Source of the DNA: Patescibacteria group bacterium
GTDB taxonomy: Bacteria; Patescibacteriota; Microgenomatia; UBA1400; PJMF01
DNA: 64,000 bases
Direction: 5' to 3'
Assembly: GCA_041747555.1 (NCBI GenBank)
Contig: JBGTEY010000009.1
Coordinates: 26,473-90,472, forward strand
In this document: one piece after another, positions 1 to 64,000 of the stretch
Layout: each line of letters begins with the position of its first letter
How positions within the stretch are numbered: position 1 is the stretch's first letter
Notes under the pieces: generated by a model
Database searches by the model: none
What the model was told of the DNA's origin: nothing
Seen by the model: only the letters and a program-made list of their open reading frames with translations
Program-made: the position numbers and the translations under genes

Positions 1-22
1 CTCGATTAACTACCTATCGGTA

Positions 23-2518
23 TTGAAAGAGTTGATGTTCTATAGCCGATTCTTTGTGCTTGTTGTCTTATTTTTAACATTTGATGCGATTAGAGTTCTG
101 GCAAATTTGTGGCCAATTAGATATATCACTAGACCGTTAGCTCCGATGACAAGCAAGATTCAGAGTACAGTACTTGGTGTTTTTAATTCGAATTCTGATG
201 GAGAAATTTCATCTCTGGATTTAGTGCATTTAGCGATTAGACATTTAAAAGCAAAAAAAGCCAGAACTCTGATTACCATTGGTGGCATGTCGATTGGTTT
301 TGGATCGGTGATATTTTTATTGTCATTGGGGTATGGAACACAGCGATTGGTGGTATCTCGAGTAGCTCGATTGGATGAAATGAAGCAGATCACTGTCACC
401 GTCGGCCAGGCTACCAACCTGAGCCTGAATGACGAAACGCTGGCTGCATTTCAGGATATGGAGAATGTGAGCGCGGCATTGCCGATGATATCTACTGTAG
501 CTAGGGTTAACTACAACAATTCAGTCTCTGACGTTGTGGTGTATGCCGTCAGTCGCGCATTTTTGGAAGAGTCCGCCATTCAACCAACAAGCGGCAAATT
601 GTTTGATGATGGCGAGGTAGTTTCTAGAATTGAAAGCATGACTGGCGAAGTGGCAGGTGTTGAGGACGAAGTACAAGTTGGTGCAAAAATGTATAAGGAA
701 TTGTCGCTGGTGCGTTACTCAATCCATCCTCAAATCTGGAAACCCGTCTATGTAGAACCAAGCGAGAAAGCAGAAATAGTAGGTTACACGAGCAGGGTTC
801 CGGGCGAGCAGGACTCGAGTGAGGTCTGGGGAGAGTTTTATAGCTCCGCAAGCGAAGTGCCAGAAGGTGTTGATTTATTCGAAAATAGATTTAGTGGGTG
901 GGTGCAAGATAGTTTTCCGTTGTGGGTTAAAAGTGTTTGTTCTACTGATGAACTTGATTGTGTAGATGGATCGCTTAAAATGCTCAAAAATGGCAATGCT
1001 CAGCAGTACACCAAAGGATACATCACTGAGGACGATCTAAACATATATCGCTACAAAATAGTTTCAGAAAAACCACAGCAGCTGACTGAGGGCGCGGTCA
1101 TCAGCTCAGTACAATTTTCCATTCCTGGCTCACGATTTCCACAAGTGTATGGCACTACTGAGCTAAATTCTGCAGTGACTACCATTCATGCCTCTCAATC
1201 GAATCCAGATGAGCTTTTCTCTGGAGATTTAGTTGTTGGCGATGCATATGCAGGCGGAAATGGATGGGGATCAGTGGGTGTTAATCAAAATGGTAAAAGC
1301 GTTGGTTTGTGGGTGAGAGCCAAGGTGCCTCTGTGGAGAAAGTTAGATTGCGGCGAGTGTGCCGATCAGTACTTGAAAGAACTGGATTCAAATGATTTAC
1401 AAGTAGTTTCACAGGCAGTTGTCAAGGCGGGCGACGTGTCAATTGAAGGATTACCAACTGCTCCAAAAATCGGATCGGTACTTGGAGAAACTACAGAAAA
1501 TGGTGGTTCCACTACGCAAGTAGCAAGTGCATCGGGCACCATTGGAAGGTCCCCGTTAGCTAGTGGTTCCGCAGCTTTACTAGAGGAAGAAGGCGATTTA
1601 GACGTCGGTGACGGTACACAAATTTCTGCAAGAACACTAGAAGACGGCAGTGTTGAATGGGTAAGCATCGCTTCTGATTCTGCGGCGCTGTCTACCGATG
1701 ATCGTGAAATAGTTCCCTTTACACCAAGTTCTAAACGAGAAGTTGTAGTCAATGAAGCGATGTTGAGTATGCTCGGTATTACACTCGATGAGGCACTTAA
1801 TAAAACTTTTGATGCTGTGTTTGTGTTAGATCAAGAATTTTTTAGTAGCCAAGACATGCAAATTGAATCAGAGTCTGCAGTATTCGCGATCATTGGTGTT
1901 ATACCTGGTGATAAAAATGCCGCCTATTATCTTCCATTCTCTGATCTGAAGGGAATGGGGATAGAAAATTACTCGCAGGTCAAGGTCGTGGTAGCTGATC
2001 AGTCGGCCCTTCCGGCAGTTCGCCAACAAATAGAGTCGCTCGGATTTAAAACTACCTCAGTGACCGATACCGTTGGAAAAATTAATAGCCTTTTTGACAC
2101 AATTCGTCTGGTACTTTCTGCTCTTGGAATGGTTGCTTTAAGCGTCGCGGCACTGGGTATGTTTAATACGCTGACCGTATCTCTGCTGGAAAAAACTAGA
2201 GAAGTCGGTTTAATGAAGACCATTGGCATGAAGTCGAACGAAGTTAAGAGACTCTTCATTGCAGAATCAATTGTCATGGGTTTGTCTGGCGGAATTTTTG
2301 GACTGGTGTTGAGCACTGGCGCAGGATATGCATTGAGTGCTGTCTTGTCGACGATATCTGTAACCAAGGGTTTGGGGTACATTAACATAGTTCACACTCC
2401 GTTGTATTTGGCAGTTGGAATTGTGGCGGTGGCATTCTTGGTCGGAGTGTTGACTGGGTTGTATCCGTCGCATCGTGCAACCAAAATCTCAGCGCTCAAC
2501 GCACTCCGCTATGAGTAG
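23..2518 (+). CDS. ABC transporter permease, FtsX/MacB-like, with large extracytoplasmic domain; the 5' end may lie upstream of the window (alternative TTG/ATG starts at 23/35)
   Basis: N-terminal TM segment (RTLITIGGMSIGFGSVIFLLSLGYG) follows the typical MacB/FtsX pre-TM1 motif. A long extracytoplasmic domain is followed by three C-terminal TM helices (LVLSALGMVALSVAALGMFNTL, ESIVMGLSGGIFGLVLSTGAGYAL, LYLAVGIVAVAFLVGVLTGLYP). The reading frame is open to the window start. Confidence 0.7.
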   Translation: MKELMFYSRFFVLVVLFLTFDAIRVLANLWPIRYITRPLAPMTSKIQSTVLGVFNSNSDGEISSLDLVHLAIRHLKAKKARTLITIGGMSIGFGSVIFLLSLGYGTQRLVVSRVARLDEMKQITVTVGQATNLSLNDETLAAFQDMENVSAALPMISTVARVNYNNSVSDVVVYAVSRAFLEESAIQPTSGKLFDDGEVVSRIESMTGEVAGVEDEVQVGAKMYKELSLVRYSIHPQIWKPVYVEPSEKAEIVGYTSRVPGEQDSSEVWGEFYSSASEVPEGVDLFENRFSGWVQDSFPLWVKSVCSTDELDCVDGSLKMLKNGNAQQYTKGYITEDDLNIYRYKIVSEKPQQLTEGAVISSVQFSIPGSRFPQVYGTTELNSAVTTIHASQSNPDELFSGDLVVGDAYAGGNGWGSVGVNQNGKSVGLWVRAKVPLWRKLDCGECADQYLKELDSNDLQVVSQAVVKAGDVSIEGLPTAPKIGSVLGETTENGGSTTQVASASGTIGRSPLASGSAALLEEEGDLDVGDGTQISARTLEDGSVEWVSIASDSAALSTDDREIVPFTPSSKREVVVNEAMLSMLGITLDEALNKTFDAVFVLDQEFFSSQDMQIESESAVFAIIGVIPGDKNAAYYLPFSDLKGMGIENYSQVKVVVADQSALPAVRQQIESLGFKTTSVTDTVGKINSLFDTIRLVLSALGMVALSVAALGMFNTLTVSLLEKTREVGLMKTIGMKSNEVKRLFIAESIVMGLSGGIFGLVLSTGAGYALSAVLSTISVTKGLGYINIVHTPLYLAVGIVAVAFLVGVLTGLYPSHRATKISALNALRYE

Positions 2519-2551
2519 GGATGTTGCAGCATTTGGATACGTTTTCACTCG

Positions 2552-3493
2552 TTACCGGGAAATCACCCCATGGACTGTTTGCGAAACTTCTCGAATGGCA
2601 TTTGTTTGTGCTTTTTTATCACTTCCTTTTGTCATGACGCATAAGACGTATGGCCGTGTTTCGTGATATATCACTCCGCAGTCGTGAAGTTGAGTGGTTG
2701 GATCTTCACTTGTTGGATTTTTTATTCCAAATTTATGTGCAACGGTTGTAGTTTCGGGAACGCCTGCAACTAACCCATCGGTGAATGTGCTCTGGGCCAA
2801 AAGCTGGAGTAAATACTCGGAATTTTTTCTGGTGAGATACGAAGAATTGTAGAGAACACGAAAAATAGAGGAGTAAGAACGTACAGAAACAAAGTCTGCT
2901 GGAGTAGAATTCGCGGGAAATGGAATATTCAAATCTTCATGCACTTTTTCAACAAATTTTAAGGGAATATTTTCTACCAAAAGCGTAAATGCGACGTTGT
3001 CAGAGAGAATTACGGTTCGTTCAATGAGTTGACGGGCGGTGTAAACTTCTCCAAGTATGAGGTTTTCTCCCTCTGGCAGGTTGGTGCTGATTTCCTGCTC
3101 ATACGTGATTTTTTCGTCAAGAATTAATGGATTTTCATCCGCTATCTTGAGATAAGCGAAGAGAATTGGAAGTTTAAGCAAACTTTGTGGAGCAAATGAT
3201 GTTAATTCGTTATGTCCATACCAAGGTCCGTTAAGCAGATCTCGGTAGTAGAGGCTTATCTCAATGGAGGGGTGATTCGCAATTTCTGTTTCAACTGCTT
3301 GTTTGAGATCGGAGAGCTTGGCATTGCCTTGATTGTTACCATATTCACATTCAAGGAGCGGATTAATCAATGAGTAACCACTCTCGCGTTTCTCTTGTTG
3401 CAGGTCGGTGTCTGACTCAGACGAACTAGGTTCACTACTACTCTTTTCTGCAAAAAAGTTTCCTAAATAAAACGATCCAGCAACCGAAAGCAC
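2552..3493 (-). CDS. Class A beta-lactamase-like serine hydrolase (Beta-lactamase2 family), probably membrane-anchored or secreted
   Basis: SxxK motif (APQSLLK), SDN loop (ILSDNVAFTLL), and a KTG-like triad variant (HKFG). The ORF starts at GTG. The upstream in-frame stretch encodes a hydrophobic KKFLVATAWVLSVAGS segment, which is signal/anchor-like, but no in-frame ATG is found. Confidence 0.55.
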   Translation of the reverse strand: MLSVAGSFYLGNFFAEKSSSEPSSSESDTDLQQEKRESGYSLINPLLECEYGNNQGNAKLSDLKQAVETEIANHPSIEISLYYRDLLNGPWYGHNELTSFAPQSLLKLPILFAYLKIADENPLILDEKITYEQEISTNLPEGENLILGEVYTARQLIERTVILSDNVAFTLLVENIPLKFVEKVHEDLNIPFPANSTPADFVSVRSYSSIFRVLYNSSYLTRKNSEYLLQLLAQSTFTDGLVAGVPETTTVAHKFGIKNPTSEDPTTQLHDCGVIYHETRPYVLCVMTKGSDKKAQTNAIREVSQTVHGVISR

Positions 3494-3623
3494 CCAAGCT
3501 GTGGCGACGAGAAACTTTTTGGTACTGATGTTGAAAGATGTGGTGTGCGTATGCGGTGCTATCTTGATGCGTTTGGGCAGGGTTGATCATAGCATGAGGG
3601 CAGACTGTTTGAGAAGTCGAAAA

Positions 3624-4289
3624 TTAGCGCCAATCAATGCCCTCTAACCCCTGTAGGGCCAAATACGAATTAGCTTGACTAAAATGATGCTTTCCATGAA
3701 ACAGTTGGGCAGAAAATGGTGAAGGGTGACCGGACTCTAGAACGAGGTTTTTTTCACGATCGATGTGCTGACCTTTTTGCTGTGCGTATTTTCCCCAGAG
3801 GAGATAGACGATGCCAGTGCGGTTATCATTTACTGCTTTGATAGTTTGATCGGTGAATATTTCCCAGCCTTTATTTTTATGTGAGGCAGGATTTTTGGCG
3901 AGCACTGTCAAAACACTGTTAAGGAGGAGCACTCCTTGCTTGGCCCAGCGTGTTAGGTCTCCAGAGTTGTGGGGGGTGACTTCAAGATCATGTTGAATTT
4001 CTTTAAAAATATTTGCCAAAGAAGGTGGAATTTTGGTCCCGTCGTTAACGGCAAAACTTAGCCCATTAGCCTGACCTGGTCCGTGATATGGATCTTGTCC
4101 GACAATTACAACTTTTACCTGATCAAGAGGGCAGAGGTCGTACGCTCTAAAAATATGTTTAGCGGGGGGAAATACATTTTTGGTTGAGTATTCCTCCCGA
4201 ACAAACGCGGTTAACTCCTGCCAATATTCTGCAGAAAATTCTTGCTTTAGCGCATTTTTCCAAGATTCATGGATGATAACTTGACTCAT
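3624..4289 (-). CDS. ung: Uracil-DNA glycosylase (family 1)
   Basis: GQDPYH motif (VVIVGQDPYHGPGQANG), LLLN motif, and HPSPxSA motif (HPSPFSAQ). The track ORF extends to 4430, but homology begins at MSQVIIHESWKNALK (ATG at 4289), giving a typical size of about 222 aa. Confidence 0.88.
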   Translation of the reverse strand: MSQVIIHESWKNALKQEFSAEYWQELTAFVREEYSTKNVFPPAKHIFRAYDLCPLDQVKVVIVGQDPYHGPGQANGLSFAVNDGTKIPPSLANIFKEIQHDLEVTPHNSGDLTRWAKQGVLLLNSVLTVLAKNPASHKNKGWEIFTDQTIKAVNDNRTGIVYLLWGKYAQQKGQHIDREKNLVLESGHPSPFSAQLFHGKHHFSQANSYLALQGLEGIDWR

Positions 4290-4364
4290 AACTATCCGTA
4301 CTGTATCACAAGTTTTTTTAAAATAACGCATTTTTAGAAAAATAGTATACAATATCCAAGTACT

Positions 4365-5462
4365 ATGCACGACGATACGTCTGATCCATTGCCTCCGGGT
4401 GTTTCCCCAAGAAAACAACCATCTAACCATGAATTGACGCGTGAATTACACTCGTTATTTTCTAACGTCGTGATTGTTCGAACCGATGTCCAGCGCGCAT
4501 ATTTTGCCACAGAAGATGCATACATTGCAGAAAAGGAATGTATTGTGCGCAGTGAGCAGGTTGCGGAACAATTAACGTCACTCGGTGTGCCAACGCAAAT
4601 TGTAATCGCAGATAAACTGCTGGCAGAGAATTTACTCAAGATCAAGCCAGATTTATGCATTAATTTTGTTGATACCGTCCGCGGTTCAGGCGCACTTGCC
4701 TCGGGAATTCCCGGTATTTTTGAGCTGTTGCAAATTCCGTATGTTGGTGCAGATACGCTCGCACTTTCACTCAATAATAATAAATTTCTAACAAAAACCT
4801 TGCTTGACGCCTGGGATTTGCCGACGCCTCAATCTCAATTATTTCGAGCAATTAATCAGCCGCTAGACAAATCATTGCGGTTCCCCTTGATCGTAAAATT
4901 AAATGAAGAGCACGGTAGTGTTGGAATTGATCAAGCATCGGTCGTAACCAATGAGAAAGAACTCAAAAAGCGCCTTGAATTCCTCATAGGTACATATCAA
5001 CAACCGGCATTAGTCGAAGAATTTATAGAGGGTGGACGAGAAATTACGGGTGTTGTGCTCGAGGCAAAGCAAACTGTAAAGGTTTTCCTTTCAGAGCGAT
5101 CGTATGAGGTGAAGAGCGGTGAATTTAAGCTGTTAACCTTTGATACAAAATGGGCAACTGATTTGGGCGAAGAAGAACCAGTGGAGTATGTACCGTTCAC
5201 TGACGCCAGTGAGTCGCAAATCAGAGAAATTAAGGAAGACCTTAGAAAAGCCTTTGAGATTTTGCGAATGGATGACCTAGGGCGATTTGATCTGATTATC
5301 GATAAATATGGAAATCACTATTTTATTGATAGTAACGCCAACCCATCACTCGGACCGGAGAGTTCGGTTGCGCGAGCAGTTCAGGCAAATGGCCAAAAAT
5401 TTTCTACCGTTATGCGCAATATTCTCGAGAGAAACTGGCGTGATATCACTCTCAACGAATAG
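4365..5462 (+). CDS. ATP-grasp enzyme, D-alanine--D-alanine ligase-like
   Basis: Central ELLQIPYVGADTLALSLNNNKFLTKTLLDAWDLPTP resembles the Ddl central region. C-terminal ATP-grasp signature (FDLIIDKYGNHYFIDSNANPSLG). The N-terminus is atypical and lacks the FGG motif. Confidence 0.55.
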   Translation: MHDDTSDPLPPGVSPRKQPSNHELTRELHSLFSNVVIVRTDVQRAYFATEDAYIAEKECIVRSEQVAEQLTSLGVPTQIVIADKLLAENLLKIKPDLCINFVDTVRGSGALASGIPGIFELLQIPYVGADTLALSLNNNKFLTKTLLDAWDLPTPQSQLFRAINQPLDKSLRFPLIVKLNEEHGSVGIDQASVVTNEKELKKRLEFLIGTYQQPALVEEFIEGGREITGVVLEAKQTVKVFLSERSYEVKSGEFKLLTFDTKWATDLGEEEPVEYVPFTDASESQIREIKEDLRKAFEILRMDDLGRFDLIIDKYGNHYFIDSNANPSLGPESSVARAVQANGQKFSTVMRNILERNWRDITLNE

Positions 5463-5477
5463 TATCACCACTGAAGA

Positions 5478-7034
5478 TTAGTTAGGATACTCGATCCAGT
5501 ATTCACCCTCAGGTGAAGTATCTGCGTCGTAGGCATCGTCTGTGGCACTTCCTCGATATGCTGCTCTACAAAAACCACTCGGGTTGCTGCATCCGCCAAC
5601 GGGGAAATTCTCTGCAACAGCAGGTATACAGTCGAGTCCGACTTCTGTACATCCACCGGTCACGTCGCCGTATCGGTTGGTGTAGAGGTTGAAGGTTACG
5701 AATCCATTTTTTGAGCCATCTTCGTCATATGCTGATCCGTCAAATTCAATAGGGATCTGTACCCAAGTTCTAAAGAGTGCAGCTGCGCTATTGTCATTAC
5801 CACAGGTGAAGAGATTCGTTTCTGGGTCTAGACACCAGAAGTGCATTTTGTCTGTCATGGTAGAACTTGGAGGCATACCGATATTACTCAATGTAATTTC
5901 GCCCGTGCTTTCCCCTTGGAGAAAGTGAATTCCATGTCCAACCCGTAAGCGATTTCTTCCTTCTGGATCGCTTGGTAAGTAATTGTAAACATTGCCTTCA
6001 CTTTGCCATGAGTCTAAGCTATTTTGCCCGACTGAGTGAATTCTGTAGGGAGCAAGTTCAGCTGGTGTATCTGCAAATTCTGCAGGATCACCAGGCATTG
6101 GCAGGTAGTCGCCACGCTGTGGGTAGTTGAGTCTGCCAAAGTCGAGCCAACCACCGCCTCGATAGATTCCGCAATTTTCTTCTGACAAGTCGCCTTGATT
6201 ACAAGCGCGTGCTTCGAGCCATACACTATGAAATCGGGTGAGAGCACCCATCTCGCCACCGATTTGGTGGTATTGGACGCGAGCATCAGTAATGGCATGC
6301 GTACCTAGAAGGAGTGCGCCATTAATACTTTCTTGTGAAGTTTTGTTTTTGTAACCCAGCCATTTGTAGCCTTCATGCTTGCAGGTGTTCTCTGTGCACG
6401 TGCCAGCTGCGTAACTCTCAAAAGAATCAGACGCACCGGCATAGGTTTGCCAAGGATACGATATTTCACCACCTGCCCATTCATAGACTTGGGTGCCAAA
6501 CACATCATCAAAATCATGGGGGTTCATCTTGTGTTCGTGGTCGTAGTGACAACCGAGTTCTTCATTCCATAAACCATGCCAAGAGGTTGCGTCATGGTCA
6601 GCATCTGCGCATTTTGGTGATCCTGCGACTGGTGTTGCACCAGGTTGCGCTGGACTTGCGGATGGTGTGGAACTAGGCGGAGAACTTGGTGTGGCTCCAG
6701 GTTTACCGACTATGATTGGATCTGGCAAGAGCGAAGGGAGTGGTTTTACAGAAGGATCAGTGACTGGAGGACGCAAGTGTTGTCGTTCTACACGAAGCGT
6801 TTCGCTATTCACCACCTCTGGTCTTGATATAGCCCGGATGGTAGATTTTTGTTTTTCTGGTGAGGTTTCTGCCTGTTGCTCGGTGAGAAGTCGTTTGAGC
6901 ATTGTTTCTCGATTACTAGGTTGAGATCTGGAGGAGCTTTGTCCTTGAGCTGCTTGAGGGAGCACAGCAAGAACGATCGCAACCATAAGGAGCAAAGAGA
7001 AGACAGCTTTTATTTTTTGAGGGGGGATTTTCAT
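5478..7034 (-). CDS. Secreted hypothetical protein (signal peptide, Pro/Ser/Thr-rich linker, Cys/Trp-rich domain)
   Basis: N-terminal signal peptide (MKIPPQKIKAVFSLLLMVAIVLAVLPQAAQG), a P/S/T-rich linker (PGATPSSPPSSTPSASPAQPGATPVAGSP), and many Cys and Trp residues. I do not recognise a catalytic motif. Confidence 0.5.
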   Translation of the reverse strand: MKIPPQKIKAVFSLLLMVAIVLAVLPQAAQGQSSSRSQPSNRETMLKRLLTEQQAETSPEKQKSTIRAISRPEVVNSETLRVERQHLRPPVTDPSVKPLPSLLPDPIIVGKPGATPSSPPSSTPSASPAQPGATPVAGSPKCADADHDATSWHGLWNEELGCHYDHEHKMNPHDFDDVFGTQVYEWAGGEISYPWQTYAGASDSFESYAAGTCTENTCKHEGYKWLGYKNKTSQESINGALLLGTHAITDARVQYHQIGGEMGALTRFHSVWLEARACNQGDLSEENCGIYRGGGWLDFGRLNYPQRGDYLPMPGDPAEFADTPAELAPYRIHSVGQNSLDSWQSEGNVYNYLPSDPEGRNRLRVGHGIHFLQGESTGEITLSNIGMPPSSTMTDKMHFWCLDPETNLFTCGNDNSAAALFRTWVQIPIEFDGSAYDEDGSKNGFVTFNLYTNRYGDVTGGCTEVGLDCIPAVAENFPVGGCSNPSGFCRAAYRGSATDDAYDADTSPEGEYWIEYPN

Positions 7035-7217
7035 AGTAATCCTTTATGTTATTACTATACAGAAAAGTATATATCAGATATGTACTAATTACAATGGCAT
7101 CAATTTATGCATCACGAGTTAGGATACACCTCGTGGTTGTGGATTCCGTGTACTTGGGGGATGTGATGCATGTCTGACAATTGTGTAGCCTCCAGTATTT
7201 GTGCTACAGTAACAATT

Positions 7218-8465
7218 ATGAAAACAAGACGTTTATTACTTGCAATTTTATTGGCGACCGGAGGACTGCTATTTTCTGTTTTAGGACTATCCCAAATAGT
7301 GAATGCCCAGCAATTAGTGAGCTGGAACAATCCAGGCTGGGGGTCATCTACAGATGTGATTCATTCAACTGTTAAAAGTCCTGCGATGGGTAATATTGAC
7401 GTTGGATACACTATATATTTACCACCTGGATACAACTCGAGTCAAAATAGATATCCTACCGTTTATTTTTTACACGGTATACAAGGTCATGAGTGGAATT
7501 ATCACAATAGTTTGGGAAGTAATCCCAACGGAATTGTTCAGCTGGTTAAATCTGGTGCTGTGGAACCGATGATTTTGGTTTTTCCAAATGGTGGTTCTGG
7601 ATTGAATTACATTGATGCACCAGGTAATTGTGCAGATACCAAAGCCTGTCCTGAATCAATGTTAATTAATGAATTGCTGCCCCATATCGATCAAACATAC
7701 CGAACCATTCCAGAGAAAGAATTTAGAGCAATTCAAGGATTCTCTATGGGTGGCATGGGTGCGACCTACCTTGGAACAAAATATCCAGAATTGTTTAGTT
7801 CAATTGCAACACAGTCAAGTGCCTGTCAACTGCTAGCAAACTGTGAATCCGTAAAAAATCACATTCAATCAAACATCTCATCAAATGCATCGTACTTAAG
7901 AGATACGGTGGCATTTAGAGTTTCATATGGATCTCAAGAAGGAAGTCCGAGTGGAAGTGGTATCGCCGGTTGGCAATCGTCCTTACACACCACGCTAAAT
8001 GGGTATGGAATCCAAACAGAATTACTCAGTTTATTAGGTACAGGTCATAATATGAGTGCGCAACACTCGGTGGTGAACCCAAGCACAAGTCGAACATTTG
8101 GTTTAGATACACTGATGTTCCATAGTGATAATTTTGGAAATGGCTCAACACCTCCTGGGCCGAGCGTACAACCATCAGCATCGCCAACAACAATTGCGTC
8201 GCCGGTTTCCTCTCCAGTTGCGTCACCGATCGCTTCCCCAGTGTCATCTCCAAACCCAACTGATGAACCTTCGCCGTCCCCCAGCACTGAGGAGCCACTA
8301 TTCCCTGACTACAATAGAGACGGATTAATTACGTATTCTGATTTCGAAATGCTGCTACCTGCGTTGTTTGGTTCGAATTGCGCCATTAACCTTTTGGGTA
8401 GCTGTGAGATTGACCTTTTTGACTACAACGCGTTTATGACTGCATATGAAAGTGAGAATCTATGA
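7218..8465 (+). CDS. Secreted esterase (alpha/beta hydrolase, putative esterase family) with a C-terminal dockerin-like module
   Basis: Signal peptide (MKTRRLLLAILLATGGLLFSVLG). Nucleophile elbow GFSMGG in an esterase-like context (TVYFLHGIQGHEWN). A P/S-rich linker is followed by a Ca-binding dockerin repeat DYNRDGLITYSD (D-x-N-x-D-G-x-I-x-x-x-D). The track ORF begins 16 codons earlier at 7170. Confidence 0.6.
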   Translation: MKTRRLLLAILLATGGLLFSVLGLSQIVNAQQLVSWNNPGWGSSTDVIHSTVKSPAMGNIDVGYTIYLPPGYNSSQNRYPTVYFLHGIQGHEWNYHNSLGSNPNGIVQLVKSGAVEPMILVFPNGGSGLNYIDAPGNCADTKACPESMLINELLPHIDQTYRTIPEKEFRAIQGFSMGGMGATYLGTKYPELFSSIATQSSACQLLANCESVKNHIQSNISSNASYLRDTVAFRVSYGSQEGSPSGSGIAGWQSSLHTTLNGYGIQTELLSLLGTGHNMSAQHSVVNPSTSRTFGLDTLMFHSDNFGNGSTPPGPSVQPSASPTTIASPVSSPVASPIASPVSSPNPTDEPSPSPSTEEPLFPDYNRDGLITYSDFEMLLPALFGSNCAINLLGSCEIDLFDYNAFMTAYESENL

Positions 8466-9304
8466 ACACTGCCAATACTACAGATCAGTCCACCCACACT
8501 AATCACACGACCTCAGAGCATTCGATAGGTTCACACGATCAGAGAACACATCATCCAGCCCATCTTGACCGATCAAAAAAAATTATGGCAGGACTTGCGA
8601 TTGCATTTTTTACTGTAATTGGCCTCGGAATTTTGGTTGTTAATTCACAACAAGCACAAGATCAAAGGACACAAGCAGATGTAATTGACGGTGCATCGCT
8701 GTATTTTCTTCCCCAACAAGTTACGCTCCAGTCTGGTACGACGAGTTCAGTATCACTGTTGATAGATCCAAAACAATATGAAGTGACAGCAGCTGACATT
8801 CGGTTGCAGTACGATCCTACCAAAATTGAGGTAGTCTCTGTCTCACAAGGGCAGTACTTTCCTTTAGAGTTACGGCCTTCAAGCATCAATGGGTTTGAGG
8901 GTGTGGTGACTACGACGCTTGGGCATCGACCAGGTGAAGTTTTGAGAATTTTGTCGGCTCCTGTACTTACAGTCGAGTTTCGAGCCCTTACAAGTGGAGA
9001 AAGTATGATTTCCGTGCTCGGAGAATCAGTTGTAACTGCTTTAGGTATCAACGAAGATGTGCTGACTGATTTAGGAAGCTTAGTCATCACTGCGCAGGGC
9101 GGAAGAGGTGAGGGAACAGGCGCCCAACCTACTTCAAATCCGACACGTCCAAGTCCCTCACTAGGACCTCGTCAACAACAGCAACAACAAACTCAACAGC
9201 CTGGATCATCATTTCAAGAAGCGCAAGTTGATGTAACTGTCGAAGATCAAATTATTGTTCCGAAGCCTCCTGAGGAGACAATCCCCCCAAGATTTCTCCA
9301 ATAA
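8462..9304 (+). CDS. Membrane-anchored cohesin-like domain protein
   Basis: His-rich cytoplasmic tail, a single TM helix (MAGLAIAFFTVIGLGILVV), then a beta-sandwich region ending ...AADIRLQYDPTKIEVVSVSQGQYF, matching the cohesin f-x-l-x-Y-D-p-x-x-L-e-v-v-s-v motif. Gln-rich C-terminal tail. Confidence 0.5.
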   Translation: MNTANTTDQSTHTNHTTSEHSIGSHDQRTHHPAHLDRSKKIMAGLAIAFFTVIGLGILVVNSQQAQDQRTQADVIDGASLYFLPQQVTLQSGTTSSVSLLIDPKQYEVTAADIRLQYDPTKIEVVSVSQGQYFPLELRPSSINGFEGVVTTTLGHRPGEVLRILSAPVLTVEFRALTSGESMISVLGESVVTALGINEDVLTDLGSLVITAQGGRGEGTGAQPTSNPTRPSPSLGPRQQQQQQTQQPGSSFQEAQVDVTVEDQIIVPKPPEETIPPRFLQ

Positions 9305-10355
9305 GTTGGGGTCCTTCGTAAATCATTCCCGTAATTAATTGCACTAAATCTGCACCGAGGTTGAGTTTGGTTTGCGCATCCTGCGGTGAAAAAATTCCTC
9401 CAGTGCCGATGATTGTGAAGCGGTTTTTGAATGTTTTTCTAGTGAGGGCTATGTGCGCGTTTGATCGCTTCCAGGTTGGCTTACCGCTTAAATTGCCTTG
9501 ACTTGTTGCCCAATTTCGTCGATCATTTTCGCTGATGTCTGGGTTTGCATGGTCTTTGGTGAGGTTTCCAAAATTAACACCTGCTGCAAAGGATTGTTGC
9601 GCGACTTTGAGTAGTGCTAGAGTTTGATCTTGGGGGAGGTCGATAGGCATTTTAATATAGACAGGGTGGCTAATCGGCACAATAGTGAGTGCAGTAAGTA
9701 AGTCACTGAGGCGATCTGGTGTGGTAAATGGTTGACCACCTTTTAAATTGGGGCAACTTATATTGAGTTCGTAAAAATCATGTTCAACCTCAGACTCCTC
9801 GAAGAGCTGAAAGCTGGCTACGATGTCTGCAATTTGCCCATATTGATGTGTATATTCACGATTGGTGCTGCCAATGCTTATGCCAATTGGAATTCTGAAA
9901 ACTCGATTTGAAAGTTTTTTGATAATTGCTGGCGCACCCTGACTTTTAAAACCTTTATTAACCAAAAGTGAGTTTGAATCAGGATACCTACCAAGTCTGG
10001 GACGTTGGTTTCCCCCATATGAACGAAGTGTCACTGTACCCATCATTGCAAATCCAAAACCAAGATCTGGCAAAATATCTGGAAGAGAGCCCGTGTAGTC
10101 AAATCCAGCGGCAAGTCCAACAGGGTTTGGAAAATAAATACCGTCAAGTGTTTTTCCTAGATCTCGATGTGGGACAGAAAATAAGGCTCTTGTTAGAGAC
10201 TGTGTCATTTTTGATGTACTCAATATCTCTCCAGTGCGAACACAATTGTTGTGGACTAACTCTGGATCTACTGCAAAAAATAGAGGTTTTGCGATAGTTT
10301 TGTATGCAGCTCGAATGAGTCGCTGTTTTGTAGTGGAGTTTGGTGGTACAGTCAT
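9252..10355 (-). CDS. pyrD: Dihydroorotate dehydrogenase (quinone), class 2
   Basis: Motifs LNISCPN and IIGTGGI, FMN-binding TIM barrel, and an N-terminal membrane-association region. The 3' end overlaps the convergent upstream gene by about 53 bp. Confidence 0.8.
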   Translation of the reverse strand: MTVPPNSTTKQRLIRAAYKTIAKPLFFAVDPELVHNNCVRTGEILSTSKMTQSLTRALFSVPHRDLGKTLDGIYFPNPVGLAAGFDYTGSLPDILPDLGFGFAMMGTVTLRSYGGNQRPRLGRYPDSNSLLVNKGFKSQGAPAIIKKLSNRVFRIPIGISIGSTNREYTHQYGQIADIVASFQLFEESEVEHDFYELNISCPNLKGGQPFTTPDRLSDLLTALTIVPISHPVYIKMPIDLPQDQTLALLKVAQQSFAAGVNFGNLTKDHANPDISENDRRNWATSQGNLSGKPTWKRSNAHIALTRKTFKNRFTIIGTGGIFSPQDAQTKLNLGADLVQLITGMIYEGPQLIGEILGGLSPQEASEQ

Positions 10356-10409
10356 AGTGTAGATTGTACTCTCATCGTCAATGATGTATGAGGTGAGATT
10401 AATAGAAAG

Positions 10410-11339
10410 GTGAATATGCAGTGCGATTCCAGAAAAGTTGTGATCGTTGGCCTTGGAAATGTTGGAGTGACGGCAGCTTTTACACTGTTATTATCAGACA
10501 GTGTAGATGAAATGGTGTTACTATCAAGATCAGTTGATAAGGCGTATGGCCATAAACTCGATTTAGAACATGGGATGCCATTTTTAAACCCTGTAACAAT
10601 AAGTGCGACGGATGATTACGCAGCTGTGGCTGGTGCAGATGTGGTGGTTTTGACTGCGGGGGTTGGTCAGAAACCAGGTCAGACTCGACTCGATTTGGTC
10701 GATGCGAATAAAAAGATTTTTGAAGATATTATTCCTCAATTAAAGCCGTATGTTCAGAATGCGACTATTTTAGTTGTCAGTAATCCAGTGGATATATTAA
10801 CGTATCATGCAACGAAGCTTTTTGATCTGCCCGCTGGAAGAGTACTCGGAACCGGAACAATGCTTGATACAGCACGATTTCGGTTTCATTTGAGTGAGTT
10901 TATGGATGTTAATTCAAGGAGTATCCACGCGTATATTTTGGGCGAACATGGTGACTCCTCCTTCCCAGTCCTATCGAGTGCAAATATTGGGGGCCAGCCA
11001 CTTGCAGAATTTCCCATTTATAGTGAAGCTAAGGCAATTGAGGCATTTGAGCAGGCGAAAACTGCTGCATACAAGATTATTGAGTCAAAAGGAGCGACAT
11101 TTTATGCGATAGCCGTGGTAATTCGTCAGGCCATACAGTCGATTTTGCACGATCAACGGTCTGTGTTGCCAGTGACATCGGTTTTGGCGAAACCGTATTA
11201 TGATCAGTCTGATGTTGCTATCAGTGTTCCGTGCGTAGTTGGCAGAAATGGGGTAGAACGTGTACTGTATATTCCATTTTCAGAAAAGGAACAGAAGCAA
11301 TTTGCTAAATCTGCTGTCACTATTAAGGAATTTTGTTAA
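10410..11339 (+). CDS. ldh: L-lactate dehydrogenase (LDH/MDH superfamily)
   Basis: Rossmann GxGxxG motif (VVIVGLGNVGVTAAF) and the catalytic-His motif ILGEHGDSS. Confidence 0.8.
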   Translation: MNMQCDSRKVVIVGLGNVGVTAAFTLLLSDSVDEMVLLSRSVDKAYGHKLDLEHGMPFLNPVTISATDDYAAVAGADVVVLTAGVGQKPGQTRLDLVDANKKIFEDIIPQLKPYVQNATILVVSNPVDILTYHATKLFDLPAGRVLGTGTMLDTARFRFHLSEFMDVNSRSIHAYILGEHGDSSFPVLSSANIGGQPLAEFPIYSEAKAIEAFEQAKTAAYKIIESKGATFYAIAVVIRQAIQSILHDQRSVLPVTSVLAKPYYDQSDVAISVPCVVGRNGVERVLYIPFSEKEQKQFAKSAVTIKEFC

Positions 11340-11378
11340 AATTGAAAAAAAGTCTTCAATTTGTAAGAAAGAACTGTC

Positions 11379-11747
11379 ATGATTTCTGAAGAAAACCAAC
11401 CACCGCTTTCCATCAAGAAATGTGTTCCTTGCACAGGTGCAGAGGATCCATTGGCTCAAGCAGAGATTGAGTTGTATCTTCAGCAAGTTCCAGCATGGAA
11501 ACTACTGCACGAGCCAGATAGGATTGCACGGACGATACAGACACAAGATTTTATGGATGCGGTGACTCAGATTCAAAACATCGCTCGGCTTGCGGAGCAA
11601 GAAGGACACCACCCAAATATAGCAATCAAAAATTACAACCAACTCACTATCGAACTATTCACACATAAGATTATGGGATTGCACGTGAATGATTTCATTC
11701 TTGCAACCAAGATCGATCAGGCTCTCAATCCTGATACAATAGACTAG
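11379..11747 (+). CDS. Pterin-4-alpha-carbinolamine dehydratase (PCD/DCoH)
   Basis: Signature EGHHPNI ([E]-x(3)-H-H-P); the protein is about 120 aa. Confidence 0.8.
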   Translation: MISEENQPPLSIKKCVPCTGAEDPLAQAEIELYLQQVPAWKLLHEPDRIARTIQTQDFMDAVTQIQNIARLAEQEGHHPNIAIKNYNQLTIELFTHKIMGLHVNDFILATKIDQALNPDTID

Positions 11748-12848
11748 ATGAAATGGCCACTTGTTCGACGATTAGCAATCATTGCCTTCTTTTTGGGATT
11801 GAATATTGTTTTGGGAATGCGTTTTTTGCGAGAAGCCCAGAGTCAGGTGCATCCAATTGTCACGACCATTTTGAGGCAATTTGGAGTGGCAACAAACCAC
11901 CCAGAATGGGTTGAGGAGTTCATTCCCGCTACTGATCTCGAAGAAATTACCATTGATCCACTTGAGGTGGCAGAAAGCGTAAATCGCAGACGAGTACTTG
12001 ATGGAGTCCCCGCGCTTGAGTTTAATACTAAGCTTGCATCTGCCGCGGCGATACTCCTCGATGAGTTGCGAGAGGATGAGTACAATTTAGAAAGAGAGCT
12101 CAATTCGGATTCATTGAAAGACGCACTTGATGAAACTGGGTACGAGTACGAATGGGTGAGCCACAATGCGCTAGTCGGACCGCTCTCAACTCAGGCGATT
12201 ATGACCGGTTGGTTCTCGAGTAACACTCAGACAGAGGCATTGCTCAATCCCGAATTTACCGAACAAGGAATTGCCATCGCTGTGATAAAAAATGACGAAC
12301 TTGGGACCGTTGGCGTCACCGTTCAACTACTTGCGCGGCCAATGGACGAGGGAGTTGTTCCGGCTGCAGGGGGAGCGACACAACCCAACACAGGTTCCCC
12401 AAGTAGTCAGCCAAAACCTACCGCTCCGCCCCCTAACATTGGTGATACAGAAGTACTTCTTGCGCTCAACGCATATCGACAGTCTCACGGTGTTCATCAG
12501 TTGGTTCAGCATGATCAGCTTTGTAGGTATGCAGAAAAAAGAGTTCAAGACTTGATAGCGCACGGTAGTTTAGATAGTCATGCAGGATTTAGGAGCGATT
12601 TTGATGGTGGATACCCGCCACAACTCGAAGGATATCCAGGTGGCACCATCGGTGAAAATTTGGCACACCAATTTTGCAGAAATATGACAACGGGAGATTC
12701 GTTTGTTGCTCAATCTGGCACTGCGCTTATTGAATGGTGTTTTGATTCATCTACTTCTGGGCATCGTGAGGCACAATTGAATCCTCGCTATAACAATGTC
12801 TGCGTTCGACATGGTGAGAATATGTATGTGATTATTTTTGGCGACTAA
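11748..12848 (+). CDS. Membrane-anchored CAP (SCP/PR-1/YkwD-like) domain protein
   Basis: N-terminal TM anchor. C-terminal SGHREAQLNPRYNNVCVRHG matches the CAP S-x-G-H-x-x-N-I-L-x-P motif, and a second CAP-like module lies upstream. Confidence 0.55.
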   Translation: MKWPLVRRLAIIAFFLGLNIVLGMRFLREAQSQVHPIVTTILRQFGVATNHPEWVEEFIPATDLEEITIDPLEVAESVNRRRVLDGVPALEFNTKLASAAAILLDELREDEYNLERELNSDSLKDALDETGYEYEWVSHNALVGPLSTQAIMTGWFSSNTQTEALLNPEFTEQGIAIAVIKNDELGTVGVTVQLLARPMDEGVVPAAGGATQPNTGSPSSQPKPTAPPPNIGDTEVLLALNAYRQSHGVHQLVQHDQLCRYAEKRVQDLIAHGSLDSHAGFRSDFDGGYPPQLEGYPGGTIGENLAHQFCRNMTTGDSFVAQSGTALIEWCFDSSTSGHREAQLNPRYNNVCVRHGENMYVIIFGD

Positions 12849-12866
12849 ATCCGTGTTTTTTTAGAG

Positions 12867-13961
12867 TCAAACTCGAATAAGGCACGATACTTTCCGGAAC
12901 GGAAAGGAAATCGTGAGGGTAAAACAATCGACTAGGGTTCGCAGAAATATGGAAATGTTTTCAGGAAACAGCCAGTATGATTGGTTAATGAAAACACTAG
13001 AGAATTCACTGAGGTTTGATAAATCAGATCCGGCAAAATTTAGACTTCATGTCTTGGAGCACTACTACAAATATGGCTGGAAGCCAACAGTTGAGGCTTT
13101 TAAAATTGGCAAATCAACTTTGTATGATTGGAAACAGGAATACGAAAAATCTGGTAAGAAGTTATTATCGCTTGTGCCCAAAAAGACACGACCAAAACGT
13201 GTCAGACAGATGACTACAGATTGGAGATTAATACAGTTTATTCGTGAATTTAGAGATCAACATGGCAATATTGGAAGAGAAAAGATAAAAATATTTCTCG
13301 ATGAATATGCTGTCGAATTAAGAATTAATTCAATTAGTCATCGCACCATCACAAAAATAATTAAACGAAAAAACTTGTATTTTGATCCACCCAAAAAAGC
13401 AAAGAGGAAGAATAAGTTTAGTCGAGATAGAACAAAAAAATCTCCAAAAGTAACAGCTCCAGGATATGTTGAAATGGACTCAGTTATAGTGTATATCGAC
13501 ACTATTCGACATAATTTTATGTGCTGCATTGATATTTTTACCAAATTTGCTCATGTCAGGAAAGTAAAAACGCTTTCAAGTTTACAAGCAAAAATCACAT
13601 TTGAAGAATTTCAACAATTATCGCCACATAAAATTCACACAGTACAAACTGATAATGGTTCTGAATTCTTCAAAACGTTTCATCAATATCTTGAAGGACA
13701 AGAAATCAAACACCAATTTATTTATCCCAAATCACCCAAAATTAATGGTGTAGTAGAGCGGTTTAATAGAACGATTCAAGAAGAATTTATCAACAGAAAT
13801 GATGAGATCTACTTTGATTTAGAAGCATTTCAAGTTAAACTAATTGAGTACTTAAATTGGTACAACAATAAACGACCACATGCGGCATTAAATTACCAGT
13901 CGCCAATGCAATTTATTAACAACAGTTTTCCGAAAAGTATGTGCCTCTAACAAAACTTTGA
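12867..13961. mobile_element. IS481-family insertion sequence (~1.1 kb), apparently complete
   Basis: Single rve-type transposase ORF flanked by imperfect terminal inverted repeats of about 31 bp: left tcaaactcgaataaggcacgatactttccgg, and right (reverse complement) tcaaagttttgttagaggcacatacttttcgg. The right repeat overlaps the transposase stop codon. Confidence 0.6.
12913..13950 (+). CDS. DDE transposase, IS481 family (N-terminal HTH plus rve integrase core)
   Basis: Catalytic-core motifs HTVQTDNGSEF and PKSPKINGVVERFNRTIQEEF (D, D-x-NG-x-EF, and the conserved E). Confidence 0.8.
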   Translation: MRVKQSTRVRRNMEMFSGNSQYDWLMKTLENSLRFDKSDPAKFRLHVLEHYYKYGWKPTVEAFKIGKSTLYDWKQEYEKSGKKLLSLVPKKTRPKRVRQMTTDWRLIQFIREFRDQHGNIGREKIKIFLDEYAVELRINSISHRTITKIIKRKNLYFDPPKKAKRKNKFSRDRTKKSPKVTAPGYVEMDSVIVYIDTIRHNFMCCIDIFTKFAHVRKVKTLSSLQAKITFEEFQQLSPHKIHTVQTDNGSEFFKTFHQYLEGQEIKHQFIYPKSPKINGVVERFNRTIQEEFINRNDEIYFDLEAFQVKLIEYLNWYNNKRPHAALNYQSPMQFINNSFPKSMCL

Positions 13962-14431
13962 CGACAGCCCCATTTTCTGATACTATAGGCATAAGCAGTT
14001 TTATACTGTCTTCCATGTCTAAAACAACAATCACCGAGCTCGAACAATCTGCAAACACCGTACTTCACCGATGCGCTACTATTTTTCCATTTAAAATTTT
14101 CCCTACAACTATAGAAGTCACACCGACCAAAGTAAGCATCAAAGAAATGATTCTGCCATTTTCATCGACGCTCAATCATATTCTCATTAAAGATCTAGTA
14201 AATGTTCAGGTGGAGACGAATCCGTTTTTTGCTCGACTACAATTTGAAATACGATTCAAAGAGAAGAACCCTAACCCCATTTCATTTCTCGAAAAAGAAA
14301 GCGCTAAAGAATTAGCAAATATCGTAACGGGACTCATTGAAGCTCGTGGCGAAGATGTCGATGTTTCTGATGTTGGTGACCCTGTTGAAAGAGAAAAGTT
14401 GCGATCTGCAGGTGATTCTCAAACGTTATAA
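13958..14431 (+). CDS. Hypothetical protein (possible bacterial PH-like domain)
   Basis: ORF only. Contains a PFFARLQF motif reminiscent of the graspetide leader motif, but the ORF is 157 aa and has no adjacent MdnC-type ligase. Confidence 0.35.
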   Translation: MTTAPFSDTIGISSFILSSMSKTTITELEQSANTVLHRCATIFPFKIFPTTIEVTPTKVSIKEMILPFSSTLNHILIKDLVNVQVETNPFFARLQFEIRFKEKNPNPISFLEKESAKELANIVTGLIEARGEDVDVSDVGDPVEREKLRSAGDSQTL

Positions 14432-14646
14432 GCGTTCCTCAAAAAAATCAACCGTCCGGCTCATTGCTTGGGAAAAAGCGGTTCCGGTTATGTTGTGTCC
14501 ACTAAGTGCAATAAACTCATGGTAAAGCCACACGCTAATACCCAATGATAGTAAAAAAAGAGCAATACTGAATAGATTTCTATAGATAGTCATTGTGATT
14601 TGCTATCCTTAGCGTGAGGTATGCCAGAAAATGAGTAGACCATCAG

Positions 14647-15921
14647 GTGTATACTATAGCGATGCAATCACCAAACGTTGTCGGCTATGTGGGGAAACCT
14701 TATCTTGAGTTTATTCAGTGGCTTCATGAGCATGGTTTTGAAGTTCATTTATTTCATGATGCCAAGCAGCCAATTCGTGGGGAAGACAGCCTAACTGATC
14801 TCATTAGTGCTACCCACTTACTAGATTTTTCTAACCGCGAAATATTCCTAAAACAAGTGGAGTTGCTCACGGTTTCACCTGCTTTTTTTGTAAACGTTTT
14901 TGAAAATGCAGTGGTACCAAAAACATGGCTCACAGAGCATTTTTCATTACCTGGAATCACCCTTGAGGCAGCTGAGCGTGCTACAGATAAAAGTTTGATG
15001 AGACAGGCCTTTGCGACTCAGTGCGCAGAGTACTCTGCGTACTTCAAAACAATTACTAGCTGGGAAGATATTGAATCAGCGCTTGAAAATAAATCATTTC
15101 ATTTCCCGCTGATTCTCAAACCAACTAATCTTTTTAAAAGTTTACTAGTTACCAAGAGCAACACCGCAAAAGAGCTCAAAAAAAACTTTGATGACAGCCT
15201 CGCCATCATTCAATCAATCTATACAAAAGAACATGTCAGTCGAACTCCAAGTTTTGTTCTAGAAGAGTATCTTGATGGTCCATCCTTCTCGCTAGAAGTG
15301 TTTGTTAATGGTGAGGGAAAAATGGTTAGTGCGCCTTCACCAGTTGATTTGGTGATGGGTAAGGATCTTTCAATAGATGACAACTACAATTATTCAAGAA
15401 AGTTGCCAACCACACTCACAACCAATGAACAACAAGAACTACAACAAGCAGCGTTTGCTGGTGTTCGGGCACTTGAACTTTTTAATAGTCCAGCTCACGT
15501 TGAGCTGGTGTATACCAAAAATGGACCCAAAATTATTGAAATTGGCGCTCGAACTGGTGGATACAGAGCAAGAATGTATAAGCTTGCCCACGGTGTCGAC
15601 TTGTTCCAAGCTCAAATAGATGTTGCACAGGGAAAACTCCCCAATTTAGCTCCCCAAGTAGCAAACTACTGCGCCGTGTATGAATTATTTCCACTTTCGA
15701 AGGGGCATTTTCAGGCCATATCGGATATAGACCAAGTCATGCAAAGTAGCACGTTGTATTATTCTGCTGTACCAGCGAAGTTTGGTGAGTTGGTTGGTCC
15801 ATCAAAAGACGGTTTTCGTTTCAGTGGAGTCTTTATTTTTGCGTCAAATGACGAAGTCTTATTTAAGGAAGAAACTAGTTTCTTCGAACAGCATGCCAAA
15901 GTACTTACGTCATCAGTGTAA
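14647..15921 (+). CDS. ATP-grasp domain ligase (L-amino-acid-ligase/PurK-like)
   Basis: FHFPLILKPTNLFKS, EEYLDGPSFSLEVFV, and HVELVYTKNGPKIIEIGARTGG (the ATP-grasp C-terminal signature). Confidence 0.65.
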   Translation: MYTIAMQSPNVVGYVGKPYLEFIQWLHEHGFEVHLFHDAKQPIRGEDSLTDLISATHLLDFSNREIFLKQVELLTVSPAFFVNVFENAVVPKTWLTEHFSLPGITLEAAERATDKSLMRQAFATQCAEYSAYFKTITSWEDIESALENKSFHFPLILKPTNLFKSLLVTKSNTAKELKKNFDDSLAIIQSIYTKEHVSRTPSFVLEEYLDGPSFSLEVFVNGEGKMVSAPSPVDLVMGKDLSIDDNYNYSRKLPTTLTTNEQQELQQAAFAGVRALELFNSPAHVELVYTKNGPKIIEIGARTGGYRARMYKLAHGVDLFQAQIDVAQGKLPNLAPQVANYCAVYELFPLSKGHFQAISDIDQVMQSSTLYYSAVPAKFGELVGPSKDGFRFSGVFIFASNDEVLFKEETSFFEQHAKVLTSSV

Positions 15922-16899
15922 GTGATTAAACGAAAAAATTTCCCGCATTCTGTTTAAATACTTTTTTTCATCTGATAGAAATGGTGGTAGGTACGCAGGC
16001 TCTGCAACATTTGCTTTTAGAGTGTTGATATCAGCAATCGCAATTTTTCCTAAGTATAAAAATTTCACTAACGTTGGATTCAGTGTGATCCACTCAGCAA
16101 CTGCAATCGCTCCACTGAGATAGGTCTGATCCTTAAAAAAACCACCGGGCTGACTTGTATCGGTCAACCCTCTTTTAGCGCGGACACTTAACTCCCATCG
16201 TCTCCCAGGATCAGCAACAAATTTTTCTAAATCAGAAAAAAGTGAAGAAAATGATTTTTCTTTTGCTGTTGCTACCGTGTAGTAGTACAAAGCTGGCGTC
16301 CAGAGATACGGTGCTTTATTTTCTAGTAATGTATGAAATGAAGCTAAGCCTTCTTCTGTTTCACGAAAATCATGCAAATCTGGTGATCTTTCGATCTGTT
16401 GCCAAACGAGCTCATCATTCCGCCATCGGTACAGATGGGTTCCAATTTCATGATGGAGCATGCCTCGCAGCGAAAATGCTCTGTACTCAATAGGTTTTCT
16501 AATTCTTAACTCATATCCAGATTCAACTTTTTCTAATGCTGTTCGAGAAGAATAATCGGTAGAAAGAACTAAATTGACTATATTGTGTACGCCACTTTCA
16601 GTTAAATAGGAATTAATTTGAGATAAAACGCTTTCTTCTGGCAGTACATCACCCTCTGTTTTAAATAAATAAGCTTCTTCAGTGCCAAACTGAGCCAATG
16701 TATCTTCTAAAGTGCGAGTTGCTACTGCAAGATGTGTCGTCTCTAGTAATCCTTGGTACGGCGGTTGATCAAAAGAGATGGGTATACTGTACTTAAATTG
16801 TGGATTATAATTTTGATCAGTAAAAAAACGCTCTTTTTCTTCAAGTATATTTGTGGGGACTAAGTTGCGTAAATAATTTTGAAATATAGCTAAAGACAT
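15913..16899 (-). CDS. DUF1704 / QEGLA-motif protein (putative Tyr/Phe carboxypeptidase-like metallohydrolase)
   Basis: HHEIGTH (HExxxH-like) motif and an EEGLA motif, matching the QEGLA family hallmark. Confidence 0.65.
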   Translation of the reverse strand: MSLAIFQNYLRNLVPTNILEEKERFFTDQNYNPQFKYSIPISFDQPPYQGLLETTHLAVATRTLEDTLAQFGTEEAYLFKTEGDVLPEESVLSQINSYLTESGVHNIVNLVLSTDYSSRTALEKVESGYELRIRKPIEYRAFSLRGMLHHEIGTHLYRWRNDELVWQQIERSPDLHDFRETEEGLASFHTLLENKAPYLWTPALYYYTVATAKEKSFSSLFSDLEKFVADPGRRWELSVRAKRGLTDTSQPGGFFKDQTYLSGAIAVAEWITLNPTLVKFLYLGKIAIADINTLKANVAEPAYLPPFLSDEKKYLNRMREIFSFNHLH

Positions 16900-16928
16900 A
16901 GAGTGATAGTATACTTTATGTTTGATAT

Positions 16929-17963
16929 ATGCGACACCTTTTTAAAAATTTTACCGAAAATATTGAGTCAAATATTATCCTGACCGCAGCAGAACTAAGG
17001 GGGTGGGAAGTAAGTGTTTTACTCAATGGAACAACTCCATTATCTGAAATTCGGAAAAATGAACTTGTGTATCGAGTTCTTGGAGGTCGTTTTTCGGTGA
17101 ATAGTAGTATTTCGACGAGCATCTCAAACAATAAATTTCTAACACAATCTCTTTTGGAGAAAGCTCATGTATATGGCACCAATGCCAAGTTGTATTCTAT
17201 TTCAGAATTAAGTGACCAAGAATGCCAAGCACTTTTAGAAAAATTTTCTAAACTGGTGGTAAAGCCTGTTGATCAAAACAACGGTGTTGGTATAACAGTT
17301 GGTTTAATAGACCTGGCCTCGATCAAACGAGCGATCAATAAAGTAAGTGAGCTTGGTTCTAAACAAGTGTTGATTGAGCAGCATATCGACACCATTAGTG
17401 AGTATCGCATTATTTTGTGGAAAGGTGAAATTATTGATGTTTTGCATCGTATTCCTGCCTTTGTAGTAGGTGATGGTGTAAGTACGATTCAACAACTTAT
17501 TGAACAGAAAAATGCGTATCGTTTTGAGAATTTTGGCACCGTGTTTGAACCAATTATTATTGATGAGGATTTGAGCATGCTTCTTGCAGGCACTGGCAAT
17601 AGTCTTGATTCTGTACTACCCGAGAACGGGTACCTTAGTGTGAAAAACACCTGCAATCTTTCTCAAGGAGGTGAAGTTAAGCGCATCGATCCTTTAAGTG
17701 TTCATCCAGATTACAGAGATATTTTTAAAAGAATATATGAAAAAACTTGGTTAAATTATTGCGGCGCTGATCTCATCACACCAGATATACACGCGGCGCC
17801 AATTCCAGGAAAATCTGCTATCAATGAACTCAATGGAGGGCCGGGGATTACCCTTGCGTTTTATGATGATGTGGCTACGAATCGAATGTATTTTGGTATG
17901 TTTCAGTTGCTTGCAAAGATGGAAAGTGATCCGGTTCAGGTGTTTGGAGCAGGGGGGATCTGA
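16929..17963 (+). CDS. RimK/cyanophycin-synthetase-like ATP-grasp ligase (alpha-L-glutamate-ligase-related)
   Basis: KLVVKPVDQNNGVGI and VVGDGVSTIQQLIEQKN, with cyanophycin-synthetase N-terminal-like ATP-grasp architecture. Confidence 0.65.
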   Translation: MRHLFKNFTENIESNIILTAAELRGWEVSVLLNGTTPLSEIRKNELVYRVLGGRFSVNSSISTSISNNKFLTQSLLEKAHVYGTNAKLYSISELSDQECQALLEKFSKLVVKPVDQNNGVGITVGLIDLASIKRAINKVSELGSKQVLIEQHIDTISEYRIILWKGEIIDVLHRIPAFVVGDGVSTIQQLIEQKNAYRFENFGTVFEPIIIDEDLSMLLAGTGNSLDSVLPENGYLSVKNTCNLSQGGEVKRIDPLSVHPDYRDIFKRIYEKTWLNYCGADLITPDIHAAPIPGKSAINELNGGPGITLAFYDDVATNRMYFGMFQLLAKMESDPVQVFGAGGI

Positions 17964-17975
17964 GTGCTGTGAAAT

Positions 17976-17992
17976 CGGAAGCGGTGGGATTC
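17976..17992. repeat. attL: 17-bp exact direct repeat (CGGAAGCGGTGGGATTC), the displaced 3' end of tRNA-Ser(GCT)
   Basis: Identical 17-mer at about 35716..35732 inside the 3' end of tRNA-Ser(GCT). It lies 12 bp downstream of the ATP-grasp stop codon. Confidence 0.65.
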
Positions 17993-18203
17993 ACCCGACT
18001 CAGGCACAATGCGGAGCACCTGGGTCTGGAACCCAACTGTCCTTATAACACTGTCTCATTCCAGAAGGCAACTCCAGGCTAATTGTATCAAAAATGAGAC
18101 AAATGGGACACTATAAAAAAGGAGTGTCTTAGAACCAGATGATATGGTTTGATATCTTTATGGCTGGCATCCAGGCTAATCAATGCGATACAATTAGGAA
18201 AGT

Positions 18204-19229
18204 ATGAGCACATCCTATAAACAAATTTCTTTGCTTCCCTGGTTAGAACTTGTAGATATTCAGATTGGCAATGCTATTTTTTGGAAATATGATACCTCGG
18301 TCATAAGTGACGGTGACACTAAAGCATATTTGGATGAGTATGTGAGGTGTTACGTCGATAAGCACCAGAAACCAGTAAAAACGCTCAGTATTGCTTCATA
18401 CAAGTATAAGAACTACTTTGAACCACTGACTGCTGAAGAGTATCAGGAACTGAATTTTGCCCGCAACATCCTGTGTTTCCTATGTGTCGGCGAACAATCA
18501 AGAATTGCTTTGGCAAACAAAAATAGCAGCATTGGCCCCCCAAGTAGTGATATCTTTGACATGGTTTCTCAGAACTTTATACCCGGAACGAAAGATATTG
18601 CAGTTAAATCTGGAAGCATGACGAGCGGAGGGTGGACGTTGGACGAAATTCATTTTCAGGAGCCTTGGTCTACTGGTGGATTTTTCAAAAATCTAAACAG
18701 ACATGTACTGGAAGCAATTAATAAGCTTCTTACTCTTCCAGAACACGAAGATTTTAAAAATAGACTATTGCGATCTAGCGAATGGTTTCGACTAGCCCAT
18801 CTAGAAAATGGGTCAATATCTCCATTCTTTAGAGCAGTAATGATGGCAACTGCGTTTGAAATTATTTTTGACATTCCTAATGTTAGAGACAAGGCAGGCT
18901 TTCTCTCGGATAAAATTGATGAGACGATTGCTCGAGACAGTTTCATTCAAGCTACTAGGCAATATGGAAAGAATAACGAGAAAAGTAAGACAAGAAGTGT
19001 TGCCGCTTGGTGGGGATGGGATTTCTATAAACTAAGAAATTCAGTTGTCCATGGAGATAATATCCCCATGAGCGATTTGATTTATTCAGACTGGATTACT
19101 CACACTATTGTCGCAGATATGATGTTTTACGCTTACGTTGTTTACTTATTGCAAGAGGCTGGTTGTATGACTGACAAATATAAGGCGCCAGAATTTTCCG
19201 AGGTGTTTAAACTGTTTAAGTGGTTATGA
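18204..19229 (+). CDS. Hypothetical protein, possible Abi-like/HEPN-type abortive infection protein
   Basis: C-terminal LRNSVVHGDN fits the HEPN R-x4-6-H motif seen in the Abi_2 family. The assignment is weak. Confidence 0.4.
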   Translation: MSTSYKQISLLPWLELVDIQIGNAIFWKYDTSVISDGDTKAYLDEYVRCYVDKHQKPVKTLSIASYKYKNYFEPLTAEEYQELNFARNILCFLCVGEQSRIALANKNSSIGPPSSDIFDMVSQNFIPGTKDIAVKSGSMTSGGWTLDEIHFQEPWSTGGFFKNLNRHVLEAINKLLTLPEHEDFKNRLLRSSEWFRLAHLENGSISPFFRAVMMATAFEIIFDIPNVRDKAGFLSDKIDETIARDSFIQATRQYGKNNEKSKTRSVAAWWGWDFYKLRNSVVHGDNIPMSDLIYSDWITHTIVADMMFYAYVVYLLQEAGCMTDKYKAPEFSEVFKLFKWL

Positions 19230-19763
19230 ACCAAATCCGAGAGTTATGCTTCCGCCAGCTTTAGCACCTCTAAAATCGATATTTGCCATGATTCCTTCTC
19301 TTTTAATATCAACGTAGCGAAATTCTGCAATATTATCCGTCGGGTTAATAATCGGTTGATCGGCGAGAACTTGAGTTAGCGTAGCCATAAAGACTAACCA
19401 ATTACTATCTTTTTTACAAAAATCGTTTGGTAAACCATACTCTTCAAGTAGCTTTGTTAACTCCTCTCGAAATTCTGGCAATACAAGAAATTCAATGTTC
19501 CCGTCTTTAGGATAGGTATCTATAGATTCATCGATCTTTTTCATTATCTCCTTTATGGGAGCTGTAATATGTCGTTTGTCTGTGTGAAGTACCCAATCAG
19601 CATGAAAGCGTACCAAGGAGTCTTTGTTTTGACGATTCTGTTCTCTCTCTCGATCAAGAAGTTTCCTTAACTCAACCATCAAGTAAACAACTTCAAACTC
19701 TTCCTTTATTTGAGGCCGTTCACTAAGAAATTTATTCAACTTTTCAACTATTTGTATCTTCAT
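19224..19763 (-). CDS. Hypothetical protein (last gene of a minus-strand operon on the island)
   Basis: ORF only; the spacing to the upstream HNH gene is about 12 bp. Confidence 0.45.
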   Translation of the reverse strand: MKIQIVEKLNKFLSERPQIKEEFEVVYLMVELRKLLDREREQNRQNKDSLVRFHADWVLHTDKRHITAPIKEIMKKIDESIDTYPKDGNIEFLVLPEFREELTKLLEEYGLPNDFCKKDSNWLVFMATLTQVLADQPIINPTDNIAEFRYVDIKREGIMANIDFRGAKAGGSITLGFGS

Positions 19764-19774
19764 AAAATTTGTAG

Positions 19775-20386
19775 TTAATACATTTCAACCATAAACATTA
19801 ACCCATCATAAAAAACATATACCCATACACTTTTTGCTCCCATATCCTTAACAAACATTCTCCACATCCTAAATACACCATTCCCTTTCTCGACATAAAA
19901 GAATTTCTGATACAACATGTCCACAATCTGCTGATTAGGGATTATGTTATTAATTTTAAATTTTGCATGAGAATAATCTATCTCTGGATTAAAATGTTTG
20001 GTAAAACCCTTAGTAAGCCTGACAAGATATTCTTTTGTTTTTTTGATTGGATAAGTCATGCCTGTTTGTTGAACTTTTATTCCATTAATTTCAGATTGAA
20101 GAGGAACGAGGCTCTTCACGGTAGCCCGTTTTAACTTGGGACTTCTTTTGAAAGAAGACCTCATTACTTTATTGTCCCAAATCCATTCACCAGATTTTGA
20201 CCTGTTAATTACGGATGATGTAAATACTCTAAATGACTCATCAATTAAACTGAATTTTTCGTTACACCCCCTACAACACCATATAGTAATGAGGTCTGTT
20301 GGCTTTGGAAAAGGAAAAAGATTCTTAGGAGGAATATGATCTTTTGTAAGATTTTCAGTTGAGCCGCATAAATAACAACTATTCAT
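19775..20386 (-). CDS. HNH endonuclease family protein
   Basis: CYLCGS...TKDHIPPK...WCCRGCN, i.e. C-x2-C, DH-x2-P, and C-x2-C-N. Confidence 0.55.
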   Translation of the reverse strand: MNSCYLCGSTENLTKDHIPPKNLFPFPKPTDLITIWCCRGCNEKFSLIDESFRVFTSSVINRSKSGEWIWDNKVMRSSFKRSPKLKRATVKSLVPLQSEINGIKVQQTGMTYPIKKTKEYLVRLTKGFTKHFNPEIDYSHAKFKINNIIPNQQIVDMLYQKFFYVEKGNGVFRMWRMFVKDMGAKSVWVYVFYDGLMFMVEMY

Positions 20387-20392
20387 AAAAAT

Positions 20393-21691
20393 TCAGCCAA
20401 TGCTTTCCCTAAGCTTCTTATAACCTTCAAACCCATCTTGGAACTTATCTGTGTAGTCAAAAGTTGTAAATGTGTAGTCCTGTACAGTACCGGTAATTAC
20501 CATTTGACGTATTTTTCTGAACCCTAGCTCCGAAAGAGCATTCTTAACTTGTTCATCGGTTGTGAATCCCCATACTGCCAAAAGAGTTCTACTGATTCTA
20601 ATCTTTGTAAGAGTGTTGTCTTTTAATCGAAATCTGGCCTCTGAATAATCTCCAGCCGTTATTATATCCCAGCTATCGAATAATACCCCGTCATTTTGTA
20701 GTAAAACTGGTGGGTGGTATGCACCGATCTCATTTGCTACAAGCTCAAAGAATGCTCCTGAGGGGACTCTTCGTTGTGTCAGTTCTCTTCTGGCAAAAAA
20801 CCTGTTTCCATTAATATCTGAGAATTCTACAAAAACGTTCAGATCTCTTATTTCTTCATTGAAAATTTGAGTAGTAGAGATAGGAAATTCAACCTCTTTT
20901 TCCTTTTGTGGATCAAGAATAAAAGGTGTTATTCCAGATCTCCACTCGAATGCAAATCCTCGTATGCCCCAAACGATATCGACCGCATTGTGAGCACTTA
21001 CGTTTTTAATGGTAAAGTAAGCAAAATGACCGTTTGGGCCACCACTGGCTCCGATATTTGGAGTAATAAAAAGTGTGGGAACTGATTGTTCCTTTTTCTC
21101 CTCAACGAACTCCACGCTTGATTGAACACCGTTCGTAGAGGCCTTTACAAGATAACCGTGCTTTGTGGTGATACTTACAACCTTCTCAATCAACTCTTGC
21201 GGTGCTTTGTCCTCAGGGTCAATGCGAATTTCGCCAGTTTGACCAACAATAAAATGGACATGCTCTCCAGATTTTTCCGAACGGTCGCCAATAATGATAT
21301 GAAAATCTTTCCCTTGATCAACGGTTCTTACCCATAAATTATCGTTTTTCAGATTCTTAATTATCCGCTCTCTCTGATCAACACTCTTGTCGTCGATTAC
21401 ATACACATCCATTTCTTCAACCCTGCGACTAATGAATGACAACATGTCTACAAGACAATTTTCAATGAGATCCTTTCTTTTTCCTGCACGCGCCCACTTT
21501 TGAAACTCTTTAAATGAGTTTTCTAATCCTTCACCCACGTCCGAAGAAAAATTCCTAAAAATCGCAATTATTCTATTGATCTTTTCAATCTGTTTGATGT
21601 CGTTTGGACTTTTAATGAAGGTGTCCATTTCAAGAGAGGAATATATCCCCCTTATCTCAGCTACATATTTTGGTTTATCCACTGCTTTCAT
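20393..21691 (-). CDS. Hypothetical protein (432 aa)
   Basis: ORF only; tightly spaced with the flanking genes. Confidence 0.45.
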   Translation of the reverse strand: MKAVDKPKYVAEIRGIYSSLEMDTFIKSPNDIKQIEKINRIIAIFRNFSSDVGEGLENSFKEFQKWARAGKRKDLIENCLVDMLSFISRRVEEMDVYVIDDKSVDQRERIIKNLKNDNLWVRTVDQGKDFHIIIGDRSEKSGEHVHFIVGQTGEIRIDPEDKAPQELIEKVVSITTKHGYLVKASTNGVQSSVEFVEEKKEQSVPTLFITPNIGASGGPNGHFAYFTIKNVSAHNAVDIVWGIRGFAFEWRSGITPFILDPQKEKEVEFPISTTQIFNEEIRDLNVFVEFSDINGNRFFARRELTQRRVPSGAFFELVANEIGAYHPPVLLQNDGVLFDSWDIITAGDYSEARFRLKDNTLTKIRISRTLLAVWGFTTDEQVKNALSELGFRKIRQMVITGTVQDYTFTTFDYTDKFQDGFEGYKKLRESIG

Positions 21692-21693
21692 AT

Positions 21694-21882
21694 TTAATTA
21701 TTTCCTTTAAGCAAATTTAATACTTCTTCCTTTTTATATTTTCTATCCATTCTCGCTCCAAACCGAACCGCTTTAAGAATGCCTTTTTTATCCCACTGCC
21801 TGAGAGTGTTGGCGTGAACTTTGAGAAGTTCACACGTTTCCTTCATGCCTAAAAGTTCTGGTATTTTTTCGTCGGTTTTCAT
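21694..21882 (-). CDS. Excisionase/MerR-type HTH DNA-binding protein
   Basis: 62-aa HTH protein (TCELLKVHANTLRQWDKKGILKAVRFG), resembling the Xis excisionase family. Confidence 0.55.
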   Translation of the reverse strand: MKTDEKIPELLGMKETCELLKVHANTLRQWDKKGILKAVRFGARMDRKYKKEEVLNLLKGNN

Positions 21883-21939
21883 TGTGTTATGACTTACTAT
21901 TTGTTACCATTAGCTTACTATAAATACCCATAAATTTCA

Positions 21940-22734
21940 ATGGAAGAAAAATACATTCTAAAAACCAAATCACATGAGGACTGGCGTAACTATCTATTAG
22001 TAAACAGCTTCTTCTTTGCAGTCCTTATCCAACATTTCAGAAAAAGACTTGAGATTCCCCCGGACGGGATTGGGTCTGCAACTGAGATCATTTTATGGGA
22101 GCGTCATAATATGCAGCAGCTTGCAGACACTTTACGCAACAAATCAAAAGGCGGAACAAAATCAGTAACACGACAGATGGAGGAATATTATGGATTAGAT
22201 TTCGTTATTCGACAAAAGTTGTTCGAGCCAATATATGAGTTAATTGAAAAGTTTCACAATTTCAATCTGAATTTTGAACTACTAAAAGTATACACATTAG
22301 GTCATACAAACATGTCGTTTCCTGGAAGTACTAAGGTTTTACTTGTAACTTCTCCGAGCGATCCAATTACTGAAACAGGAGTATATATAAAGTACACTCC
22401 TGAATTAACAAATAAAGAGCTAGCAAATTTGAAAAAACAGGCTGCGGAGGGCTACCAAACTCTTTCGAGAACTAAAGGATTTAAGATTAAGGGGAATGAA
22501 AAAAGTCGAAAAGCCCCTAAAAAAGATAGCTTAGAAGTATATTTAACTATTGAGAAATATCTTATTGAACAAAAAATATCAAAGCCTAATTCATTTAATA
22601 TTAATCCTATCTTTGAGATTGTCGCTGAAAAGTTAAAGACTAAGCCAGGTACCGTCAGAAGAAAATATTATTCAATAATTAATAACTTTCAACTCCCATC
22701 ACTCCATGAAGTAAGTCTTATTCCAACAAATTGA
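21940..22734 (+). CDS. Hypothetical protein
   Basis: ORF only. Confidence 0.4.
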   Translation: MEEKYILKTKSHEDWRNYLLVNSFFFAVLIQHFRKRLEIPPDGIGSATEIILWERHNMQQLADTLRNKSKGGTKSVTRQMEEYYGLDFVIRQKLFEPIYELIEKFHNFNLNFELLKVYTLGHTNMSFPGSTKVLLVTSPSDPITETGVYIKYTPELTNKELANLKKQAAEGYQTLSRTKGFKIKGNEKSRKAPKKDSLEVYLTIEKYLIEQKISKPNSFNINPIFEIVAEKLKTKPGTVRRKYYSIINNFQLPSLHEVSLIPTN

Positions 22735-22794
22735 CTCAACTTCTTGGAATACCTCGACCGTGACGCAACAAATACTCCTTGAGATAATGTTGGT

Positions 22795-24087
22795 ATGCAA
22801 AACATATCAATTCAAACAGTCGAAGTTCCAGTCAAAGACTTATTTCCAGCAGATTATAACCCAAGATATTGGGATGAAAAAGCTATCCGTGATCTTACAA
22901 AAAGTATTCAAGAGAATGGCTTTGTAATACCTATTCTGGCAAACAGTAATAAATCTCGATATGGGACTGTAATAGCAGGTCACTTTCGTCTCAAGATTGC
23001 AAAAGATTTAAAGTATAAAACTGTACCTGTAAATTTCATCGACATTAGCGACGTAGAGAAAGAAAAAAAGTTAAACCTAACATTAAATCGTGTCTCTGGA
23101 GATTGGGATTATGAACTCTTAAAAAGCTTTGATATTGAGTTGCTTTTGGGATCTGGATTTAACGACCTTGATTTCGGTCATATTTTCGATGACGCACTTG
23201 GAATTGAAGATGATGATTTCGATGCTGAAAAAGAAGCTGCTAAAATCAAGACTCCACGAACAAAACTAGGTGACCTGATCTATCTTGGAGGACTTAACTC
23301 CCATCGGCTCATATGTGGTGATAATAATAATCCGGAAGTCGTAGTAAGACTCATGGGTTCAGATAAAGCCAATATTCTACACTTCGATCCCATCTACAAT
23401 ATCGACCTTAATTACAACAAAGGAGTTGGTAATAAAGGGACGTATGGAAGTCGAAAGGTAAACGATAAGAAACCAGATGATGAATACAGAGCCTTTCTTA
23501 AAACTGTATTTCAAAATGGCTTAACTCATACCCATCCAGACTGTCATGTTTTTTCCTTTTGTGATCAGTCATATATTTGGATGTTGCAAGAATTGTTTGC
23601 CGAACTTGGAATAGATAAGAAGCGTGTGTGTCTGTGGATCAAAAATAATGCCAATATGACACCCCAAGTAGCTTTCAATAAATGCTTTGAGCCCTGCATA
23701 TACGGAACTAGAGGTAATCCATATCTATCTCATATTCACAACCTGAATGAAGTTCTGAATAAAGAAGTTGGTACTGGCAACAGATTAACTGACGACATCA
23801 TGGATCTTTTTGATATTTGGCTTGCAAAGCGTGTTGCTGGGCAAGACTATGAACATCCTACACAAAAGCCTCCTACCTTGTATGAAAAAGCCTTCCGCCG
23901 TTGTACCAAGGCTGGTGATATTATTCTTGATCTTTTTGGCGGTTCAGGAAGTCAGCTAATAGCGGCTGAACAACTGAAACGACGAGCCTTCTTATGTGAA
24001 ATAGATCCCGTCTTCTGTGATGTGATCGTCGCTAGATATCAGCAACTGACTGGAAAGGAGGCCACGTATGTTAATCCAAAAGAATGA
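22795..24087 (+). CDS. ParB-like nuclease domain fused to a DNA methyltransferase (N6-adenine/N4-cytosine)
   Basis: N-terminal ParB/Srx-like region (DLFPADYNPRYWDEKAIRDLTKSIQENGFVIPIL). C-terminal MTase SAM-binding region DLFGGSGSQLIAAEQLKRRAFLCEIDP. Confidence 0.65.
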   Translation: MQNISIQTVEVPVKDLFPADYNPRYWDEKAIRDLTKSIQENGFVIPILANSNKSRYGTVIAGHFRLKIAKDLKYKTVPVNFIDISDVEKEKKLNLTLNRVSGDWDYELLKSFDIELLLGSGFNDLDFGHIFDDALGIEDDDFDAEKEAAKIKTPRTKLGDLIYLGGLNSHRLICGDNNNPEVVVRLMGSDKANILHFDPIYNIDLNYNKGVGNKGTYGSRKVNDKKPDDEYRAFLKTVFQNGLTHTHPDCHVFSFCDQSYIWMLQELFAELGIDKKRVCLWIKNNANMTPQVAFNKCFEPCIYGTRGNPYLSHIHNLNEVLNKEVGTGNRLTDDIMDLFDIWLAKRVAGQDYEHPTQKPPTLYEKAFRRCTKAGDIILDLFGGSGSQLIAAEQLKRRAFLCEIDPVFCDVIVARYQQLTGKEATYVNPKE

Positions 24088-24811
24088 CATTTTTGAGTTA
24101 GGATCACACTATCTTGCCTGCGGTGATGCGCTAGACACAAAAATTGTGAACCGTCTTCTTGGTGATAGGAAAGTTTCTCTAGTTTTGACTGATATGCCGT
24201 ACGGCGTTGGATATGTAGAGAACAAGTTTGAATTTAATCACATCAGTAAGTCGAAAATTATCACGAACGACCACGAACAGACTGACCAAGAATATCGAGT
24301 GTTTACTAAAGGTTGGCTCAATTTGATAAAGCCATACTTGGCCGAAAAGAATAGCTACTATCTTTTTAATTCAGATAAGATGCTTTTTGCCATGCGGGAG
24401 GGGCTGGTTGAGGAAGGATTTAAGTTTGCCCAACTTCTTATCTGGGTTAAAAATCATGTTGTCCTTGGGAGGCTTAATTATCTTCCACAACATGAATTAA
24501 TTGCGTATGGCTGGTATGGCAGACATGCATTCCAGAAATCACAAGATAAAAGCGTCTTGTTTTATCCAAAACCAAACAAGAGCCCACTACACCCAACAAT
24601 GAAACCAGTCGGGTTGCTTCGCAACCTTATCCTAAACAGCTCAAAAACCGATGACTGGGTATATGACCCGTTTCTGGGTTCAGGATCTACTTTGGTGGCG
24701 TGTGAGCAAACCAAGCGAAGGTGTTTGGGGATAGAGCTTGATCCCGAATACTGCCAAGTCATTATTGATCGTTTTGAAAAAGTTACCAATAAAAAAGCTA
24801 AAAAACTATGA
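24068..24811 (+). CDS. DNA methyltransferase (N6-adenine/N4-cytosine, DPPY-type)
   Basis: DMPY motif (LVLTDMPYGVGY) and SAM motif DPFLGSGSTLVACEQTKRRCLGIELDP. Confidence 0.7.
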   Translation: MLIQKNDIFELGSHYLACGDALDTKIVNRLLGDRKVSLVLTDMPYGVGYVENKFEFNHISKSKIITNDHEQTDQEYRVFTKGWLNLIKPYLAEKNSYYLFNSDKMLFAMREGLVEEGFKFAQLLIWVKNHVVLGRLNYLPQHELIAYGWYGRHAFQKSQDKSVLFYPKPNKSPLHPTMKPVGLLRNLILNSSKTDDWVYDPFLGSGSTLVACEQTKRRCLGIELDPEYCQVIIDRFEKVTNKKAKKL

Positions 24812-25245
24812 ATAACAAAGATAACCAAATTACAGTCAGAGATCGTATAAAAGTTGAACAGGATCTATTGGTTGAGCAATTGAAGAAAACTCCAATCGTC
24901 CAAGTAGCCTGTGAGAAATGTGGCGTGGGTCGCTCGACCTACTATCGTTGGAGAAAAGAAGATGCGGAATTTACTCAACAGAGTGACCAGGCATTACTCG
25001 ATGGAAGCCTGTTGGTTAACGATATGGCAGAGTCACAACTGATGAGTGCTATTAAAGATAAAAACATGACGGCTATTATTTTTTGGTTAAAACACCATCA
25101 TCCTGCGTACCTTACTAAGGTCGAGATTACTTCAAGTCAAATGAAAGACCCGATGCTAACAGCAGAACAAGAAGACTCAGTCAGGAAAGCTTTGCTCATG
25201 GCAGGAATCATTAAACCAGAGGTGCAAAAAATAGAAAATGAATAA
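24808..25245 (+). CDS. Putative terminase small subunit (HTH)
   Basis: HTH segment (ACEKCGVGRSTYYRWRKED) directly upstream of the terminase large subunit, with a 4-bp overlap. Confidence 0.45.
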   Translation: MNNKDNQITVRDRIKVEQDLLVEQLKKTPIVQVACEKCGVGRSTYYRWRKEDAEFTQQSDQALLDGSLLVNDMAESQLMSAIKDKNMTAIIFWLKHHHPAYLTKVEITSSQMKDPMLTAEQEDSVRKALLMAGIIKPEVQKIENE

Positions 25246-26770
25246 CACTATATTAGATCAATTATTTGCAGATCAGTCTGTTCGGAGAGAATCAGCAAGA
25301 CAAAGCCATATTCTCTTCTTTCATATGTATTTTAGTGAGTATGTAAAATATCCAACTGCCGACTTTCAAAAGACGATTTTTAAACTTACACAGAAAAGTA
25401 ACTGTCCAGAAGTATTCATTATGGCTTTTCGTAGTTCAGGTAAAACAACCATCCTAAGTAACTCGTACCCAATCTGGGCAATTATTGGTGAGCAACAGAA
25501 AAAGTTTGTTGTTATCGTGAGTCAAACACAAAGCCAGTGTAGGCAAATCCTTAACAATATAAGGAGAGAATTAGAATCAAACGATCTTCTCAAAAAGGAT
25601 TTTGGACCATTTACTGATGGGACTGGCGAGTGGAGTTCAAGCTCACTTGAACTAACTAAATATGGTGCAAGAATTACTGCTGTATCTACTGGGGAAAGTA
25701 TACGTGGACTCAGGCATGGCCCTCATCGACCAGACCTGATAATTCTGGATGACGTAGAGGATATCAATTCGGTCAAGACATTAGATAACAGACAAAGCAT
25801 TTATCGTTGGTTTACCAGTGAAATTAAACCCCTTGGTGATATTGGAACGAGAATTGTCGTGGTTGGGAATCTCCTCCATGAGGATTCATTAATGATGAAG
25901 CTTAAAGAATATGACAATAATATTGGGCAAAATAGTGTATTTATTGAATTCCCACTTGTTGATGAGGATGGTGTAATTCTTTGGCCGCAAAAGTTTACAC
26001 AAGAAAGAATTGATGAACTGAGACGCGAAACAATTGATAGTGGTTCATTTGAGCGAGAGTACTTGCTTCAGATTGTTCCAGATGATCAGCAAATCATACA
26101 AAGATCGTGGATCAAGAAGTACAGTATTATTCTTCCAGCGAGAGAGATTCCAAGACCGAGAATGATTTTGATTGCAATTGATCTTGCTATCAAAAAGGGT
26201 GATGGGCGAGATTTTACCTCGATGGTTCCAATGTATGTAACAGGATATGATAAAACTCTCCAAGCATATGTTCTGCCTAACATAATCAATAAACAACTAG
26301 ACTTTCCTGAAACCGTTGAAGCAATTAAAAAATTACATGCGGAATTGAAAGAAACCTTTGGCATCATTCCTAGGATTTTTGTAGAAAGTGTTGGATATCA
26401 GGATGCGGTGGTACAACAATTATTTTTGGTAGAGAAACTCATGGCAGAACCAGTATCAGTTGGGCACCTCGATAAAGCTTCTCGATTGAGGCTTGTTTCT
26501 CCATATGTGCAACTTGGAAAGGTATTCTTCCCTGAATTGGGAGCCGAGCCATTGATAAATCAGTTGCTCAACATTCATTCCACTAAACATGATGATCTGG
26601 CAGATGCCTTTACTATTGGATTAAGCAAAATTATTGAAAGTGATCAGCCTTATTATTCAACCAGGATTAAGACTGAGGATAAGCCACATTATGTACTAAA
26701 TGAGATTACTGGACAATGGCACGATCTATCAAAACCATTCACAGCTGGTATGTTAGATATGAAGTATTAG
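25238..26770 (+). CDS. Phage terminase large subunit
   Basis: Walker A motif (AFRSSGKTTIL), Walker B motif (DLIILDDVED), and a C-terminal RNaseH-like nuclease half. Confidence 0.75.
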   Translation: MNNTILDQLFADQSVRRESARQSHILFFHMYFSEYVKYPTADFQKTIFKLTQKSNCPEVFIMAFRSSGKTTILSNSYPIWAIIGEQQKKFVVIVSQTQSQCRQILNNIRRELESNDLLKKDFGPFTDGTGEWSSSSLELTKYGARITAVSTGESIRGLRHGPHRPDLIILDDVEDINSVKTLDNRQSIYRWFTSEIKPLGDIGTRIVVVGNLLHEDSLMMKLKEYDNNIGQNSVFIEFPLVDEDGVILWPQKFTQERIDELRRETIDSGSFEREYLLQIVPDDQQIIQRSWIKKYSIILPAREIPRPRMILIAIDLAIKKGDGRDFTSMVPMYVTGYDKTLQAYVLPNIINKQLDFPETVEAIKKLHAELKETFGIIPRIFVESVGYQDAVVQQLFLVEKLMAEPVSVGHLDKASRLRLVSPYVQLGKVFFPELGAEPLINQLLNIHSTKHDDLADAFTIGLSKIIESDQPYYSTRIKTEDKPHYVLNEITGQWHDLSKPFTAGMLDMKY

Positions 26771-27177
26771 AGTCCTAGAATTTGTTTTTTCTTTTTATCA
26801 AACTCTTCTTGAGAAATAATACCTTTTTCTTTCAGATCAGCTAGTTTTTCAAGATCACCTACGCCGGAATTAGAATTCTGCTCAGAGGTGCCACCTAATG
26901 CTTCTTTTCTAATAAAATCCTGTGCTTGTTCAGACCAAGGTTTAGGCAACTCAACTTCAGCAAGAATAGTTCCTCGTCCATTTACTTTAATAATATTTTT
27001 ACCCATTCCACCTTTATCAAGACTGACACTTTCGATATCTTTTCTGAGTACCCTGAAAGACTTTCCATACATGCTTTGGTAGGAAACATAGTCGTCATTA
27101 GCGGTAAATTTATAACCACCTAAAGCAAAAGAAAGCTTTCTATCAGTTTTATTTCCGAATAATCCCATTTTGTTCAC
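26767..27177 (-). CDS. SHOCT-domain protein with N-terminal PH-like domain
   Basis: C-terminal LEKLADLKEKGIISQEEFDKKKKQIL is a SHOCT domain. Confidence 0.55.
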   Translation of the reverse strand: MNKMGLFGNKTDRKLSFALGGYKFTANDDYVSYQSMYGKSFRVLRKDIESVSLDKGGMGKNIIKVNGRGTILAEVELPKPWSEQAQDFIRKEALGGTSEQNSNSGVGDLEKLADLKEKGIISQEEFDKKKKQILGL

Positions 27178-27257
27178 CTCCAGTCACAAGTTAATTGCTT
27201 AGTCTAACTTAGCATAAAATATGCCTGTTTTCAAGGCTAACTGCTAAGTGTGGCATT

Positions 27258-27506
27258 GTGGATAACCCAAGCATCTCTTTAGAGAATAAGAGTATGCGAA
27301 AAAATGCAAAGCTGCCTAAGCTTTTGGGCAAGCGAATACAGAAACGCCGAAAGGAAATTGGCTTAAGCCAAGAGAAGCTCGGTGACAAGATCGGTATTAG
27401 CCGTGCGTACATGGGCTACATCGAACAGGGTCGATATGGACCCTCTTTAGAGGTTTTGGAGAAAATTGCCAAAGCCATCGGTATTCCACTGAAACAACTA
27501 TTCTAA
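27258..27506 (+). CDS. XRE-family HTH transcriptional regulator
   Basis: RRKEIGLSQEKLGDKIGISRAYMGYIEQGRYGPSLEVLEKIAKAIG. Confidence 0.7.
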   Translation: MDNPSISLENKSMRKNAKLPKLLGKRIQKRRKEIGLSQEKLGDKIGISRAYMGYIEQGRYGPSLEVLEKIAKAIGIPLKQLF

Positions 27507-27714
27507 TCCTGATTTGTCCTTATAGTATCTTCAGCCTGGACTTCCAGAATAATTGGGGTATCTTGTGTTTTGACAATGCTAGCTAGAAATAAGTACAAAA
27601 TAATAACTCTTGCACTAGACGCAAAAATATTTCTATAAATATCTCCTTAAACACGTAAATCTTAACAACGAAGCACAAAGTCAAAAAGGAGTGTAAAAAA
27701 TAAACACTTGCAAA

Positions 27715-27729
27715 CGCAACTAAGTTGCG
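27715..27729. promoter_or_regulatory. 15-bp palindrome (CGCAACT-A-AGTTGCG), candidate operator upstream of the Fur-family regulator start
   Basis: Perfect 7-1-7 inverted repeat about 15 bp upstream of the likely ATG at 27744. It lies inside the TTG-initiated long version of the ORF. Confidence 0.35.
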
Positions 27730-27743
27730 GTAACATATGGTCT

Positions 27744-28148
27744 ATGAAACAGGCCAGTGTCGATAAATTACTAAAAGAGAGCAACCTCAAGAACACAAAA
27801 GTTCGCAGGGAAATTTTTCAGATATTTGGAGATACGGATAACCCCATAGATGCCTTAGAGTTTACGGAAAAAATTAAGGTCAACAAGACCAGCATTTACA
27901 GAGAATTGAAGATTTTACTTGCTAAAGGTCTTATTTTAGAAATCGATTTTGGCGATGGAAAGAAACGATACGAGCTATCCTCTCTAGATCACCACCACCA
28001 CCTTATCTGCACGAGCTGTAAGTCAGTCAGTGATGTTCAACTTAAACAGGACTTGTCTTCAGAAGAAGAACGTATAGAAAAAGAAGAGTCATTCAAGGTT
28101 CAACGGCACAACCTTGAGTTTTTTGGATTATGTGCCGGTTGTAGATAA
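27744..28148 (+). CDS. Fur-family metalloregulator (Zur/Nur-like); alternative TTG start at 27708
   Basis: HHHHLICTSC motif and a C-terminal CAGC (two CxxC pairs), plus a winged-helix N-terminus. It is the first gene of a translationally coupled six-gene operon ending in a COG0523 GTPase. Confidence 0.65.
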   Translation: MKQASVDKLLKESNLKNTKVRREIFQIFGDTDNPIDALEFTEKIKVNKTSIYRELKILLAKGLILEIDFGDGKKRYELSSLDHHHHLICTSCKSVSDVQLKQDLSSEEERIEKEESFKVQRHNLEFFGLCAGCR

Positions 28149-28152
28149 ATTT

Positions 28153-29100
28153 ATGAGAATAGCATTTGTTGGAAAAGGTGGAGCAGGTAAAAGTACTTTC
28201 TCTACTTTGTTTTTTCTAAACCTAATCAAACAAAACAAAAAGGCCATGTGCTTTGACGCTGACTTAAATATTCATGTTCCAAAATTATTAGGAATGGACT
28301 TTCCTGAGAAAAAATCTCTCTCTTCAAATGAAAACACGAAGAAAATAAGAAAATACTTAATTGGCAAGAGCAAGAAAATACAAAGCGTTGACCATTTTTA
28401 TAAAACAACTCCACCTTCAAAGGGGGTTAATTTATTCGAAATACATCCAGATAATGAAGTCATCATAGAGTTTGCTGAACCATATAAAGACGGCTATGTG
28501 GCAGTAGTAGGAACTTATGAGGAAGGTGAAATTGGAAGAAGCTGCTATCACACCAACCTCTCAGTCTTAGAAAATTTACTTACGTTTGCAAAATTAAGCG
28601 ATGACGACTGGATTGTCACAGACATGGTAGCTGGAATCGATGCATTTTCTAACACACTTCATAAACAATTTGATGCACTTTTTTTGATAGTTGAGCCGAC
28701 ACAAGAAAGCATCACAGTTTACGACCAGTATTTGAAGCTTGCCAAGCATGCAGGTATTAATGATCGATTATTTGTCATTGGTAACAAAATAGAAGATAAA
28801 GAAGACGAAAAATTTATAGCCTCAAATATTCCAGCAGATAAATACTTAGGATCACTTAAGAAAAGTCCTGAGCTTAAAAAACTCAGGCAGCAAGGTTCGC
28901 CTCTAAACACAGATATCCTTTCTTCCCTTGACCAGCCATTATTTGAAAAATTAGTCGAACTCAGTAAAAAACTTCGCAAAGATCCTAATGATAGATTGAA
29001 AGAACTATATCAATTGCACCTGAAGTATATTGATCAAGATTACGTCAAAAACGCTGTTGGAGATCTCTCAGGTCAAATCGATAAGGAGTTCCAACTTTAG
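28153..29100 (+). CDS. MinD/ParA-superfamily ATPase, CooC-like (metallocentre-insertion type)
   Basis: Deviant Walker A motif (AFVGKGGAGKSTFS). The likely start MRIAFVG lies 4 nt after the Fur stop; the track ORF begins at 28114. Confidence 0.6.
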   Translation: MRIAFVGKGGAGKSTFSTLFFLNLIKQNKKAMCFDADLNIHVPKLLGMDFPEKKSLSSNENTKKIRKYLIGKSKKIQSVDHFYKTTPPSKGVNLFEIHPDNEVIIEFAEPYKDGYVAVVGTYEEGEIGRSCYHTNLSVLENLLTFAKLSDDDWIVTDMVAGIDAFSNTLHKQFDALFLIVEPTQESITVYDQYLKLAKHAGINDRLFVIGNKIEDKEDEKFIASNIPADKYLGSLKKSPELKKLRQQGSPLNTDILSSLDQPLFEKLVELSKKLRKDPNDRLKELYQLHLKYIDQDYVKNAVGDLSGQIDKEFQL

Positions 29101-29103
29101 CGT

Positions 29104-30525
29104 ATGTTTACATTAACACCTTTAGTCGCTTCACATATCCAAGACACTTTGTCTGATAAAAATAAGATTTTCGAATGGATTAATGCCTTTGGCTCACCCC
29201 TAAACATTATTTACCCTAGAACTGTCACTGACAATATTACTAAATTTCAGAAAGTCTTTTCATCTCACAAACTTAAGGGTGAAATTTTCTACGCCTACAA
29301 AGCGAATAAGTCAGTAGCTATTCTAAAACAACTTGCAATTTCAAACGGAAAGATTGATGTTGCCTCAGAGAAAGAGCTTCAAAAAGCCCTCTCAGCTGGA
29401 TTTGTAGGACAAAGGATAGAGGCCACAGGTCCTAAAAATGACTCATTTATTAAGCTTGCACTACTTCATGGCGTTACCCTCAATGTCAATAGTCCACAGG
29501 AGCTGGAGACAATTAAGCAGTTAAAGAAGGATCTTGTTGTAACTGACTTCACTCAGATATTTATTAGACTAAAAGAGTTTAAATCGAACAAAATTGACAT
29601 AGTTCAGAAAGATGCGAAGTTCGGTTTTAGCATAGAAGAAGCACAAAAAGCAATTGAAATATTAAAAAACTCTGAGATGTTGGAATTTTATGGATTTTCT
29701 TTTCATCTACCTACAATAAGTGAGCAAGAAAGAGTTGTCGCAATTGAACAGTCTCTTGACCTAACTCTGCAAGCGATTAAAGCCGGATTGAACCCTAAAG
29801 GAATAAACATAGGTGGTGGCTTCAGTGCGAACTTCTTAAAAAACGAGAAAGAATGGCACAACTATATTTCCGCCATTAAAGATTCCCTTATCGACCCCTA
29901 TAAGCCTTCCATGAGCTGGAATCAATCAGGACTTGGATATTGGGCTGAAAGAGGAAAAATACGAGGCTCCGCAAAATTCTCGGACTTCTATCGATCCTCT
30001 GATCAGTTTGAGGAGCTCGATAAGATTCTCAATGCAAAAACTCCAACTTTTAGAAAGATTGACCAATTCCTTCAAGAAAACATGCTGACTTTATTTATAG
30101 AACCAGGCAGATCATCACTTGATCAAGCTGGAGTAACTTTGGCAAAAGTAGTTTCTATAAATAAATCTCTCAAAGGCGAAACAGTAGTCTTTCTTGATAT
30201 GAACAGATCACATATAAATTCCATTGAGCTTGAGTTCATGGCTGACCCAATAGTAATTTCTTCAAAAGAAAAAACTTCAAAACCAGCAACCAATGGGGTT
30301 TTCTTGAGTGGAAACTTATGCTTGCCACATGATTTTATTTGTAGAAGAAAAGTATTTCTCAAAGAGAACTTAGAACCCGGAGATATTTTAGCATTCATAA
30401 ATACCGCAGGTTATTTTATGGACTTTACGGAAAGTGAAACCATTCAACACCCAACGGCTTACAAAATTGCTGTCGATTCATCAACATGGTCACTTGATGA
30501 GAAATATGAACCTAAATTTAATTGA
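29104..30525 (+). CDS. PLP-dependent decarboxylase, fold type III (Orn/DAP/Arg decarboxylase family; SbnH/LysA-like)
   Basis: PLP-lysine motif YAYKAN (similar to YAVKAN) and the two-domain alanine-racemase-like barrel architecture. Confidence 0.65.
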   Translation: MFTLTPLVASHIQDTLSDKNKIFEWINAFGSPLNIIYPRTVTDNITKFQKVFSSHKLKGEIFYAYKANKSVAILKQLAISNGKIDVASEKELQKALSAGFVGQRIEATGPKNDSFIKLALLHGVTLNVNSPQELETIKQLKKDLVVTDFTQIFIRLKEFKSNKIDIVQKDAKFGFSIEEAQKAIEILKNSEMLEFYGFSFHLPTISEQERVVAIEQSLDLTLQAIKAGLNPKGINIGGGFSANFLKNEKEWHNYISAIKDSLIDPYKPSMSWNQSGLGYWAERGKIRGSAKFSDFYRSSDQFEELDKILNAKTPTFRKIDQFLQENMLTLFIEPGRSSLDQAGVTLAKVVSINKSLKGETVVFLDMNRSHINSIELEFMADPIVISSKEKTSKPATNGVFLSGNLCLPHDFICRRKVFLKENLEPGDILAFINTAGYFMDFTESETIQHPTAYKIAVDSSTWSLDEKYEPKFN

Positions 30526-31829
30526 AACCTATGTTAGTTCAATCTATCACCGATTTAATCGGAAACACACCATTATTGAAAATCCCATCACATGTGCATG
30601 GGCTTAAGAATATTGAAGTTTATGCCAAGCTTGAGCTCTTTAACCCTTGGGGATCGGTAAAGGACAGAACCGCATGGGGTATTCTGAAACCTCACTTAGA
30701 CGAACTTAAGAATAAGCTTGTCATCGAAAGCTCTAGTGGAAATACCGCAAAGGCATTACAGATGATCGCTTCCTTGCATGGAAGTAGCCTTAAGACAATC
30801 ACTAACCGCATCAAAGTTCCTGAAGCTAAAGATGTCTTGAAACTAATTGGAGCTCAAATACAAGAACTACCGGGTAAAAGTGATTGCTACGATCCTCACG
30901 ACCCAAATGACCCGATAGTGTATATTCAACAGGAAATCGCCAAGGATCCGGATAAATACATTTATAGTGACCAATACTTCAATGACTTAAATCGCAAAAT
31001 TCACTACGACACTACGGGCAAGGAAATAGTTGATGATCTTGGAAAAGTAGACTACTTCATCGGCGGTCTTGGAACTACTGGCTCTACTCTCGGGGCAGCC
31101 CAAAGAGTAAAAGAACACAACCCTGAACTTATAGCCGTTGGTGTTGTGGCCGAGAAAGAAGACTATATTCCAGGTATTAGAAATCACGATGAAACTCTTG
31201 AAGTAGGCCTGTTTAAGCCAGAATTTTACTCAGAGATCGTAACTGTTAACTCTCATGATTCCTTAGAAGCAATGATGAAGTTGATAAAAGGGGCCGGCCT
31301 TCTTGCAGGCCCAACTACTGGAGCATCGTTTCTTGGTGCATTGCATTATTTAAAGAAAATTGACCACACACTAACTGAAACAAAGAAAGCTGTATTTATA
31401 GCTTGTGACCGAGTTGAATGGTATACCTCATACGTTAGGGAACGAAAACCCGAATGGTTAGGTGAAGCTAATTCTGAAAGCTGGAAGGATAAAGTAACAA
31501 TTGATACAAGTGCCGACATCTCAACGGATGAAATTGTTAAATGGATTGATGACAATCTACCTCTAATTGTTGATTTGAGACAGCCAATTTCATTTAAAAC
31601 AGCTCATATTCCAGACTCAATTAATTTACCTTATGACCATTTGGATTCTATGTTGAACACCACAAATCCATTTTGTACTAAACAGAAGATATTGTTGGTT
31701 TGCCCATTAGGAGAAAAATCTGCTTTAGTAGCAAGTTATCTAAAAACTAAAGATATTGACGCTTATAGTTTAGGAGGAGGCATTAACGCCTGGAGAGATC
31801 AAAATTTATCACTTGAGAGAGATTTATAA
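30522..31829 (+). CDS. CysK/CysM/SbnA-family PLP enzyme (fold type II) fused to a C-terminal rhodanese domain
   Basis: PLP-lysine motif SVKDR, SSGNTAKAL, and GGLGTTGSTLG. C-terminal rhodanese with active-site Cys (LLVCPLGEKSA). Overlaps the upstream gene by 4 nt. Confidence 0.7.
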   Translation: MKPMLVQSITDLIGNTPLLKIPSHVHGLKNIEVYAKLELFNPWGSVKDRTAWGILKPHLDELKNKLVIESSSGNTAKALQMIASLHGSSLKTITNRIKVPEAKDVLKLIGAQIQELPGKSDCYDPHDPNDPIVYIQQEIAKDPDKYIYSDQYFNDLNRKIHYDTTGKEIVDDLGKVDYFIGGLGTTGSTLGAAQRVKEHNPELIAVGVVAEKEDYIPGIRNHDETLEVGLFKPEFYSEIVTVNSHDSLEAMMKLIKGAGLLAGPTTGASFLGALHYLKKIDHTLTETKKAVFIACDRVEWYTSYVRERKPEWLGEANSESWKDKVTIDTSADISTDEIVKWIDDNLPLIVDLRQPISFKTAHIPDSINLPYDHLDSMLNTTNPFCTKQKILLVCPLGEKSALVASYLKTKDIDAYSLGGGINAWRDQNLSLERDL

Positions 31830-33045
31830 TAATATGCTAAACATAAAAAACCAATTCCCATTTTTCACTAATAACCCAGGGGTCACTTATATGGATAGCG
31901 CTGCTACTACTCAGAAGCCACAGTTAGTATTAGATGCACTCACAGACTTTTATACGAGATACAATACTAACGCTGGTCGGTCTTCATACCCAATTGCAAA
32001 CAAACTAACAAAAGAGGTTGAGGAAGTAAGGGAGAAAGTTAGAAAGTTTATTAATGCGAAAGAAAAAGATGAAATTATTTTTACCTCTGGATCGACTGAT
32101 GGCTTCAATAAGGTAGCTTATACCCTAGGACTGCATTACCTTAAAGATGGCGATGAGGTTCTCTATTGTCCCCAAGACCATAAGTCATTTGTCCTTCCTT
32201 GGTTTAACGTTCAGAAACTATTAAAAAAGATAGGAATTACGATTAACCTCGTTCCTTTCAAAGTAAACAAAATGGGAAGTATTGATAGGGACGATTTATT
32301 TTCCAAAGTCACCAATAAAACAAAAATTATTAATACCACACACATTCACAACATTTATGGCGCTGATAGCGATATAAACAAAATCAGAGATTGGTTGGGA
32401 GATAAGGATATACTAATCAATGTAGATGCAACTCAAAGCGTTGGCCATCGGCTTGTTGATGTACAACAACTTGGAGCAGATACTCTCTCTTTCTCAGGTC
32501 ATAAAATGTTTGCAATTCAAGGTGTCGGGGCAACTTTTATTACCAAGAAGATTCACGAATTTATGGAGCCTGTCTTTGTAGGCGGAGGTAATGGAGTTAA
32601 ACTACATGACGGAGAAGTCAAAGTTACCAACTTCTCTCAGGCTTACGAATCTGGTACCCAAAACTATGCTGGTATATTGACGCTTGGAAAAGCCATCGAA
32701 TTTATAGAGCAAATTGGAATTGAAAACATCTATATCCATCTTTCTGAGTTAACTCAATACCTCCTGAAAGAACTGAGGGAGTTGAAGAAAATAGTATTTG
32801 TGTATGGCCCCAATTTTTGGAGTTGTGCTGATGGCGCGGGAATTCTATCATTTAAAGTAGATGGATTATCTGCTAGTGAGGTAGGCTTTATTCTCGCTGA
32901 AAACGGCATTTTAGTAAGAACTGGAGATCACTGTATAAGTAGTCGTGATGAATTTGATGACACAGTGAGAGTGAGTATGCATGTTTATAACACAACAGAA
33001 GATGTTGATAAATTAATTATAATACTCAAGAAAATGTTATCTTAA
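31813..33045 (+). CDS. Cysteine desulfurase / class V aminotransferase (NifS/SufS-like)
   Basis: PLP-lysine motif SFSGHKMF and an aminotransferase class V fold. Confidence 0.7.
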   Translation: MREIYNNMLNIKNQFPFFTNNPGVTYMDSAATTQKPQLVLDALTDFYTRYNTNAGRSSYPIANKLTKEVEEVREKVRKFINAKEKDEIIFTSGSTDGFNKVAYTLGLHYLKDGDEVLYCPQDHKSFVLPWFNVQKLLKKIGITINLVPFKVNKMGSIDRDDLFSKVTNKTKIINTTHIHNIYGADSDINKIRDWLGDKDILINVDATQSVGHRLVDVQQLGADTLSFSGHKMFAIQGVGATFITKKIHEFMEPVFVGGGNGVKLHDGEVKVTNFSQAYESGTQNYAGILTLGKAIEFIEQIGIENIYIHLSELTQYLLKELRELKKIVFVYGPNFWSCADGAGILSFKVDGLSASEVGFILAENGILVRTGDHCISSRDEFDDTVRVSMHVYNTTEDVDKLIIILKKMLS

Positions 33046-33046
33046 A

Positions 33047-33994
33047 ATGACAAAAAGAGTACCAATACTTCTAGTAACTGGCTTTTTAGGAGCTGGGAAG
33101 ACAACGTTCCTTAATTGGCTTATTCATACACACCCTCAACTGAAAGTGTCACTCATTTTGAACGAGTTTGGTGATGTAAAACTTGAAAGCCAGTTTATTA
33201 AACAAGGTTCTGGCGGAGAAGTAACGGAACTTGCTAATGGTTGTATGTGTTGTGTGGCTAAAAGCGATATACCTCGAGTTATTAACTACATTTTAGATAA
33301 TTCACCACAAACTCAATATATTCTGATTGAAGCATCAGGTCTCTCCGACCCAGATCCTATTCATGAAGCATTGCAAAATTCAGAACTTACTAAGCGGATA
33401 CGTTTAGATTCAATTTTGTGCATTGTAGATGCAGTTAACTTTGAGAAAAACAGTAAGGAACATTCAATCGTAATGTCACAAGTTGGGGATGCGGATATTG
33501 TACTTGTCTCCAAAGTAGCTGAAGCTGGAGAAGAAACAGTAGCAAAGATTAAAAATCTGTTAACTGGAATAGGAACTGGAACAAAAGTTCTTGAGTTTAG
33601 CGATGATCTCGATCCACGACTATTTTTGGATCCAGATATAAAAACAGAGGGCGATAAATACGAAAACGAGAATGTTGACACAAAGGAAGAGCATCACCAT
33701 CACACTCACGAACAAATGCAGGAATATTGGTTCAAAAGTGAGAACGACATTGACATTAATAAGCTTCAAGACGTAATGAGATCAGCTCCCATGGGGATTA
33801 TACGAGCCAAGGGATTTGTAAAATCTGGGAGTAACAAATACCTGTTCCAATATGTGGGGACAAAATTAGAATTAGAAGAAAGTAGCTGGCAGATTCTCGA
33901 ATACAAAAGCACAAAACTACTGTTTCTTGGCAAAAACTTTGACGAGAAAGACTGGCAGATTAAACTACAATCTACGGAAATCGTTAATCCTTAA
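33047..33994 (+). CDS. COG0523 (CobW/ZigA/YeiR-like) G3E-family GTPase metallochaperone
   Basis: P-loop (GFLGAGKTT), GCxCC motif (NGCMCCVAK), and a His-rich stretch (EEHHHHTHEQ). Confidence 0.75.
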   Translation: MTKRVPILLVTGFLGAGKTTFLNWLIHTHPQLKVSLILNEFGDVKLESQFIKQGSGGEVTELANGCMCCVAKSDIPRVINYILDNSPQTQYILIEASGLSDPDPIHEALQNSELTKRIRLDSILCIVDAVNFEKNSKEHSIVMSQVGDADIVLVSKVAEAGEETVAKIKNLLTGIGTGTKVLEFSDDLDPRLFLDPDIKTEGDKYENENVDTKEEHHHHTHEQMQEYWFKSENDIDINKLQDVMRSAPMGIIRAKGFVKSGSNKYLFQYVGTKLELEESSWQILEYKSTKLLFLGKNFDEKDWQIKLQSTEIVNP

Positions 33995-34150
33995 GATTTT
34001 TGAGGGTGACACTCAGTGCAATGCTTTCCATTAGGATGCTCACAGGTTTCCTGTTCACAAAGTACCTGAGTAATATCGGGCATTTTTTGTGTTGGTTATA
34101 GTAATCTTGCGACTAGACTTCCTCGCCCCTTCCCGATACCTTGTGTCCTG

Positions 34151-35464
34151 ATGAAAGATAATATCAGGCTAAAATACTGCTTATACGCCCGTAAATCAAG
34201 CGAATCGGACGAACGACAAGCAATGTCCATTGACGGTCAGCTCAAAGAAATGCAGCTTCTTGCCAAGAGAGAGAAGCTCGACATTACGGAAACAATTACA
34301 GAAAGCCACTCTGCCAAAGAATCAGGACAACGACCAGAGTTTAATAATCTTCTCCATGGAGTAATCGAAGGAAGATATAACAGCATCCTCACATGGGCAC
34401 CCGATCGGTTATCTCGAAATGCTGGTGACTTAGGACGAATCGTTGATTTAATGGATCAAGGCAAACTGACTCATATCAAAACTTATTCTCAATCTTTCAC
34501 AGACAATCCAAATGAGAAATTCTTACTGATGATTCTCTGCTCACAAGCAAAGCTGGAGAATGATAATCGAGGCGTCAATGTTAAACGAGGATTACGGAAC
34601 AAATGCCAGATTGGGATTAGACCAGGGGTTGCACCGATCGGCTATCGAAACGTGCTGAAAGTAAATCGCATCTCAACAGTGGAGCTAGATCCTGAACGAG
34701 CACCCGTCATTAAGCAGATATTTCACAAAGTTGCTGATCAAGGGTTCTCTGGTCGAATGGTTAAAAAATGGCTGGACGATATCGGATTCACCACAAAGAG
34801 TGGATGCAAAATGCCACTGAGCAAAATCTATGTCGCCCTCCAAAATGCTTTTTACTACGGCGAATTTCAGTATGGAAACATATGGTACAAAGGCACCTAC
34901 GAGACACTCATCACAAAAGCGTTATTTGAAAGAGTCCAAATCCAACTCCAAGTTGCACCGAGACAATGGAATAAACAACTGTTTCCGTTCAAGAAAATTT
35001 GTATTTGCGGATCATGCGGTGGAAGTGTTACGGCAGAACTCAAATATAGAAGAACCAAAGCAAACATCGTTAACTCACATATTTATTATCACTGTAATCG
35101 AATCAAGAAATATGATTGTCCTGAGCCCTATATTACGGAGCAGGAGTTGATCAAACAACTCATCGGTTATTTACCAAAAATTAAACTCAACACCTCGTAC
35201 TTAATGCAGGAGTTCGAGATAGAAGTGAAACGGTTACAACATTTTAAAGCAACCGTGACTAGTGACTATATACCCCGAGTTGAGATTACTCCTCATAATA
35301 CTGGCGACCAAAATCCCAGAGAATATAACGAAACACATACAGAGATGCTTAAAGAATACCTTCTCCATGTCCTTCAGTTTGGAACTCCAGAGGAACGACT
35401 CAAAATCCTCAAAGGAGTTACTTCAAAATTCAGTCTGAGAGACAGACAACTTAATCTCCAGTAA
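34151..35464 (+). CDS. Large serine recombinase (integrase of the island)
   Basis: N-terminal resolvase/invertase catalytic domain (YARKSSESDERQAMSIDGQL), recombinase domain, and Zn-ribbon Cys cluster (CICGSCGGSV...CNRIKKYDC). It lies about 250 bp from the tRNA-Ser(GCT) 3' end. Confidence 0.8.
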   Translation: MKDNIRLKYCLYARKSSESDERQAMSIDGQLKEMQLLAKREKLDITETITESHSAKESGQRPEFNNLLHGVIEGRYNSILTWAPDRLSRNAGDLGRIVDLMDQGKLTHIKTYSQSFTDNPNEKFLLMILCSQAKLENDNRGVNVKRGLRNKCQIGIRPGVAPIGYRNVLKVNRISTVELDPERAPVIKQIFHKVADQGFSGRMVKKWLDDIGFTTKSGCKMPLSKIYVALQNAFYYGEFQYGNIWYKGTYETLITKALFERVQIQLQVAPRQWNKQLFPFKKICICGSCGGSVTAELKYRRTKANIVNSHIYYHCNRIKKYDCPEPYITEQELIKQLIGYLPKIKLNTSYLMQEFEIEVKRLQHFKATVTSDYIPRVEITPHNTGDQNPREYNETHTEMLKEYLLHVLQFGTPEERLKILKGVTSKFSLRDRQLNLQ

Positions 35465-35715
35465 ATCTGCAAAAAGTACGCAATTTCTTCAAAAGAAAAA
35501 GATTCGAACGAGCGTATTTCATTAAAATAGGGCTAAAAGTAGCTCTTTTCATCAAAAGATTAGAACCGAGCGCAAATGCCTTGAGGGTCATTTAGGCGAT
35601 TTTCAACATTACAGGCTATGTTTGGGATACTTGCGATTTCTCTCGCTTTTTTAGCAAGCCACATCAAACTAATCGAGCATAGTAGATGGGTCTTGGAGCA
35701 ACCGAAGACCTTCTG

Positions 35716-35800
35716 CGGAAGCGGTGGGATTCGAACCCACGAACCGGAAACCCGGTCAAGGTTAGCAACCTTGTGCAATTGGCCACTATGCGACGCTTCC
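35716..35800 (-). tRNA. tRNA-Ser (anticodon GCT), with attR in its 3' end
   Basis: Acceptor GGAAGCG/CGCTTCC. Anticodon stem CAAGG/CCTTG with loop TTGCTAA. Long variable arm CCGG-gttt-CCGG. T-arm GTGGGTTCGAATCCCAC. Discriminator G. Confidence 0.8.
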
Positions 35801-35934
35801 ACGTTTCAAGAATTGCATTATATCAGCTCTCGCAGCGGTTTTTGAAACGGAATCTCCATGACGCATCAAAAAGGTGTGCACACGCATCCAAAAATAGCGT
35901 AAGATAGATATAGTTACATACAATAAAGGTAAAT

Positions 35935-37074
35935 ATGTTTGATCCAACTCTTTCACTAGTATCTAGAGCGCAACCTGGTCTGGCCGCAGAAGAATTAGAA
36001 ACACCAATTGGCGTTGAATCAACACCCCAACCCCCAGACAGTGAGCAACTTTTGGAGCAATCGACACACCTCTATGATATGGCACAAAAATACTGGGATT
36101 CAGTGCTTGGGCGAAAAAGAAGTCCAGAATATGGTTTTAACAGCAAAACCACCCAAGATAGGGAATCTTTATTATTAAGAAAATTTGACATATTAAAGAC
36201 GCCAAGCCCTAACGGTATGGAGATAGACCCAGAAACAGGTGAAGAGGTAGATCGCGACACACTCATTCTTAGTACCCACGAACTCCTCATTGAGCAGATT
36301 CTTTCAGATATGGTTGAAGCCACAAAGCAGCAGGCTGCTATTACTAATGAAATAACTAGACAGCGAGAAAAACTGACAAGTGATGATTTGCAGCATCTAA
36401 AAATAGCTCGTGCTGAACTTTTACAGCTAGCTACTGCCCAATCTGGTTTAGAAAAGTATCTTAGTGCAGCAAAAAAAGGTGTAGAAAACTATGAATTGCA
36501 CGCACATGCAATTGACAAGGATAGTAAATATAACTCGTTCATGAAAAAAATGCTTGGCCTGTATCGGGAGCAAGCAGGAGCTGAATTTGACGAAATGCAA
36601 AGAGACGGCTCTCAGTTGACTGGGACCTTTGGTTGGCAAACTGATGCACTTCTAGGTGGTAGCAAAATCCAAGCATTATATGAAGATATGGATGACCGAA
36701 TTACAAGGTTGGAAGCGGGTGAGCAGAGCGTAGAGGTGATACACACTGATTTGAGCGAGGAGGATCAGGGCGAGGTTGCTGAGGAGGTTCACGATGAAGC
36801 AGCACCTGTTCCTGGTGCGGAAGAAGCACCCGTAGTACCTGCTTCTCAAGCTGAAGTAGAGCCAGCAGTGAGTCCGCAGGAAATATCAGCTGAAATTCTA
36901 GAAGAACGCGCATCTATTTCACAGGAACAAACGTCGGCACCTTTAGACGCTAGTGCACCGAATGAGCGGTTTCATGTAGAGCAAGGCAACCAAGAACTTT
37001 CAGATCCTGAAGTACCAGTGCCACCTGTAGAAGAAGTAGCACCGGACGATCCAAATCACAGACTAGCATCATAA
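35935..37074 (+). CDS. Hypothetical acidic protein
   Basis: ORF only, with an Asp/Glu/Pro-rich C-terminal half. Confidence 0.45.
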   Translation: MFDPTLSLVSRAQPGLAAEELETPIGVESTPQPPDSEQLLEQSTHLYDMAQKYWDSVLGRKRSPEYGFNSKTTQDRESLLLRKFDILKTPSPNGMEIDPETGEEVDRDTLILSTHELLIEQILSDMVEATKQQAAITNEITRQREKLTSDDLQHLKIARAELLQLATAQSGLEKYLSAAKKGVENYELHAHAIDKDSKYNSFMKKMLGLYREQAGAEFDEMQRDGSQLTGTFGWQTDALLGGSKIQALYEDMDDRITRLEAGEQSVEVIHTDLSEEDQGEVAEEVHDEAAPVPGAEEAPVVPASQAEVEPAVSPQEISAEILEERASISQEQTSAPLDASAPNERFHVEQGNQELSDPEVPVPPVEEVAPDDPNHRLAS

Positions 37075-37176
37075 GATTTTTTTATTAATTTCTCTCACTT
37101 CGTCACGCGATCAAGTCAGGGTGAGGAATAGCAATTACATTTCATTTGAATACGCTATAATACGAATCTACCAATT

Positions 37177-37260
37177 GGAGGTGTCGCGTAGTGGTCTATC
37201 GCAAACGCCTGGAAAGCGTTGGCTCCTTGAGCCCCGTGGGTTCGAATCCCACCACCTCCG
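37177..37260 (+). tRNA. tRNA-Ser (anticodon GGA)
   Basis: Acceptor GGAGGTG/CACCTCC. Anticodon stem AACGC/GCGTT with loop CTGGAAA. Long variable arm GGCTC-cttg-GAGCC. T-arm GTGGGTTCGAATCCCAC. Discriminator G. Confidence 0.8.
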
Positions 37261-37424
37261 CATTGATAAAAATTTGGCTTTAGCCAAATATTTATCAATA
37301 TTGCATAGGATGAGAAGTTTATGCCCGATCAAGCGAAATCATTCAGCTTATGGAAATTTGAGCCTGACGAGGGTAAATCCCACCACCTCCGCATTGATAA
37401 AAATTTGGCTTTAGCCAAATATTT
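37245..37424. repeat. 49-bp perfect direct repeat (two copies, 37245..37293 and 37376..37424) spanning the last 15 nt of tRNA-Ser(GGA) plus a downstream hairpin
   Basis: The sequence aatcccaccacctccgcattgataaaaatttggctttagccaaatattt occurs twice, about 82 bp apart, and contains a TTGGCT..AGCCAA hairpin. Confidence 0.7.
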
Positions 37425-37521
37425 TAACAAATCAATGCCTCAAAATACATGCTTATAGTTTGTAATAATAATTCATTCGTGTATACTAAAATTAGTAATA
37501 AGATAGTAAGGGAACACTACT

Positions 37522-37650
37522 ATGTTCGACACAGAAAACCCAACTTTTGCGGTTTCACTTCAAGAGAGTGAAGCACCAATGCCACCCGCAGAAGGTAAAG
37601 AAACATCAGGACCGACAAACCCAGAGTGGGCTGATCCTGATAACGATTAA
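37522..37650 (+). CDS. Graspetide (microviridin-like omega-ester peptide) precursor, 42 aa
   Basis: MFDTENPTFAVSLQESEAPMPPAEGKETSGPTNPEWADPDND. The leader carries PTFAVSL (similar to the PFFARFL recognition motif), and the core is Thr/Ser- and Asp/Glu-rich. The stop lies 5 nt before the ATP-grasp maturase start. The ORF is too short to appear in the ORF track. Confidence 0.55.
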   Translation: MFDTENPTFAVSLQESEAPMPPAEGKETSGPTNPEWADPDND

Positions 37651-37655
37651 GCTAT

Positions 37656-38651
37656 ATGAAGTTTTTAGTCCTTTCTCATAAAAAGGATCTACACGTCAGA
37701 GCTGTTCAGAAGCATTTCTTGAACAGCTCTGATTTTTTGTTTATAAATCCAGCGTCCAAATCTGATCTTCGATATACCTATACCAGTGATGGTATGCAGG
37801 TTTTTTGCAATAATGAACTAATTCCGCTGTCTGACATACAGGCGGTTTGGACACGGAAGTATTCTTCTGCCGCATTTAGAGATCTCTATACTGAGCAAGA
37901 TACTGATCTAGAAATTCTCCAAAAGAAGCACAAGAGTATGACACAAGTAGCTTTTTTGAGAGAGTTGAGTGCTCATATAAAATTTGCAAATCCAAGCTGC
38001 TTATTTGTTAATTTTTTTCTGGATAACTTGAGAAATGAGTACAGACTGCTCCAACTTACCATGGCAAAAGACATTGGATTTACTATTCCCAACACATTGG
38101 TGTCTGAAAATAAAAAAGAAATTTTGCAGTTCTTAAATAGTCATGCATCCGTCACAAAGAGACTCTATCAGGGGGGTGTCTCATTTGGCAAAATCGGTCA
38201 TTCTTTTGGAACACTTGCGATAACTGCTTCAGATATTAAAAATCCTGATCAAAAATATTATGATTCACCTGTTTTTTTGCAAGAAAACGTTTCAAAAGAA
38301 TATGAATTACGAGTTACCGTGATTGGAAAGAAGATATTTGCCTGTAAGTTCGACAACCAGCGAGATAATTTAGCAGAAAAATCAAAACTCGATTGGAGGT
38401 TTGGCATACGGTCAATTCCGCATACTACTTACAAACTCCCTGAGCAAATTAAAGAAATGTGTTTCACATTACTAAAAAAAATGGGCCTACAATACGGCGC
38501 CATTGACATGATTAAAACCAAAGATGGACGGTATGTTTTCTTAGAAATAAACGCAAACGGCCAATTTCTTTGGATTGAAGAAGCTACGGGCATGGAAATG
38601 AGCAAAGCAATGGCGGAGTTATTGATGAACCCGAAGAAAAATAGACTTTGA
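37656..38651 (+). CDS. ATP-grasp ribosomal peptide maturase (MdnC/MdnB-like graspetide ligase)
   Basis: 331 aa. YELRVTVIGKKIFACKF...DWRFG...YGAIDMIKTKDGRYVFLEINANGQFLWIE closely parallels the MdnC segment LELRITIVGEQIF...DWRK...YGAIDMIVTPDERYIFLEINPVGEFFWLE. Confidence 0.75.
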   Translation: MKFLVLSHKKDLHVRAVQKHFLNSSDFLFINPASKSDLRYTYTSDGMQVFCNNELIPLSDIQAVWTRKYSSAAFRDLYTEQDTDLEILQKKHKSMTQVAFLRELSAHIKFANPSCLFVNFFLDNLRNEYRLLQLTMAKDIGFTIPNTLVSENKKEILQFLNSHASVTKRLYQGGVSFGKIGHSFGTLAITASDIKNPDQKYYDSPVFLQENVSKEYELRVTVIGKKIFACKFDNQRDNLAEKSKLDWRFGIRSIPHTTYKLPEQIKEMCFTLLKKMGLQYGAIDMIKTKDGRYVFLEINANGQFLWIEEATGMEMSKAMAELLMNPKKNRL

Positions 38652-38710
38652 TGTATTAAAATATATAAAAACCCCTTTGTATCTGTTATAATGGTCGAAA
38701 ATAGGACCAT

Positions 38711-39184
38711 ATGAGATCAACAGAACGCAGCTACGGATTTCTCCTTAAACCCATCGACGCAGAGCAACAACCGCTTCGTATCACTGCTGGTGAGCTTCAC
38801 AAGAATCGAGAAGCGTATAAAGACATGGTGGTTGAGGTTTCTGGTATTCTCAGAGCAATTCATTATCAAATGGGCGGGGACAGTAGAATTTCTGTCGTGG
38901 CTGAAGAGTTAGTAGTCAGTAGCGGTTGGCGTCAGTTTTATGTCGTTATTGACGGTTCAGACTTGTCTGTTATGCCTGTTGCCGAACCCCTTAATCGAAA
39001 TCAATGGAAAGATCTTGAGGGAAAGCGAGTTACCATGAAAGTAGCAGTTAGAGAAATCAAGGGTCCGATGAAACTTCTCACCAAACTGAGAAACTCACTC
39101 GTCTCTGATGAGCACAAAGTAACCTGCATTCCTCAAATTTTAGAGTTAGCTGAAGATGACGGTATAAAAATCGAATTGCTGTAG
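38711..39184 (+). CDS. Hypothetical protein
   Basis: ORF only. Confidence 0.4.
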   Translation: MRSTERSYGFLLKPIDAEQQPLRITAGELHKNREAYKDMVVEVSGILRAIHYQMGGDSRISVVAEELVVSSGWRQFYVVIDGSDLSVMPVAEPLNRNQWKDLEGKRVTMKVAVREIKGPMKLLTKLRNSLVSDEHKVTCIPQILELAEDDGIKIELL

Positions 39185-39235
39185 TAAGGCGCAAAGTTCG
39201 TTGCGGCACTCTACAGGACTTTCCGATAAGCTACA

Positions 39236-42200
39236 TCACCCACCCTGAACATACGAATTCTTAATTCGAATTTTTCCGCGCTTAAACTCGATTTTGATGT
39301 CAATTTTTGGATCTCTTCCTCTTCTTGAATTGAGTAAACTGACCGCGAAGCGTTGGAAATCTTGGTCAGCGAGACATTTTTTTACAATCAAAGCAAAATC
39401 TTGAGAGAGGCCATCGCTGGTGTCTGTAAGTTGAGCTGAAAACGTTTTTCCATCTGGTTGTATTCTTAGTGCTATTTCCAAATTTTTTGTGAGTGAATCG
39501 CCACTAGCATCGGTAAACGTACCTACATCTGTGGTTAGATTATAAATAAGAAGTGAGCTCAAGATTATTTCTTCTCGATACATCATGTCATTTCTTAACA
39601 TTAAATTTTCTTGATCGACGGTAATTTGTTCTTCAACTGATTGTATTGGTCCCTCTGCATTTATGGGTGGTTTCTCTGGTGCTTCTGCTGCGTCAAGTTG
39701 AACATCGCGTTCATTCAGCCAGATGTTAACTCCTGCCTGGACATCGGGGCCTCTGAAGCCAAGAGCCACGGCATTTTCAACGCCATTTCTAAGGAGTGCC
39801 TCTCTGGCTTTGGTGGGCAGCTGGGCGAGTTTTAACTTGCTAAACGGTGAGGATGAGTCAAAATTCGCTGCTGCTGCAGTGCCTAAGAACATAATATTTG
39901 GATGATTTTTGAGCGTGTCTGCTACTGGTACTGCTTTCCCTGGTAGTGTCAGGGGTTCTCTGGCTGAAGTGGGTGTGTTTGCTTTTCTTATATCCATGGT
40001 GTCGCCCTGCTCAAGGAGTGGTGCAAGTACTTTATCCAAATTTGGTTTAAAGCCAGCAGTTGATACAACACGGTCTGCTTTTATGACGTTGCCAATTTTA
40101 TCTTTGATCGCCTGACCGCTGCCATCGAACACTGAGAGTTTTTCTGGATCATCCTCTGCCTCATCAACATCATCCACTCTAGTTCTGATTTGTTCGACCA
40201 ACGCTTTGTTTCCGTTCCTGCCTTTGACGTCGGTAATTCTTGCGTATCTAGGTCGTTTACTGAGATCTGTATTCGAGATTATATATATTTTCTCTATATT
40301 TCTGATAGCGTTGTTGTCCCCTTGAGCGAATATCCCTGCAAGATATTCGATGAGTACGTCTGCAGAGTTACCACTACCAATGATTACGATAGTTTCTCCA
40401 ATGTCTCTTTCTTTCTCACCCTTTCTATTGGCTATCTCATTGAAGTAATCAAGGGTTGAGGAGAGTAGTTTTTTGCCTTTTCGAGTCGTTTTGTTTACGA
40501 TTTTTTCTGCACGCTTACCTTTGGTGTCAAATCCTAGCGTTGACTCTCCGAGACCTGATGAAATAAATACGCCATCCGTTCGCACAGTTTTTGTAAGAAC
40601 TGTTCCATCTGCCTGAGTTATTGCTAGATCTGCGAGGTACATTCCTCGTTGGTTTGAATCCGTGTTTTCTCGAATGCTGGTAACTACTGTTTTTAGTAAT
40701 GCTTTTTTAACAAGAAGTGCAGCTTGTGCTTGTACTAACGCTGCCAATTCTTCGTTGGTGGGATACTGATTTAAGGATAAATTGTCAGTGGTGGGTAGAA
40801 AATCGACTGTAGTATTGATGCTCCCCGTTCGTACTGCACTGCCCTCATTTCTTTCACCCGGATAAATTCTCAAGGGGGAACCAAACCCTCGCACTGTTTC
40901 CTTTTCGGGCACTGGTGGTAAATCGGGCAACCGAATTCCTTCTTTTCTTCTATTTGCACTGTTAAGTTCCCATGCAGCACCTCCAGGAATCGCAAACGGT
41001 CCACCGGGTTGTTCACCTTGATCCACAAACAGTGTATTAGCGAGTAAGCCAGGGTTTTGTCGCGCAAGTTCACCAGCAGCATTCACACCATTTGGCCCAA
41101 GTCCGATTTGTAGGAGCGGAACATAGTCATTGTCATTGAGTGATTCTTCAGTTTTTTTAGATAGTGATTCAAAGTGGTGCCGTAAGTAGGTATCTGTGAC
41201 CGCAAATTCTTGACTAAGAATTGCTACAAGGTGTGGGTTCATGACAGTCATCAATTCCACTGATCGAATATATTCTTCCTCAGTAGGAGAAAGCTCTCTT
41301 TGCGCGCGAAGCTCATTGAGTCGCTGGGTATATAAGAGTTTTGGATCAGATCCGGTGACACGTCCGGTGATCGGATCAATTTCTCTCATTAAATAGCGAT
41401 TAATTTGAGTCGCCGATGTTGGTGATGCTCTTAAAGTTTGAAACAGAGGCTGAAACACTTCAGAAAAATTACCGCCTAAAAACCTGAGAGCTGCTTTATT
41501 TCTATCTAAGCTCGGCTCAAGATACCTGATCGCAAGTTGATCTTGGAGTTGCTGTCTAAGATCGCCGGCGATACTTGTATCAAAGAAATCAGCATCTTCT
41601 GCAGCGATGAAGGTTGTGAATTCAGATTCAAGTAAAGTTTGAATTTGAGAAGCTACAACTCTAGATTCTTTTAGATTTGGATTTGGAACAAAACCAGATC
41701 GAATACGATCGAGTACTGCTTGCGGATTTCCAGACCGAAATTGACTCCGAATCTCATTTGCCTCTGCTAGTAATTTGTAGACCATAAGTTGGTTGGACAG
41801 CTCAACAGCGTCTTCTCTAATTTTTTGCACCTCACCAAAAAAATCGTATCCATTTACACTTGGCTGAATTGGAAATGAATCTAAAGCAAGCAGAACTGCT
41901 TCTGGAGAAAAGGCAATTCCATTTGAAAACTCATTAGAAATTGTTATCTTCAGGTCATTTATTAATCGTTTATACATTATTACTCGCAAAAAGTTTCCGA
42001 GTTTTACGTCATTTGGTGATTCGCTTTTCTCAAGCTGAGTGACCGTTACTAGGCCGGTGCCTCCATTTTTGATCTCTTGAGCAAAAGAAATGATTTTTCT
42101 TCTTCGTCTAGATTGGTAGGCAATAACAATTAATTCACGAACGACGGCGGTTTCTTCACTATTTCGTGCGTTAAATGAATTTACTGCATTTATTTGACTG

Positions 42201-43441
42201 TCGAATGGATCGCTTTCAGTTCTTTCAAATGAGAAAAAAACTTGCTCTAAGTTCAGTATTCGGATGAGCGAGGCGACTTCGGTAAAGATGGCTACTGCTT
42301 CTTCATATAATGCAATGGACTCTCTCCTGATAATGAGGAGAAAACTATCCATTGTTTTGGGTGCTTCAGTTAATTGAGCAAATTCATTTTTTACGAGGTC
42401 AAACGAGGCTTTATATTGTGGGGAGAGTTTAGTTTCAAAATCTGCTACACGGTTTCCTATTTCCAGCAAGTCAGATTGATTTTCGCGTAATGCATTAACA
42501 CTCTCTACACTCGGCTCGTCTTCATAATCTGTGCCAGCCATCTCAATTCCAAAAGTTCTTTTAATAGTAGCTGGTATGGTGATGTCGTTTCCATCTGAGC
42601 TAGCGAAATATTCGTTACCTCTTTGATTTCTTTTTATAAAATTTGATTGAAAAAGCACATCTTTAACACGAGGAGTGAGTAATTCATTACCTAATAGTGC
42701 CTTTAAGAAAAAAATTGAGGCTTCCACATCAGTCTGACTTTTTCCAGACGCTTGTTCGTCTAAAACGGAGTCAATGAGTTCTAAAATCTCTTTCTGATTT
42801 TCTCGAAGTACATTGACGCTATCTTCGGTCGGCTCGTCGTCATAGTCAAGCCGAACCATTTGTATTCCATACTTACTTCTCACTTGAGTTGATATAAAGA
42901 CATCGTTTCCATCTGAATTTGCGTAATAATCTTCTCCAGTATTTGTTTTCCTGACAAAAGTAGATCGAAATAGTACATCCTGAACTGGTGGAGAGAGTTT
43001 GCCTTCAAGTCTATCTTCAATGAGGCTGAGAGACGTTTCAATCTGCCTCTTTTCATCTAGCAGGGACATTTTTTCACTCAAAATTTTTCGGAGAACGTCG
43101 AAGACTTCGGCATTCTTCTGTCTAAATCGATCAACACTTTCTACCGTGGGCTCGTCGTCAAATTCAGTCCGAACCATTTCTATACCAAGCGTTCTTTGAA
43201 GTGGTGGGGGAAAGTTAACGTCGTTTCCTGTATCAGAAATATAGTACCTGACACCTCCAACGACATTAATTCGTGTCGAGGTAAGAAGTATATTGACTTG
43301 CGCAGCAGATAGCCGAGAGTTTAGTATTGCATCCAAAACAAACAAACTTTCCTGACTTTTATTTAGCAGTTTAGCCACTTCTGGTGAAGATTGTTCCTGT
43401 TCTTGTAGAGGTTCTCGGAGCGTAAAAGTGTTTTCAAGCAT
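39236..43441 (-). CDS. Giant multidomain protein (1401 aa): N-terminal 3x ~110-aa tandem repeats plus a C-terminal class-B flavoprotein (N-hydroxylating monooxygenase-like) domain
   Basis: Three tandem units share ...DGNDV.I......G I(E/Q)M.....(D/E)DEP(T/S)(V/E)(E/D)SV...R(E/Q)N.... FAD-like motif IGLGPNGVNAAGELA (GxGxxN/G). NAD(P)-like motif IVIIGSGNSADVLIEYL (GxGxxA). ATG-like motif VVSTAGFKPN. These three match the SidA/PvdA/IucD-type NMO fingerprints. Confidence 0.6.
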   Translation of the reverse strand: MLENTFTLREPLQEQEQSSPEVAKLLNKSQESLFVLDAILNSRLSAAQVNILLTSTRINVVGGVRYYISDTGNDVNFPPPLQRTLGIEMVRTEFDDEPTVESVDRFRQKNAEVFDVLRKILSEKMSLLDEKRQIETSLSLIEDRLEGKLSPPVQDVLFRSTFVRKTNTGEDYYANSDGNDVFISTQVRSKYGIQMVRLDYDDEPTEDSVNVLRENQKEILELIDSVLDEQASGKSQTDVEASIFFLKALLGNELLTPRVKDVLFQSNFIKRNQRGNEYFASSDGNDITIPATIKRTFGIEMAGTDYEDEPSVESVNALRENQSDLLEIGNRVADFETKLSPQYKASFDLVKNEFAQLTEAPKTMDSFLLIIRRESIALYEEAVAIFTEVASLIRILNLEQVFFSFERTESDPFDSQINAVNSFNARNSEETAVVRELIVIAYQSRRRRKIISFAQEIKNGGTGLVTVTQLEKSESPNDVKLGNFLRVIMYKRLINDLKITISNEFSNGIAFSPEAVLLALDSFPIQPSVNGYDFFGEVQKIREDAVELSNQLMVYKLLAEANEIRSQFRSGNPQAVLDRIRSGFVPNPNLKESRVVASQIQTLLESEFTTFIAAEDADFFDTSIAGDLRQQLQDQLAIRYLEPSLDRNKAALRFLGGNFSEVFQPLFQTLRASPTSATQINRYLMREIDPITGRVTGSDPKLLYTQRLNELRAQRELSPTEEEYIRSVELMTVMNPHLVAILSQEFAVTDTYLRHHFESLSKKTEESLNDNDYVPLLQIGLGPNGVNAAGELARQNPGLLANTLFVDQGEQPGGPFAIPGGAAWELNSANRRKEGIRLPDLPPVPEKETVRGFGSPLRIYPGERNEGSAVRTGSINTTVDFLPTTDNLSLNQYPTNEELAALVQAQAALLVKKALLKTVVTSIRENTDSNQRGMYLADLAITQADGTVLTKTVRTDGVFISSGLGESTLGFDTKGKRAEKIVNKTTRKGKKLLSSTLDYFNEIANRKGEKERDIGETIVIIGSGNSADVLIEYLAGIFAQGDNNAIRNIEKIYIISNTDLSKRPRYARITDVKGRNGNKALVEQIRTRVDDVDEAEDDPEKLSVFDGSGQAIKDKIGNVIKADRVVSTAGFKPNLDKVLAPLLEQGDTMDIRKANTPTSAREPLTLPGKAVPVADTLKNHPNIMFLGTAAAANFDSSSPFSKLKLAQLPTKAREALLRNGVENAVALGFRGPDVQAGVNIWLNERDVQLDAAEAPEKPPINAEGPIQSVEEQITVDQENLMLRNDMMYREEIILSSLLIYNLTTDVGTFTDASGDSLTKNLEIALRIQPDGKTFSAQLTDTSDGLSQDFALIVKKCLADQDFQRFAVSLLNSRRGRDPKIDIKIEFKRGKIRIKNSYVQGG
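42286..43336. repeat. Three in-frame tandem DNA repeats (~330 bp each) encoding the N-terminal repeat units of the giant protein
   Basis: Recurring DNA blocks, for example ...gacgctatcttcggtcggctcgtcgtcatagtcaagccgaaccatttg... and ...cactttctaccgtgggctcgtcgtcaaattcagtccgaaccatttc.... These are coding repeats, not CRISPR. Confidence 0.6.
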
Positions 43442-43515
43442 AAGACATCAAATAAAATCCATACAATCACTATATAGATTGATACGTGCTGTGTGAAGAA
43501 GATTTATGGGAATAT

Positions 43516-44745
43516 TTAATTATCGCCAACGTGTGGAGTAGTGCATACAACTCGTGACACTTCCTCAGCAAGGTTGGGTAAAAAGACACTCGGGATAATC
43601 TCTGATTCTGTAGGGTTTGGAACGAGTCCTGCGATCGCATTTGATGCTGCAATTTTCATCTCATCAGTTATGACGGTCAATTTATGCGCAACAACTGCTT
43701 TAAAAATCCCAGGAAATGCCAAAACGTTATTTATTTGATTTGGAAAATCACTTCTCCCCGTGGCAACAACTTTTGCTCCTACCGCATACGCTTCATCGGG
43801 CATGATTTCTGGTGTAGGGTTGGCAAGTGCAAAGACAATTGGATTATGTGACATGCTGACAACCATTTCTGAAGTAATTGTTCCTGGTCGAGAAACACCA
43901 ATTACTACATCTGCGTCAACTACAGCATCAGCCGCCGATCCATCAATGTTGCGTCTGTTCGAAATTTCTGCAAAAGATTCTTTAAACGTATTCAGATTAG
44001 ATCTTCCAGAAACAATCGTCCCTTGAGAATCAACCAGGATGATATCAGAAACAGGACCTGACGAATGGAGCAAAAATTTGGCAACAGAAAGACCTGCCGC
44101 TCCAGCACCAATCACGACTACTTTCAATGATGAATAGGGTTTGTTGACGACTTTGGCAGCATTAATGAGTGCTGCTCGTACAACAATCGCCGTCCCGTGC
44201 TGATCATCGTGGAATACGGGAATACCAATATCTTGTAGCGCAGTCTCAATGTAAAAACACTTGGGTGCCGCAATATCCTCGAGATTGACTCCTGCAAAAG
44301 TAGGCGCAACTTGCCGCACAAACTTGATAATCTCATCTGGATCTTGCGTATCAATCACCAGTGGAAATGCATCGACACCACCAAATTGCTTGATGAGAAG
44401 TGCTTTTCCCTCCATGACGGGGAGTGCAGCTTCCGCACCAATGTTTCCAAGACCGAGCACTGCTGAGCCGTCTGAGATGACGGCAATGGTTCTGCCTTTG
44501 AGCGTGAGGTCGTAGGCTAATTTTTTATCAGTTGCAATTTCACGACTGGGGTCTGCGACACCTGGAGTATAGGCAAGGGGTAGTGTGTCTTTGGTGAGGT
44601 GGCCATTGAGGCTGACCACACCTAGTTTGCCTTGATGGGTTTGGTGGTACAGGAGCGCAGGGTTGGTGTTGTTATTCACAAAGGGAGTATACATCATTCT
44701 GCTGACTGGTAAATCTTCTAGAAAATGCGGTATACTAAGCACCAT
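43516..44745 (-). CDS. NAD(P)-dependent malic enzyme (short, MaeB-like form)
   Basis: YTPGVADP, the NAD(P)-binding motif VVIGAGAAGLSVAKFL, and the malic-enzyme core FHDDQHGTAIV. The true start is probably MMYTPF at about 44697. Confidence 0.8.
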   Translation of the reverse strand: MVLSIPHFLEDLPVSRMMYTPFVNNNTNPALLYHQTHQGKLGVVSLNGHLTKDTLPLAYTPGVADPSREIATDKKLAYDLTLKGRTIAVISDGSAVLGLGNIGAEAALPVMEGKALLIKQFGGVDAFPLVIDTQDPDEIIKFVRQVAPTFAGVNLEDIAAPKCFYIETALQDIGIPVFHDDQHGTAIVVRAALINAAKVVNKPYSSLKVVVIGAGAAGLSVAKFLLHSSGPVSDIILVDSQGTIVSGRSNLNTFKESFAEISNRRNIDGSAADAVVDADVVIGVSRPGTITSEMVVSMSHNPIVFALANPTPEIMPDEAYAVGAKVVATGRSDFPNQINNVLAFPGIFKAVVAHKLTVITDEMKIAASNAIAGLVPNPTESEIIPSVFLPNLAEEVSRVVCTTPHVGDN

Positions 44746-44750
44746 CCAGA

Positions 44751-45788
44751 GTGGATATAAAGTATTTTACGAAACACAGTATGAGCAAAGCATCAATTTC
44801 TTCACATCTAAAAAGTTCAATTCGCCTCTTCCTGACTGGTTTTGGGATGGGATCGGCCGATATCGTGCCTGGAGTATCGGGAGGAACAGTTGCGTTTATC
44901 ATGGGTATTTATGAAGAATTGATTCAAAGTATCAAAACAGTGAGCGGCGAAGTTCCCAAGCTATTTTTGCAAGGCAAATTTCGTGAAGCTTGGGAGAAAA
45001 TTCCATTTGCATTCTTGATTCCGCTCGCGATTGGGTTGTTTACCGCAGTGTTATCTCTTTCGAATGCTGTTTCCTATCTTTTGCAAACGTATCCCGAATT
45101 TTTATGGTCATTCTTCTTTGGATTGATCGTCGCGTCGGTGATGATCGTACGCAAGCGTGTTGTAACCTGGAATACACATGATTATGCTGCAGTAGTGTTA
45201 ATGACAGTTGTTGCCTATGTAGTAGTTGGTGCAGTTCCTGTGGAAACCCCAAACACGTTATTAGCGCTTTTTCTCAGCGGTGCGATTGCAATTTGTGCCA
45301 TGATTTTACCTGGTATATCAGGTTCTTTCTTGCTGGTGATTATGGGAAAGTATGAGCAAGTTTTAATGGCGATTAATTCACGCGACTTCTTGTCACTTGC
45401 TGTTTTTGGCCTTGGTACGGTGGTAGGTCTTGGATTATTTTCTCGCGTACTCAGTTGGCTGTTCAAAAAGCATCATGACGTGGTAATTGCGATGCTCATG
45501 GGATTCATGGTGGGTTCACTCAGAAAAGTCTGGCCATGGAAAGAAGTCCTTTTGACCAGAATTAATAGTCATGGGGAACTGGTTCCGGTGGTTGAGCAGA
45601 ATATATTGCCTGGGCAATTTAATACTGATGTTCTGTTTTCAATTGCATTAATGATTCTTGGATATCTTCTCGTAACCATGCTCGATAAAGTTCACGTTAC
45701 CAAAGAGTATGTCAAAGACATCGATGACAAACAATTCGTCAAAGAGCACGCAGAGGCCATCAAATCTCAAAAATCTGGTGAGTTATAA
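44751..45788 (+). CDS. DUF368-family integral membrane protein
   Basis: GFGMGSADIVPGVSGGTV and ILPGISGSFLLVIMG (PGxSxSG motifs), with multiple TM helices. The start may be at 44781 (MSKASISS). Confidence 0.55.
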   Translation: MDIKYFTKHSMSKASISSHLKSSIRLFLTGFGMGSADIVPGVSGGTVAFIMGIYEELIQSIKTVSGEVPKLFLQGKFREAWEKIPFAFLIPLAIGLFTAVLSLSNAVSYLLQTYPEFLWSFFFGLIVASVMIVRKRVVTWNTHDYAAVVLMTVVAYVVVGAVPVETPNTLLALFLSGAIAICAMILPGISGSFLLVIMGKYEQVLMAINSRDFLSLAVFGLGTVVGLGLFSRVLSWLFKKHHDVVIAMLMGFMVGSLRKVWPWKEVLLTRINSHGELVPVVEQNILPGQFNTDVLFSIALMILGYLLVTMLDKVHVTKEYVKDIDDKQFVKEHAEAIKSQKSGEL

Positions 45789-45799
45789 TCCCCAGTATC

Positions 45800-46972
45800 A
45801 TGGTCGCCAAAAAAACACTCACGCTCCTCAAAAAATACTGCAATCTCGATACGTCGCGTGCTGATGGTGCAGAATACAGCGCAGTTGTTGATCTTCTGGA
45901 ACCTGAACTGCAAAAATCAGGGTTCATCACGGAGCGCATCGAAATTCCCGAACAAGTCGCACGCGCCAAAAATCGTGTCAATCTCCTGGCAGAACTAATC
46001 CGTGACCCAGAATTACCAACGCTCCTAATTTATAACCACATCGATGTCGTTCCGGCAAATTATGACGGTGCCTTTGATCTGCAGATTAAAAACGGTCGCG
46101 CCTACGCTAGAGGCACGGCTGATCATAAGGGTTCAACGGTGGCCGTGCTCGACGCACTTTCCAAAATCGATCGCACTAAACTCCGATTTAATCTCAAGCT
46201 CATCCTCACAACAGACGAAGAAACCGATCAACTTGCACAGCTAGAATATTTAGAAAAATACCTTCACATCAATCCAAAAAACACTCTTTGTTATGACCCA
46301 GACACCTTTGCGGGAGGTATTACCACTGCGCATTTGGGTTTATATCAGGCGGTGATTACGGTAATTGGTACATCGGTACACAGCGGTATGAGCCACATGG
46401 GAGAGAATGCAATCGAGCAGTTGATGAGTTTGTATCCGACCTTCGCGAAACTTTCAAAGCAGTATTCAAGCATCAAAAGTAATGCAGTTACATTTCCAAA
46501 AGATGGCAAGAGTGATGTGGTGCGTTCGGGCTTCAACTGCAATGTGATTGCGGGAGGATTGGCCGGAAATATAATTCCAGATCAAGTAGCCCTCACAATA
46601 GACGCACGCTTTGCACCAGAATTGGATGTTGAGGAAGAAGTTGCAAAGATTAAAAAGGAAGTTGCAGCAGCGGCCAAAAAACAAAACGTCCAACTCTCAA
46701 TCCAAGATGGTGAGCAGTTCGAAGGCCACGCCTCGGCTCACCCAGAAATCAAAAAACTTGAGAACGTTCTCAAATCATGCACCGGAGAAAGCGGCCAGTT
46801 CTGCGTACCGGGTTCAACGCCCGTCGCTCAGTGGACCAAAAATCTAGGCATACCGCACTTTGGTTTGGGAGTGGCGCGGTATGAATCAAACATGCATGGA
46901 ATCGACGAAAATTGCGAACTTTCCGACATCGAAGCGCTCAGTACTATTCTGCGCATGTATTTGACAGAGTAG
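45800..46972 (+). CDS. M20-family metallopeptidase (ArgE/DapE/succinyl-DAP-desuccinylase-like)
   Basis: HIDVVP, RGTADHKG (similar to RGAADDKG), and an acidic TTDEET stretch. Confidence 0.7.
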   Translation: MVAKKTLTLLKKYCNLDTSRADGAEYSAVVDLLEPELQKSGFITERIEIPEQVARAKNRVNLLAELIRDPELPTLLIYNHIDVVPANYDGAFDLQIKNGRAYARGTADHKGSTVAVLDALSKIDRTKLRFNLKLILTTDEETDQLAQLEYLEKYLHINPKNTLCYDPDTFAGGITTAHLGLYQAVITVIGTSVHSGMSHMGENAIEQLMSLYPTFAKLSKQYSSIKSNAVTFPKDGKSDVVRSGFNCNVIAGGLAGNIIPDQVALTIDARFAPELDVEEEVAKIKKEVAAAAKKQNVQLSIQDGEQFEGHASAHPEIKKLENVLKSCTGESGQFCVPGSTPVAQWTKNLGIPHFGLGVARYESNMHGIDENCELSDIEALSTILRMYLTE

Positions 46973-47023
46973 CCTATTTTGATGCTATAATAATTTTGCA
47001 TAGTAACCTAGTATAGGAACAAT

Positions 47024-49510
47024 ATGGCAAAACCCCCGTTTGAGTCTCGAGAAGGTAGTCAAGGTGAAATGGCTGCTGTCAATTCTCATGACTTGGATAT
47101 CGAAGGTGTACGCAGTATTTCCCTAGAGAACTACCCCCTAGGACCCCACCAAGAAGAATTAACAGAGTATATAACGGGGCTCATCGAAGACGTATATCTG
47201 CAAGCTGAAAACCAAGCTGATCAAGGCAAAGCAGAACATTCACTTATTTTACTTTTCACTGCTTTAGCTATTCTGTCAGGAGCTGGAATTGCAGCATTGA
47301 AAATATATTTCGACATTATTCCCAAGCGAAAACAAGCCAAAGAATCAAACGCAATAATTATCGACTCTGTCCAACGGCTCATCGCCGAGGCTGAGCAAAC
47401 ACTCTTATTCCACGATACTCGACGAGTTGAAGTTGCGCTCGATACATTGGTGAATTTGCATGAGCCACATTCTCAAGGGAGAAACGATATCGACTATCGA
47501 CAGGAACGCTATCACAAGAATGTGCAACTACTTCTTCAAGAGCTCAGAAGACTTCAGCATGATCCAGTCGAACTCTCAATGAAGGGTGATGAAAGAGAAA
47601 CTGTGAGGCGCCACCTCTATTCTGTATCCACCATTCTTAATGAATCTCAAAATCAAATGGACACCATCGTTGCTGAGGAGCAATACGTACTTCAGACTAT
47701 ACAAGCTGTTCCTGAGAGACTTTCTACCGCTAAATTGTTGCAATCTGACTCTCCAACATTTTTCCAGGGAGATGGTTCTCAATTATCACCTAAATTAACC
47801 GACAACCTTCGTTCAAAATATACTGCACTCGCGACATATTTGCTTCGCGCTGAATCTGCACTCAAGGCAGAGCAACCACTCGAAAGCAACAGAATACTAG
47901 ATAGCTTTTTTGAAAAAAGAACCCAACTTTTGGAAATCGCACAATCTCTTAGTGAACTAGAGCGTATGTACTACGAGGTAAGAGATAGAGGTGAAATGGT
48001 CGATCCATCTCTCCACACAATAGTTAACCCGACACTATTACTGGAAAACTCCTTACGTATAGTAAAGGTAATTTCAAAAAAACTGGGCCAAAAGAATCCA
48101 CCCTATGTCCAGATCAGTGAGCACTTACATGATCTTGAAACTGACCTATCAGATATAAATAGATTCATCACAGAGTTTTCAGAAATAATGGAAGTCAGAG
48201 AATACTGTGAAAAGCGACATACCCATTTTGTGAATCAAGGATACAAACCAGCTCATGGAATTCAAGCCAAGCTTAAGGCAGAGGCGTTGTTTGACGAAGC
48301 AGGAATAGTAGCTCGAACTGGCGATTGGACGCGTGCCACAGGATTATTGCGAGCCGGCGATTATTATCTTAACCATACTATAACATTGTTCGAACAGATG
48401 GAATCGTTAGATGCAGAAAATAAACAAAACATTGCATCCCTGAAAATAGAATCCGTTGCTGCTGGCCTAAAACTGACTAATTGTGGGAAGAAGCGAGAGA
48501 AAATCCTAGAGGATATCAAAGGAATGCAGGTCGAAGCAAATCAAAAATACAGTGTTTCATACAACTATATTGAAGATAGAATTGGCGAAGTCACCCAGCA
48601 TCTCTCAGACATTGATCGAGTGCTGACAGAGGTGCAAAACCAAAATGGACCAGAAAATCAAAACTATCAATCAGCAAATATCTCGATACTGCACGCATTC
48701 CATGGATATCATGCGGTGAGAATGGAACTCATTGCGTTGGAGCATGAGATTGATTCATTAAGTCTTGATATTGCTTCAGAAAATGAGACTGGGGATACTT
48801 CTGCAACAGCAGAGGTGCTTATCAAATCAATCGAGCGAGTTGATGTGACAGCAGGTAATAGAGTGTTTGAAATCAGAAAGACAATTGATGGTTTATTGCC
48901 CGGTCAACTTTCTACCACTATTTATGAGGCTGCAGAAGATCTTCAGAAAAGATTATTTGCACTTCGAATGAGACTCAGCCAGTCTAGATACCTCAAAGGC
49001 GAAAATCACCATACCGACCTCAGACTGCTTAACGCAGAATATCTTGCTTTTGCTGAACAAGAATGTGAACGTGTTGAGCACTTAATTGACGTTCAGAAAT
49101 ATAATCATGGACTTACGGTGGAAAGAGGCATAGCTCAGGTGCGTAAGGCGAAAGACAAGCTGAAAAGTGCAGCAATTCTGGTGAGCGACCCCAGTACCGC
49201 AGAAGCTGGAAAAGGTCTCTATGAGCAGGCGCTGGAGATCCCACTTGAGATGCCAAAAATAGATGACTATCCAGTCGATGTCACGAGAAAATTAAGCGAT
49301 GCAGCGTTGGCGCAAGTATTGGCCCAAAATGCACAAACAACTGCAAAATACCATCGAGACAAGGCGAAGGATTCTTCTGACACGAAACAACTATTGAGAA
49401 ATAGACGCAGTCAGTCAGGCGAACAACTTGCAGCACAAAAACAAGCGCGCATTGAACAAAACAAATTGTTGGCAAGAGGTGCGCGAATGAGCTATGGCAC
49501 GATTCAATGA
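47024..49510 (+). CDS. Hypothetical membrane-anchored coiled-coil protein (828 aa)
   Basis: One TM helix (SLILLFTALAILSGAGIAALKIYF) followed by a long helical, charged region. Confidence 0.45.
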   Translation: MAKPPFESREGSQGEMAAVNSHDLDIEGVRSISLENYPLGPHQEELTEYITGLIEDVYLQAENQADQGKAEHSLILLFTALAILSGAGIAALKIYFDIIPKRKQAKESNAIIIDSVQRLIAEAEQTLLFHDTRRVEVALDTLVNLHEPHSQGRNDIDYRQERYHKNVQLLLQELRRLQHDPVELSMKGDERETVRRHLYSVSTILNESQNQMDTIVAEEQYVLQTIQAVPERLSTAKLLQSDSPTFFQGDGSQLSPKLTDNLRSKYTALATYLLRAESALKAEQPLESNRILDSFFEKRTQLLEIAQSLSELERMYYEVRDRGEMVDPSLHTIVNPTLLLENSLRIVKVISKKLGQKNPPYVQISEHLHDLETDLSDINRFITEFSEIMEVREYCEKRHTHFVNQGYKPAHGIQAKLKAEALFDEAGIVARTGDWTRATGLLRAGDYYLNHTITLFEQMESLDAENKQNIASLKIESVAAGLKLTNCGKKREKILEDIKGMQVEANQKYSVSYNYIEDRIGEVTQHLSDIDRVLTEVQNQNGPENQNYQSANISILHAFHGYHAVRMELIALEHEIDSLSLDIASENETGDTSATAEVLIKSIERVDVTAGNRVFEIRKTIDGLLPGQLSTTIYEAAEDLQKRLFALRMRLSQSRYLKGENHHTDLRLLNAEYLAFAEQECERVEHLIDVQKYNHGLTVERGIAQVRKAKDKLKSAAILVSDPSTAEAGKGLYEQALEIPLEMPKIDDYPVDVTRKLSDAALAQVLAQNAQTTAKYHRDKAKDSSDTKQLLRNRRSQSGEQLAAQKQARIEQNKLLARGARMSYGTIQ

Positions 49511-49547
49511 TCTTGCCAATACTGCACTGTGATAGAATCACCACACA

Positions 49548-50033
49548 ATGCTTGTAATCAGTTCACATAAAAAGCTACTTCTCATTCTGTCGGTACTTAT
49601 TTTGGTGGCAGGACTTATGGTTTGGTTCACCCAAATCCAGGTTGCAGAAATTAATTCAGAACTAAATTCACCAGATGTAGAAGCGCCGGCAGTTATTGAA
49701 ACGACCCCGACAGTGGATAGCACTGATGAAATATGGGAACAGCCCGATCAAAATCAGTTGGTTGAGCAAAATGATGAAATAGAATACTCATTTACCGCGT
49801 CTGAAGAAATGACCGCAGAAGAACTGCTTGATCAGAGTGCGACGGTTGAGTATCAGGATTTTGGCAGTGCTGGTAAATTTGTCCAGTCAATTGACGGTGT
49901 CGCCTCTAATGAAAATTATTTTTGGGGTTATTATGTAAATGGGACATTTGCAGAGTTGGGGGTTTCGCAGACTCAATTACAACCAGGAGATACAATTACA
50001 TTCCGGTATGAAAAAATTGAACCACTTCAATAG
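49548..50033 (+). CDS. DUF4430-like (transcobalamin-like fold) membrane-anchored protein
   Basis: N-terminal TM anchor. C-terminal NYFWGYYVNG...PGDTITFRY resembles the DUF4430 signature. Confidence 0.4.
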   Translation: MLVISSHKKLLLILSVLILVAGLMVWFTQIQVAEINSELNSPDVEAPAVIETTPTVDSTDEIWEQPDQNQLVEQNDEIEYSFTASEEMTAEELLDQSATVEYQDFGSAGKFVQSIDGVASNENYFWGYYVNGTFAELGVSQTQLQPGDTITFRYEKIEPLQ

Positions 50034-50514
50034 TTCGCATATTTTGGTTGCCGCTGGGATATTTTTAACCCGTGCAGCAAGAATTATTCCTAATGTGAGT
50101 CCTTTGGGGAGTTTTGGATTTTTTGGTGGAACGCCGGTGTTATTTTTACTTTCAATTGTGCTGTTTGATTGGCTGGTAGGTGGTTTTTATGCTGGATTTA
50201 TGTGGACGTATCTGGGATTTTTGATGTACCCATTGATGGGATATTTTGCTAAAAATAGCACTAAGCGACAACTTGCATTTCTTCCTGCAGCGTCATTTTT
50301 GTTCTTTCTTATTTCTAATCTTGGTGTGTGGTGGCATTGGTATCCGCAAACAATTTCTGGATTATTTGCATGTTATCTAGCTGCGGTGCCGTTTTATGCG
50401 CGAACACTAATCGGAGATTTGGTGTTTGGATATGGATATATGGTGATCAGATATTTTCAGAGTAATAAGTTTAGTGTGAAAACACTTAGACTTATGTTGC
50501 GTCCACAAACTTAG
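50008..50514 (+). CDS. Small polytopic membrane protein (ECF-transporter S-component-like)
   Basis: Five to six hydrophobic helices. Start taken at the MKKLNHF ATG, which overlaps the upstream stop; the track ORF begins at 49939. Confidence 0.35.
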   Translation: MKKLNHFNSSHILVAAGIFLTRAARIIPNVSPLGSFGFFGGTPVLFLLSIVLFDWLVGGFYAGFMWTYLGFLMYPLMGYFAKNSTKRQLAFLPAASFLFFLISNLGVWWHWYPQTISGLFACYLAAVPFYARTLIGDLVFGYGYMVIRYFQSNKFSVKTLRLMLRPQT

Positions 50515-50568
50515 CGCAAAGCCTAGTCATGTAAAAGACCCTGGATGTACTGAACTTAGACACTTAAT

Positions 50569-51129
50569 TTGCTCATGTCACAAGAACATCTTCAAATTAG
50601 CATTGATTGGAACTCCCCAAATGTTCAGTACCAAGAGGGGCAAGAAAAACGTGTTTGTAAAGTTTCTTTACGCAGTGGCGATTATGCGTATAAAGAGTAT
50701 CTGCAAGAGAACTCAGTTACCGACGAACCAATTGATGGGCCAGCTTCAACTATCACAGAATTTCAACTCTATCGGGCAGCTGCGCAACATCCAGACCTAA
50801 GGATTTTTGTACCCAAACCACATCAAATTGTGTTCGCTAACAACAAACCAGTTGGTTTCTTAGTTGAATGGAGAGAGGGGCATATTTTAGCTGATACTCC
50901 AAGAATTGCTGTCCCTAAATTACTGCTTGAACAGCTAAAACGAGTTCTTTTAAATCTACCCTCAGACCTTTGGCTGAGCGATGATTGTTTTACTGACAAT
51001 AATCTAGGTTGGGATGGAAAAAGACTTTGGCTAGCTGAACTCGCACTTGGTGATTATGACTCAGAAGCACTTTGGCAACGCGTTGTGCACAGGGTGATTG
51101 AGAGAAGTTTAAAGGAATATGGCACCTAA
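50569..51129 (+). CDS. Hypothetical protein
   Basis: ORF only. Confidence 0.4.
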   Translation: MLMSQEHLQISIDWNSPNVQYQEGQEKRVCKVSLRSGDYAYKEYLQENSVTDEPIDGPASTITEFQLYRAAAQHPDLRIFVPKPHQIVFANNKPVGFLVEWREGHILADTPRIAVPKLLLEQLKRVLLNLPSDLWLSDDCFTDNNLGWDGKRLWLAELALGDYDSEALWQRVVHRVIERSLKEYGT

Positions 51130-51146
51130 CAGATTAGGGTCATTAA

Positions 51147-51515
51147 TTACGTTTTTGGCCTATCCTGACGCTTCAAAACCTTTTCCAAAGAATACATAAT
51201 CCGTTCGTCTAGGTTGATTTTCTTAATTCGGGCAAAACGGAGGATTGAGACGAGCAAGTCACCAAGTTCTTCGGTGTAGGTTTCATCCATTTGGGCTGCT
51301 AGGTTGCTGCGTTTTCTGCCGTGTTCGGCCAAGTAGGCGCGTGCCATTTCACCAACTTCTTCGACGAGGCTCAAGATAAGAATAGATCCAAATTCTTTGG
51401 AGTATCGCTTATTTTTATCGATGTCACTCAAAATATTAAAGTATTTTGAGAACGGCGTGTTGTGATATTTTTGGTCGCTGTCGGTTTGTGAATCGTCTCG
51501 TGGGTCATCAGTCAT
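51147..51515 (-). CDS. MazG-like nucleotide pyrophosphohydrolase
   Basis: LVEEVGEMARAYLAE...EELGDLL, i.e. the EExxE...E..D MazG motif. Confidence 0.6.
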   Translation of the reverse strand: MTDDPRDDSQTDSDQKYHNTPFSKYFNILSDIDKNKRYSKEFGSILILSLVEEVGEMARAYLAEHGRKRSNLAAQMDETYTEELGDLLVSILRFARIKKINLDERIMYSLEKVLKRQDRPKT

Positions 51516-51648
51516 ATGTCCTTAGTATAAATCATGATCCAAATATGTACAGCGAACCCATTGTGAATCTCTGATTCTAATGAGGCAGCTACAGGTTCGG
51601 TTTTATTCAACTTCCTCAAGCAGAAGTGCGGTACAATAGAAATACTCT

Positions 51649-53472
51649 ATGTCTCAAATTCAAGAAGTAAAGGACGCGACCGATATCGTGACCATCATTG
51701 GTGAACGCTTGACGTTACAGCGCGCAGGCAGTTATTACAAGGCGAATTGTCCGTTTCATAGCGAGCGGTCACCGTCTTTCTTTGTAAATGAGGTAATCCA
51801 GAGATATAAATGTTATGGTTGTGGCGAGCATGGGGATGTGTTTGAGTTTCTAGAAAAATACGAGGGGCTCACATTTTATGAAACGCTCAAGTATTTGGCT
51901 GAAAAGGCCGGCGTCACGCTTAAGGAGCAAGTCAGAACCAAAGACGATGAGCTGCGCGACGAAGTACTCGCGGCACTCAATCTAGCAAAAGAGTATTATC
52001 ATTACCTACTAATCACGCACGAAGTTGGCGCACCCGCGCGGGAGTATCTCAAGAATCGTGGAATTTCTACTGCCATGATCAAGCATTTTGGTGTCGGATA
52101 CTCACTCGATTCCTGGGATGGGCTACTGACATTTTTAGAGAAAAAGAAGAAAATTTCACCGAAAGTATTGCTCGCGGCTGGTTTGGTAATTACAGGGAAA
52201 ACGAATCGGTCATACGATCGATTTAGGGGCAGAATTATGTTTCCGCTCAAGAATAATCGCGGTCAAGTGGTTGGTTTTTCTGGTAGAACGCTTGACTCAG
52301 ATGCGAAGGAAGCCAAATATATCAACTCACCAGAAACAATGGTATATCACAAGAGCTCGCTCCTCTTTGGGTATTCTGAACAACTGCAAGAAATTCGAAA
52401 AGCTAAAACCATGATCGTGGTTGAAGGCGAGTTTGATGTAATCTCATCTGTCCAGGCACACGTGCCCAATATAGTTGCCATCAAAGGATCGGCGTTTACC
52501 AAAGAACAAGCGCGACTCGTCGCCCGATTGGTAGAGACGGTGTATCTGAGTCTTGATACAGACGCTGCAGGTGTGAAGGCCACCAAAGAAGCACTAAAAG
52601 TCCTCAAACCACATGAAATTGACGTTCGTGTTATTAAGATTCCAGAAGGAAAAGATCCTGACGAATTAGCCCGACACCATCCTAAAGAATGGCGTGAGGC
52701 CACCAAGCGAAGTATTTCTGTGTATGAATTTTTGTTAGAGTCCGCACTCAAGCAACACGATCACACCGCACCAGAAGGTAAGCGGGCAATCATGAAAGAA
52801 ATTGCACCATACATCAGTGAAATAACTCATGCAGTAGAGCGTGAGCATTACATTACCCTGTTGGCAAGTGCGCTCAAGGTCAAGCAAGATGTAGTTCGTA
52901 GTGACGTGGCAATGTATAGTTCTAAAAAGCCAAAAGTAGCTGAGCGGGCAGCAGACCAAGATCAACGGGCTACAACAGATAACGCCAAAGCTGAGCAACG
53001 CCCACTTTCTGGAAGAGAACGAAATGAGCGGTACTCACTTTTCCTGCTGTTTTTGCATGAAGAATCCGATATTCCTATTAAGGCTCTTGAGCTAAAAGAA
53101 CTCCAGTTCACCTATCCCGGCGCACAGAAATTAATTACCTTACTCCAAGAATATGGTAAAAAACTCGCCAACACCCAACAAAAATTTTCACTCAGGGCAT
53201 TTTCGCAGCAATTGCCCTCTGATTTACAGCAGTTGTTGCTAGAGGTAACAACCAATCCCGAATTAATCTCACTCTCACAATCACTTGATCTCTCCAAAGA
53301 ATGGAAACATACCATCAAGGATCTTAAACAGAGCTCAGCACAACTAGAAGTAGAACGAATCGCCGCTCGGCTTGAAGAACTGGATGAAATAAGCGAGCTT
53401 TCACCAGAAGAAGAAGCCGAACAACAAGAGCTGCTCCAAAAAATTGTGACGCTTAAACATCAGTCGGTGTAA
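51649..53472 (+). CDS. dnaG: DNA primase
   Basis: Zinc finger (CPFHSERSPSF...CYGCGEHGD) and a TOPRIM domain (IVVEGEFDVIS...DTDAAG). Confidence 0.9.
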   Translation: MSQIQEVKDATDIVTIIGERLTLQRAGSYYKANCPFHSERSPSFFVNEVIQRYKCYGCGEHGDVFEFLEKYEGLTFYETLKYLAEKAGVTLKEQVRTKDDELRDEVLAALNLAKEYYHYLLITHEVGAPAREYLKNRGISTAMIKHFGVGYSLDSWDGLLTFLEKKKKISPKVLLAAGLVITGKTNRSYDRFRGRIMFPLKNNRGQVVGFSGRTLDSDAKEAKYINSPETMVYHKSSLLFGYSEQLQEIRKAKTMIVVEGEFDVISSVQAHVPNIVAIKGSAFTKEQARLVARLVETVYLSLDTDAAGVKATKEALKVLKPHEIDVRVIKIPEGKDPDELARHHPKEWREATKRSISVYEFLLESALKQHDHTAPEGKRAIMKEIAPYISEITHAVEREHYITLLASALKVKQDVVRSDVAMYSSKKPKVAERAADQDQRATTDNAKAEQRPLSGRERNERYSLFLLFLHEESDIPIKALELKELQFTYPGAQKLITLLQEYGKKLANTQQKFSLRAFSQQLPSDLQQLLLEVTTNPELISLSQSLDLSKEWKHTIKDLKQSSAQLEVERIAARLEELDEISELSPEEEAEQQELLQKIVTLKHQSV

Positions 53473-53505
53473 TCAACTGTGTACCGCTCCAGATCAAATT
53501 GACCG

Positions 53506-53535
53506 TTGACAATGCATACCCCCAGGGGGTATATT
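53506..53535 (+). promoter_or_regulatory. Sigma-70-type promoter (-35 TTGACA at 53506-53511, -10 TATATT at 53530-53535) overlapped by a perfect 17-bp palindrome operator ATACCCCCAGGGGGTAT (53516-53532)
   Basis: The palindrome matches the CsoR/RcnR-type operator architecture (ATACCC-n-GGGTAT). It lies between the -35 and -10 elements, immediately upstream of the CsoR-family gene. Confidence 0.6.
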
Positions 53536-53541
53536 GAAGCA

Positions 53542-53823
53542 ATGAAAGCCCAAGCTATAAAACCAGAAGCTCAATCACATCCTACTCGAGAAAAAGACGT
53601 AATTGTCAAACAACTCAAGCGCATTCGCGGTCAACTCGATGGCGTGATTTCCATGTATGAATCAGAGCGCGCTTGTGTGGATATTGTCCGTCAAGTTGCG
53701 GCTGCCAGGAGTTCATTAGGTAGGGTGGCTCGTGATCTTTTAACTGGAGAAGCAAATCGATGCTCAAAAGAACGTAGAATTTCTGATCTTGATGATATTT
53801 TGAAAGAAATTTTTCGCAATTAG
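53542..53823 (+). CDS. CsoR/RcnR/FrmR-family metal/persulfide-sensing repressor (Cys-x29-Cys, no His; CstR-like)
   Basis: 93-aa DUF156 helix-bundle protein with ERACVDIV...ANRCSKE. The track ORF begins at a TTG at 53506, but that start would place the operator and promoter inside the coding sequence. Confidence 0.7.
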   Translation: MKAQAIKPEAQSHPTREKDVIVKQLKRIRGQLDGVISMYESERACVDIVRQVAAARSSLGRVARDLLTGEANRCSKERRISDLDDILKEIFRN

Positions 53824-53907
53824 TGATGAAATTTCAAAAAATTTAATAAAATTTGGGAAAAAACAACAGTAAGCGTATAGTAGCAATAAAAGACAAGAAA
53901 GGTATCT

Positions 53908-54261
53908 ATGTCAGATGATCAACAAAAAGGAGCGGCCCACTGGACCGACGACACATTTGAAAGTAACTTAAAAAAAGCCACAGAAAGCGGCAGACCAGTT
54001 ATGGTCGATTTCTATGCAGATTGGTGTGGTCCATGCAAAATGGCAGCGCCAATTATCGATAAACTTGCAGAAGAATTTGCTGGCAAAGTTGAAATTGTAA
54101 AAGTAGATGTTGATACCAACAATGCTACTGCAGGCAAGCATCAGATCATGAGCATTCCTACAGTCATCATGTTTGACTCAGAAGGAAAAGAAGCACAAAA
54201 GCAAATTGGATTTCCTGGTGAGCAGGGATATCGCAACATGATTGATGGAGTACTTACCTAA
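53908..54261 (+). CDS. trxA: Thioredoxin
   Basis: WCGPCK active site. Confidence 0.9.
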   Translation: MSDDQQKGAAHWTDDTFESNLKKATESGRPVMVDFYADWCGPCKMAAPIIDKLAEEFAGKVEIVKVDVDTNNATAGKHQIMSIPTVIMFDSEGKEAQKQIGFPGEQGYRNMIDGVLT

Positions 54262-54274
54262 TTGAAATTTATTT

Positions 54275-55339
54275 ATGACCAAAACGAAACTTGCAATTAT
54301 TGGTTCAGGTCCGGCTGGGTATACGGCTGCGGTATATGCGGCCCGAGCACGGCTCGAGCCGCATATCTTCGCCGGCTTTAAATCTGGTGGACAACTGATG
54401 TGGACCACCGAGGTCGAAAACTACCCTGGGTTCACAGACGGAATCATGGGTCCAGACCTAATGATGCAGTTTCGTGGTCAAGCAGAGCGGTTTGGTGCAC
54501 ACGTTGAAGATATTTTTGTGACTGCAGTTGATTTCAGTCAGCGACCATTCAAGCTGTGGACTGCTTTACCAGACAACATGGCGCCTGATTTTTTTGAAAC
54601 TGCATCTCCAGAAGACATCAAAGCACTCACAATTCGTATTAAAAAAGAGCTCGAACCCGCGTGCGAAGCAGAATCAGTCGTCGTTGCCACTGGTGCATCG
54701 TCAATTATGGTTGGCGTTCCTGGTGAAAAAGAATTTCTCGCCAGAGGTGTCAGCACCTGCGCGGTGTGCGACGCAGCTTTTTTCCGTGATAAAGTCACGT
54801 ACGTTGTTGGCGGTGGTGATAGTGCTATGGAAGACACAATGGCACTCACCAAATTTGCCAAGAGTGTGACCGTTATTCATCGCAGAGATGCATTTCGCGC
54901 CAGCCAAATTATGCAGGAGCGCGTTTTAAACAATGAAAAGGTCAAAGTACTCTGGAACACCACTCTCGATGCAGTTACAGGAGATGACAAAGTAACCGGC
55001 ATCACCATCACCGAAAACGGTGAGAAAAAAGAACTTCCTGCAGATGGCGTATTTATTGCCATCGGTCACAAGCCGATGAATCAAATTTTCCAGGATCAAT
55101 TACAGCTTGATAATCATGGGTACATTGTTACGCGTCAAAGCGGCACTAAAGCAGGTGTTGAGGCCGCAAGCGCAGCTGTCGATGATGCAGGCATTGTCAC
55201 GTTCCCAAGTATGACGTCTGTCGAAGGCGTTTTTGCTGCAGGTGATAACGTCGATGTTCGATACAAGCAAGCGGTGACAGCAGCCGGTCAAGGATGTAGC
55301 GCTGCACTCGATGCAGAGCGGTGGCTCGAACGACAGTAA
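54275..55339 (+). CDS. trxB: Thioredoxin-disulfide reductase
   Basis: FAD motif GSGPAGYTAA, redox-active CAVCD, and a GGGDSAME NADPH motif. Confidence 0.85.
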   Translation: MTKTKLAIIGSGPAGYTAAVYAARARLEPHIFAGFKSGGQLMWTTEVENYPGFTDGIMGPDLMMQFRGQAERFGAHVEDIFVTAVDFSQRPFKLWTALPDNMAPDFFETASPEDIKALTIRIKKELEPACEAESVVVATGASSIMVGVPGEKEFLARGVSTCAVCDAAFFRDKVTYVVGGGDSAMEDTMALTKFAKSVTVIHRRDAFRASQIMQERVLNNEKVKVLWNTTLDAVTGDDKVTGITITENGEKKELPADGVFIAIGHKPMNQIFQDQLQLDNHGYIVTRQSGTKAGVEAASAAVDDAGIVTFPSMTSVEGVFAAGDNVDVRYKQAVTAAGQGCSAALDAERWLERQ

Positions 55340-55408
55340 TTTTTTTTGAACAGCGCTTTTTAGTAGTACATTTTAGTAAAAAAATCATTTCTGCCCAAGA
55401 AAGACTCT

Positions 55409-56692
55409 ATGAACGATCCGCACCTTCAGGCAATTCAGCAACTCAAGCAAGTGGCAAGACTTTTAAAGCCGCAGTATGAGGAACCTGACCGATTTGATGC
55501 GGCAATCGAACAACTGACAGAACCAGACTTGCTCCTCAGCGGAGAACTCGAAATTAAACTCGACAACGGCAAAACCAAAACCTACACCGCGTACCGCAGT
55601 CAACACAACAACGCTCGCGGTCCCTACAAAGGTGGCATTCGATTTCATCAAGATGTGAGCGAGTCTGAGGTCAAGGCACTTTCAACATGGATGACCTGGA
55701 AATGCGCCGTGACGGGCATTCCATACGGTGGCGGAAAAGGTGGCGTAATCGTGAACCCGCGTGAGTTAAGTGACGCAGAATTGCAGCGACTGAGTCGTGC
55801 CTATGCACGATTTTTGGCTGATGACGTTGGACCGTGGCGCGATGTGCCCGCACCTGACGTCAACACCACGCCTCAAATAATGGCGTGGATGGTGAATGAA
55901 TATGAACAGATTATGGTCGAAAATGGCACGTTGCTAGAGAATCCACGCGCTACTTTTACCGGGAAACCCCTTGAATACGGCGGTTCAGAAGGCCGAACTG
56001 AGGCAACGGGCCTGGGTGGTGTCATGATTTTGCAAGAATTAGCCAAGGCACGTTCACTTGAGCCAAAAGAAACAACAATTGCTATCCAAGGATTTGGAAA
56101 TGTCGGTTATTGGTTTGCCAAGCACTCGCATGATTTGGGATATAAAATTGTCGCAGTTTCTGACTCAAGCACTGCAGTGTATGACCCATCGGGTCTTGAC
56201 CCAGTGAAAGTATTGGAAACAAAAGAAAAGAGTGGATCATTCAAAAAAGCAGAATTTAAAACTGCAAAAAAAATAACAAACGAGGAATTGCTGGAGCTAG
56301 ACGTTTCTGTTTTGGTCCCGTCAGCACTAGAAAATGTCATCCACGCCAAAAATGCCAGCAGGCTAAAAGCTAAATATGTCATCGAAATGGCAAATGGCCC
56401 CACCACGCCTGAAGCAGATGCAATACTTGAGAAAAAAGGCATTCTCGTCATCCCCGATGTCCTGGCAAATGCGGGTGGCGTGACTGTTTCTTATTTTGAA
56501 TGGGTTCAAAACTTGCACGGATATTACTGGAGTCGTGATGAAGTGGTTGCTAAGCTCGAGCCACTGATGGAGCGAGCGTTTGCTGATATGTGGCGATTTC
56601 ATCAAACTGACAAGCTGGCACTACGAATGTCAGCCTACATGAGCGCGGTCAAAAAGGTGGTAGACGCCATGATGATCTCTGGTGTAGTATAA
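55409..56692 (+). CDS. gdhA: Glutamate dehydrogenase (Glu/Leu/Phe/Val dehydrogenase family)
   Basis: GGGKGG (PYGGGKGGV) and the NAD(P)-binding motif GFGNVGYWFA. Confidence 0.85.
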   Translation: MNDPHLQAIQQLKQVARLLKPQYEEPDRFDAAIEQLTEPDLLLSGELEIKLDNGKTKTYTAYRSQHNNARGPYKGGIRFHQDVSESEVKALSTWMTWKCAVTGIPYGGGKGGVIVNPRELSDAELQRLSRAYARFLADDVGPWRDVPAPDVNTTPQIMAWMVNEYEQIMVENGTLLENPRATFTGKPLEYGGSEGRTEATGLGGVMILQELAKARSLEPKETTIAIQGFGNVGYWFAKHSHDLGYKIVAVSDSSTAVYDPSGLDPVKVLETKEKSGSFKKAEFKTAKKITNEELLELDVSVLVPSALENVIHAKNASRLKAKYVIEMANGPTTPEADAILEKKGILVIPDVLANAGGVTVSYFEWVQNLHGYYWSRDEVVAKLEPLMERAFADMWRFHQTDKLALRMSAYMSAVKKVVDAMMISGVV

Positions 56693-56783
56693 ATTATTAT
56701 CACGCAACTTAGCACAAATGGTGTTGAGGGCTAGATCTTTGCGTGATTCCGCGCTATAATGGCGCTCACGTTTTTTACACATT

Positions 56784-57881
56784 ATGACTGACCAAACCGT
56801 CCCCAAAGCTCTCACAAGCGACATTAAAAAGCTCCTCAAAAAAGCACGTCAACGAGGCCACGTTACCCAAGAAGAAATCTTGGATGTATTTGTTGAGCCA
56901 GAATTGTATGTTGATCAGCTCGATGACTTTTATGATGAAATTATTAAGAAAAATATCGATGTTTTCGAGTCTGTTGCAGAGGAAAATGACGACGACAGCG
57001 TTGATTCACTCACCGAAGAGCTAGAAACCTTAAGTACTTTAGGAGACAAAAGCGTCACTGATCCAGTACGCATGTACCTCAAGGAAATTGGCCGCATTCC
57101 GCTCCTCAATAGAGAAGAAGAAATTCGTCTCGCTCAGCAAGTTGAGGCTGGTGACAAAATGGCTAAAAAGCATCTTATCGACGCTAATTTACGGCTTGTG
57201 GTTTCTATTGCCAAGAAATATATCGGTCGTGGCATGAACTTTTTGGACCTGATCCAAGAGGGAAATAAAGGATTGATTCGGGCAGTTGAGAAATTTGACT
57301 GGACTAAAGGATTTAAATTCTCTACCTACGCAACTTGGTGGATAAGACAAGCAATTACTCGATCCATTGCTGATCAAGCGAGAACGATTCGTATCCCTGT
57401 GCACATGGTCGAGACGATCAATAAATTAATGCGAACTGCCAGAAGATTGATGCAGGATCTCGGACGTGAGCCCACACCAGAGGAAATTGGTGAGGCGATG
57501 GAGATGGATCCAGATAAGGTACGAGAAATTTTGAAAATCTCACAAAATACCACGTCTCTCGAGTCACCAGTTGGTGATGGCGATGACGACAGTACGCTTG
57601 GTGACTTTATTGCTGATGACCGTCAAGTGACTCCCTACCAGGCGACAAGCCAACAAATGTTGCGCGAAAATGTTGAAGAAGTGCTTGAGGCGCTGTCCGA
57701 CAGAGAAGCCAAAGTCTTGCGGATGCGATTCGGCCTGAGCGGTAACAAAATGATGACACTCGAGGAAGTTGGTCGTAAATTTGGTGTTACTAGAGAGCGA
57801 ATTCGTCAAATTGAAGCCAAAGCCCTCAGAAAACTAAAGCATCCTTCACGCCGCAAAATGCTCCAGGACTTTTTGGAGTAA
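56784..57881 (+). CDS. rpoD: RNA polymerase sigma-70 factor
   Basis: Region 2 ([43 protein letters not shown]), plus regions 3 and 4 ([20 protein letters not shown]). Confidence 0.9.
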
Positions 57882-57961
57882 TTTTCCCCATAACGATTGA
57901 TATTTTGATATTATAGGATATAATACTTAGGTTATTATTATCTATATCAAAAGACATCAAA

Positions 57962-59299
57962 ATGTTGGCTGTTCGCACTCTTTTTGCCACAATCCTCTCA
58001 ACCTTGTCTGAAACTCGACTGTTTCGCGAGGGCGGATTTCTGATCGCTGCATCCTTGACGACAAACGTTTTGATGTTGGTCTATAACTTGTACCTTGGGC
58101 GACAGCTCGATTTTGGAGAATTTGGCCTGGTGGTGGCGATTATCAGCGTTTTGAATTTGCTGCAACTTCCACTAACTGCCTACGCACGAGCCATCACTCA
58201 CCGCGCGGCATATTTTACGGGTAAAAATGAGGCCGCGCTCCCCACTCAATGGCGCTATTTCAGAAAAACAGCTTATTTTATCTCTGCACTCTTGACTCTA
58301 GGCTGGCTACTTGCTACACCTTGGTTGATGGAATTTTTCCATGTTAAGCGTGCGCTCCCATTTCTTCTAGTCAGTCCCATGTGGATTGTGAGCGTAGCGG
58401 CGGCTGTGGATACGGGGTTTTTGCTGGGGATGCATCGATTTAAGCGAGTCGCACAAATAGTGTTTATTGATACCATTTTGTATGTCTCGTGGACGGTGTT
58501 GCTGGTCGAGTTGGGAATGGGAAGATTTTTGTATACGGCATTGCCGCTGTCATCATTTGTGTCATTTTTCTTGGGATGGTGGGCAATTTCTGTTGAGATT
58601 AAAGCAATTGATGTCGTTAAAAAACGCGTGGTGCAGATTTTGGATTTCCCGTGGAAGTTTTTTGTGAATTCTGGATTGGCAGAGTTGGCGACGATGGCGT
58701 TTATTACGTTTGATGTGTTGCTCGTAAAACATTTTCTACCTCCTGCACAGGCTGGTCGATACGTGACGCTGGCTGTTGTTGGCAAAATGGTGTTCTATGC
58801 AAGTTCATTGATGGGTCAATTCGTTGTGCCGATTGTGAGTAAAGAAATGGGGTCGGGAAAAAATCCTAAGGGTGCGTTTGTGATCTTGTTTGGATTGGCC
58901 GCGATGTTGCTGACTGGGGCGTTGCTGGTTTTGGGATTATTTGGGCATATTACTGTTCCGTTACTCCTTGGCGAAAAAGCGAACTCGATTGTTGGTTTAT
59001 TGCCCTGGTATTTAGTTGGAATGAGTTGTTTTGGTCTAGCGCACATGATTGTGAGCTTTTATCAGGCTAAACAAGAATTTGCCATGACTTTAAATAGCAT
59101 TTTGGCGTCTGCCATGGTGGCAATTGGAATAGTTCTCTGGCATGACAGCGTTCGTGAAGTAAGTTGGGTGATGGGCGCGAGCGGTGTGCTGAGCTTGGCG
59201 TTTGCCTTGGCTCAGGTTTCTTTGCGAAGGACCAACTTGAGCAAAAATTTTGAGAAATTAGTCCGTACGAGTAAGGAATTTGTAAGGTTGGGACGATAG
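57962..59299 (+). CDS. MOP-superfamily flippase (Wzx/MurJ-like polysaccharide or lipid-II flippase)
   Basis: About 14 TM helices with polysaccharide-biosynthesis-protein topology; adjacent to polysaccharide-modifying genes. Confidence 0.55.
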   Translation: MLAVRTLFATILSTLSETRLFREGGFLIAASLTTNVLMLVYNLYLGRQLDFGEFGLVVAIISVLNLLQLPLTAYARAITHRAAYFTGKNEAALPTQWRYFRKTAYFISALLTLGWLLATPWLMEFFHVKRALPFLLVSPMWIVSVAAAVDTGFLLGMHRFKRVAQIVFIDTILYVSWTVLLVELGMGRFLYTALPLSSFVSFFLGWWAISVEIKAIDVVKKRVVQILDFPWKFFVNSGLAELATMAFITFDVLLVKHFLPPAQAGRYVTLAVVGKMVFYASSLMGQFVVPIVSKEMGSGKNPKGAFVILFGLAAMLLTGALLVLGLFGHITVPLLLGEKANSIVGLLPWYLVGMSCFGLAHMIVSFYQAKQEFAMTLNSILASAMVAIGIVLWHDSVREVSWVMGASGVLSLAFALAQVSLRRTNLSKNFEKLVRTSKEFVRLGR

Positions 59300-59300
59300 T

Positions 59301-60548
59301 ATGAACGTACCTAAGCACTACTTACTACCAAATATCACCAGTGCCGCAAATGTCGGTGACGAGGCAATGCTTGAGGTGGTGATGGGACTGATTCGTGAAG
59401 AGCACGAAGATGCTGCCATCACTATTCATGGTTTTGAGCCAGAGACGCATGCCGATCTAGACGTGCATGCGAATCGGCCATCGTTGTATTACTGGGCAGT
59501 GTTTGAGGATGAGCGGGCTATTGTGCGAGCGGCACGGTTGGTGCTGATGGTGCTTGGATGTTTGGCGGTGTGGTTATCTGTCACGCCTTTGTTGCAGCTC
59601 TTGAAATGGATCAGTCCAGCATTGACAAGTATTTTGGATGACTATCAAAAAGCCGATGTAATTGTATTTGTCGGTGGAGGGTACTTGCGGTCGAAAAAGG
59701 GAGTTTCTCAATCGCTAAACTTCTTGCTTCATCTGGTGCCGTTTGCACTCTCGACCACAACTGCGGCAAAAACTGTGGTTGCACCAATTAGCGTGGGGCC
59801 GTTTGGGTATCAGTGGCAGGCTCGATTGACCGCGTGGGTCTTTAAGAAGCTTGATGTAGTTACCGTGCGCGAGCGATTTTCGCACAAAGTTTTGGCAGAG
59901 GCAGGTTTAGAAGGACATGTGTTGGCGACTGATCATGCGTTGTTGATGACGCCACTCAAGGTACACTCAGGACCAGGATCAAAGCAATCGCGCCCTCCGG
60001 TAATTGGTTTTACCATCAGAAACTGGCTTGATGCAGATACACAGAGTCAGTTGGAGCGCAGTTATGCATTGGCTTTGGCTGCTGTTTCGAAAGAGACGGG
60101 AGCCACAATTCAGCCAATTATCCAAGTAAGTGCACCGCGATTTGGCGAAGATGATGGTGCGGCAACTGCTCGGGTGGTGAAATTGCTGCACTCAATGAGT
60201 GTGAAGGTTGAAGAAACGGTTCAGATACAAGGCGTTTCGCACGGCAAAGCAGTCTACGGCAAGCTGACCGCATTAGTCGGCATGCGCATGCACTCGAATA
60301 TTTTTGCTGGCACTCAATTTGTACCGTTTGTGCCAATTTCGTACGAATACAAAACAGAAGGCATTTCAGAAGATTTTGAACTAGATGCGTACTGCATTCG
60401 ATCAGAAGATGTCACAGCAGAAAAACTGACCACGAATCTCTCTGCAGTCTTTACCAACAGTCAAACACTCTCAAAAAATATTGCCCGCACTCTCGCGCGA
60501 ATCCAAAAACGCGAGCATGCTCGCTGGCAGAAAGTTTTTAGGTCATGA
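59301..60548 (+). CDS. Polysaccharide pyruvyl transferase family protein
   Basis: N-terminal NITSAANVGDEAMLEVV, a GNxGDeail-like motif. Confidence 0.5.
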   Translation: MNVPKHYLLPNITSAANVGDEAMLEVVMGLIREEHEDAAITIHGFEPETHADLDVHANRPSLYYWAVFEDERAIVRAARLVLMVLGCLAVWLSVTPLLQLLKWISPALTSILDDYQKADVIVFVGGGYLRSKKGVSQSLNFLLHLVPFALSTTTAAKTVVAPISVGPFGYQWQARLTAWVFKKLDVVTVRERFSHKVLAEAGLEGHVLATDHALLMTPLKVHSGPGSKQSRPPVIGFTIRNWLDADTQSQLERSYALALAAVSKETGATIQPIIQVSAPRFGEDDGAATARVVKLLHSMSVKVEETVQIQGVSHGKAVYGKLTALVGMRMHSNIFAGTQFVPFVPISYEYKTEGISEDFELDAYCIRSEDVTAEKLTTNLSAVFTNSQTLSKNIARTLARIQKREHARWQKVFRS

Positions 60549-61729
60549 AAGTTTTTGAACCAACCCTCCAGACAAATGGTGCGATCAGTCGCGTAGAGTG
60601 CCAAGTTGAGTATCGTGGGACTCGGGACACGCTTTGGATTGAGTTTGACAGTAAGTACGCGCCATTCGTAACACTCGATGCAACGGCGGTGGCTAGTCCA
60701 TTTGTGATGCCGGCCTCGAGAAGAAATGAGTCACTAGAGATTGCAGGCAGCGTTTCAACGCAGTGGCTCGAAGGCGCAAACGCGATCATTGATCGCGCGG
60801 TGAGTTGGGATCATGGTTTCAAAAAAACTACTATAGCTGCACAAAAATCACAGCCAGACGCTGATAGAATTGCCGATCACGTCGGCGCGTTTTTCTCTGG
60901 TGGAATTGATTCTTTTAGCACCCTGATCAAGTACACAAATGATAAAAATACCCCGCTCAGCCACCTATTTTTTGTCCATGGATTTGATATTGCGATTGAT
61001 AATGAAGAGCTGATCAACGAGGTCCGCCCACGAATTCAAGAAATTGCTCAGAAATCAAACATGGAATTGATCGATATTAGAACCAATATTAGACAGATCT
61101 CCGACACGATCCTGGGCTGGGAAATGGCGCACGGTGGTGCACTGGCGATGGTGGCATTGCTTTTTAGACGAGGTTTTAAAACAATTATTATCCCTGGAGC
61201 TGGAGCAAACACTTGGGCAGAACCTTGGGGGAGCAGTCAGTACCTTGACCCACTTTGGAGCACCGAAACCTTAGAAGTTGTGCACGACATGGATCACATG
61301 CATCGCTACGACAAGGTCAGGGAGCATATCGCAAAATCACCGCTCGCACTCGCTCATGCCCGTGTGTGTTGGCGAAATACTGCTTATAATTGTGGTGTGT
61401 GCGATAAGTGCATGATGACGATGGTGGAGCTGAGGATGGCAGGTGCGCTTGAGAAATGCAGGACTTTTCCTGATGAACTTGATCTGGAGCGACTTTCTAA
61501 CATGTACTCAACGCCATTTAGTGTGCGGATGCAGGTTGAGGAAGCAGCAGAGTATTTGCAAAAAACAGGGAATGATCCAGAGTTACTGGAAGCGCTCGAG
61601 TCGAGCCTTGAATATAGCGATCGTCCTGGGATACTGAGGCAGATTATTTCTGTTGCCCAACAGCTTGACTGGAAGTATAACGAGAGTCGATTGTTTGTGT
61701 TTTTGCACAAGCGGCTGCGGTGGAGTTAA
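60545..61729 (+). CDS. PP-loop ATP pyrophosphatase superfamily protein (possible N-acetyl-sugar amidotransferase)
   Basis: SGGxDS motif (AFFSGGIDSF) and a C-terminal Cys cluster (CWRNTAYNCGVCDKC). Confidence 0.5.
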   Translation: MKVFEPTLQTNGAISRVECQVEYRGTRDTLWIEFDSKYAPFVTLDATAVASPFVMPASRRNESLEIAGSVSTQWLEGANAIIDRAVSWDHGFKKTTIAAQKSQPDADRIADHVGAFFSGGIDSFSTLIKYTNDKNTPLSHLFFVHGFDIAIDNEELINEVRPRIQEIAQKSNMELIDIRTNIRQISDTILGWEMAHGGALAMVALLFRRGFKTIIIPGAGANTWAEPWGSSQYLDPLWSTETLEVVHDMDHMHRYDKVREHIAKSPLALAHARVCWRNTAYNCGVCDKCMMTMVELRMAGALEKCRTFPDELDLERLSNMYSTPFSVRMQVEEAAEYLQKTGNDPELLEALESSLEYSDRPGILRQIISVAQQLDWKYNESRLFVFLHKRLRWS

Positions 61730-61744
61730 GAACAACCATTCACG

Positions 61745-62623
61745 CTATTTGTGATTTTTTGACGCTAAATTGTATCCAGCACGCAGTAATCGATTCCAAA
61801 TCGGATACGGCAGTACTTTTCTGGTCAAATAAAACACCCATGCATCCACGCCGATCAGATACCTGAGTCGCGGGTTAGGATACTCTGCAATTTTTAGAAA
61901 TAAATCTGAAACACGCTGCGGATCTTGTAATGAACTCGTGATTCTTGCAAACAGATGGTCTTTGACACTGCTCCAACGATTGAGCATGTTTGTGATCATT
62001 TTCCCATGCGGCGTGTGTTGGCCCATTTCATCAGCAAGTTTTCTTTTTTTGCCAAAATCAGTGCGAAAATGCCCGGGTTCTACGAGCACTGCCGTTACGA
62101 CTTCTGCTGCGAGTTCAAAACGCATAGATTCGGTGAGGGTTTCTATGGCGAACTTGGAGGCAGAGTAGACGCCATAGAGCGGGAACGAGACTCTGCCGTT
62201 TATGGAACTGAGGTTGATGATCGTGCCTTTTGATTTTTTGAGGAGTGGTAAGAATGCTTTGGTAACGCGCAAAACTCCATAAACGTTGGTATCAAATTGC
62301 GTTTGGATTTCTTCTATTGAGAAATCAAGAACCGGGCCAATGTAGCCGAAGCCGGCGTTGTTGATGAGTACTGAGAGTGAGTCGGTGTGTTTTTTGACCT
62401 CTGTCAGGGCAGAATCAATTGATTTTTGATTGGTGACGTCGAGTTCTAGGACGTGGAGATTGGGCAGATTGCGGTCGGTGAGCTCTTTTGCACCAGAGGA
62501 ATTGAGGTCGCGGAGGGTGGCAAAGGTGAGGTAGCCTGCTTCTGCAAATTGAATCGCGGCCAGAAAGCCAAATCCAGAGCTGCAGCCGGTGATGAGGACG
62601 GATTTAGGGGTAGTTTTTGACAT
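61745..62623 (-). CDS. Short-chain dehydrogenase/reductase (SDR)
   Basis: TGxxxGxG motif (VLITGCSSGFGFLAA), NNAG, and YxxxK (YSASKFAIE). Confidence 0.8.
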   Translation of the reverse strand: MSKTTPKSVLITGCSSGFGFLAAIQFAEAGYLTFATLRDLNSSGAKELTDRNLPNLHVLELDVTNQKSIDSALTEVKKHTDSLSVLINNAGFGYIGPVLDFSIEEIQTQFDTNVYGVLRVTKAFLPLLKKSKGTIINLSSINGRVSFPLYGVYSASKFAIETLTESMRFELAAEVVTAVLVEPGHFRTDFGKKRKLADEMGQHTPHGKMITNMLNRWSSVKDHLFARITSSLQDPQRVSDLFLKIAEYPNPRLRYLIGVDAWVFYLTRKVLPYPIWNRLLRAGYNLASKNHK

Positions 62624-62774
62624 AGTTCAGTATAGCAAGGGTCCCATGAAATTGTAGGACCGCACAAACCCGCTCGATCTGTAGTAAAAGCGGTGTTTGT
62701 TTGTTACAATACAGTTCGCTATCTGATGTGCCGGCAGCGACGCCGACACTGACGAGGCACTTAACAAGTGAAGA

Positions 62775-63096
62775 TCCCCTGTAGCTCAACGGCAGAGCGC
62801 CCGGCTGTAAGATATTGCAGCTTCCGTCAGAAATGGCGGAATGATAATTGGGTGAACTGCGGGAAGCCTAACCTTTGTATCGCGAAGTATGGTAATCCGC
62901 AGCCAAGCCGTGTTGAAAGACACGGAAGGTTCAGAGACTAGGTGTGTACACCCAGACCCCGCAAACTGCGGGGCAGAGCGCCCGACACCTTCATTGACAC
63001 CGTCAATAAGGTGATGAGATAGTCCATGCCAGCCAGAAATGGTTGGGTCACGTGTAACCGGTAGGTTGGAGGTTCGAATCCTCCCGGGGGAGCCAT
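62775..63096 (+). tRNA. tRNA (most likely Asn-GUU; alternative Thr-UGU) interrupted in the anticodon loop by a group I intron
   Basis: 5' exon TCCCCTG-TA-GCTCAACGGCAGAGC-G-CCCGG-CTGT. 3' exon TAACCGGTAGGTTGGAGGTTCGAATCCTCCCGGGGGAGCCA (T-arm, acceptor, discriminator G, encoded CCA). The candidate P1 pairs exon GGCTGT with intron GCAGCT, with U.G at the splice site. Confidence 0.7.
62809..63055 (+). ncRNA. Group I self-splicing intron (~247 nt) within the tRNA
   Basis: Canonical core elements: P (TGCGGGAAG), Q (AATCCGCAGC), R (GTTCAGAGACTA), and S (GAGATAGTCC). P7 pairing GACTA/TAGTC. P9 hairpin CCAGCC-agaaa-TGGTTGG. Terminal G before the 3' exon. Confidence 0.7.
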
Positions 63097-63140
63097 ATAG
63101 ATCTTATCCGAACTAAATTTTCTGCCCAGAAAGTTGACCT

Positions 63141-63731
63141 ATGGGTTCAGAGAGTTTAGCAATTCCTAACGACGAGAGTAATCTCCTATTTTTACTCTTA
63201 GGAGCATTAATCACTTTTATAAGTGCGTATTCAATTGAAATAATAAAGAACTGGCTTCGTAAAAGAGAAAAGTCAAAGAATTTTAAGCTTTTCATTAGGT
63301 TAGAGTTAGTTGTTATTGCAAAGACATTGGAAAAGCTTCAAACTGGCTTAGAGTACGGTGCTTATTATGATTATCTATTGTTAGATAGAATTGCTGAAAG
63401 CATAAAAAGTTTAGATAAAGCTAGAACTGATGTAATTTATCTGACAGACTCAGTTTTAAAAGAGAAATTTGTTGATGTTATTTCCGAAATATCAAATTAC
63501 ATCGCAGTTGTCAGGCAAATTCAACAACTTTTTTATAGTGATAGAGATAAAGCTCAAGAATCTAAATCAAAATCTTCCAAAAATCCAAAGACAAAAACTC
63601 AAGAGGCTACGGAATCTCTAACAATAGAAGGGGCTGTAGAGCTTTTTCATAACAGAAAAATCGAAAAAAATATTATTTATGTAGAGATTAAAAGAAAACT
63701 TGAAGATCTAATTAATGATCTAGAAAATTAA
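63141..63731 (+). CDS. Hypothetical membrane-anchored protein
   Basis: ORF with one N-terminal TM helix; the region is AT-rich. Confidence 0.4.
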   Translation: MGSESLAIPNDESNLLFLLLGALITFISAYSIEIIKNWLRKREKSKNFKLFIRLELVVIAKTLEKLQTGLEYGAYYDYLLLDRIAESIKSLDKARTDVIYLTDSVLKEKFVDVISEISNYIAVVRQIQQLFYSDRDKAQESKSKSSKNPKTKTQEATESLTIEGAVELFHNRKIEKNIIYVEIKRKLEDLINDLEN

Positions 63732-63912
63732 TATTTAGTTTTCAAAATAAGATTCGGATAAAGTTCTATAAAGGGACCAAAATACCCTCAAATTTTCCCC
63801 TCAATAAAATTTTTAAAAATGGGTTTAAACATACCCCACCCCAAACTCACACGCTTGAGCCTCAACCATTTTCTGTAGTAAAATGTACTTATTAAATTAT
63901 TAGGAGTAAAAA

Positions 63913-64000
63913 AATGAGTAAACTAATTACATGTATCTGGTTTGCGAACAATGATGGAGAAGAAGCAGCAAATTACTATATTGATACGTTCAATTCAGCT
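63913..64000 (+). CDS. PhnB/VOC-like (3-demethylubiquinone-9 3-methyltransferase-domain) protein, 5' fragment truncated by the window end
   Basis: MSKLITCIWFANNDGEEAANYYIDTF matches the ITPCLWF...AEEA..FY N-terminus of the PhnB-like family. Confidence 0.4.

Follow-up and report, generated by a model that had tools for sequence, protein, structure and literature searches.

How CPR/Patescibacteria, with their tiny genomes and their dependence on other cells or external polymers, organize enzymes on the cell surface is, to our knowledge, largely unknown. A 64-kb stretch of DNA from a Microgenomates (CPR) bacterium (hereafter the window) poses this question in compact form: an initial annotation, made from the letters alone, had read two adjacent genes as a dockerin-tagged carbohydrate esterase and a membrane-anchored, cohesin-like partner. 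Does this cassette encode a surface tether in which a single enzyme docks onto a single anchor, or is the pairing better explained in another way?

Two overlapping genes and their products

Both reading frames lie where the initial annotation had placed them in the ORF listing, and the genes, described there as translationally abutting, are translationally coupled through a 4-nt ATGA overlap (...aat cta TGA / ct ATG Aac). The mechanically called esterase ORF starts further 5', at ATG 7170, and its sequence with that start has no exact match on record; ATG 7218 is probably where translation begins, since eight homologs have N-termini that line up with M17 and leave the upstream extension unmatched (esterase residues are numbered such that M17 corresponds to ATG 7218). 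The features of the cassette are as follows.

7218–8465, + strand: esterase gene (415 aa), encoding a signal peptide, a CE1-like α/β-hydrolase, a P/S/T linker and a dockerin-like tail
7218–7307, + strand: Sec-type signal peptide as read from the sequence, MKTRRLLLAILLATGGLLFSVLGLSQIVNA followed by QQ
7737–7754, + strand: nucleophile elbow G-F-S-M-G-G (residues 190–195, with Ser192)
8145–8306, + strand: Pro/Ser/Thr-rich linker (residues ~326–379, ~55 residues)
8307–8462, + strand: dockerin-like C-terminal module (residues 380–431, 52 residues)
8307–8372, + strand: tail segment 1, canonical Ca loop D-x-N-x-D-G-x-I-T-x-x-D plus helix
8388–8453, + strand: tail segment 2, degenerate loop N-x-L-x-S-C-x-I-D-x-x-D-Y-N plus helix
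8462–9304, + strand: cohesin-protein gene (280 aa), its start overlapping the esterase stop (ATGA)
8582–8641, + strand: hydrophobic helix (residues 41–60), IMAGLAIAFFTVIGLGILVV, after R37/K39/K40; predicted N-in signal anchor
8642–8692, + strand: juxtamembrane segment with the motif N-x-Q-x-Q-D-Q-R-T-Q-A (alignment A3)
8693–9097, + strand: cohesin domain (residues 78–212)
9098–9301, + strand: C-terminal tail of the cohesin protein, disordered and Pro/Gln-rich, ending in ...PPEETIPPRFLQ

A six-frame search of the 64-kb window ruled out further copies of either module, leaving exactly one cohesin and one tail, side by side, and a promoter and terminator scan of positions 6900–9500 returned no more sites than shuffled sequence. 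A divergent 518-aa secreted protein encoded upstream was rejected as a third component: its conservation does not extend past the two nearest loci (L001 and L008), and the upstream genes of L005, L009 and L006 are unrelated to it.

The esterase matches Pfam PF00756 with an E-value of 2.1e-22 (80.5 bits, cut-off 22). The GFSMGG elbow pointed out in the initial annotation is present, and its six residues (G190, F191, S192, M193, G194 and G195) are invariant across nine homologs, as is H293 within a GxGH motif. Taken together, the PF00756 match, the G-x-S-x-G elbow and the conserved catalytic histidine make the product, to judge from its sequence, a secreted CE1-like serine esterase with an intact active site. 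A46 and Q47 are likewise invariant in nine homologs, and the signal peptide, whose c-region comprises six residues, is predicted to be cleaved between them. The closest solved structures are CE1 ferulic acid esterases (7xrt, 1.2e-21; XynZ 1jjf, 2.1e-15), and the best NCBIfam match is a bifunctional xylanase/feruloyl esterase model. Because its nearest solved relatives are of this kind, the earlier name "carbohydrate esterase" is a plausible prediction of its activity. The AF2 model of the protein is poor (mean pLDDT 57.6, tail below 50); the linker, whose length varies across alignment A1, has a pLDDT below 50 and is devoid of secondary structure. Precomputed annotations of these esterases give PF00756 alone.

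The cohesin signature quoted for the downstream protein (IRLQYDPTKIEVVSVSQGQYF) is present, and its YDPxxxE element aligns to cohesins 1aoh and 4ums. Against a cut-off of 24.1, Pfam Cohesin (PF00963) gives the full-length protein 26.3 bits and the isolated domain 27.7 bits, and all seven homologs match it as well (best 5e-7). By sequence, the six best matches in the PDB are all cohesins, at weak E-values of 0.05–0.55. The structural comparison is far clearer: computed from an alignment of four sequences, the AF2 model is confident over residues 78–212 (pLDDT >90), where it is all-β, in keeping with the nine-stranded, jelly-roll β-sandwich of the cohesin fold, so that the structure prediction proposed earlier as a check bears out the cohesin side. 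The best 50 Foldseek matches in the PDB are all cohesins with a probability of 1.00, led by 4dh2 (OlpC, E 7.3e-10), and target-normalized TM-scores against single-module type I cohesins reach ~0.7–0.8.

A single hydrophobic helix, common to all seven homologs, is in line with the earlier description of a single-pass membrane protein and suggests that the protein is held in the membrane with its N-terminus inside. AF2 places a helix at residues 38–57, where its pLDDT is below 50 (10-residue block means 40–49), and hence adds little weight to this assignment. Pfam finds no SLH domain in the protein, which has the transmembrane helix instead. In the juxtamembrane motif, which could be a signal-peptidase site, R69, Q71 and A72 are invariant, and the pattern is resembled at locus L092. 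The C-terminal tail (pLDDT below 50) varies in length and is missing in L001; a PIxPQL-like end is conserved in four homologs.

An atypical dockerin-type tail

The initial annotation had ended the esterase with a canonical Ca-binding dockerin repeat at residues ~390–431. The module in fact begins at residue 380, and "canonical" fits its loop residues only: DYNRDGLITYSD, at 8307–8342, is the one D-x-[ND]-x-[DN]-G loop that a six-frame reading of the window turns up, and positions 1, 3, 5, 9 and 12 of this first loop are oxygen-bearing ligand residues (D/N/S/T) in 9/9 tails. The tail as a whole, however, falls short of Pfam Dockerin_1 (PF00404), with 12.6 bits and an E-value of 0.16 against a cut-off of 22.9 bits, so that the HMM search suggested for both partners succeeds for the cohesin and fails for the window's own tail. 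EF-hand models score it on par with Dockerin_1 (12.9–13.9 bits for a 66-aa tail, and at most 14.4 bits for a 58-aa version, with cut-offs of 25–26).

At the level of the family, the picture is more informative. Eight other tails are clear homologs of the window tail, which itself matches the tail-family profile at 4.1e-28, and two of these relatives exceed the Dockerin_1 threshold with two matched stretches each (P0009, 37.5 bits; P0008, 25.9 bits). The EF-hand alternative that the initial annotation had itself raised as a possible refutation finds little in its favor here, as none of ten tails passes an EF-hand threshold and the family profile reaches the PDB dockerins 8x39, 5nrk_B, 2y3n_B, 4fl4_A, 2ccl_B and 1ohz_B at 4e-11 to 1.3e-6, the best of them up to five orders of magnitude ahead of calmodulin (~2e-6); these alignments to solved dockerins cover tail segment 1 only.

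Close inspection of the module reveals an in-register internal duplication, which scores +12.4 at an offset of 27 residues and negatively at all others; this repeat period compares with ~33–36 residues in the dockerins aligned by the family profile. The second loop keeps ligand positions 1, 5, 9 and 12, carries a cysteine at position 6 and a hydrophobic residue (L/I/V) at position 3 in 9/9 tails, and is flanked by two cysteines, C404 and C412, which, along with D380, D391, N407, D418, Y419 and N420, are invariant in nine esterases. AF2 predicts two helices (389–399 and 416–430) at the places expected for a dockerin, with a pLDDT below 50, and no entering helix ahead of the Ca loop, which comes after the proline-rich linker. 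We call the tail atypical on account of its degenerate second repeat with flanking cysteines, and its identity as a dockerin-type module is supported at the family level. The module is also mobile, in that it ends secreted proteins of differing catalytic types: the same Cys-containing tail occurs on a PF11790 glycosyl-hydrolase-core protein, on one whose exo/endonuclease/phosphatase (EEP) match stays below threshold, and on two more to which no catalytic family is assigned. Scanning for C-x-IDIFDYN with a degenerate DNA pattern yielded only a pair of chance matches: the first falls within an unrelated protein, the second outside any ORF of at least 100 aa.

Gene linkage and the competing explanations

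The esterase–cohesin gene pair is conserved: seven distinct pairs, abutting or overlapping, occur in at least five different gene neighborhoods (two divergent pairs sit in one MAG), and a cohesin-protein homolog lies directly 3' of every full-length esterase homolog examined. The partner gene tracks the tail and not the catalytic domain. At L092, a homologous gene encoding a transmembrane helix and a cohesin (E 2.3e-22) comes after that of the PF11790 protein, which shares the tail, and tail and cohesin gene co-occur in eight distinct cassettes overall. Conversely, 79 of 80 esterase-homolog loci from species genomes have no such cohesin, and 78 of these 79 are tail-less too; the one remaining (L042) bears a canonical dockerin. 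In esterase homologs from Dojkabacteria, three SLH domains replace the tail, and no cohesin lies nearby. No cohesin gene lies within 5–6 kb of three further cargo proteins that bear this tail. The A3 profile of the cohesin retrieved four proteins only from a word-indexed protein database, and the clade II cohesin alignment, run against metagenomes, detected no relatives.

The pairing at the core of the initial annotation, in which a secreted esterase with a dockerin-type tail stands beside a cohesin protein with a hydrophobic anchor, is thus supported by HMM matches, fold and gene linkage. With the identities of the domains established, our preferred reading, to which we give a probability of roughly 0.75, is that the cassette constitutes a coupled two-gene surface tether in which the dockerin-tailed esterase is held by the membrane cohesin anchor. 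The product of the first gene, comprising the esterase, the linker of ~55 residues and the 52-residue dockerin-type module, would be exported via Sec, while that of the second would insert into the cytoplasmic membrane by its one N-terminal helix, N-in, and display a single type-I-like cohesin only ~17 residues off the membrane. As the co-occurrence of tail and cohesin gene suggests, the cohesin would then be bound by the dockerin tail, probably in a Ca-dependent manner through the canonical first loop, and a C404–C412 disulfide may stabilize the degenerate second repeat. Such an arrangement would keep the enzyme on the surface of the producer, while the long linker would give the catalytic domain enough reach to pass through or over the wall.

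Two other explanations turn on the second gene. One accepts a true cohesin–dockerin pair and takes the helix for a long signal peptide that is cut after (T/S)-Q-A, such that the cohesin is released and the heterodimer is either soluble or kept at the wall, in which case the Pro-rich C-terminal tail would hold it there. The conserved (T/S)-Q-A indeed sits 12 residues past the helix and includes two of the three invariant juxtamembrane residues (R69, Q71 and A72); small residues occupy positions -3 and -1 in 7/7 homologs and similarly in L092, and several homologs share the PIxPQL-like C-terminal end. However, 12 polar residues separate the putative site from the 20-residue hydrophobic helix, whereas the c-region of the esterase's own signal peptide has just six residues; moreover, a cytoplasmic N-region of 37–50 residues is atypical of signal peptides, and L001 does without the C-terminal tail altogether. 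Release is therefore unlikely in our estimation. Another explanation starts from the gene layout, as effector–immunity pairs usually consist of a secreted hydrolase gene whose 3' end overlaps a small gene for a membrane protein, which is what the 4-nt overlap presents here. In such an effector–immunity or enzyme–inhibitor pair the membrane protein would shield the producer from its own hydrolase, with the cohesin-like fold and Ca loop as coincidental features. An immunity protein is difficult to reconcile with a partner that follows the tail, recurring 3' of an unrelated PF11790 hydrolase and missing beside the 78 tail-less esterase homologs and the SLH-bearing ones, or with a fold that matches nothing but cohesins among the 50 best PDB hits, and we consider this possibility highly improbable.

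The remaining alternative concerns the tail, which might be a generic EF-hand-like Ca module that serves for stabilization or wall binding, the cohesin having some other ligand (for instance a glycan or a dockerin protein encoded elsewhere). The like scores of the window tail with EF-hand and Dockerin_1 models, the extension of the family profile to calmodulin, and the same-tail cargo proteins with no neighboring cohesin all fit such a module. Against it stand the lead of solved dockerins over calmodulin, the passing of Dockerin_1 by two homologous tails when none passes an EF-hand model, the proline-rich linker where a helix ahead of the loop would be expected of an EF-hand, and the strict co-occurrence of tail and cohesin gene in all eight cassettes; we thus regard it as very unlikely.

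Comparison with known docking systems

Among the known systems closest to the surface tether proposed here are OlpA and OlpC of Clostridium (Acetivibrio) thermocellum, in which one type I cohesin per anchor docks the enzyme directly, with no intervening scaffoldin. The cohesin of OlpC (4dh2) is the best structural match, and that of OlpA (3ul4) is also among the matches, although sequence identity is only ~13–16%. In contrast to OlpA and OlpC, which are fixed to the wall by SLH modules, the cassette has an N-terminal transmembrane helix as its anchor, combines enzyme and anchor in a two-gene operon, and uses an atypical, short dockerin. On the enzyme side, the feruloyl esterase modules of XynY and XynZ of C. 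thermocellum provide the precedent of a PF00756/CE1-type esterase fused to a dockerin (the alignment to the XynZ module 1jjf is limited to the N-terminal ~150 residues). Unlike these, the cassette esterase has no xylanase or CBM module (Pfam found no CBM), its dockerin is atypical, and the window, from a CPR bacterium, shows no scaffoldin.

A single canonical Ca loop also has precedent. Dockerins with one Ca loop are functional and bind the cell-anchoring cohesin of ScaE, as in the group-2 (truncated) dockerins of Ruminococcus flavefaciens (PMC12270676). ScaE, however, is sortase-anchored and part of a very large cellulosome, whereas the present anchor is predicted to be transmembrane, and the tail, unlike the group-2 dockerins, retains a degenerate second repeat with two invariant cysteines. 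The structural matches further include the non-cellulosomal cohesins 2xdh (Archaeoglobus fulgidus) and 2vo8, 2jh2 and 2w1n (Clostridium perfringens glycosidases), which likewise use cohesin–dockerin modules outside cellulose degradation, but in soluble or secreted multidomain proteins and not as a transmembrane cohesin beside its cargo. Such modules have been documented across the domains of life (Peer 2009, as cited in PMC2930009). The logic is shared, with a different anchor, by the Candidatus Dojkabacteria esterase at L012, homologous to the present one (43% over residues 98–332), in which the surface-retention module after the catalytic domain consists of three SLH domains (E 1e-27 to 5e-27) with no cohesin gene nearby. 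With a single cohesin domain, and one cohesin and one tail in the 64-kb window, the cassette lacks, as far as the window extends, the multi-cohesin scaffoldin and the many dockerin-bearing enzymes of a cellulosome, and is best described as a simple, non-cellulosomal form of a familiar docking system.

The initial annotation had called such a module unusual outside cellulosome-forming Firmicutes. This was overstated, because expressed cohesin and dockerin genes have already been reported in a Microgenomates lineage (PMC9123182), as has a dockerin-domain protein in Saccharibacteria (PMC10633639). What sets the cassette apart is its form: one socket and one enzyme in two genes come close to the simplest natural version of cohesin–dockerin docking, and it departs from the characterized anchors compared here by its transmembrane, rather than SLH or sortase, attachment and by its compact dockerin, whose repeat period is 27 residues and whose second loop is degenerate, with two invariant cysteines flanking it. 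The cassette offers a small, testable pair for defining the minimal dockerin needed in binding, and may serve as a compact orthogonal tag in surface display.

Dockerin-bearing proteins are probably under-counted in CPR genomes, because standard Pfam annotation misses the tail and gives PF00756 alone. A broader reading, which we put forward tentatively and hold to be doubtful, is that the membrane-held single cohesin is a general docking socket in this CPR lineage for several secreted cargoes with short-period dockerins, namely the esterase, the glycosyl-hydrolase-core protein, the EEP-like enzyme and proteins of unknown fold. If so, the tails would represent a distinct dockerin subtype with a Cys-flanked second loop, largely missed by Pfam models, and ultra-small episymbionts might use it to keep degradative enzymes at the zone of contact with host or substrate.

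The esterase and the overlapping cohesin gene

The motifs quoted in the initial annotation, all of which are found in the sequence, lie in two same-strand genes of a Microgenomates/Patescibacteria (CPR) bacterium, whose nearest homologs are labelled 'Microgenomates group bacterium' and 'Patescibacteria group bacterium'. The stop codon of the upstream gene and the start codon of the downstream gene share an ATGA overlap, and the pair (hereafter the cassette) comprises the following elements:

7170/7218..8465 (+): esterase; ATG 7218 is the likely start because eight homologs align from M17
8307-8342: D-x-N-x-D-G loop, the sole instance across all six frames of the window
8462..9304 (+): 280-residue cohesin protein
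8642-8692 (+): juxtamembrane motif of the cohesin protein
9098-9301 (+): Pro-rich C-terminal tail of the cohesin protein

The upstream product matches Pfam PF00756 (E 2.1e-22), and its closest solved structures are the CE1 ferulic acid esterases (7xrt, 1.2e-21; XynZ of C. thermocellum, 1jjf, 2.1e-15), in an alignment that covers only about residues 50-205. In NCBIfam the only matches, both distant and below threshold, are to models of a xylanase/feruloyl esterase and of a PHA depolymerase. Nine homologs all retain the GFSMGG motif (Ser192) and H293. The catalytic domain is preceded by a Sec-type signal peptide (...VNA/QQ) and followed by a Pro/Ser/Thr linker of ~55 residues.

The downstream protein is a cohesin, as had been proposed from sequence alone. 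The Pfam Cohesin model scores 26.3 bits on the full protein and 27.7 bits on the domain (threshold 24.1), and matches all seven family members, namely the window protein and the homologs (23-57% identical to it) that lie directly 3' of the esterase at six other loci. A profile of these seven sequences retrieved six weak PDB matches (E 0.05-0.55), every one a cohesin aligned on the YDPxxLE signature. In the AlphaFold2 model, residues 78-212 form an all-beta domain (pLDDT >90), and the best 50 PDB matches by Foldseek are without exception cohesins with a probability of 1.00, mostly of type I and led by OlpC (4dh2, E 7.3e-10), with target-normalised TM-scores of about 0.7-0.8 against single-module type I cohesins; this region therefore has a cohesin fold. 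The homologs share a predicted cytoplasmic N-terminus, one hydrophobic helix, an NQDQRTQA-like motif and the beta domain, with a Pro-rich tail that varies between them. In the juxtamembrane motif (N-Q-D/E-Q-R-T/S-Q-A), R69, Q71 and A72 are invariant in seven homologs, and the Pro-rich tail has a PIxPQL-like end in several homologs and is absent from one (L001). NCBI already labels one homolog 'cohesin domain-containing protein'.

The dockerin-like tail

The C-terminal module of the esterase (residues 380-431, hereafter the tail) is retained in nine esterases, with D380, D391, C404, N407, C412 and D418-Y419-N420 invariant. The dockerin assignment of the initial annotation fails for the window tail taken alone, which scores 12.6 bits against Dockerin_1 (cut-off 22.9), a non-significant value equalled by EF-hand models, but stands for its family: two related tails, P0009 (37.5 bits) and P0008 (25.9 bits), pass Dockerin_1 with two matched stretches each, the remaining tails score 14-22 bits, and no family tail passes an EF-hand model. 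When the family profile was compared with the PDB, dockerins led (8x39, 5nrk_B, 2y3n_B, 4fl4_A, 2ccl_B and 1ohz_B, 4e-11 to 1.3e-6), followed by calmodulins from 2e-6; only positions 2-31, corresponding to segment 1, align to solved dockerins. Sliding profile-profile comparison of the tail gave +12.4 at offset 27 and a negative score at every other offset between 16 and 39; segment 2 thus repeats segment 1 in register.

In each of the nine tails, positions 1, 3, 5, 9 and 12 of loop 1 hold oxygen-bearing ligand residues (D/N/S/T). Loop 2 retains positions 1, 5, 9 and 12 but has, in every tail, a hydrophobic residue at position 3 and Cys at position 6; the second invariant Cys lies three residues ahead of this loop. 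The repeat period is 27 residues, compared with about 33-36 in the dockerins aligned to the family profile. AlphaFold2 models the tail unreliably (pLDDT <50), placing two helices where dockerin helices would be. From these sequence features we conclude that the tail is a dockerin homolog and represents a compact subtype that contains Cys. Some known dockerins function with only one Ca loop (PMC12270676).

Linkage of tail and cohesin across genomes

Esterase and cohesin genes abut or overlap in seven distinct pairs: those of the window, L001, L008, L002 (also present in L003, L004 and L011), L005, L006 (also in L007) and L009 (also in L010). At least five of these contexts have different flanking genes. 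L001 and L005, whose cohesins are 57% and 26% identical to that of the window, are divergent pairs from a single Microgenomates MAG (GCA_049289655.1), which could reflect two orthogonal docking pairs per cell or a mixed bin.

When run against 1.84 billion representative proteins, the tail profile recovered the complete module at the C-terminus of four cargo proteins unrelated to the esterase: a PF11790 glycosyl-hydrolase-core protein (P0232), a protein with a sub-threshold EEP-like match (P0245), and two without an assigned catalytic family (P0248 and P0250, the latter with one weak, sub-threshold match to a metal-binding motif). The gene next to P0232 encodes a homolog with a transmembrane segment and a cohesin (E 2.3e-22 to the family profile). 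Conversely, among 80 esterase-homolog loci from species-representative genomes, both the cohesin and the tail occur in L011 only. The partner gene thus goes with the tail rather than with the catalytic domain, which is why a reading of the two proteins as an effector and its immunity partner is disfavoured. No cohesin was found within 5-6 kb of three other tail-bearing cargo genes, which counts against a strict 1:1 rule. A further hit, P0141 (168 aa), joins 59 C-terminal residues identical to the P0007 tail to an unrelated multi-pass membrane segment, and probably arose through an error of assembly or gene calling, not as a genuine cargo protein.

A Candidatus Dojkabacteria MAG (JAGQLH010000049.1; L012, 1-2981, +) encodes a tandem pair of esterase paralogs, both homologs of the window enzyme. 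Where the tail would be, each has three SLH domains at its C-terminus (E 5e-27 and 1e-27), and no cohesin gene was found near them. This replacement argues that the tail position is a surface-retention slot, and the sequences suggest that this sister CPR lineage anchors the same enzyme with a different surface module.

Probable surface tethering and neighbouring genes

The domain identities and genomic linkage support the core of the initial annotation, a dockerin-tagged esterase paired with a membrane cohesin, and we put the probability that the cassette tethers the esterase to the producer's surface at roughly three in four. The esterase would be exported and its signal peptide cleaved, while the cohesin protein would be inserted N-in by a single helix (residues 41-60, preceded by R37, K39 and K40; AlphaFold2 places a helix at 38-57, pLDDT below 50). 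The tail would dock onto the cohesin ~17 residues from the membrane, the long linker allowing the catalytic domain to reach outwards. Whereas the domain identities and the genomic linkage are shown, we infer the binding, its dependence on Ca, a disulfide between C404 and C412, retention at the membrane and the substrate.

The main caveat to anchoring is that the (T/S)-Q-A motif, invariant and 12 residues past the hydrophobic helix, could be a signal-peptidase site. Three features nevertheless favour a signal anchor: the N-region on the cytoplasmic side is long, the helix spans 20 residues, and the motif lies 12 residues away, compared with a 6-residue c-region in the esterase's own signal peptide.

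In function the cassette most resembles OlpA and OlpC of C. thermocellum, surface anchors with one cohesin each that also give the best structural matches; these use SLH modules, whereas the window protein has a transmembrane helix and its cargo in the same operon. The cassette is not a cellulosome, the 64-kb window holding one cohesin, no scaffoldin and no CBM; the six-frame tally gives a single copy each of tail and cohesin. The claim that such modules are unusual outside cellulosome-forming Firmicutes was overstated, since cohesin and dockerin modules outside cellulosomes are documented across life (Peer 2009, as cited in PMC2930009), expressed cohesin and dockerin genes are reported in Candidatus Shapirobacterales, a Microgenomates lineage (PMC9123182), and an essential dockerin-domain protein in Saccharibacterium (PMC10633639). 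In the open-access papers searched we found no account of an operonic transmembrane-cohesin and tail cassette or of a compact Cys-containing dockerin subtype.

Other features of the window are:

62775-63096 (+): apparent tRNA gene halves, the 5' half starting TCCCCTGTAGCTCAACGG... and the 3' half ending ...GGTTCGAATCCTCCCGGGGGAGCCA
62799-63046 (+): group I intron between these halves (Rfam RF00028, 81.1 bits, E 4.8e-19)
5478-7034 (-): 518-aa secreted protein, divergent from the cassette
11748-12848 (+): membrane-anchored or secreted protein with two CAP (cysteine-rich secretory protein family) stretches (PF00188, E 2.3e-13)

ARAGORN made no call for the intron-split tRNA. The 518-aa protein, which combines a Pro/Ser-rich linker with a Cys/His-rich motif (CHYDHEHKMNPHDFDD), matched no Pfam or NCBIfam family; it is conserved upstream of the cassette in L001 (75% identity) and L008 (65%) only, and may be an uncharacterised metal-dependent extracellular enzyme. 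The CAP protein, a further predicted extracellular product near the cassette, is syntenic in L001.

Follow-up and report, generated by a model that had tools for sequence, protein, structure and literature searches.

A conserved pairing of two ATP-grasp ligases with a MATCAP-type metallocarboxypeptidase in Patescibacteria and its possible role in editing peptide or protein ends

The locus described here lies in a 64-kb stretch of Patescibacteria DNA, which was analysed as a whole and is referred to below as the window, and it consists of three closely packed genes. A BacD-like ATP-grasp ligase ('grasp424', 14647–15921, plus strand) is followed by a 328-aa homologue of MATCAP-type gluzincin metallocarboxypeptidases (15913–16899, minus strand) and by a CphA-G/GshAB-like ATP-grasp ligase ('grasp344', 16929–17963, plus strand). 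The peptidase gene is convergent with the first ligase, their 3' ends overlapping by 9 nt (15913–15921), and divergent from the second, with a 29-nt spacer between the two starts (16900–16928). Lying on the opposite strand, the peptidase gene does not share a transcript with the ligase genes in the window, a point against joint action of the three. All three module proteins are predicted to be cytoplasmic. These three genes, a 157-aa ORF upstream of them and the HHEIGTH, EEGLA and PFFARLQF motifs that a preliminary description of this DNA had reported were all recovered, whereas only four of the five ATP-grasp enzymes that it counted in the window are detectable, namely the two module ligases, a Ddl-like protein (4365–5462) and a graspetide-maturase-like protein separate from the module (37656–38651).

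Mobile elements lie on both sides of the module. The left border is formed by an IS481/IS3-like DDE transposase (12913–13950, plus strand) that matches rve_3/rve and scores 159 bits on the IS481 model, under the cut-off. The independent Logan contig L001 stops just upstream of the BacD-like ligase. On the right, an attL-like copy of a tRNA-Ser 3' end, CGGAAGCGGTGGGATTC (17976–17992, plus strand), lies 12 nt past the stop codon of the CphA-G-like ligase. This copy is a 17-nt exact direct repeat of 35716–35732, the 3' end of the tRNA-Ser(GCT) at 35715–35800, and marks the left end of a 17.7-kb integrative island that runs to 35715 and includes a serine recombinase (34151–35464); the module adjoins this island and lies outside it.

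The middle protein belongs to PF08014, the family now named MATCAP and formerly DUF1704 (55.0 bits, gathering threshold 27), as the preliminary description had proposed. Its further placement among QEGLA proteins does not hold, since the TIGR02421 equivalog is matched at only 50.9 bits against a cut-off of 338.65, and the literal QEGLA motif is replaced by TEEGLA. Homology to human MATCAP1/KIAA0895L spans the full length of the peptidase (structure 7z5g, E = 8.9e-50, residues 13–327 against 7–324), and identity to vertebrate MATCAP2 is 38%. The catalytic motifs are intact: HHEIGTH (aa 149–155, 16435–16455, minus strand) supplies the HExxxH zinc-binding and catalytic motif (H150, E151, H155), and EEGLA (aa 182–186, 16342–16356, minus strand) supplies the 'EEG' motif with a putative third metal ligand (E182/E183). 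In an alignment of Patescibacteria and animal MATCAP2 proteins (A1) with 34 invariant columns, both H150-E151-x3-H155 and E182-E183-G184 are invariant, and the basic residues R158, K242, R243 and K285 are kept between the two groups. No hydrophobic or predicted transmembrane segment was found in the protein. The family had been presented as biochemically uncharacterised, which is correct for its bacterial members, as no assay of any bacterial MATCAP homologue was found in the literature searched, but not for the animal proteins TMCP1/2 (MATCAP1/2), which are characterised carboxypeptidases and deglutamylases (PMC10499314). TMCP1/2 bind acidic tails electrostatically, take off single C-terminal residues sequentially and shorten polyglutamate chains (PMC10499314, PMC12612596). 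E281 within the HExxxH of TMCP1 is essential, as is E364 of TMCP2, and the EEG motif has been described in the same work (PMC10499314).

Both module ligases carry ATP-grasp motifs, and neither can be assigned a substrate by family membership, because their HMM scores fall far under the equivalog cut-offs. The protein encoded at 14647–15921 passes PF13535 ATP-grasp_4 (64.9 bits, cut-off 27) and reaches 67.3 bits (8e-19) on the BacD equivalog NF053745, whose cut-off is 850. Among characterised proteins it is closest to the L-amino-acid ligases BacD (PDB 3wnz, 3e-15) and BL00235 (3vot, 5e-13), in line with its earlier description as L-amino-acid-ligase-like, and it does not match the RimK family TIGR00768. 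The public gene call starts at an ATG at 14662 and gives 419 aa, the length of protein P0301. For the 344-aa ligase at 16929–17963, which had been called RimK/cyanophycin-synthetase-like, the cyanophycin part stands and the RimK part is weak (TIGR00768, 25 bits against 143.4). It scores 137.9 bits on the cyanophycin synthetase model TIGR02068 (cut-off 850), 120.5 bits on GshAB and 107.7 bits on TIGR03103, the latter two also under their cut-offs, and PDB CphA 7lg5 is matched at 1.6e-23. The TIGR02068 match is limited to positions 203–450 of 862, the G-domain ATP-grasp, and the N and M (Mur-ligase-like) domains of CphA and the GshA domain are absent. It is closest to N-acetylglutaminylglutamine synthetase and to single domains of two larger enzymes, the G domain of cyanophycin synthetase and the C-terminal domain of GshAB. 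For both ligases, the nearest kin of known function use free amino acids or small peptides and not proteins, an observation that speaks against protein-tail editing.

The same order of CphA-G/GshB-like ligase, MATCAP and BacD-like ligase, in identical orientation, is found in three other lineages (L042/L043, L044 and L045), in which the triad proteins share 49–81% amino-acid identity and the flanking genes are unrelated. The BacD-like ligase has orthologues at 78% (L042), 57% (L044) and 60% identity (L045, a partial gene at a contig end), and the CphA-G-like ligase at 81% (L042), 69% (L045) and 59% (L044). Gene spacing is similar as well, with BacD-like/MATCAP overlaps of 9 nt in L042 and 14 nt in L045 and MATCAP/CphA-G-like spacers of 29 nt in L042 and 55–59 nt in L044 and L045. 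Because the triad recurs in three lineages with different flanks, this conserved synteny supports reading 14647–17963 as a conserved module whose genes appear functionally linked beyond chance. The preliminary description had made its proposal of such a link depend on the family placement of the middle protein and on co-occurrence of the three genes in other genomes, and both came out in its favour. Ligase relatives also occur without MATCAP, namely CphA-G-like orthologues of about 50% identity in L046 and L048 with no MATCAP within 8 kb and a 38% relative of the BacD-like ligase in an ATP-grasp array in L055, which speaks against a fixed ligase–peptidase link.

The module can be placed in the context of a more widespread Patescibacteria operon with the canonical gene order 7TM protein, ATPgrasp_ST ligase and MATCAP. 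An ATPgrasp_ST/TIGR02291-like ligase, RimK-related and RloC-like, adjoins MATCAP in 35 of the 38 Patescibacteria loci (at least two of the three exceptions begin at a contig edge), and a gene for a 7TM_transglut (RloB-like) protein lies near MATCAP in about 34–35 of the 38. The operon ligase scores 225 bits on TIGR02291/PF14397 and the 7TM protein matches the RloB 7TM region; RimK-like/retropepsin fusion proteins are also found among the matches and, like RimK/RimB and the rlo genes discussed below, offer a precedent for a ligase opposed by a peptidase. One to three further ATP-grasp genes lie directly downstream in 17/37 loci, and both ligase types of the window are among them. A co-directional BacD-like/CphA-G-like pair stands beside the operon in L054 and L053 (the latter from the same MAG as L016), and single copies of either type occur at the operon in L009, L010, L022, L026 and L050, which extends the co-occurrence of triad homologues beyond the triad itself. 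Profiles for the TIGR02291/PF14397 ligase (c1) and the RloB-like 7TM protein (c2) find no match anywhere in the window, so that the TIGR02291-type partner expected earlier is missing here and present in most related loci. The window, having neither the 7TM nor the RloC-like gene, is therefore a rare reduced variant. Just two strongly conserved columns differ between the window-clade and the canonical peptidases, and the two groups therefore probably act on the same substrate class.

A candidate for that substrate is offered by the 7TM protein itself. Every 7TM protein encoded in the operon (36/36) has the C-terminus ...RF(R/K)xx(x)-EE, closing with 2–5 Glu, and by the topology of these proteins this end lies in the cytoplasm. 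The EE end is missing from two proteobacterial RloB proteins, whose partner is a secreted retropepsin and not MATCAP. By analogy with S6/RimK and alpha-tubulin/TTL/MATCAP, the ...EE tail may be regarded as the most concrete candidate substrate for the Patescibacteria system. No acceptor protein was found encoded in or beside the module: among ORFs of at least 50 aa, none in the window ends in two acidic residues save a 57-aa frame at 5308–5481, and none does so in L042, L044 or L045.

Taken together, we propose with moderate confidence that the three genes form a ligase/carboxypeptidase writer–eraser set by which amino acids are attached to, and taken off, the terminus of a peptide or protein, so that the peptide-tailing and de-tailing reading of the preliminary description stays the best hypothesis. 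The BacD/L-amino-acid-ligase-like and CphA-G/GshB-like ATP-grasp carboxylate–amine ligases would be the writers. Following family chemistry, each would convert a carboxylate into an acyl-phosphate and couple this to an amino acid through the latter's amino group, so that a short peptide would be built or lengthened at its C-terminal end. The MATCAP-type zinc carboxypeptidase would be the eraser, acting on the same molecule as the ligases and trimming its C-terminal residues one by one. The module would then be a reduced and rearranged variant of the Patescibacteria-wide system of RloB-like 7TM protein, RloC-like ligase and MATCAP, with its two ligase types corresponding to those that often join the canonical operon as accessory genes.

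Among the alternatives, the most substantial is a metabolism of free peptides that leaves proteins unmodified. Free amino acids would be joined into a dipeptide by the BacD-like ligase, the GshB/CphA-G-like ligase would lengthen this into a tripeptide or short oligomer, e.g. a compatible solute, thiol-like cofactor or antimetabolite, and the MATCAP-type enzyme would serve in breakdown, recycling, maturation or detoxification of the product. We consider this possible, though less likely than the writer–eraser set. The nearest relatives of the ligases (BacD and BL00235, which synthesise dipeptides, GshAB, N-acetylglutaminylglutamine synthetase and CphA), the cleavage of free 12-residue peptides by TMCP1 (PMC12612596), the lack of an acceptor gene nearby and the array without MATCAP in L055 are all consistent with it. 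However, the low equivalog scores do not allow substrates to be transferred, the family-wide partners of MATCAP are an EE-tailed 7TM protein and a RimK-related ligase, the MATCAP enzymes of known activity work on protein tails (PMC10499314), and the L042, L044 and L045 loci keep neither an exporter nor another biosynthetic gene alongside the triad. Storage of a cyanophycin-like or other poly-amino acid, polymerised from Asp or Glu by the CphA-G-like ligase and depolymerised by the peptidase, would fit cyanophycin synthetases being the best NCBIfam and PDB matches of 16929–17963 and the synthesis of poly-alpha-glutamate by RimK (PMC11957051), but is very improbable given a match confined to the G domain and the absence of a cyanophycinase-type gene. 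Equally improbable is an editing of peptidoglycan stem peptides of the VanA/VanX/VanY kind, in which the ligases would supply a different dipeptide or a branch while precursor termini were trimmed by the peptidase. Both ligases are distant kin of D-Ala-D-Ala ligases, some relatives have envelope genes close to the canonical operon, and in Pseudomonas the rlo phenotypes are ones of cell shape and of sensitivity to ampicillin (PMC11957051), yet the module ligases reach just 17–22 bits on Ddl models, the gene at 4365–5462 is the better Ddl candidate, and the triad is not accompanied by conserved mur, van or fem genes in L042, L044 or L045.

The local surroundings of the module suggest two further readings. 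Chance adjacency of three genes without a functional link might be suspected from their different strands and their position between two mobile elements; the identical arrangement in three other lineages with different flanks and the linkage of MATCAP to ATP-grasp genes across the family make it extremely improbable. The 157-aa ORF, in turn, had been likened to a graspetide (RiPP) precursor, recognised through a leader motif, on account of its PFFARLQF sequence (aa 89–96, 14222–14245). The microviridin leader motif is PFFARFL, which is indeed similar, and the window does encode a maturase-like ATP-grasp protein at 37656–38651. The ORF begins at a TTG at 13958, and its likeliest start is M20 (nt 14015), giving a 138-aa product (14015–14431, plus strand) that is context outside the module. 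Its family, with proteins of about 140 aa and 740 library matches (E <= 0.001), keeps the second F of the motif alone as invariant, the R not being conserved, and an AlphaFold model (pLDDT 89.8) places PFFA.L in a conserved beta-strand of a PH-like fold. The best structural matches are without exception PH domains, and 2 of 28 family members touch bPH_2. A homologue is absent from every related locus carrying the module, and neither module ligase matches the graspetide maturase models TIGR04184, TIGR04185 and TIGR04187 at E <= 0.01. Being a PH-like protein whose motif is a beta-strand and which never accompanies the module, the ORF product is therefore not a graspetide leader; sequence and structural comparison refute its precursor role, and a graspetide system retains virtually no credibility.

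Beyond the writer–eraser proposal, a broader and rather unlikely speculation is that Patescibacteria possess their own equivalent of the tubulin 'tail code', and that from this bacterial lineage animal MATCAP was derived. The cytoplasmic ...EE tail of the 7TM protein would be extended with Glu and other residues by several ATP-grasp ligases and trimmed by the MATCAP orthologue, and the triad in the window would work in trans as a stand-alone tail-editing cassette of two ligases of different specificity and their own diverged eraser. A bacterial origin of animal MATCAP is suggested because of its 38% identity to Patescibacteria proteins, its much weaker kinship to QEGLA and its patchy eukaryotic distribution.

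Several known systems resemble the module in part. In structure and sequence its ligases come closest to BacD/YwfE, BL00235, the CphA G domain and the GshAB C-terminal domain, yet they score far under every BacD, CphA and GshAB equivalog cut-off. Proteobacterial QEGLA proteins (TIGR02421) share PF08014 and the HExxxH...EGLA motifs with the window peptidase, and both gammaproteobacterial loci retrieved (n = 2) have an ATP-grasp neighbour, but the relationship is remote (about 27% identity over half the length), and the window peptidase is much nearer animal MATCAP. In the RimK/RimB system, an ATP-grasp ligase extends S6, a protein ending in ...EE, and a dedicated peptidase reverses the extension (PMC11957051); the window ligases are not of the RimK family, the peptidase fold differs, and no link of the module to S6 was found. 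RloABC of Pseudomonas aeruginosa, together with the systems that combine a TIGR02291 'alpha-L-glutamate ligase-like' protein with an inactive-transglutaminase 7TM protein, shares with the canonical operon an RloB-like 7TM protein, a TIGR02291/PF14397 ligase and a genetically coupled peptidase, and an rloA protease mutant is rescued by deleting rloB/rloC (PMC11957051). The RloABC peptidase is a secreted retropepsin, whereas Patescibacteria have a MATCAP gluzincin in the cytoplasm; their 7TM protein is without the transglutaminase-like domain and carries the EE end, and the window module has neither an RloB-like nor an RloC-like gene. With animal MATCAP1/KIAA0895L and MATCAP2/KIAA0895, the likeness in sequence covers HExxxH, EEG and the basic residues, but the animal proteins have a long N-terminal extension that is missing from the bacterial one. 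On tubulin, ATP-grasp ligases of the TTL/TTLL type extend the acidic C-terminus and MATCAP removes the added residues; the module ligases do not match PF03133 (TTL family) and tubulin is not the target here, but the same logic of ATP-grasp extension and MATCAP removal is what we propose here.

The three central genes form a compact unit. The four ORFs of the preliminary description were all found where it placed them, namely an upstream ORF (13958–14431, plus strand, 157 aa), a BacD-like ATP-grasp ligase (14647–15921, plus strand, 424-aa ORF), a MATCAP-type peptidase (15913–16899, 328 aa) and a CphA-G-like ATP-grasp ligase (16929–17963, plus strand, 344 aa), as were the motifs quoted from them, HHEIGTH (aa 149–155) and EEGLA (aa 182–186) in the middle protein and PFFARLQF (aa 89–96) in the 157-aa ORF. 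The peptidase gene lies on the minus strand, which had been left unstated, divergent from the 16929 ligase gene across a 29-nt spacer and convergent with the 14647 ligase gene, with a 9-nt overlap. No riboswitch or other RNA element was matched in Rfam at E ≤ 1 within 12800–18400, and a promoter and terminator scan gave counts not above those of shuffled controls. The closest relatives of the window peptidase (P0002, P0003 and P0004, with 70%, 58% and 49% identity) are all encoded together with a CphA-G-like and a BacD-like ligase in identical orientations, and in these loci the divergent spacer is again short and the convergent ends again abut or overlap, which bears out the expectation that homologues of all three genes co-occur in other genomes. 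Because the flanking genes vary from locus to locus (GreA and a heavy-metal ATPase, a SpoU methylase, others), and the 157-aa ORF and a downstream 341-aa ORF have no counterpart at any related triad locus, the unit is the three genes at 14647–17963. The triad is present in four lineages in the searched collections, to which metagenome and viral scans added none; the JGI metagenome scan contained no window-clade member, only 37–40% relatives on short contigs.

The middle protein scores 55 bits (cut-off 27) on PF08014, the former DUF1704 now renamed MATCAP, while its TIGR02421 (QEGLA) score is 50.9 bits against a cut-off of 338.65; of the earlier DUF1704/QEGLA label, the first half thus stands and the second does not. 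Among solved structures, human MATCAP1/KIAA0895L (7z5g) aligns with it across its entire length (E 8.9e-50). A database search returned 1414 homologues, nearly all from Patescibacteria, and included vertebrate MATCAP2 at 37–38% identity (E ~1e-53). Among 22 Patescibacteria and two animal sequences, 34 columns are invariant, including H150, H155, E182, E183, G184 and several basic residues, and the catalytic E151 of HExxxH is kept in at least 90%. The HExxxH and EEG motifs are the hallmark of gluzincin carboxypeptidases. These enzymes work stepwise from the C-terminus, taking off one residue at a time, and they shorten polyglutamate chains (PMC10499314); acidic tails are bound through electrostatic contacts, and 12-residue peptides also serve as substrates (PMC12612596). 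The literature searched apparently holds no assay of any bacterial MATCAP homologue.

In an alignment of Patescibacteria and animal MATCAP proteins, the identity to vertebrate MATCAP2 (P0104, P0119) of 37–38% extends over the entire catalytic domain, whereas gammaproteobacterial QEGLA-type proteins reach ~27% over half the length only. The latter (L040:6672–8579 and L041:1947–3854) are 635 aa long, are followed by an ATP-grasp gene, and carry their HExxxH/QEGLA domain C-terminally after a ~440-aa uncharacterised region. A rough neighbour-joining tree with 50 bootstraps recovered the window clade and animal MATCAP as monophyletic and placed the animal pair inside the Patescibacteria radiation, neither clade's placement there being fixed. 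This tree, the identity pattern and the patchy eukaryotic distribution of MATCAP (PMC10499314) suggest horizontal transfer of the enzyme. The module also bears on the origin of the eukaryotic tubulin-tail enzymes.

The ligase at 14647–15921 has an ATP-grasp_4 domain, and its nearest characterised relatives are BacD and L-amino-acid ligases, in agreement with its earlier assignment as L-amino-acid-ligase-like. The ligase at 16929–17963 is nearest to the cyanophycin-synthetase G domain, the GshAB C-terminal domain and N-acetylglutaminylglutamine synthetase; the cyanophycin-synthetase part of its former RimK/cyanophycin-synthetase-like description is retained, and the enzyme is classed as non-RimK. 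Both miss every equivalog cut-off by far, and therefore only their general chemistry can be inferred, that is, acyl-phosphate formation on a carboxylate followed by attack of an amino-acid amine. The window had been credited with five ATP-grasp enzymes, of which only four are detectable by Pfam, NCBIfam and iterative profile searches.

A graspetide leader had also been proposed in the 157-aa ORF. An exhaustive HMMER search gave 740 relatives, whose alignments start at M20 (138 aa); of the PFFA residues only the second F is invariant across the family, and the R is not conserved. The AlphaFold model (pLDDT 89.8) has seven strands and a C-terminal helix, and its top structural matches are all PH domains, bacterial ones included; bPH_2 is weakly touched by two of 28 family members. 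The leader-peptide idea is rejected because the predicted fold is PH-like, the PFFARLQF motif is one of its strands, and neither module ligase matches graspetide maturase models. A separate graspetide-type locus lies at 37522–38651. Its ATP-grasp (37656–38651) matches RiPP maturase models, each below its cut-off (TIGR04187 158, MvdD 149, MvdC 135 bits), and a 42-aa ORF directly 5' of it (37522–37650), ending in KETSGPTNPEWADPDND, is plausible as a precursor peptide.

Two mobile elements flank the module. To its left lies an IS481/IS3-like transposase gene (12913–13950), and the frame of the PH-like protein begins 8 nt after it (12913–14431 together). L001, an independent Logan assembly covering this region, breaks just 5' of the BacD-like ligase gene, consistent with a repeated element there; a search for inverted repeats that would bound the IS and test the PH-like ORF as cargo gave no convincing terminal pair, only weak arms of 74–80%. 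On its right, 17 nt (CGGAAGCGGTGGGATTC) are repeated exactly and in direct orientation at 17976–17992 and 35716–35732 (~0.001 matches expected by chance), the second copy being the 3' end of tRNA-Ser(GCT). Together with a large serine recombinase gene (34151–35464), the repeats bound an integrative island of ~17.7 kb (17976–35732), whose cargo comprises an HNH protein, a ParB-methylase, a second methylase, terminase-like genes, SHOCT, Fur, a ParA-like protein, a PLP decarboxylase, a PALP-rhodanese protein, a class-V aminotransferase and CobW. Only 12 nt separate the end of the module from the left repeat; the module is thus chromosomal rather than island cargo. Phage carriage was likewise rejected, as IMG/VR viral contigs contain no MATCAP relative and the att repeat puts the module outside the adjacent island. 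In the stretch 37121–37460, translated frames 3' of tRNA-Ser(GGA) (37177–37261) repeat tRNA-like and flanking segments (RRWWDSNPRG / RRWWDLPSSG), and HHLRIDKNLALAKY is present twice, which points to duplication of a tRNA 3' fragment and possibly to a further old integration site. A 1401-aa ORF on the minus strand (39236–43441) has no Pfam match and carries, in its N-terminal half, three or more repeats of some 90–100 residues (...GNDV...DDEPT/SVESV...).

The wider context of the peptidase was obtained from 40 loci in GTDB species representatives, whose ORFs were clustered and the clusters annotated. The canonical Patescibacteria order is a 7TM_transglut-like membrane protein that matches the 7TM part of RloB, an ATPgrasp_ST/TIGR02291-like ligase (RloC-like, 225 bits) and MATCAP; TruB and MnmA usually come next. 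In 35 of 38 loci the RloC-like ligase adjoins MATCAP, and at least two of the three exceptions begin at a contig edge. Immediately 3' of MATCAP, 17 of 37 loci carry one to three additional ATP-grasp genes of RimK type, GshB-like type and both window types. Relatives of the window's BacD-like ligase (51–52% identity) and a CphA-G-like ligase form a co-directional pair beside the canonical operon in L054 and in L053 (from the same MAG as L016), and further copies of the window ligase types occur in L009, L010, L022, L026 and L050. Some orthologues of ~50% identity stand alone (L046, L048), and a 38% relative in L055 has other ATP-grasp genes around it and no MATCAP, so the association of ligase and MATCAP is frequent and not obligatory. 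The 7TM and RloC-like family profiles have no match in the 64-kb window, and the window-clade peptidase differs from canonical-operon peptidases at only two strongly conserved columns; in our reading the module is rare and derives from the canonical system by reduction and rearrangement. Two related 260–300-aa protein families without Pfam match recur within the accessory ligase arrays adjoining MATCAP (L009:11950–13635, L010:8997–9893, L033:2780–3553, L037:626–1408, L053:8248–9171 and L054:4815–5726) and may be further components of it.

The canonical operon offers a candidate substrate. All 36 7TM proteins, 34 from canonical loci plus those of L050 and L054 (set L002–L038, L050 and L054, e.g. 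L002:5792–6715, all outside the window), end in a conserved ...RF(R/K)xx(x)-EE tail with two to five encoded terminal Glu. Their hydropathy shows a signal/anchor segment and then seven helices, from which the tail is predicted to be cytoplasmic, the compartment also predicted for the ligases and MATCAP. We propose the EE tail as a candidate substrate for glutamylation and trimming. The RloABC protease is reported to cleave polyglutamate in vitro (PMC11957051). The tail is not a general RloB property, since two proteobacterial RloB proteins (L063, L064; a small sample, n = 2) share the preceding motif and lack the EE ending; their partner is a secreted retropepsin, not MATCAP. A search for acidic-tailed acceptor proteins found none in the window or next to the triads of its relatives.

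That the three module genes work together is well supported, and their chance adjacency is unlikely given the recurrence of the arrangement in the related lineages. We infer that the three enzymes share one substrate. The two ligases would extend the C-terminus of a peptide and the MATCAP-type enzyme would trim it again, a writer/eraser set whose chances we put at about even; as to its substrate, a protein tail (the 7TM EE tail, for example) is a lead only. The main rival, in which the ligases make a free short peptide that the peptidase hydrolyses, agrees with their nearest characterised relatives, and we hold it possible and rather doubtful. Turnover of a cyanophycin-like polymer, towards which the nearest relative of the second ligase points, and editing of peptidoglycan precursors are unlikely, as is a graspetide system, for which neither ligase has the maturase match.

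The reversible addition of amino acids to a C-terminus has been studied in detail on tubulin (TTL/TTLL versus MATCAP/VASH/CCP), and in bacteria its study is, to our knowledge, essentially limited to S6 (RimK/RimB). RloBC-type systems are poorly understood; in Pseudomonas they influence osmotic tolerance, biofilm formation and antibiotic sensitivity. In the window, ATP-grasp ligases are fixed partners of a close bacterial homologue of MATCAP, the human detyrosinase/deglutamylase, and in the wider family the 7TM protein of the operon offers a concrete candidate substrate in its conserved poly-Glu C-terminus; peptides and mass spectrometry could therefore put the functions of the uncharacterised bacterial DUF1704/MATCAP proteins and of RloBC-type systems to a direct test. 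The window module is a rare variant, and new amino-acid specificities could come to light from its pair of unusual ligases. The DUF1704 annotation and the ligase/peptidase pairs RimK/RimB, RloC/RloA and TTL/MATCAP were already known; the three-gene variant with two non-RimK ligases and without a 7TM partner is new. The 7TM tail ends in ...EE like S6, which RimK extends and RimB trims, and like the ...EE[Y] tail of alpha-tubulin, on which TTL is opposed by MATCAP.

Follow-up and report, generated by a model that had tools for sequence, protein, structure and literature searches.

A 64,000-nt stretch of DNA from an uncultured member of the Patescibacteria (the window) carries a six-gene operon that we read as a metal-starvation system, in which zinc would be sensed through a Zur-type regulator and a conserved enzyme core would build a thiol-amine N,S ligand by a persulfide relay. 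Taken whole, this reading has in our view a somewhat better than even chance of being right. The product of the uncharacterised core is probably a small metal-binding molecule that contains sulfur and nitrogen, likely a new kind of zinc scavenger. We found no published description of such an operon or pathway.

Gene order, conservation and mobile setting

The ORF listing of the window confirmed the six tightly packed genes of the original prediction, all on the plus strand (Table 1). With gene starts as called in an identical Logan contig, the intergenic gaps are 4, 3, 5, 4 and 1 nt. The family assigned to each product held in domain and profile searches and among relatives of solved structure, and all quoted motifs were found in the translations (HHHH, two CxxC, YAYKAN, SVKDR, SSGNTA, SFSGHKMF and, in the COG0523 GTPase, GCMCC with a His-rich run).

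Table 1. Features of the operon and of the element that carries it (window positions)
Feature	Position	Strand	Basis
attL-like repeat copy CGGAAGCGGTGGGATTC, 17 nt, left element end	17976..17992	.	repeat family D8
Terminase small (24808-25245) and large (25238-26770) subunits, phage-like element	24808..26770	+	phrog matches
XRE/cI-type HTH regulator of element, just 5' of operon	27258..27506	+	phrog_8, 2.4e-16
Putative promoter TTGCAA, 17 nt, TAACAT	27708..27736	+	reading of sequence
Putative operator, perfect palindrome CGCAAC-T-AAGTTGCG	27715..27729	.	motif search of window
Fur-family repressor, 134 aa, HHHH and two CxxC	27744..28148	+	profile searches
CooC-like MinD-family ATPase, putative metal handling	28153..29100	+	structure-relative search, alignment
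Fold-type III PLP decarboxylase, Y4yA family (SbnH/LysA-like)	29104..30525	+	domain and profile searches
CysM-like PLP beta-replacement domain fused to rhodanese	30531..31829	+	domain search, alignment of 83 loci
Type II (SufS-like) cysteine desulfurase	31834..33045	+	profile and solved-structure search
COG0523 (G3E) GTPase, GCMCC and HHHH-T-H run	33047..33994	+	domain searches
Terminator-like hairpin (34065-34080) and T-run, closing the operon	34065..34090	+	terminator scan
Large serine recombinase of element	34151..35464	+	Resolvase, Recombinase, Zn_ribbon_recom
tRNA-Ser(gct); 3' end (35716-35732) is the attR-like 17-nt repeat	35715..35800	-	tRNA scan and repeats

The arrangement lies far beyond chance: the same set of neighbours turns up in dozens of genomes that are phylogenetically far apart. 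The fusion protein is encoded in at least 597 species. In 82 of the 83 loci compared, the gene immediately 5' of it encodes the decarboxylase, and a desulfurase gene is usually present as well. Thus, the co-localisation elsewhere on which the original prediction had staked itself was found. The six genes were not conserved as a block, however. What recurs is a four-gene core (CooC-like ATPase, Y4yA decarboxylase, CysM-like/rhodanese fusion and cysteine desulfurase), reduced to three genes in Actinobacteria. The CooC-like gene was present in 24 non-actinobacterial loci and the desulfurase in most loci, about ten having none within 8 kb. The regulator gene differs in orientation and position among loci, and the COG0523 gene is accessory, outside the conserved core: among the loci examined, it lies inside the operon only in the window and one sister element (L093/L097), and nearby but outside it in three loci (L047, L095 and L096).

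The operon travels as cargo on a phage-like integrative element of 17.7 kb, which is bounded by 17-nt exact direct repeats at tRNA-Ser. By our own estimate, about 0.02 such repeat pairs would be expected by chance in 29 kb. From the left repeat (17976) to about 34 kb, GC falls to 0.37-0.39. ParB-methylase and methylase genes precede those of the small (phrog_309, 2.3e-8) and large (phrog_38, 6.9e-81) terminase subunits. Thus, the family calls, operon structure, co-localisation and mobile carriage first proposed for this DNA all stood, the last through the att repeats, whereas the six-gene unit and the placement of a palindrome (see below) did not.

Core enzymes and a possible persulfide relay

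Domain searches placed PALP (about 30546-31409) and Rhodanese (about 31524-31799) domains in a single protein. K44, SSGN, C119 and C391 of this fusion are invariant across the 83 loci; C119 belongs to a family-specific insertion (C119-x-D-P...D-P), and C391 lies in the rhodanese active-site loop (C391-P-L-G-E-K-S), whose six-residue form is likewise invariant. In a fold search with an AF2 model (pLDDT 88.7), the best structural match was aspergillomarasmine A (AMA) synthetase (8H4H/8H4Q), which the original prediction had left out of its comparisons. This enzyme, solved with O-phosphoserine, is the closest solved one of the same two-domain architecture and makes a zinc chelator from O-phosphoserine. 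The fold matches also included M. tuberculosis CysM (3dwg), which takes a protein-bound sulfur donor and which the CysM-like domain resembles. In profile searches the SbnA family model scored about equal to the CysM models.

The decarboxylase has an Orn_Arg_deC_N domain and a C-terminal barrel, with K66, E333-P-G, C406 and D410 conserved; its Cys-x3-Asp pair is invariant, as are the PLP lysines and the Asn loop of the cassette enzymes. Its homologues carry the NCBI label "Y4yA family PLP-dependent enzyme". Its best match by sequence among solved proteins, BtrK, acts on an amino acid bound to a carrier protein and so offers a precedent for decarboxylation of a tethered substrate. The earlier analogy with SbnA and SbnH gained support, since metallophore clusters that hold genes for IucA/IucC, opine dehydrogenase, MFS or MATE proteins also contain Y4yA-family decarboxylases paired with SbnA-like enzymes. 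The desulfurase is an Aminotran_5 protein (4.8e-72 with SufS 5j8q) whose His-Lys pair (PLP lysine in SGHKM) and catalytic cysteine (GDHC) are nearly invariant. In other lineages an IscS/NifS-type enzyme stands in for the SufS-type one, and this non-orthologous replacement establishes sulfur mobilisation as the role of the desulfurase. All the enzymes fell below the NCBIfam equivalog cut-offs, which sets them apart from housekeeping CysK, LysA and IscS/SufS, in line with the original prediction.

We infer substrate, sulfur relay and product as follows. The desulfurase would draw sulfur from cysteine and place it as a persulfide on rhodanese Cys391, and the CysM-like PLP domain would convert O-phosphoserine (or O-acetylserine) to aminoacrylate. 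A y4yB-like (SerK/SbnI-like) ORF in locus L092 is consistent with an O-phosphoserine substrate. The persulfide sulfur would then capture the aminoacrylate and give an S-linked cysteine unit, which may stay disulfide-tethered to the rhodanese, keeping the free thiol off the PLP. Removal of the alpha-carboxylate by the Y4yA/SbnH-type decarboxylase would yield a 2-aminoethanethiol (cysteamine-type) N,S ligand, to be freed or, in some lineages, elaborated by GNAT, amine oxidase, methyltransferase or ATP-grasp enzymes. Such a pathway would be a sulfur counterpart both of AMA-synthase chemistry and of the diaminopropionate-to-ethylenediamine module of staphyloferrin B and EDDS, a zincophore repressed by zinc (PMC7586795). 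It has a weak point, in that turning cysteine sulfur into a cysteine-like unit would look circular unless the tethering or decarboxylation logic is right.

Both AMA synthetase and SbnA make C-N, not C-S, bonds, which counts against our reading. The CysM-like domain might instead join, for example, Asp to O-phosphoserine in an AMA/EDDS-like aminopolycarboxylate chelator, decarboxylation giving an N-(2-aminoethyl) amino acid and the rhodanese and desulfurase being regulatory or serving something else. The fold match, the level SbnA score, the diaminopropionate-type clusters of Y4yA partners and the loci without a nearby desulfurase all speak for this explanation. We nevertheless consider it unlikely: the invariant Cys391 and its loop, and a desulfurase that is kept in most loci and non-orthologously replaced, are hard to explain without sulfur transfer. 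Moreover, no SbnB/ornithine-cyclodeaminase or IucA/IucC partner was found in these cassettes, and the fusion has C-terminal motifs that we take to be like those of E. coli CysM.

No transporter gene was found in the window operon, which thus gives no sign of exporting a metallophore; a ligand or buffer kept inside the cell would be the better fit. The lack of an exporter would also suit a zinc-sparing bypass of sulfur trafficking or cysteine synthesis, CysM-CysO-like and with no secreted ligand, in which a protein persulfide feeds cysteine or Fe-S/thio-cofactors in place of a zinc-dependent step such as SufU during zinc scarcity. Zur regulons often contain zinc-free substitutes for zinc enzymes (PMC6103462), and the likeness to M. 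tuberculosis CysM points the same way. This explanation, which we hold to be quite improbable, leaves unexplained the strictly linked decarboxylase, the amine oxidase, GNAT and methyltransferase add-ons and the MFS/MerC neighbours; making cysteine from the sulfur of cysteine is a net-zero reaction, and a scattered phyletic distribution with mobile carriage points to an accessory function.

Regulator, operator and the metal sensed

The regulator matched the FUR domain (6.7e-22); it probably senses zinc (or nickel) and controls its own gene. Its start is most likely ATG 27744, not TTG 27708, since the gene call for the L093 homologue, 134 aa long, begins at the corresponding ATG. The original prediction had rightly noted a perfect 15-bp palindrome, CGCAACTAAGTTGCG, which occurs once in the window, but had placed it at the start of the gene. 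In related loci the palindrome is intergenic; it therefore falls within the promoter, flanked by TTGCAA (27708-27713) and TAACAT (27731-27736), as a putative operator. This putative promoter matches the consensus at only 8 of 12 positions, which is why the promoter scan did not list it. Its end and the ATG are 7 nt apart, which makes a leaderless or nearly leaderless transcript probable. The layout is repeated in L093 (TTGCAA-N17-TAATAT) and L007 (TTGACA-N17-TAGTAT).

The operator has the form (T/C)GCAA-N5-TTGC(A/G), a 6-5-6 box filling the promoter spacer. The same box lies 5' of homologous cassettes or of their Fur genes in ten loci (L002, L007, L010, L016, L018, L024, L034, L047, L092 and L093); across phyla its arms are fixed, its 5-nt spacers vary and it overlaps promoters. 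With metal bound, the Fur-family protein would sit on this GCAA-N5-TTGC palindrome in its own promoter spacer; in metal shortage it would leave the promoter and the six genes would be switched on.

Regulation by metal starvation is well supported; metal responsiveness had been proposed at the outset, and zinc is now favoured. Homologous cassettes of Proteobacteria, Cyanobacteria and low-GC lineages have canonical Zur boxes 5' of them. The E. coli Zur motif TRWNAYRWTATAWYRTNWCA, taken from PMC6103462, occurs with zero mismatches 79 nt 5' of the Micavibrio cassette (L023) and with one mismatch 5' of both the cassette and the zur gene of L003; perfect TGAAAA-N3-TTTTCA boxes precede the cassettes of L004 (cyanobacterial), L028 (Bacillales) and L077. 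EcZur-like regulators lie within or beside the cassette in L003, L019 and L023, and a ZnuA/ABC-3 transporter adjoins the Alkaliphilus cassette. Five loci (the window, L097, L095/L096 and L047) have a COG0523 gene within the cassette or close to it, and COG0523 proteins are frequent members of Zur regulons (PMC6103462). For the window regulator itself, zinc is argued by analogy with these cassettes, because its operator is not a canonical Zur box and resembles the Streptomyces Nur box (tTGCaa-N5-ttGCAA; PMC2691836), and because its best-scoring models are generic Fur and PerR, which counts against zinc.

The two NTPases may handle the scarce metal. The ATPase has a CbiA/MinD-type P-loop (deviant Walker A, GKGGAGKS). 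Among solved proteins it matched the nickel insertase CooC best (PDB 3kje, 2.5e-12), a point against zinc. The assignment as CooC-like held; at the place of the C-x-C nickel site of CooC the protein has C-x-H, an invariant C-[YF]-H motif in the alignment of 25 homologues. The GTPase (cobW and CobW_C domains) is a candidate zinc-type metallochaperone. Our reading also draws on neighbours associated with thiophilic metals: CsoR with a copper ATPase (L007), a CopZ-like HMA protein (Nocardia) and MerC, MFS and RND proteins (cyanobacteria).

Ni(II) is well bound by N2S2 thiolate-amine ligands, and the operon might belong to a nickel system, with a Nur-like sensor and nickel insertion by the ATPase, making a nickel N,S ligand or maturing a nickel centre. 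Besides the 6-5-6 operator and CooC as the only strong solved relative of the ATPase, this explanation could draw on the Alkaliphilus cassette, which adjoins cbiMQO bearing the same box. We regard it as rather unlikely. Read against PMC2691836, the regulator wing lacks the nickel-site histidines of Nur (His70/His72) and has Glu-x-Asp at about that place, Nur (3eyy) is only its 13th-best solved match, and no CODH, hydrogenase or urease gene was found across the loci examined. The C-x-H motif, the canonical Zur boxes and COG0523, typical of Zur regulons, also stand against nickel.

PerR models scored nearly equal to Fur models for the regulator, katG lies directly 3' in L003 and msrA adjoins the cassette in L095. 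A peroxide-stress (PerR-type) operon making a protective low-molecular-weight thiol is nonetheless highly improbable, as is a lanthionine/thialysine-type antimetabolite of episymbionts, predators and actinomycetes, although the decarboxylase is LysA-like and the cassette occurs in predators (Micavibrio, Bdellovibrionota), Patescibacteria and Streptomyces, among others. The cassette is not accompanied by an immunity or resistance gene. The regulators, including that of the window, lack the N-terminal-domain histidine of Fur and PerR that PerR requires, which we take to be His37 of B. subtilis PerR. Zur boxes, the COG0523 and CooC-like NTPases and neighbouring metal-transporter genes likewise indicate metal, not peroxide.

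The operon and its recurrence in other genomes

The operon starts with the gene of a Fur-family regulator (FUR domain PF01475, 6.7e-22), whose two CxxC motifs, CTSC and CAGC, match the structural Cys4 zinc site of such regulators. It is followed by genes for a CooC-like ATPase (MinD/CbiA-type P-loop, deviant Walker A motif GKGGAGKS), a fold-type III decarboxylase of the Orn/DAP/Arg type, a protein in which a PALP domain and a rhodanese are fused, a SufS-like class V aminotransferase with its PLP lysine and catalytic cysteine (the cysteine desulfurase), and a COG0523 GTPase. All six genes lie on the + strand, and domain searches upheld the families named in the original prediction. The close packing claimed there was likewise found, with gaps of 4, 3, 5, 4 and 1 nt when gene starts were taken from the identical public contig, and a terminator-like hairpin lies 3′ of the operon. 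The COG0523 protein matched PF02492 (141 bits) and PF07683 (46 bits) above their cut-offs and contains GCMCC and EEHHHHTHE in its translation. Its NCBIfam scores were 101 for ZigA (cut-off 600), which stands for the zinc-specific ZigA/YeiR/ZagA subgroup, and 140 for CobW (cut-off 332), and its nearest named relatives were Patescibacteria "GTP-binding proteins".

Positions of features in the window and in fetched loci (L-numbers) that hold homologues of the operon's genes
Sequence	Feature	Position	Remark
Window	Region outside attL	12913-17963	Includes an rve-type transposase
Window	ATP-grasp genes	14647-15921; 16929-17963	Outside attL
Window	MATCAP-like peptidase gene	15913-16899	Outside attL
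Window	Direct repeat, 17 nt, exact	17976-17992; 35716-35732	Second copy forms the 3′ end of tRNA-Ser(gct)
Window	Four ORFs	18204-19229; 19224-19763; 20393-21691; 21940-22734	Zero matches in Pfam or PHROGs
Window	TTGCAA	27708	Putative promoter
Window	Perfect palindrome, 15 bp (operator)	27715-27729	
Window	TAACAT	27731	Putative −10 element, ending 7 nt ahead of the ATG
Window	ATG	27744	Most likely start of the regulator gene
Window	Insertion in the fusion protein	30879-30914	Residues 117-128
Window	tRNA-Ser(gga)	37177-37261	
Window	Direct repeat, 49 nt, exact	37245-37293; 37376-37424	First copy overlaps the 3′ end of tRNA-Ser(gga)
Window	RimK-like ATP-grasp gene	37656-38651	Beyond attR
L002 (Alkaliphilus metalliredigens QYMF)	Second TGCAA-type box, TGCAACTCATATGCA	12753-12767	76 nt upstream of cbiM
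L027, L052, L053, L054, L059, L071, L082, L088, L091	AT-rich Zur-box-like palindrome, TGGAAACCGTTTTCA and variants	~10540-11000	
L092	Unannotated y4yB-like ORF	5999-6394	Between the Fur and CooC-like genes
L095 (Patescibacteria)	Cassette directly 3′ of cas1	5189-6181	

The six proteins of the window were mapped in 88 fetched loci. In line with the original prediction of a dedicated gene set, the neighborhood recurred elsewhere: the decarboxylase gene lay directly 5′ of the fusion gene in essentially all mapped loci, and a cysteine desulfurase was found in most of them. A CooC-like gene was present in 24 non-actinobacterial loci and a Fur-family gene in 18. The COG0523 gene stood within the operon only in the window and in a sister element (L093/L097), and nearby in L095/L096 and L047. 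We refer to the CooC-like ATPase, decarboxylase, fusion and desulfurase genes as the cassette. Across about 80 loci the PLP lysines, the Asn loop, the rhodanese active-site Cys391 of the fusion protein and the Cys-x3-Asp of the decarboxylase were invariant, and the His-Lys and catalytic Cys of the desulfurase nearly so. ORF clustering, which was noisy in high-GC actinobacterial loci owing to antisense ORFs, was used only for families later confirmed by Pfam.

The fusion protein has thousands of relatives, in at least 597 species of a GTDB-representative collection. Its carriers include Patescibacteria, Melainabacteria/Obscuribacterales, Cyanobacteria, Micavibrio, Bdellovibrionota, Clostridia (Alkaliphilus metalliredigens), Bacillales, Acidobacteria, Streptomyces, Nocardia and Actinoplanes, and relatives of the cassette were also found in Candidatus Spechtbacteria and Candidatus Lithacetigena. 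Judging from these and from the relatives of the COG0523 protein, the host is probably a Patescibacteria-like organism. Accessory genes elsewhere encode a CopZ-like HMA protein (Nocardia), GNAT, a flavin amine oxidase, a methyltransferase and ATP-grasp proteins; neighbors encode CsoR with a copper ATPase, MerC with MFS and RND, ZnuA/ABC-3, CbiMQO and KatG. The decarboxylase-fusion gene pair is present twice, in inverted orientation, in two Bdellovibrionota loci (L034, L047); in two cyanobacterial loci (L020, L025), about 8 kb separates two CooC-like genes. The Patescibacteria Fur-CooC-decarboxylase-fusion cassette next to cas1 (L095) has msrA and a COG0523 gene on its opposite side and no adjacent desulfurase gene.

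A relocated housekeeping set of LysA, CysK, CysM and SufS was the alternative to a dedicated pathway. All proteins scored below the NCBIfam equivalog cut-offs (score/cut-off: lysA 136/298, cysK 133/351, cysM 151/394, sufS subfamily 348/475), and the case for housekeeping genes therefore fails; together with the gene neighborhoods, these cut-offs rule it out. The proteins are not members of SbnA, LysA, CysK/CysM, SufS (at the equivalog level), CooC or Nur. The operon is real, non-housekeeping and mobile, and it is probably metal-regulated.

Operators and the sensed metal

The original prediction placed a palindrome at the start of the regulator gene. The palindrome is present, but it probably sits in the promoter spacer: the regulator most likely starts at a downstream ATG, since this is the start called for its L093 homologue and since related loci have the palindrome between genes. 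It would thus fill the 17-nt spacer between TTGCAA and TAACAT, the latter being a putative −10 element by our reading of the sequence. The same layout of promoter and palindrome was seen in L093 and L007; a promoter scan did not list the putative window promoter, the match being too weak.

Three types of operator were found ahead of homologous cassettes. In Micavibrio (L023), whose cassette ends with the regulator gene, a Zur box, AAATGTTATAATATAACATTT, stands 79 nt ahead of the first gene and has 0 mismatches to the published E. coli Zur motif TRWNAYRWTATAWYRTNWCA (PMC6103462). In L003, sites with one mismatch lie upstream of the cassette and of an adjacent zur-like gene. Matches to the motif with at most one mismatch numbered four in 1.42 Mb of loci, three of which are the L023 and L003 sites. 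The regulators of L003, L019 and L023 resemble what we take to be the sequence of E. coli Zur.

The second type, TGAAAA-N3-TTTTCA, is that of the Zur boxes in Actinobacteria and Firmicutes. A cyanobacterial cassette (L004) and the Fur gene leading the cassette in L028 and L077 have perfect copies upstream, and a copy with one mismatch precedes the Fur gene in L026. The Zur boxes of Actinobacteria and Firmicutes have features in common (PMC6103462). Near-perfect boxes of this type also lie directly 3′ of the desulfurase gene in at least nine actinobacterial loci of about 70% GC; in L091 the palindrome is perfect (TGAAAACCGTTTTCA). These 3′ palindromes precede variable genes, encoding a methyltransferase, an ATP-grasp protein or an unknown protein.

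The third type, (T/C)GCAA-N5-TTGC(A/G), is that of the window (cGCAA-CTAAG-TTGCg) and matches no known Zur box. Its arms are fixed and its 5-nt spacers vary. It was also found in L007, L018, L092 and L093 (two copies each), in L010, L024, L034 and L047, and in L016 both at the cassette and at the Fur gene; the perfect form TGCAA-N5-TTGCA occurs in L002, L007, L010, L016, L018 and L024. In A. metalliredigens (L002), boxes of this type lie ahead of the cassette and of cbiM, and no Fur-family gene was present within 10 kb. The operator type of the cassette may thus, judging from these boxes, also control a Ni/Co ECF transporter in this organism.

The main alternative to zinc as the sensed metal is nickel. 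The Streptomyces Nur box is a 6-5-6 palindrome, tTGCaa-N5-ttGCAA (PMC2691836), and the window operator has this form. The nickel site of Nur consists of His70 and His72, in the wing, and His126 (PMC2691836). In contrast, the window regulator (134 aa) has no His in residues 45-82 and carries Glu-x-Asp near the place of the Nur His-x-His (in approximate register), and Nur ranked only 13th among its solved matches. Orthology to Nur was rejected on account of this low rank and the missing wing histidines. What we take to be the N-terminal-domain His of Fur and PerR is absent from all cassette-linked Fur-family proteins. The operator may also resemble the Mur (manganese) box. In our reading, the cassette would belong to the zinc-starvation response of many lineages. 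Among Patescibacteria and in some other lineages it appears to travel with its own Fur-family sensor and operator, and the metal sensed is most likely zinc. If so, a portable pair of Fur-family sensor and operator moves together with its target genes.

Enzymes, related systems and a proposed pathway

The AlphaFold2 model of the fusion protein (pLDDT 88.7) matched aspergillomarasmine A (AMA) synthetase (8H4H/8H4Q) best among PDB structures in Foldseek (E 6e-31). The sequence match was 2e-27 at 22-23% identity and did not include the rhodanese active-site loop. AMA synthetase was solved with O-phosphoserine, and its chains are labelled "Rhodanese domain-containing protein". This fungal enzyme has the domain order of the fusion protein, with a CysK/CBS-fold PLP domain first and a rhodanese-like domain second. 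However, it forms C-N bonds, and the bacterial family differs from it in its C-x-D-P insertion and in a rhodanese Cys that is invariant. To our knowledge, AMA synthetase has no partner decarboxylase, desulfurase or CooC-like ATPase. AMA itself is a zinc-chelating aminopolycarboxylate that inhibits metallo-beta-lactamases (PMC7586795); zinc chelators of this type attract interest as inhibitors of these enzymes. The fusion protein scored 150.4 bits with the SbnA model TIGR03945 (cut-off 349.95), and the CysM and cysKM models scored equally. A MoeZ/MoeB-type protein, for which the original prediction had suggested looking, was not supported: only the rhodanese part (residues 328-433) matched, the N-terminal domain being PALP. 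Relative to CysM, the fusion family has a specific insertion, S-[DE]-C-x-D-P-x-D-P-N-D-P, in which Cys119 and Pro122 are conserved and Asp121 is found in 82/83 loci; the pLDDT is lower there (~70-80). The insertion could be a metal-binding, cation-binding or persulfide-relay site.

The desulfurase is of the SufS type in the window, other Patescibacteria, Alkaliphilus and Actinobacteria, and of the IscS/NifS/DndA type in the cyanobacterial, Micavibrio and L003 cassettes. This non-orthologous replacement indicates that the cassette needs cysteine desulfuration as such, and the obvious acceptor of the sulfur is the invariant rhodanese Cys. Anti-phage defense, considered in view of the prophage "moron" position, was rejected: PADLOC matched only the generic desulfurase to SspA/DndA, and the partner genes are absent.

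The kinship of the ATPase to CooC was borne out, the nickel insertase CooC (3kje, 2.5e-12) being its best and only strong solved match, and the deviant Walker A motif is kept. In contrast to CooC, the position of the C-x-C nickel site at the dimer interface reads SCYH, and C-[YF]-H is invariant in 25 homologues; by sequence, this is consistent with a Cys2His2 site across the ATPase dimer. No CODH/ACS genes were found in the annotated neighborhoods examined. The ATPase lies outside CooC proper, since it lacks both the C-x-C motif and an accompanying CODH.

Against annotated Y4yA-family genes, the decarboxylase showed 28% identity over 96% of its length (E 1e-47 to 1e-50), and its homologues P0194 and P0230 (38-40% identity) are named "Y4yA family PLP-dependent enzyme" by NCBI. 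A CysK/SbnA-family partner gene adjoins it. Its best solved relative by sequence is BtrK, which acts on a carrier-bound amino acid. Y4yA genes occur in a Sinorhizobium fredii cluster with genes for a ParB-N/SerK-like protein, an SbnA-like enzyme, opine dehydrogenase, IucA/IucC and an MFS transporter. On Mycobacterium avium plasmids, a Y4yA-type gene stands with SbnA-like, ornithine-cyclodeaminase and MATE genes and adjoins CsoR and multicopper oxidase genes; we take the composition SbnA-like/ornithine-cyclodeaminase/Y4yA/MATE to be that of the EDDS pathway. Both settings are metallophore-type contexts, in which the CysK-fold enzyme and the decarboxylase take the steps of SbnA and SbnH described below. 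The S. fredii cluster (y4yB-y4yA-y4xP-y4xO-y4xN-y4xM) shares with the cassette the Y4yA-type and CysK-family genes in the same order, with a full-length match of the decarboxylase. Unlike the cassette, it has a Y4xP without rhodanese, adds the opine dehydrogenase, IucA/IucC and MFS genes, and lacks a desulfurase and a CooC-like gene. The role of the cluster has been termed "enigmatic" (PMC3973906). The L092 homologue of y4yB, the gene of the ParB-N/serine-kinase-like protein, (29% identity, E 1e-16, BLASTP) overlaps an over-long CooC gene call; in a search of the window and the other loci, it was found only there. Pfam gave zero matches to y4yB itself and to the small ORFs close to the cassettes of L003 and L092.

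In staphyloferrin B synthesis of Staphylococcus aureus, a CysK-fold enzyme is likewise paired with a fold-type III PLP decarboxylase, and SbnA (5d84) and SbnH (6knh) were among the solved matches of the window enzymes. SbnI-type serine kinases produce O-phosphoserine. The SbnA/SbnH/SbnI module uses O-phosphoserine and is under Fur-family repression; SbnA installs a 2-amino-2-carboxyethyl unit, which SbnH converts to a 2-aminoethyl unit (PMC7139808). The window cassette differs in lacking SbnB and the NIS synthetases (SbnC/E/F). SbnB, an ornithine-cyclodeaminase-like protein, was absent from the window, and ORF clustering of about 80 loci gave no such family. The nucleophile is presumably sulfur in the cassette, compared to the glutamate nitrogen of staphyloferrin B. 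The EDDS pathway uses SbnA-like, SbnB-like and diaminopimelate-decarboxylase-like enzymes; the cassette differs from it by lacking an ornithine-cyclodeaminase partner and having a putative sulfur relay, and we expect its product to bear a thiol or thioether in place of the second amine. [S,S]-EDDS of Amycolatopsis japonicum, whose pathway is Zur-controlled, is a zinc-repressed small chelator (PMC7586795). A CysM-type enzyme fed by protein-carried sulfur, and not by free sulfide, is known from CysM-CysO cysteine synthesis of Mycobacterium tuberculosis (3dwg, among the fold matches of the fusion protein). However, its carrier is a ThiS-like thiocarboxylate and not the fused rhodanese persulfide proposed here, and the cassette lacks MoeZ and Mec and has an obligatorily linked decarboxylase. 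In its workings the system resembles the chelator modules of SbnA/SbnH, EDDS and AMA synthase, and it would be a sulfur-relay variant of such pathways. Full-text literature searches yielded only background on the Nur box, Zur (a review), the y4y cluster and SbnA/H/I, and no description of the cassette, which is undescribed as far as these searches and the June-2026 NCBIfam library show.

In the mechanism that we propose, the metal-bound repressor would sit on the promoter spacer, and metal shortage would derepress the operon. The desulfurase would place a persulfide on Cys391, and the CysM-like domain would turn O-phosphoserine or O-acetylserine into aminoacrylate, to which the persulfide sulfur would add. 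The Y4yA-type decarboxylase would then strip the alpha-carboxylate, possibly from a disulfide-tethered unit, and a cysteamine-type N,S ligand, a product that we infer, would be set free. The CooC-like and COG0523 NTPases would handle the metal. The weak points of this mechanism are an apparently circular use of cysteine sulfur, the C-N chemistry of the nearest characterized enzymes and the lack of a transporter in the operon. Free aminothiols and PLP form thiazolidines.

Tentatively, and with the chances against the proposal as a whole, the cassette might make a thiolate-amine metallophore, or intracellular zinc (or nickel) ligand, of a new class. In such a persulfide-fed PLP line, the cysteine unit would be disulfide-tethered to the rhodanese and decarboxylated by the Y4yA-type enzyme to a cysteamine unit, and the CooC-like C-x-H ATPase would load the metal. 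As a portable kit for zinc starvation, equipped with a Fur-family sensor and a 6-5-6 operator of its own, the module would spread from phylum to phylum and, within Patescibacteria, on phage-like integrative elements.

If the mechanism proposed further above holds, bacteria have a widespread route to a sulfur-containing metal ligand under Zur-type control; its carriers, at least 597 species, span many phyla and include Streptomyces, Nocardia, cyanobacteria, predatory bacteria and Patescibacteria. The chelator pathways of the SbnA, AMA-synthase and EDDS family would thereby gain a thiol/thioether branch, and the "Y4yA family" decarboxylases, as well as the subfamily of CooC-like ATPases whose site reads C-x-H, would have a function assigned. 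Alkaliphilus metalliredigens QYMF, Micavibrio aeruginosavorus and Streptomyces scabiei are culturable carriers.

The integrative element

The operon is carried by a 17.7-kb interval of low GC, bounded by an exact direct repeat whose second copy adjoins a large serine recombinase gene. The interval also encodes a ParB-methylase, a methylase, small and large terminase subunits (phrog_38, 6.9e-81), SHOCT and HNH proteins and an XRE repressor. The operon, flanked by the repressor gene on one side and the recombinase gene on the other, accounts for roughly one third of the element. No capsid, portal or tail genes were recognizable in the element with Pfam and PHROGs, and it may be satellite-like or a very divergent small phage. 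The fusion protein had zero relatives in IMG/VR, and a 12.7-kb stretch had zero megablast matches among GenBank phages. Another metagenome yielded a second element whose backbone and cargo are the same (L093 plus L097), and L092 holds a chromosomal copy of the cassette. If the proposed function is true, ultra-small, host-dependent Patescibacteria gain metal-starvation functions by means of phage-like elements.

The 49-nt repeat at the neighboring tRNA-Ser looks, from its sequence and position, like an att duplication or scar left by a second integration that is no longer there. The ATP-grasp and peptidase genes flanking the element on its two sides may constitute a peptide-ligase/peptidase set.
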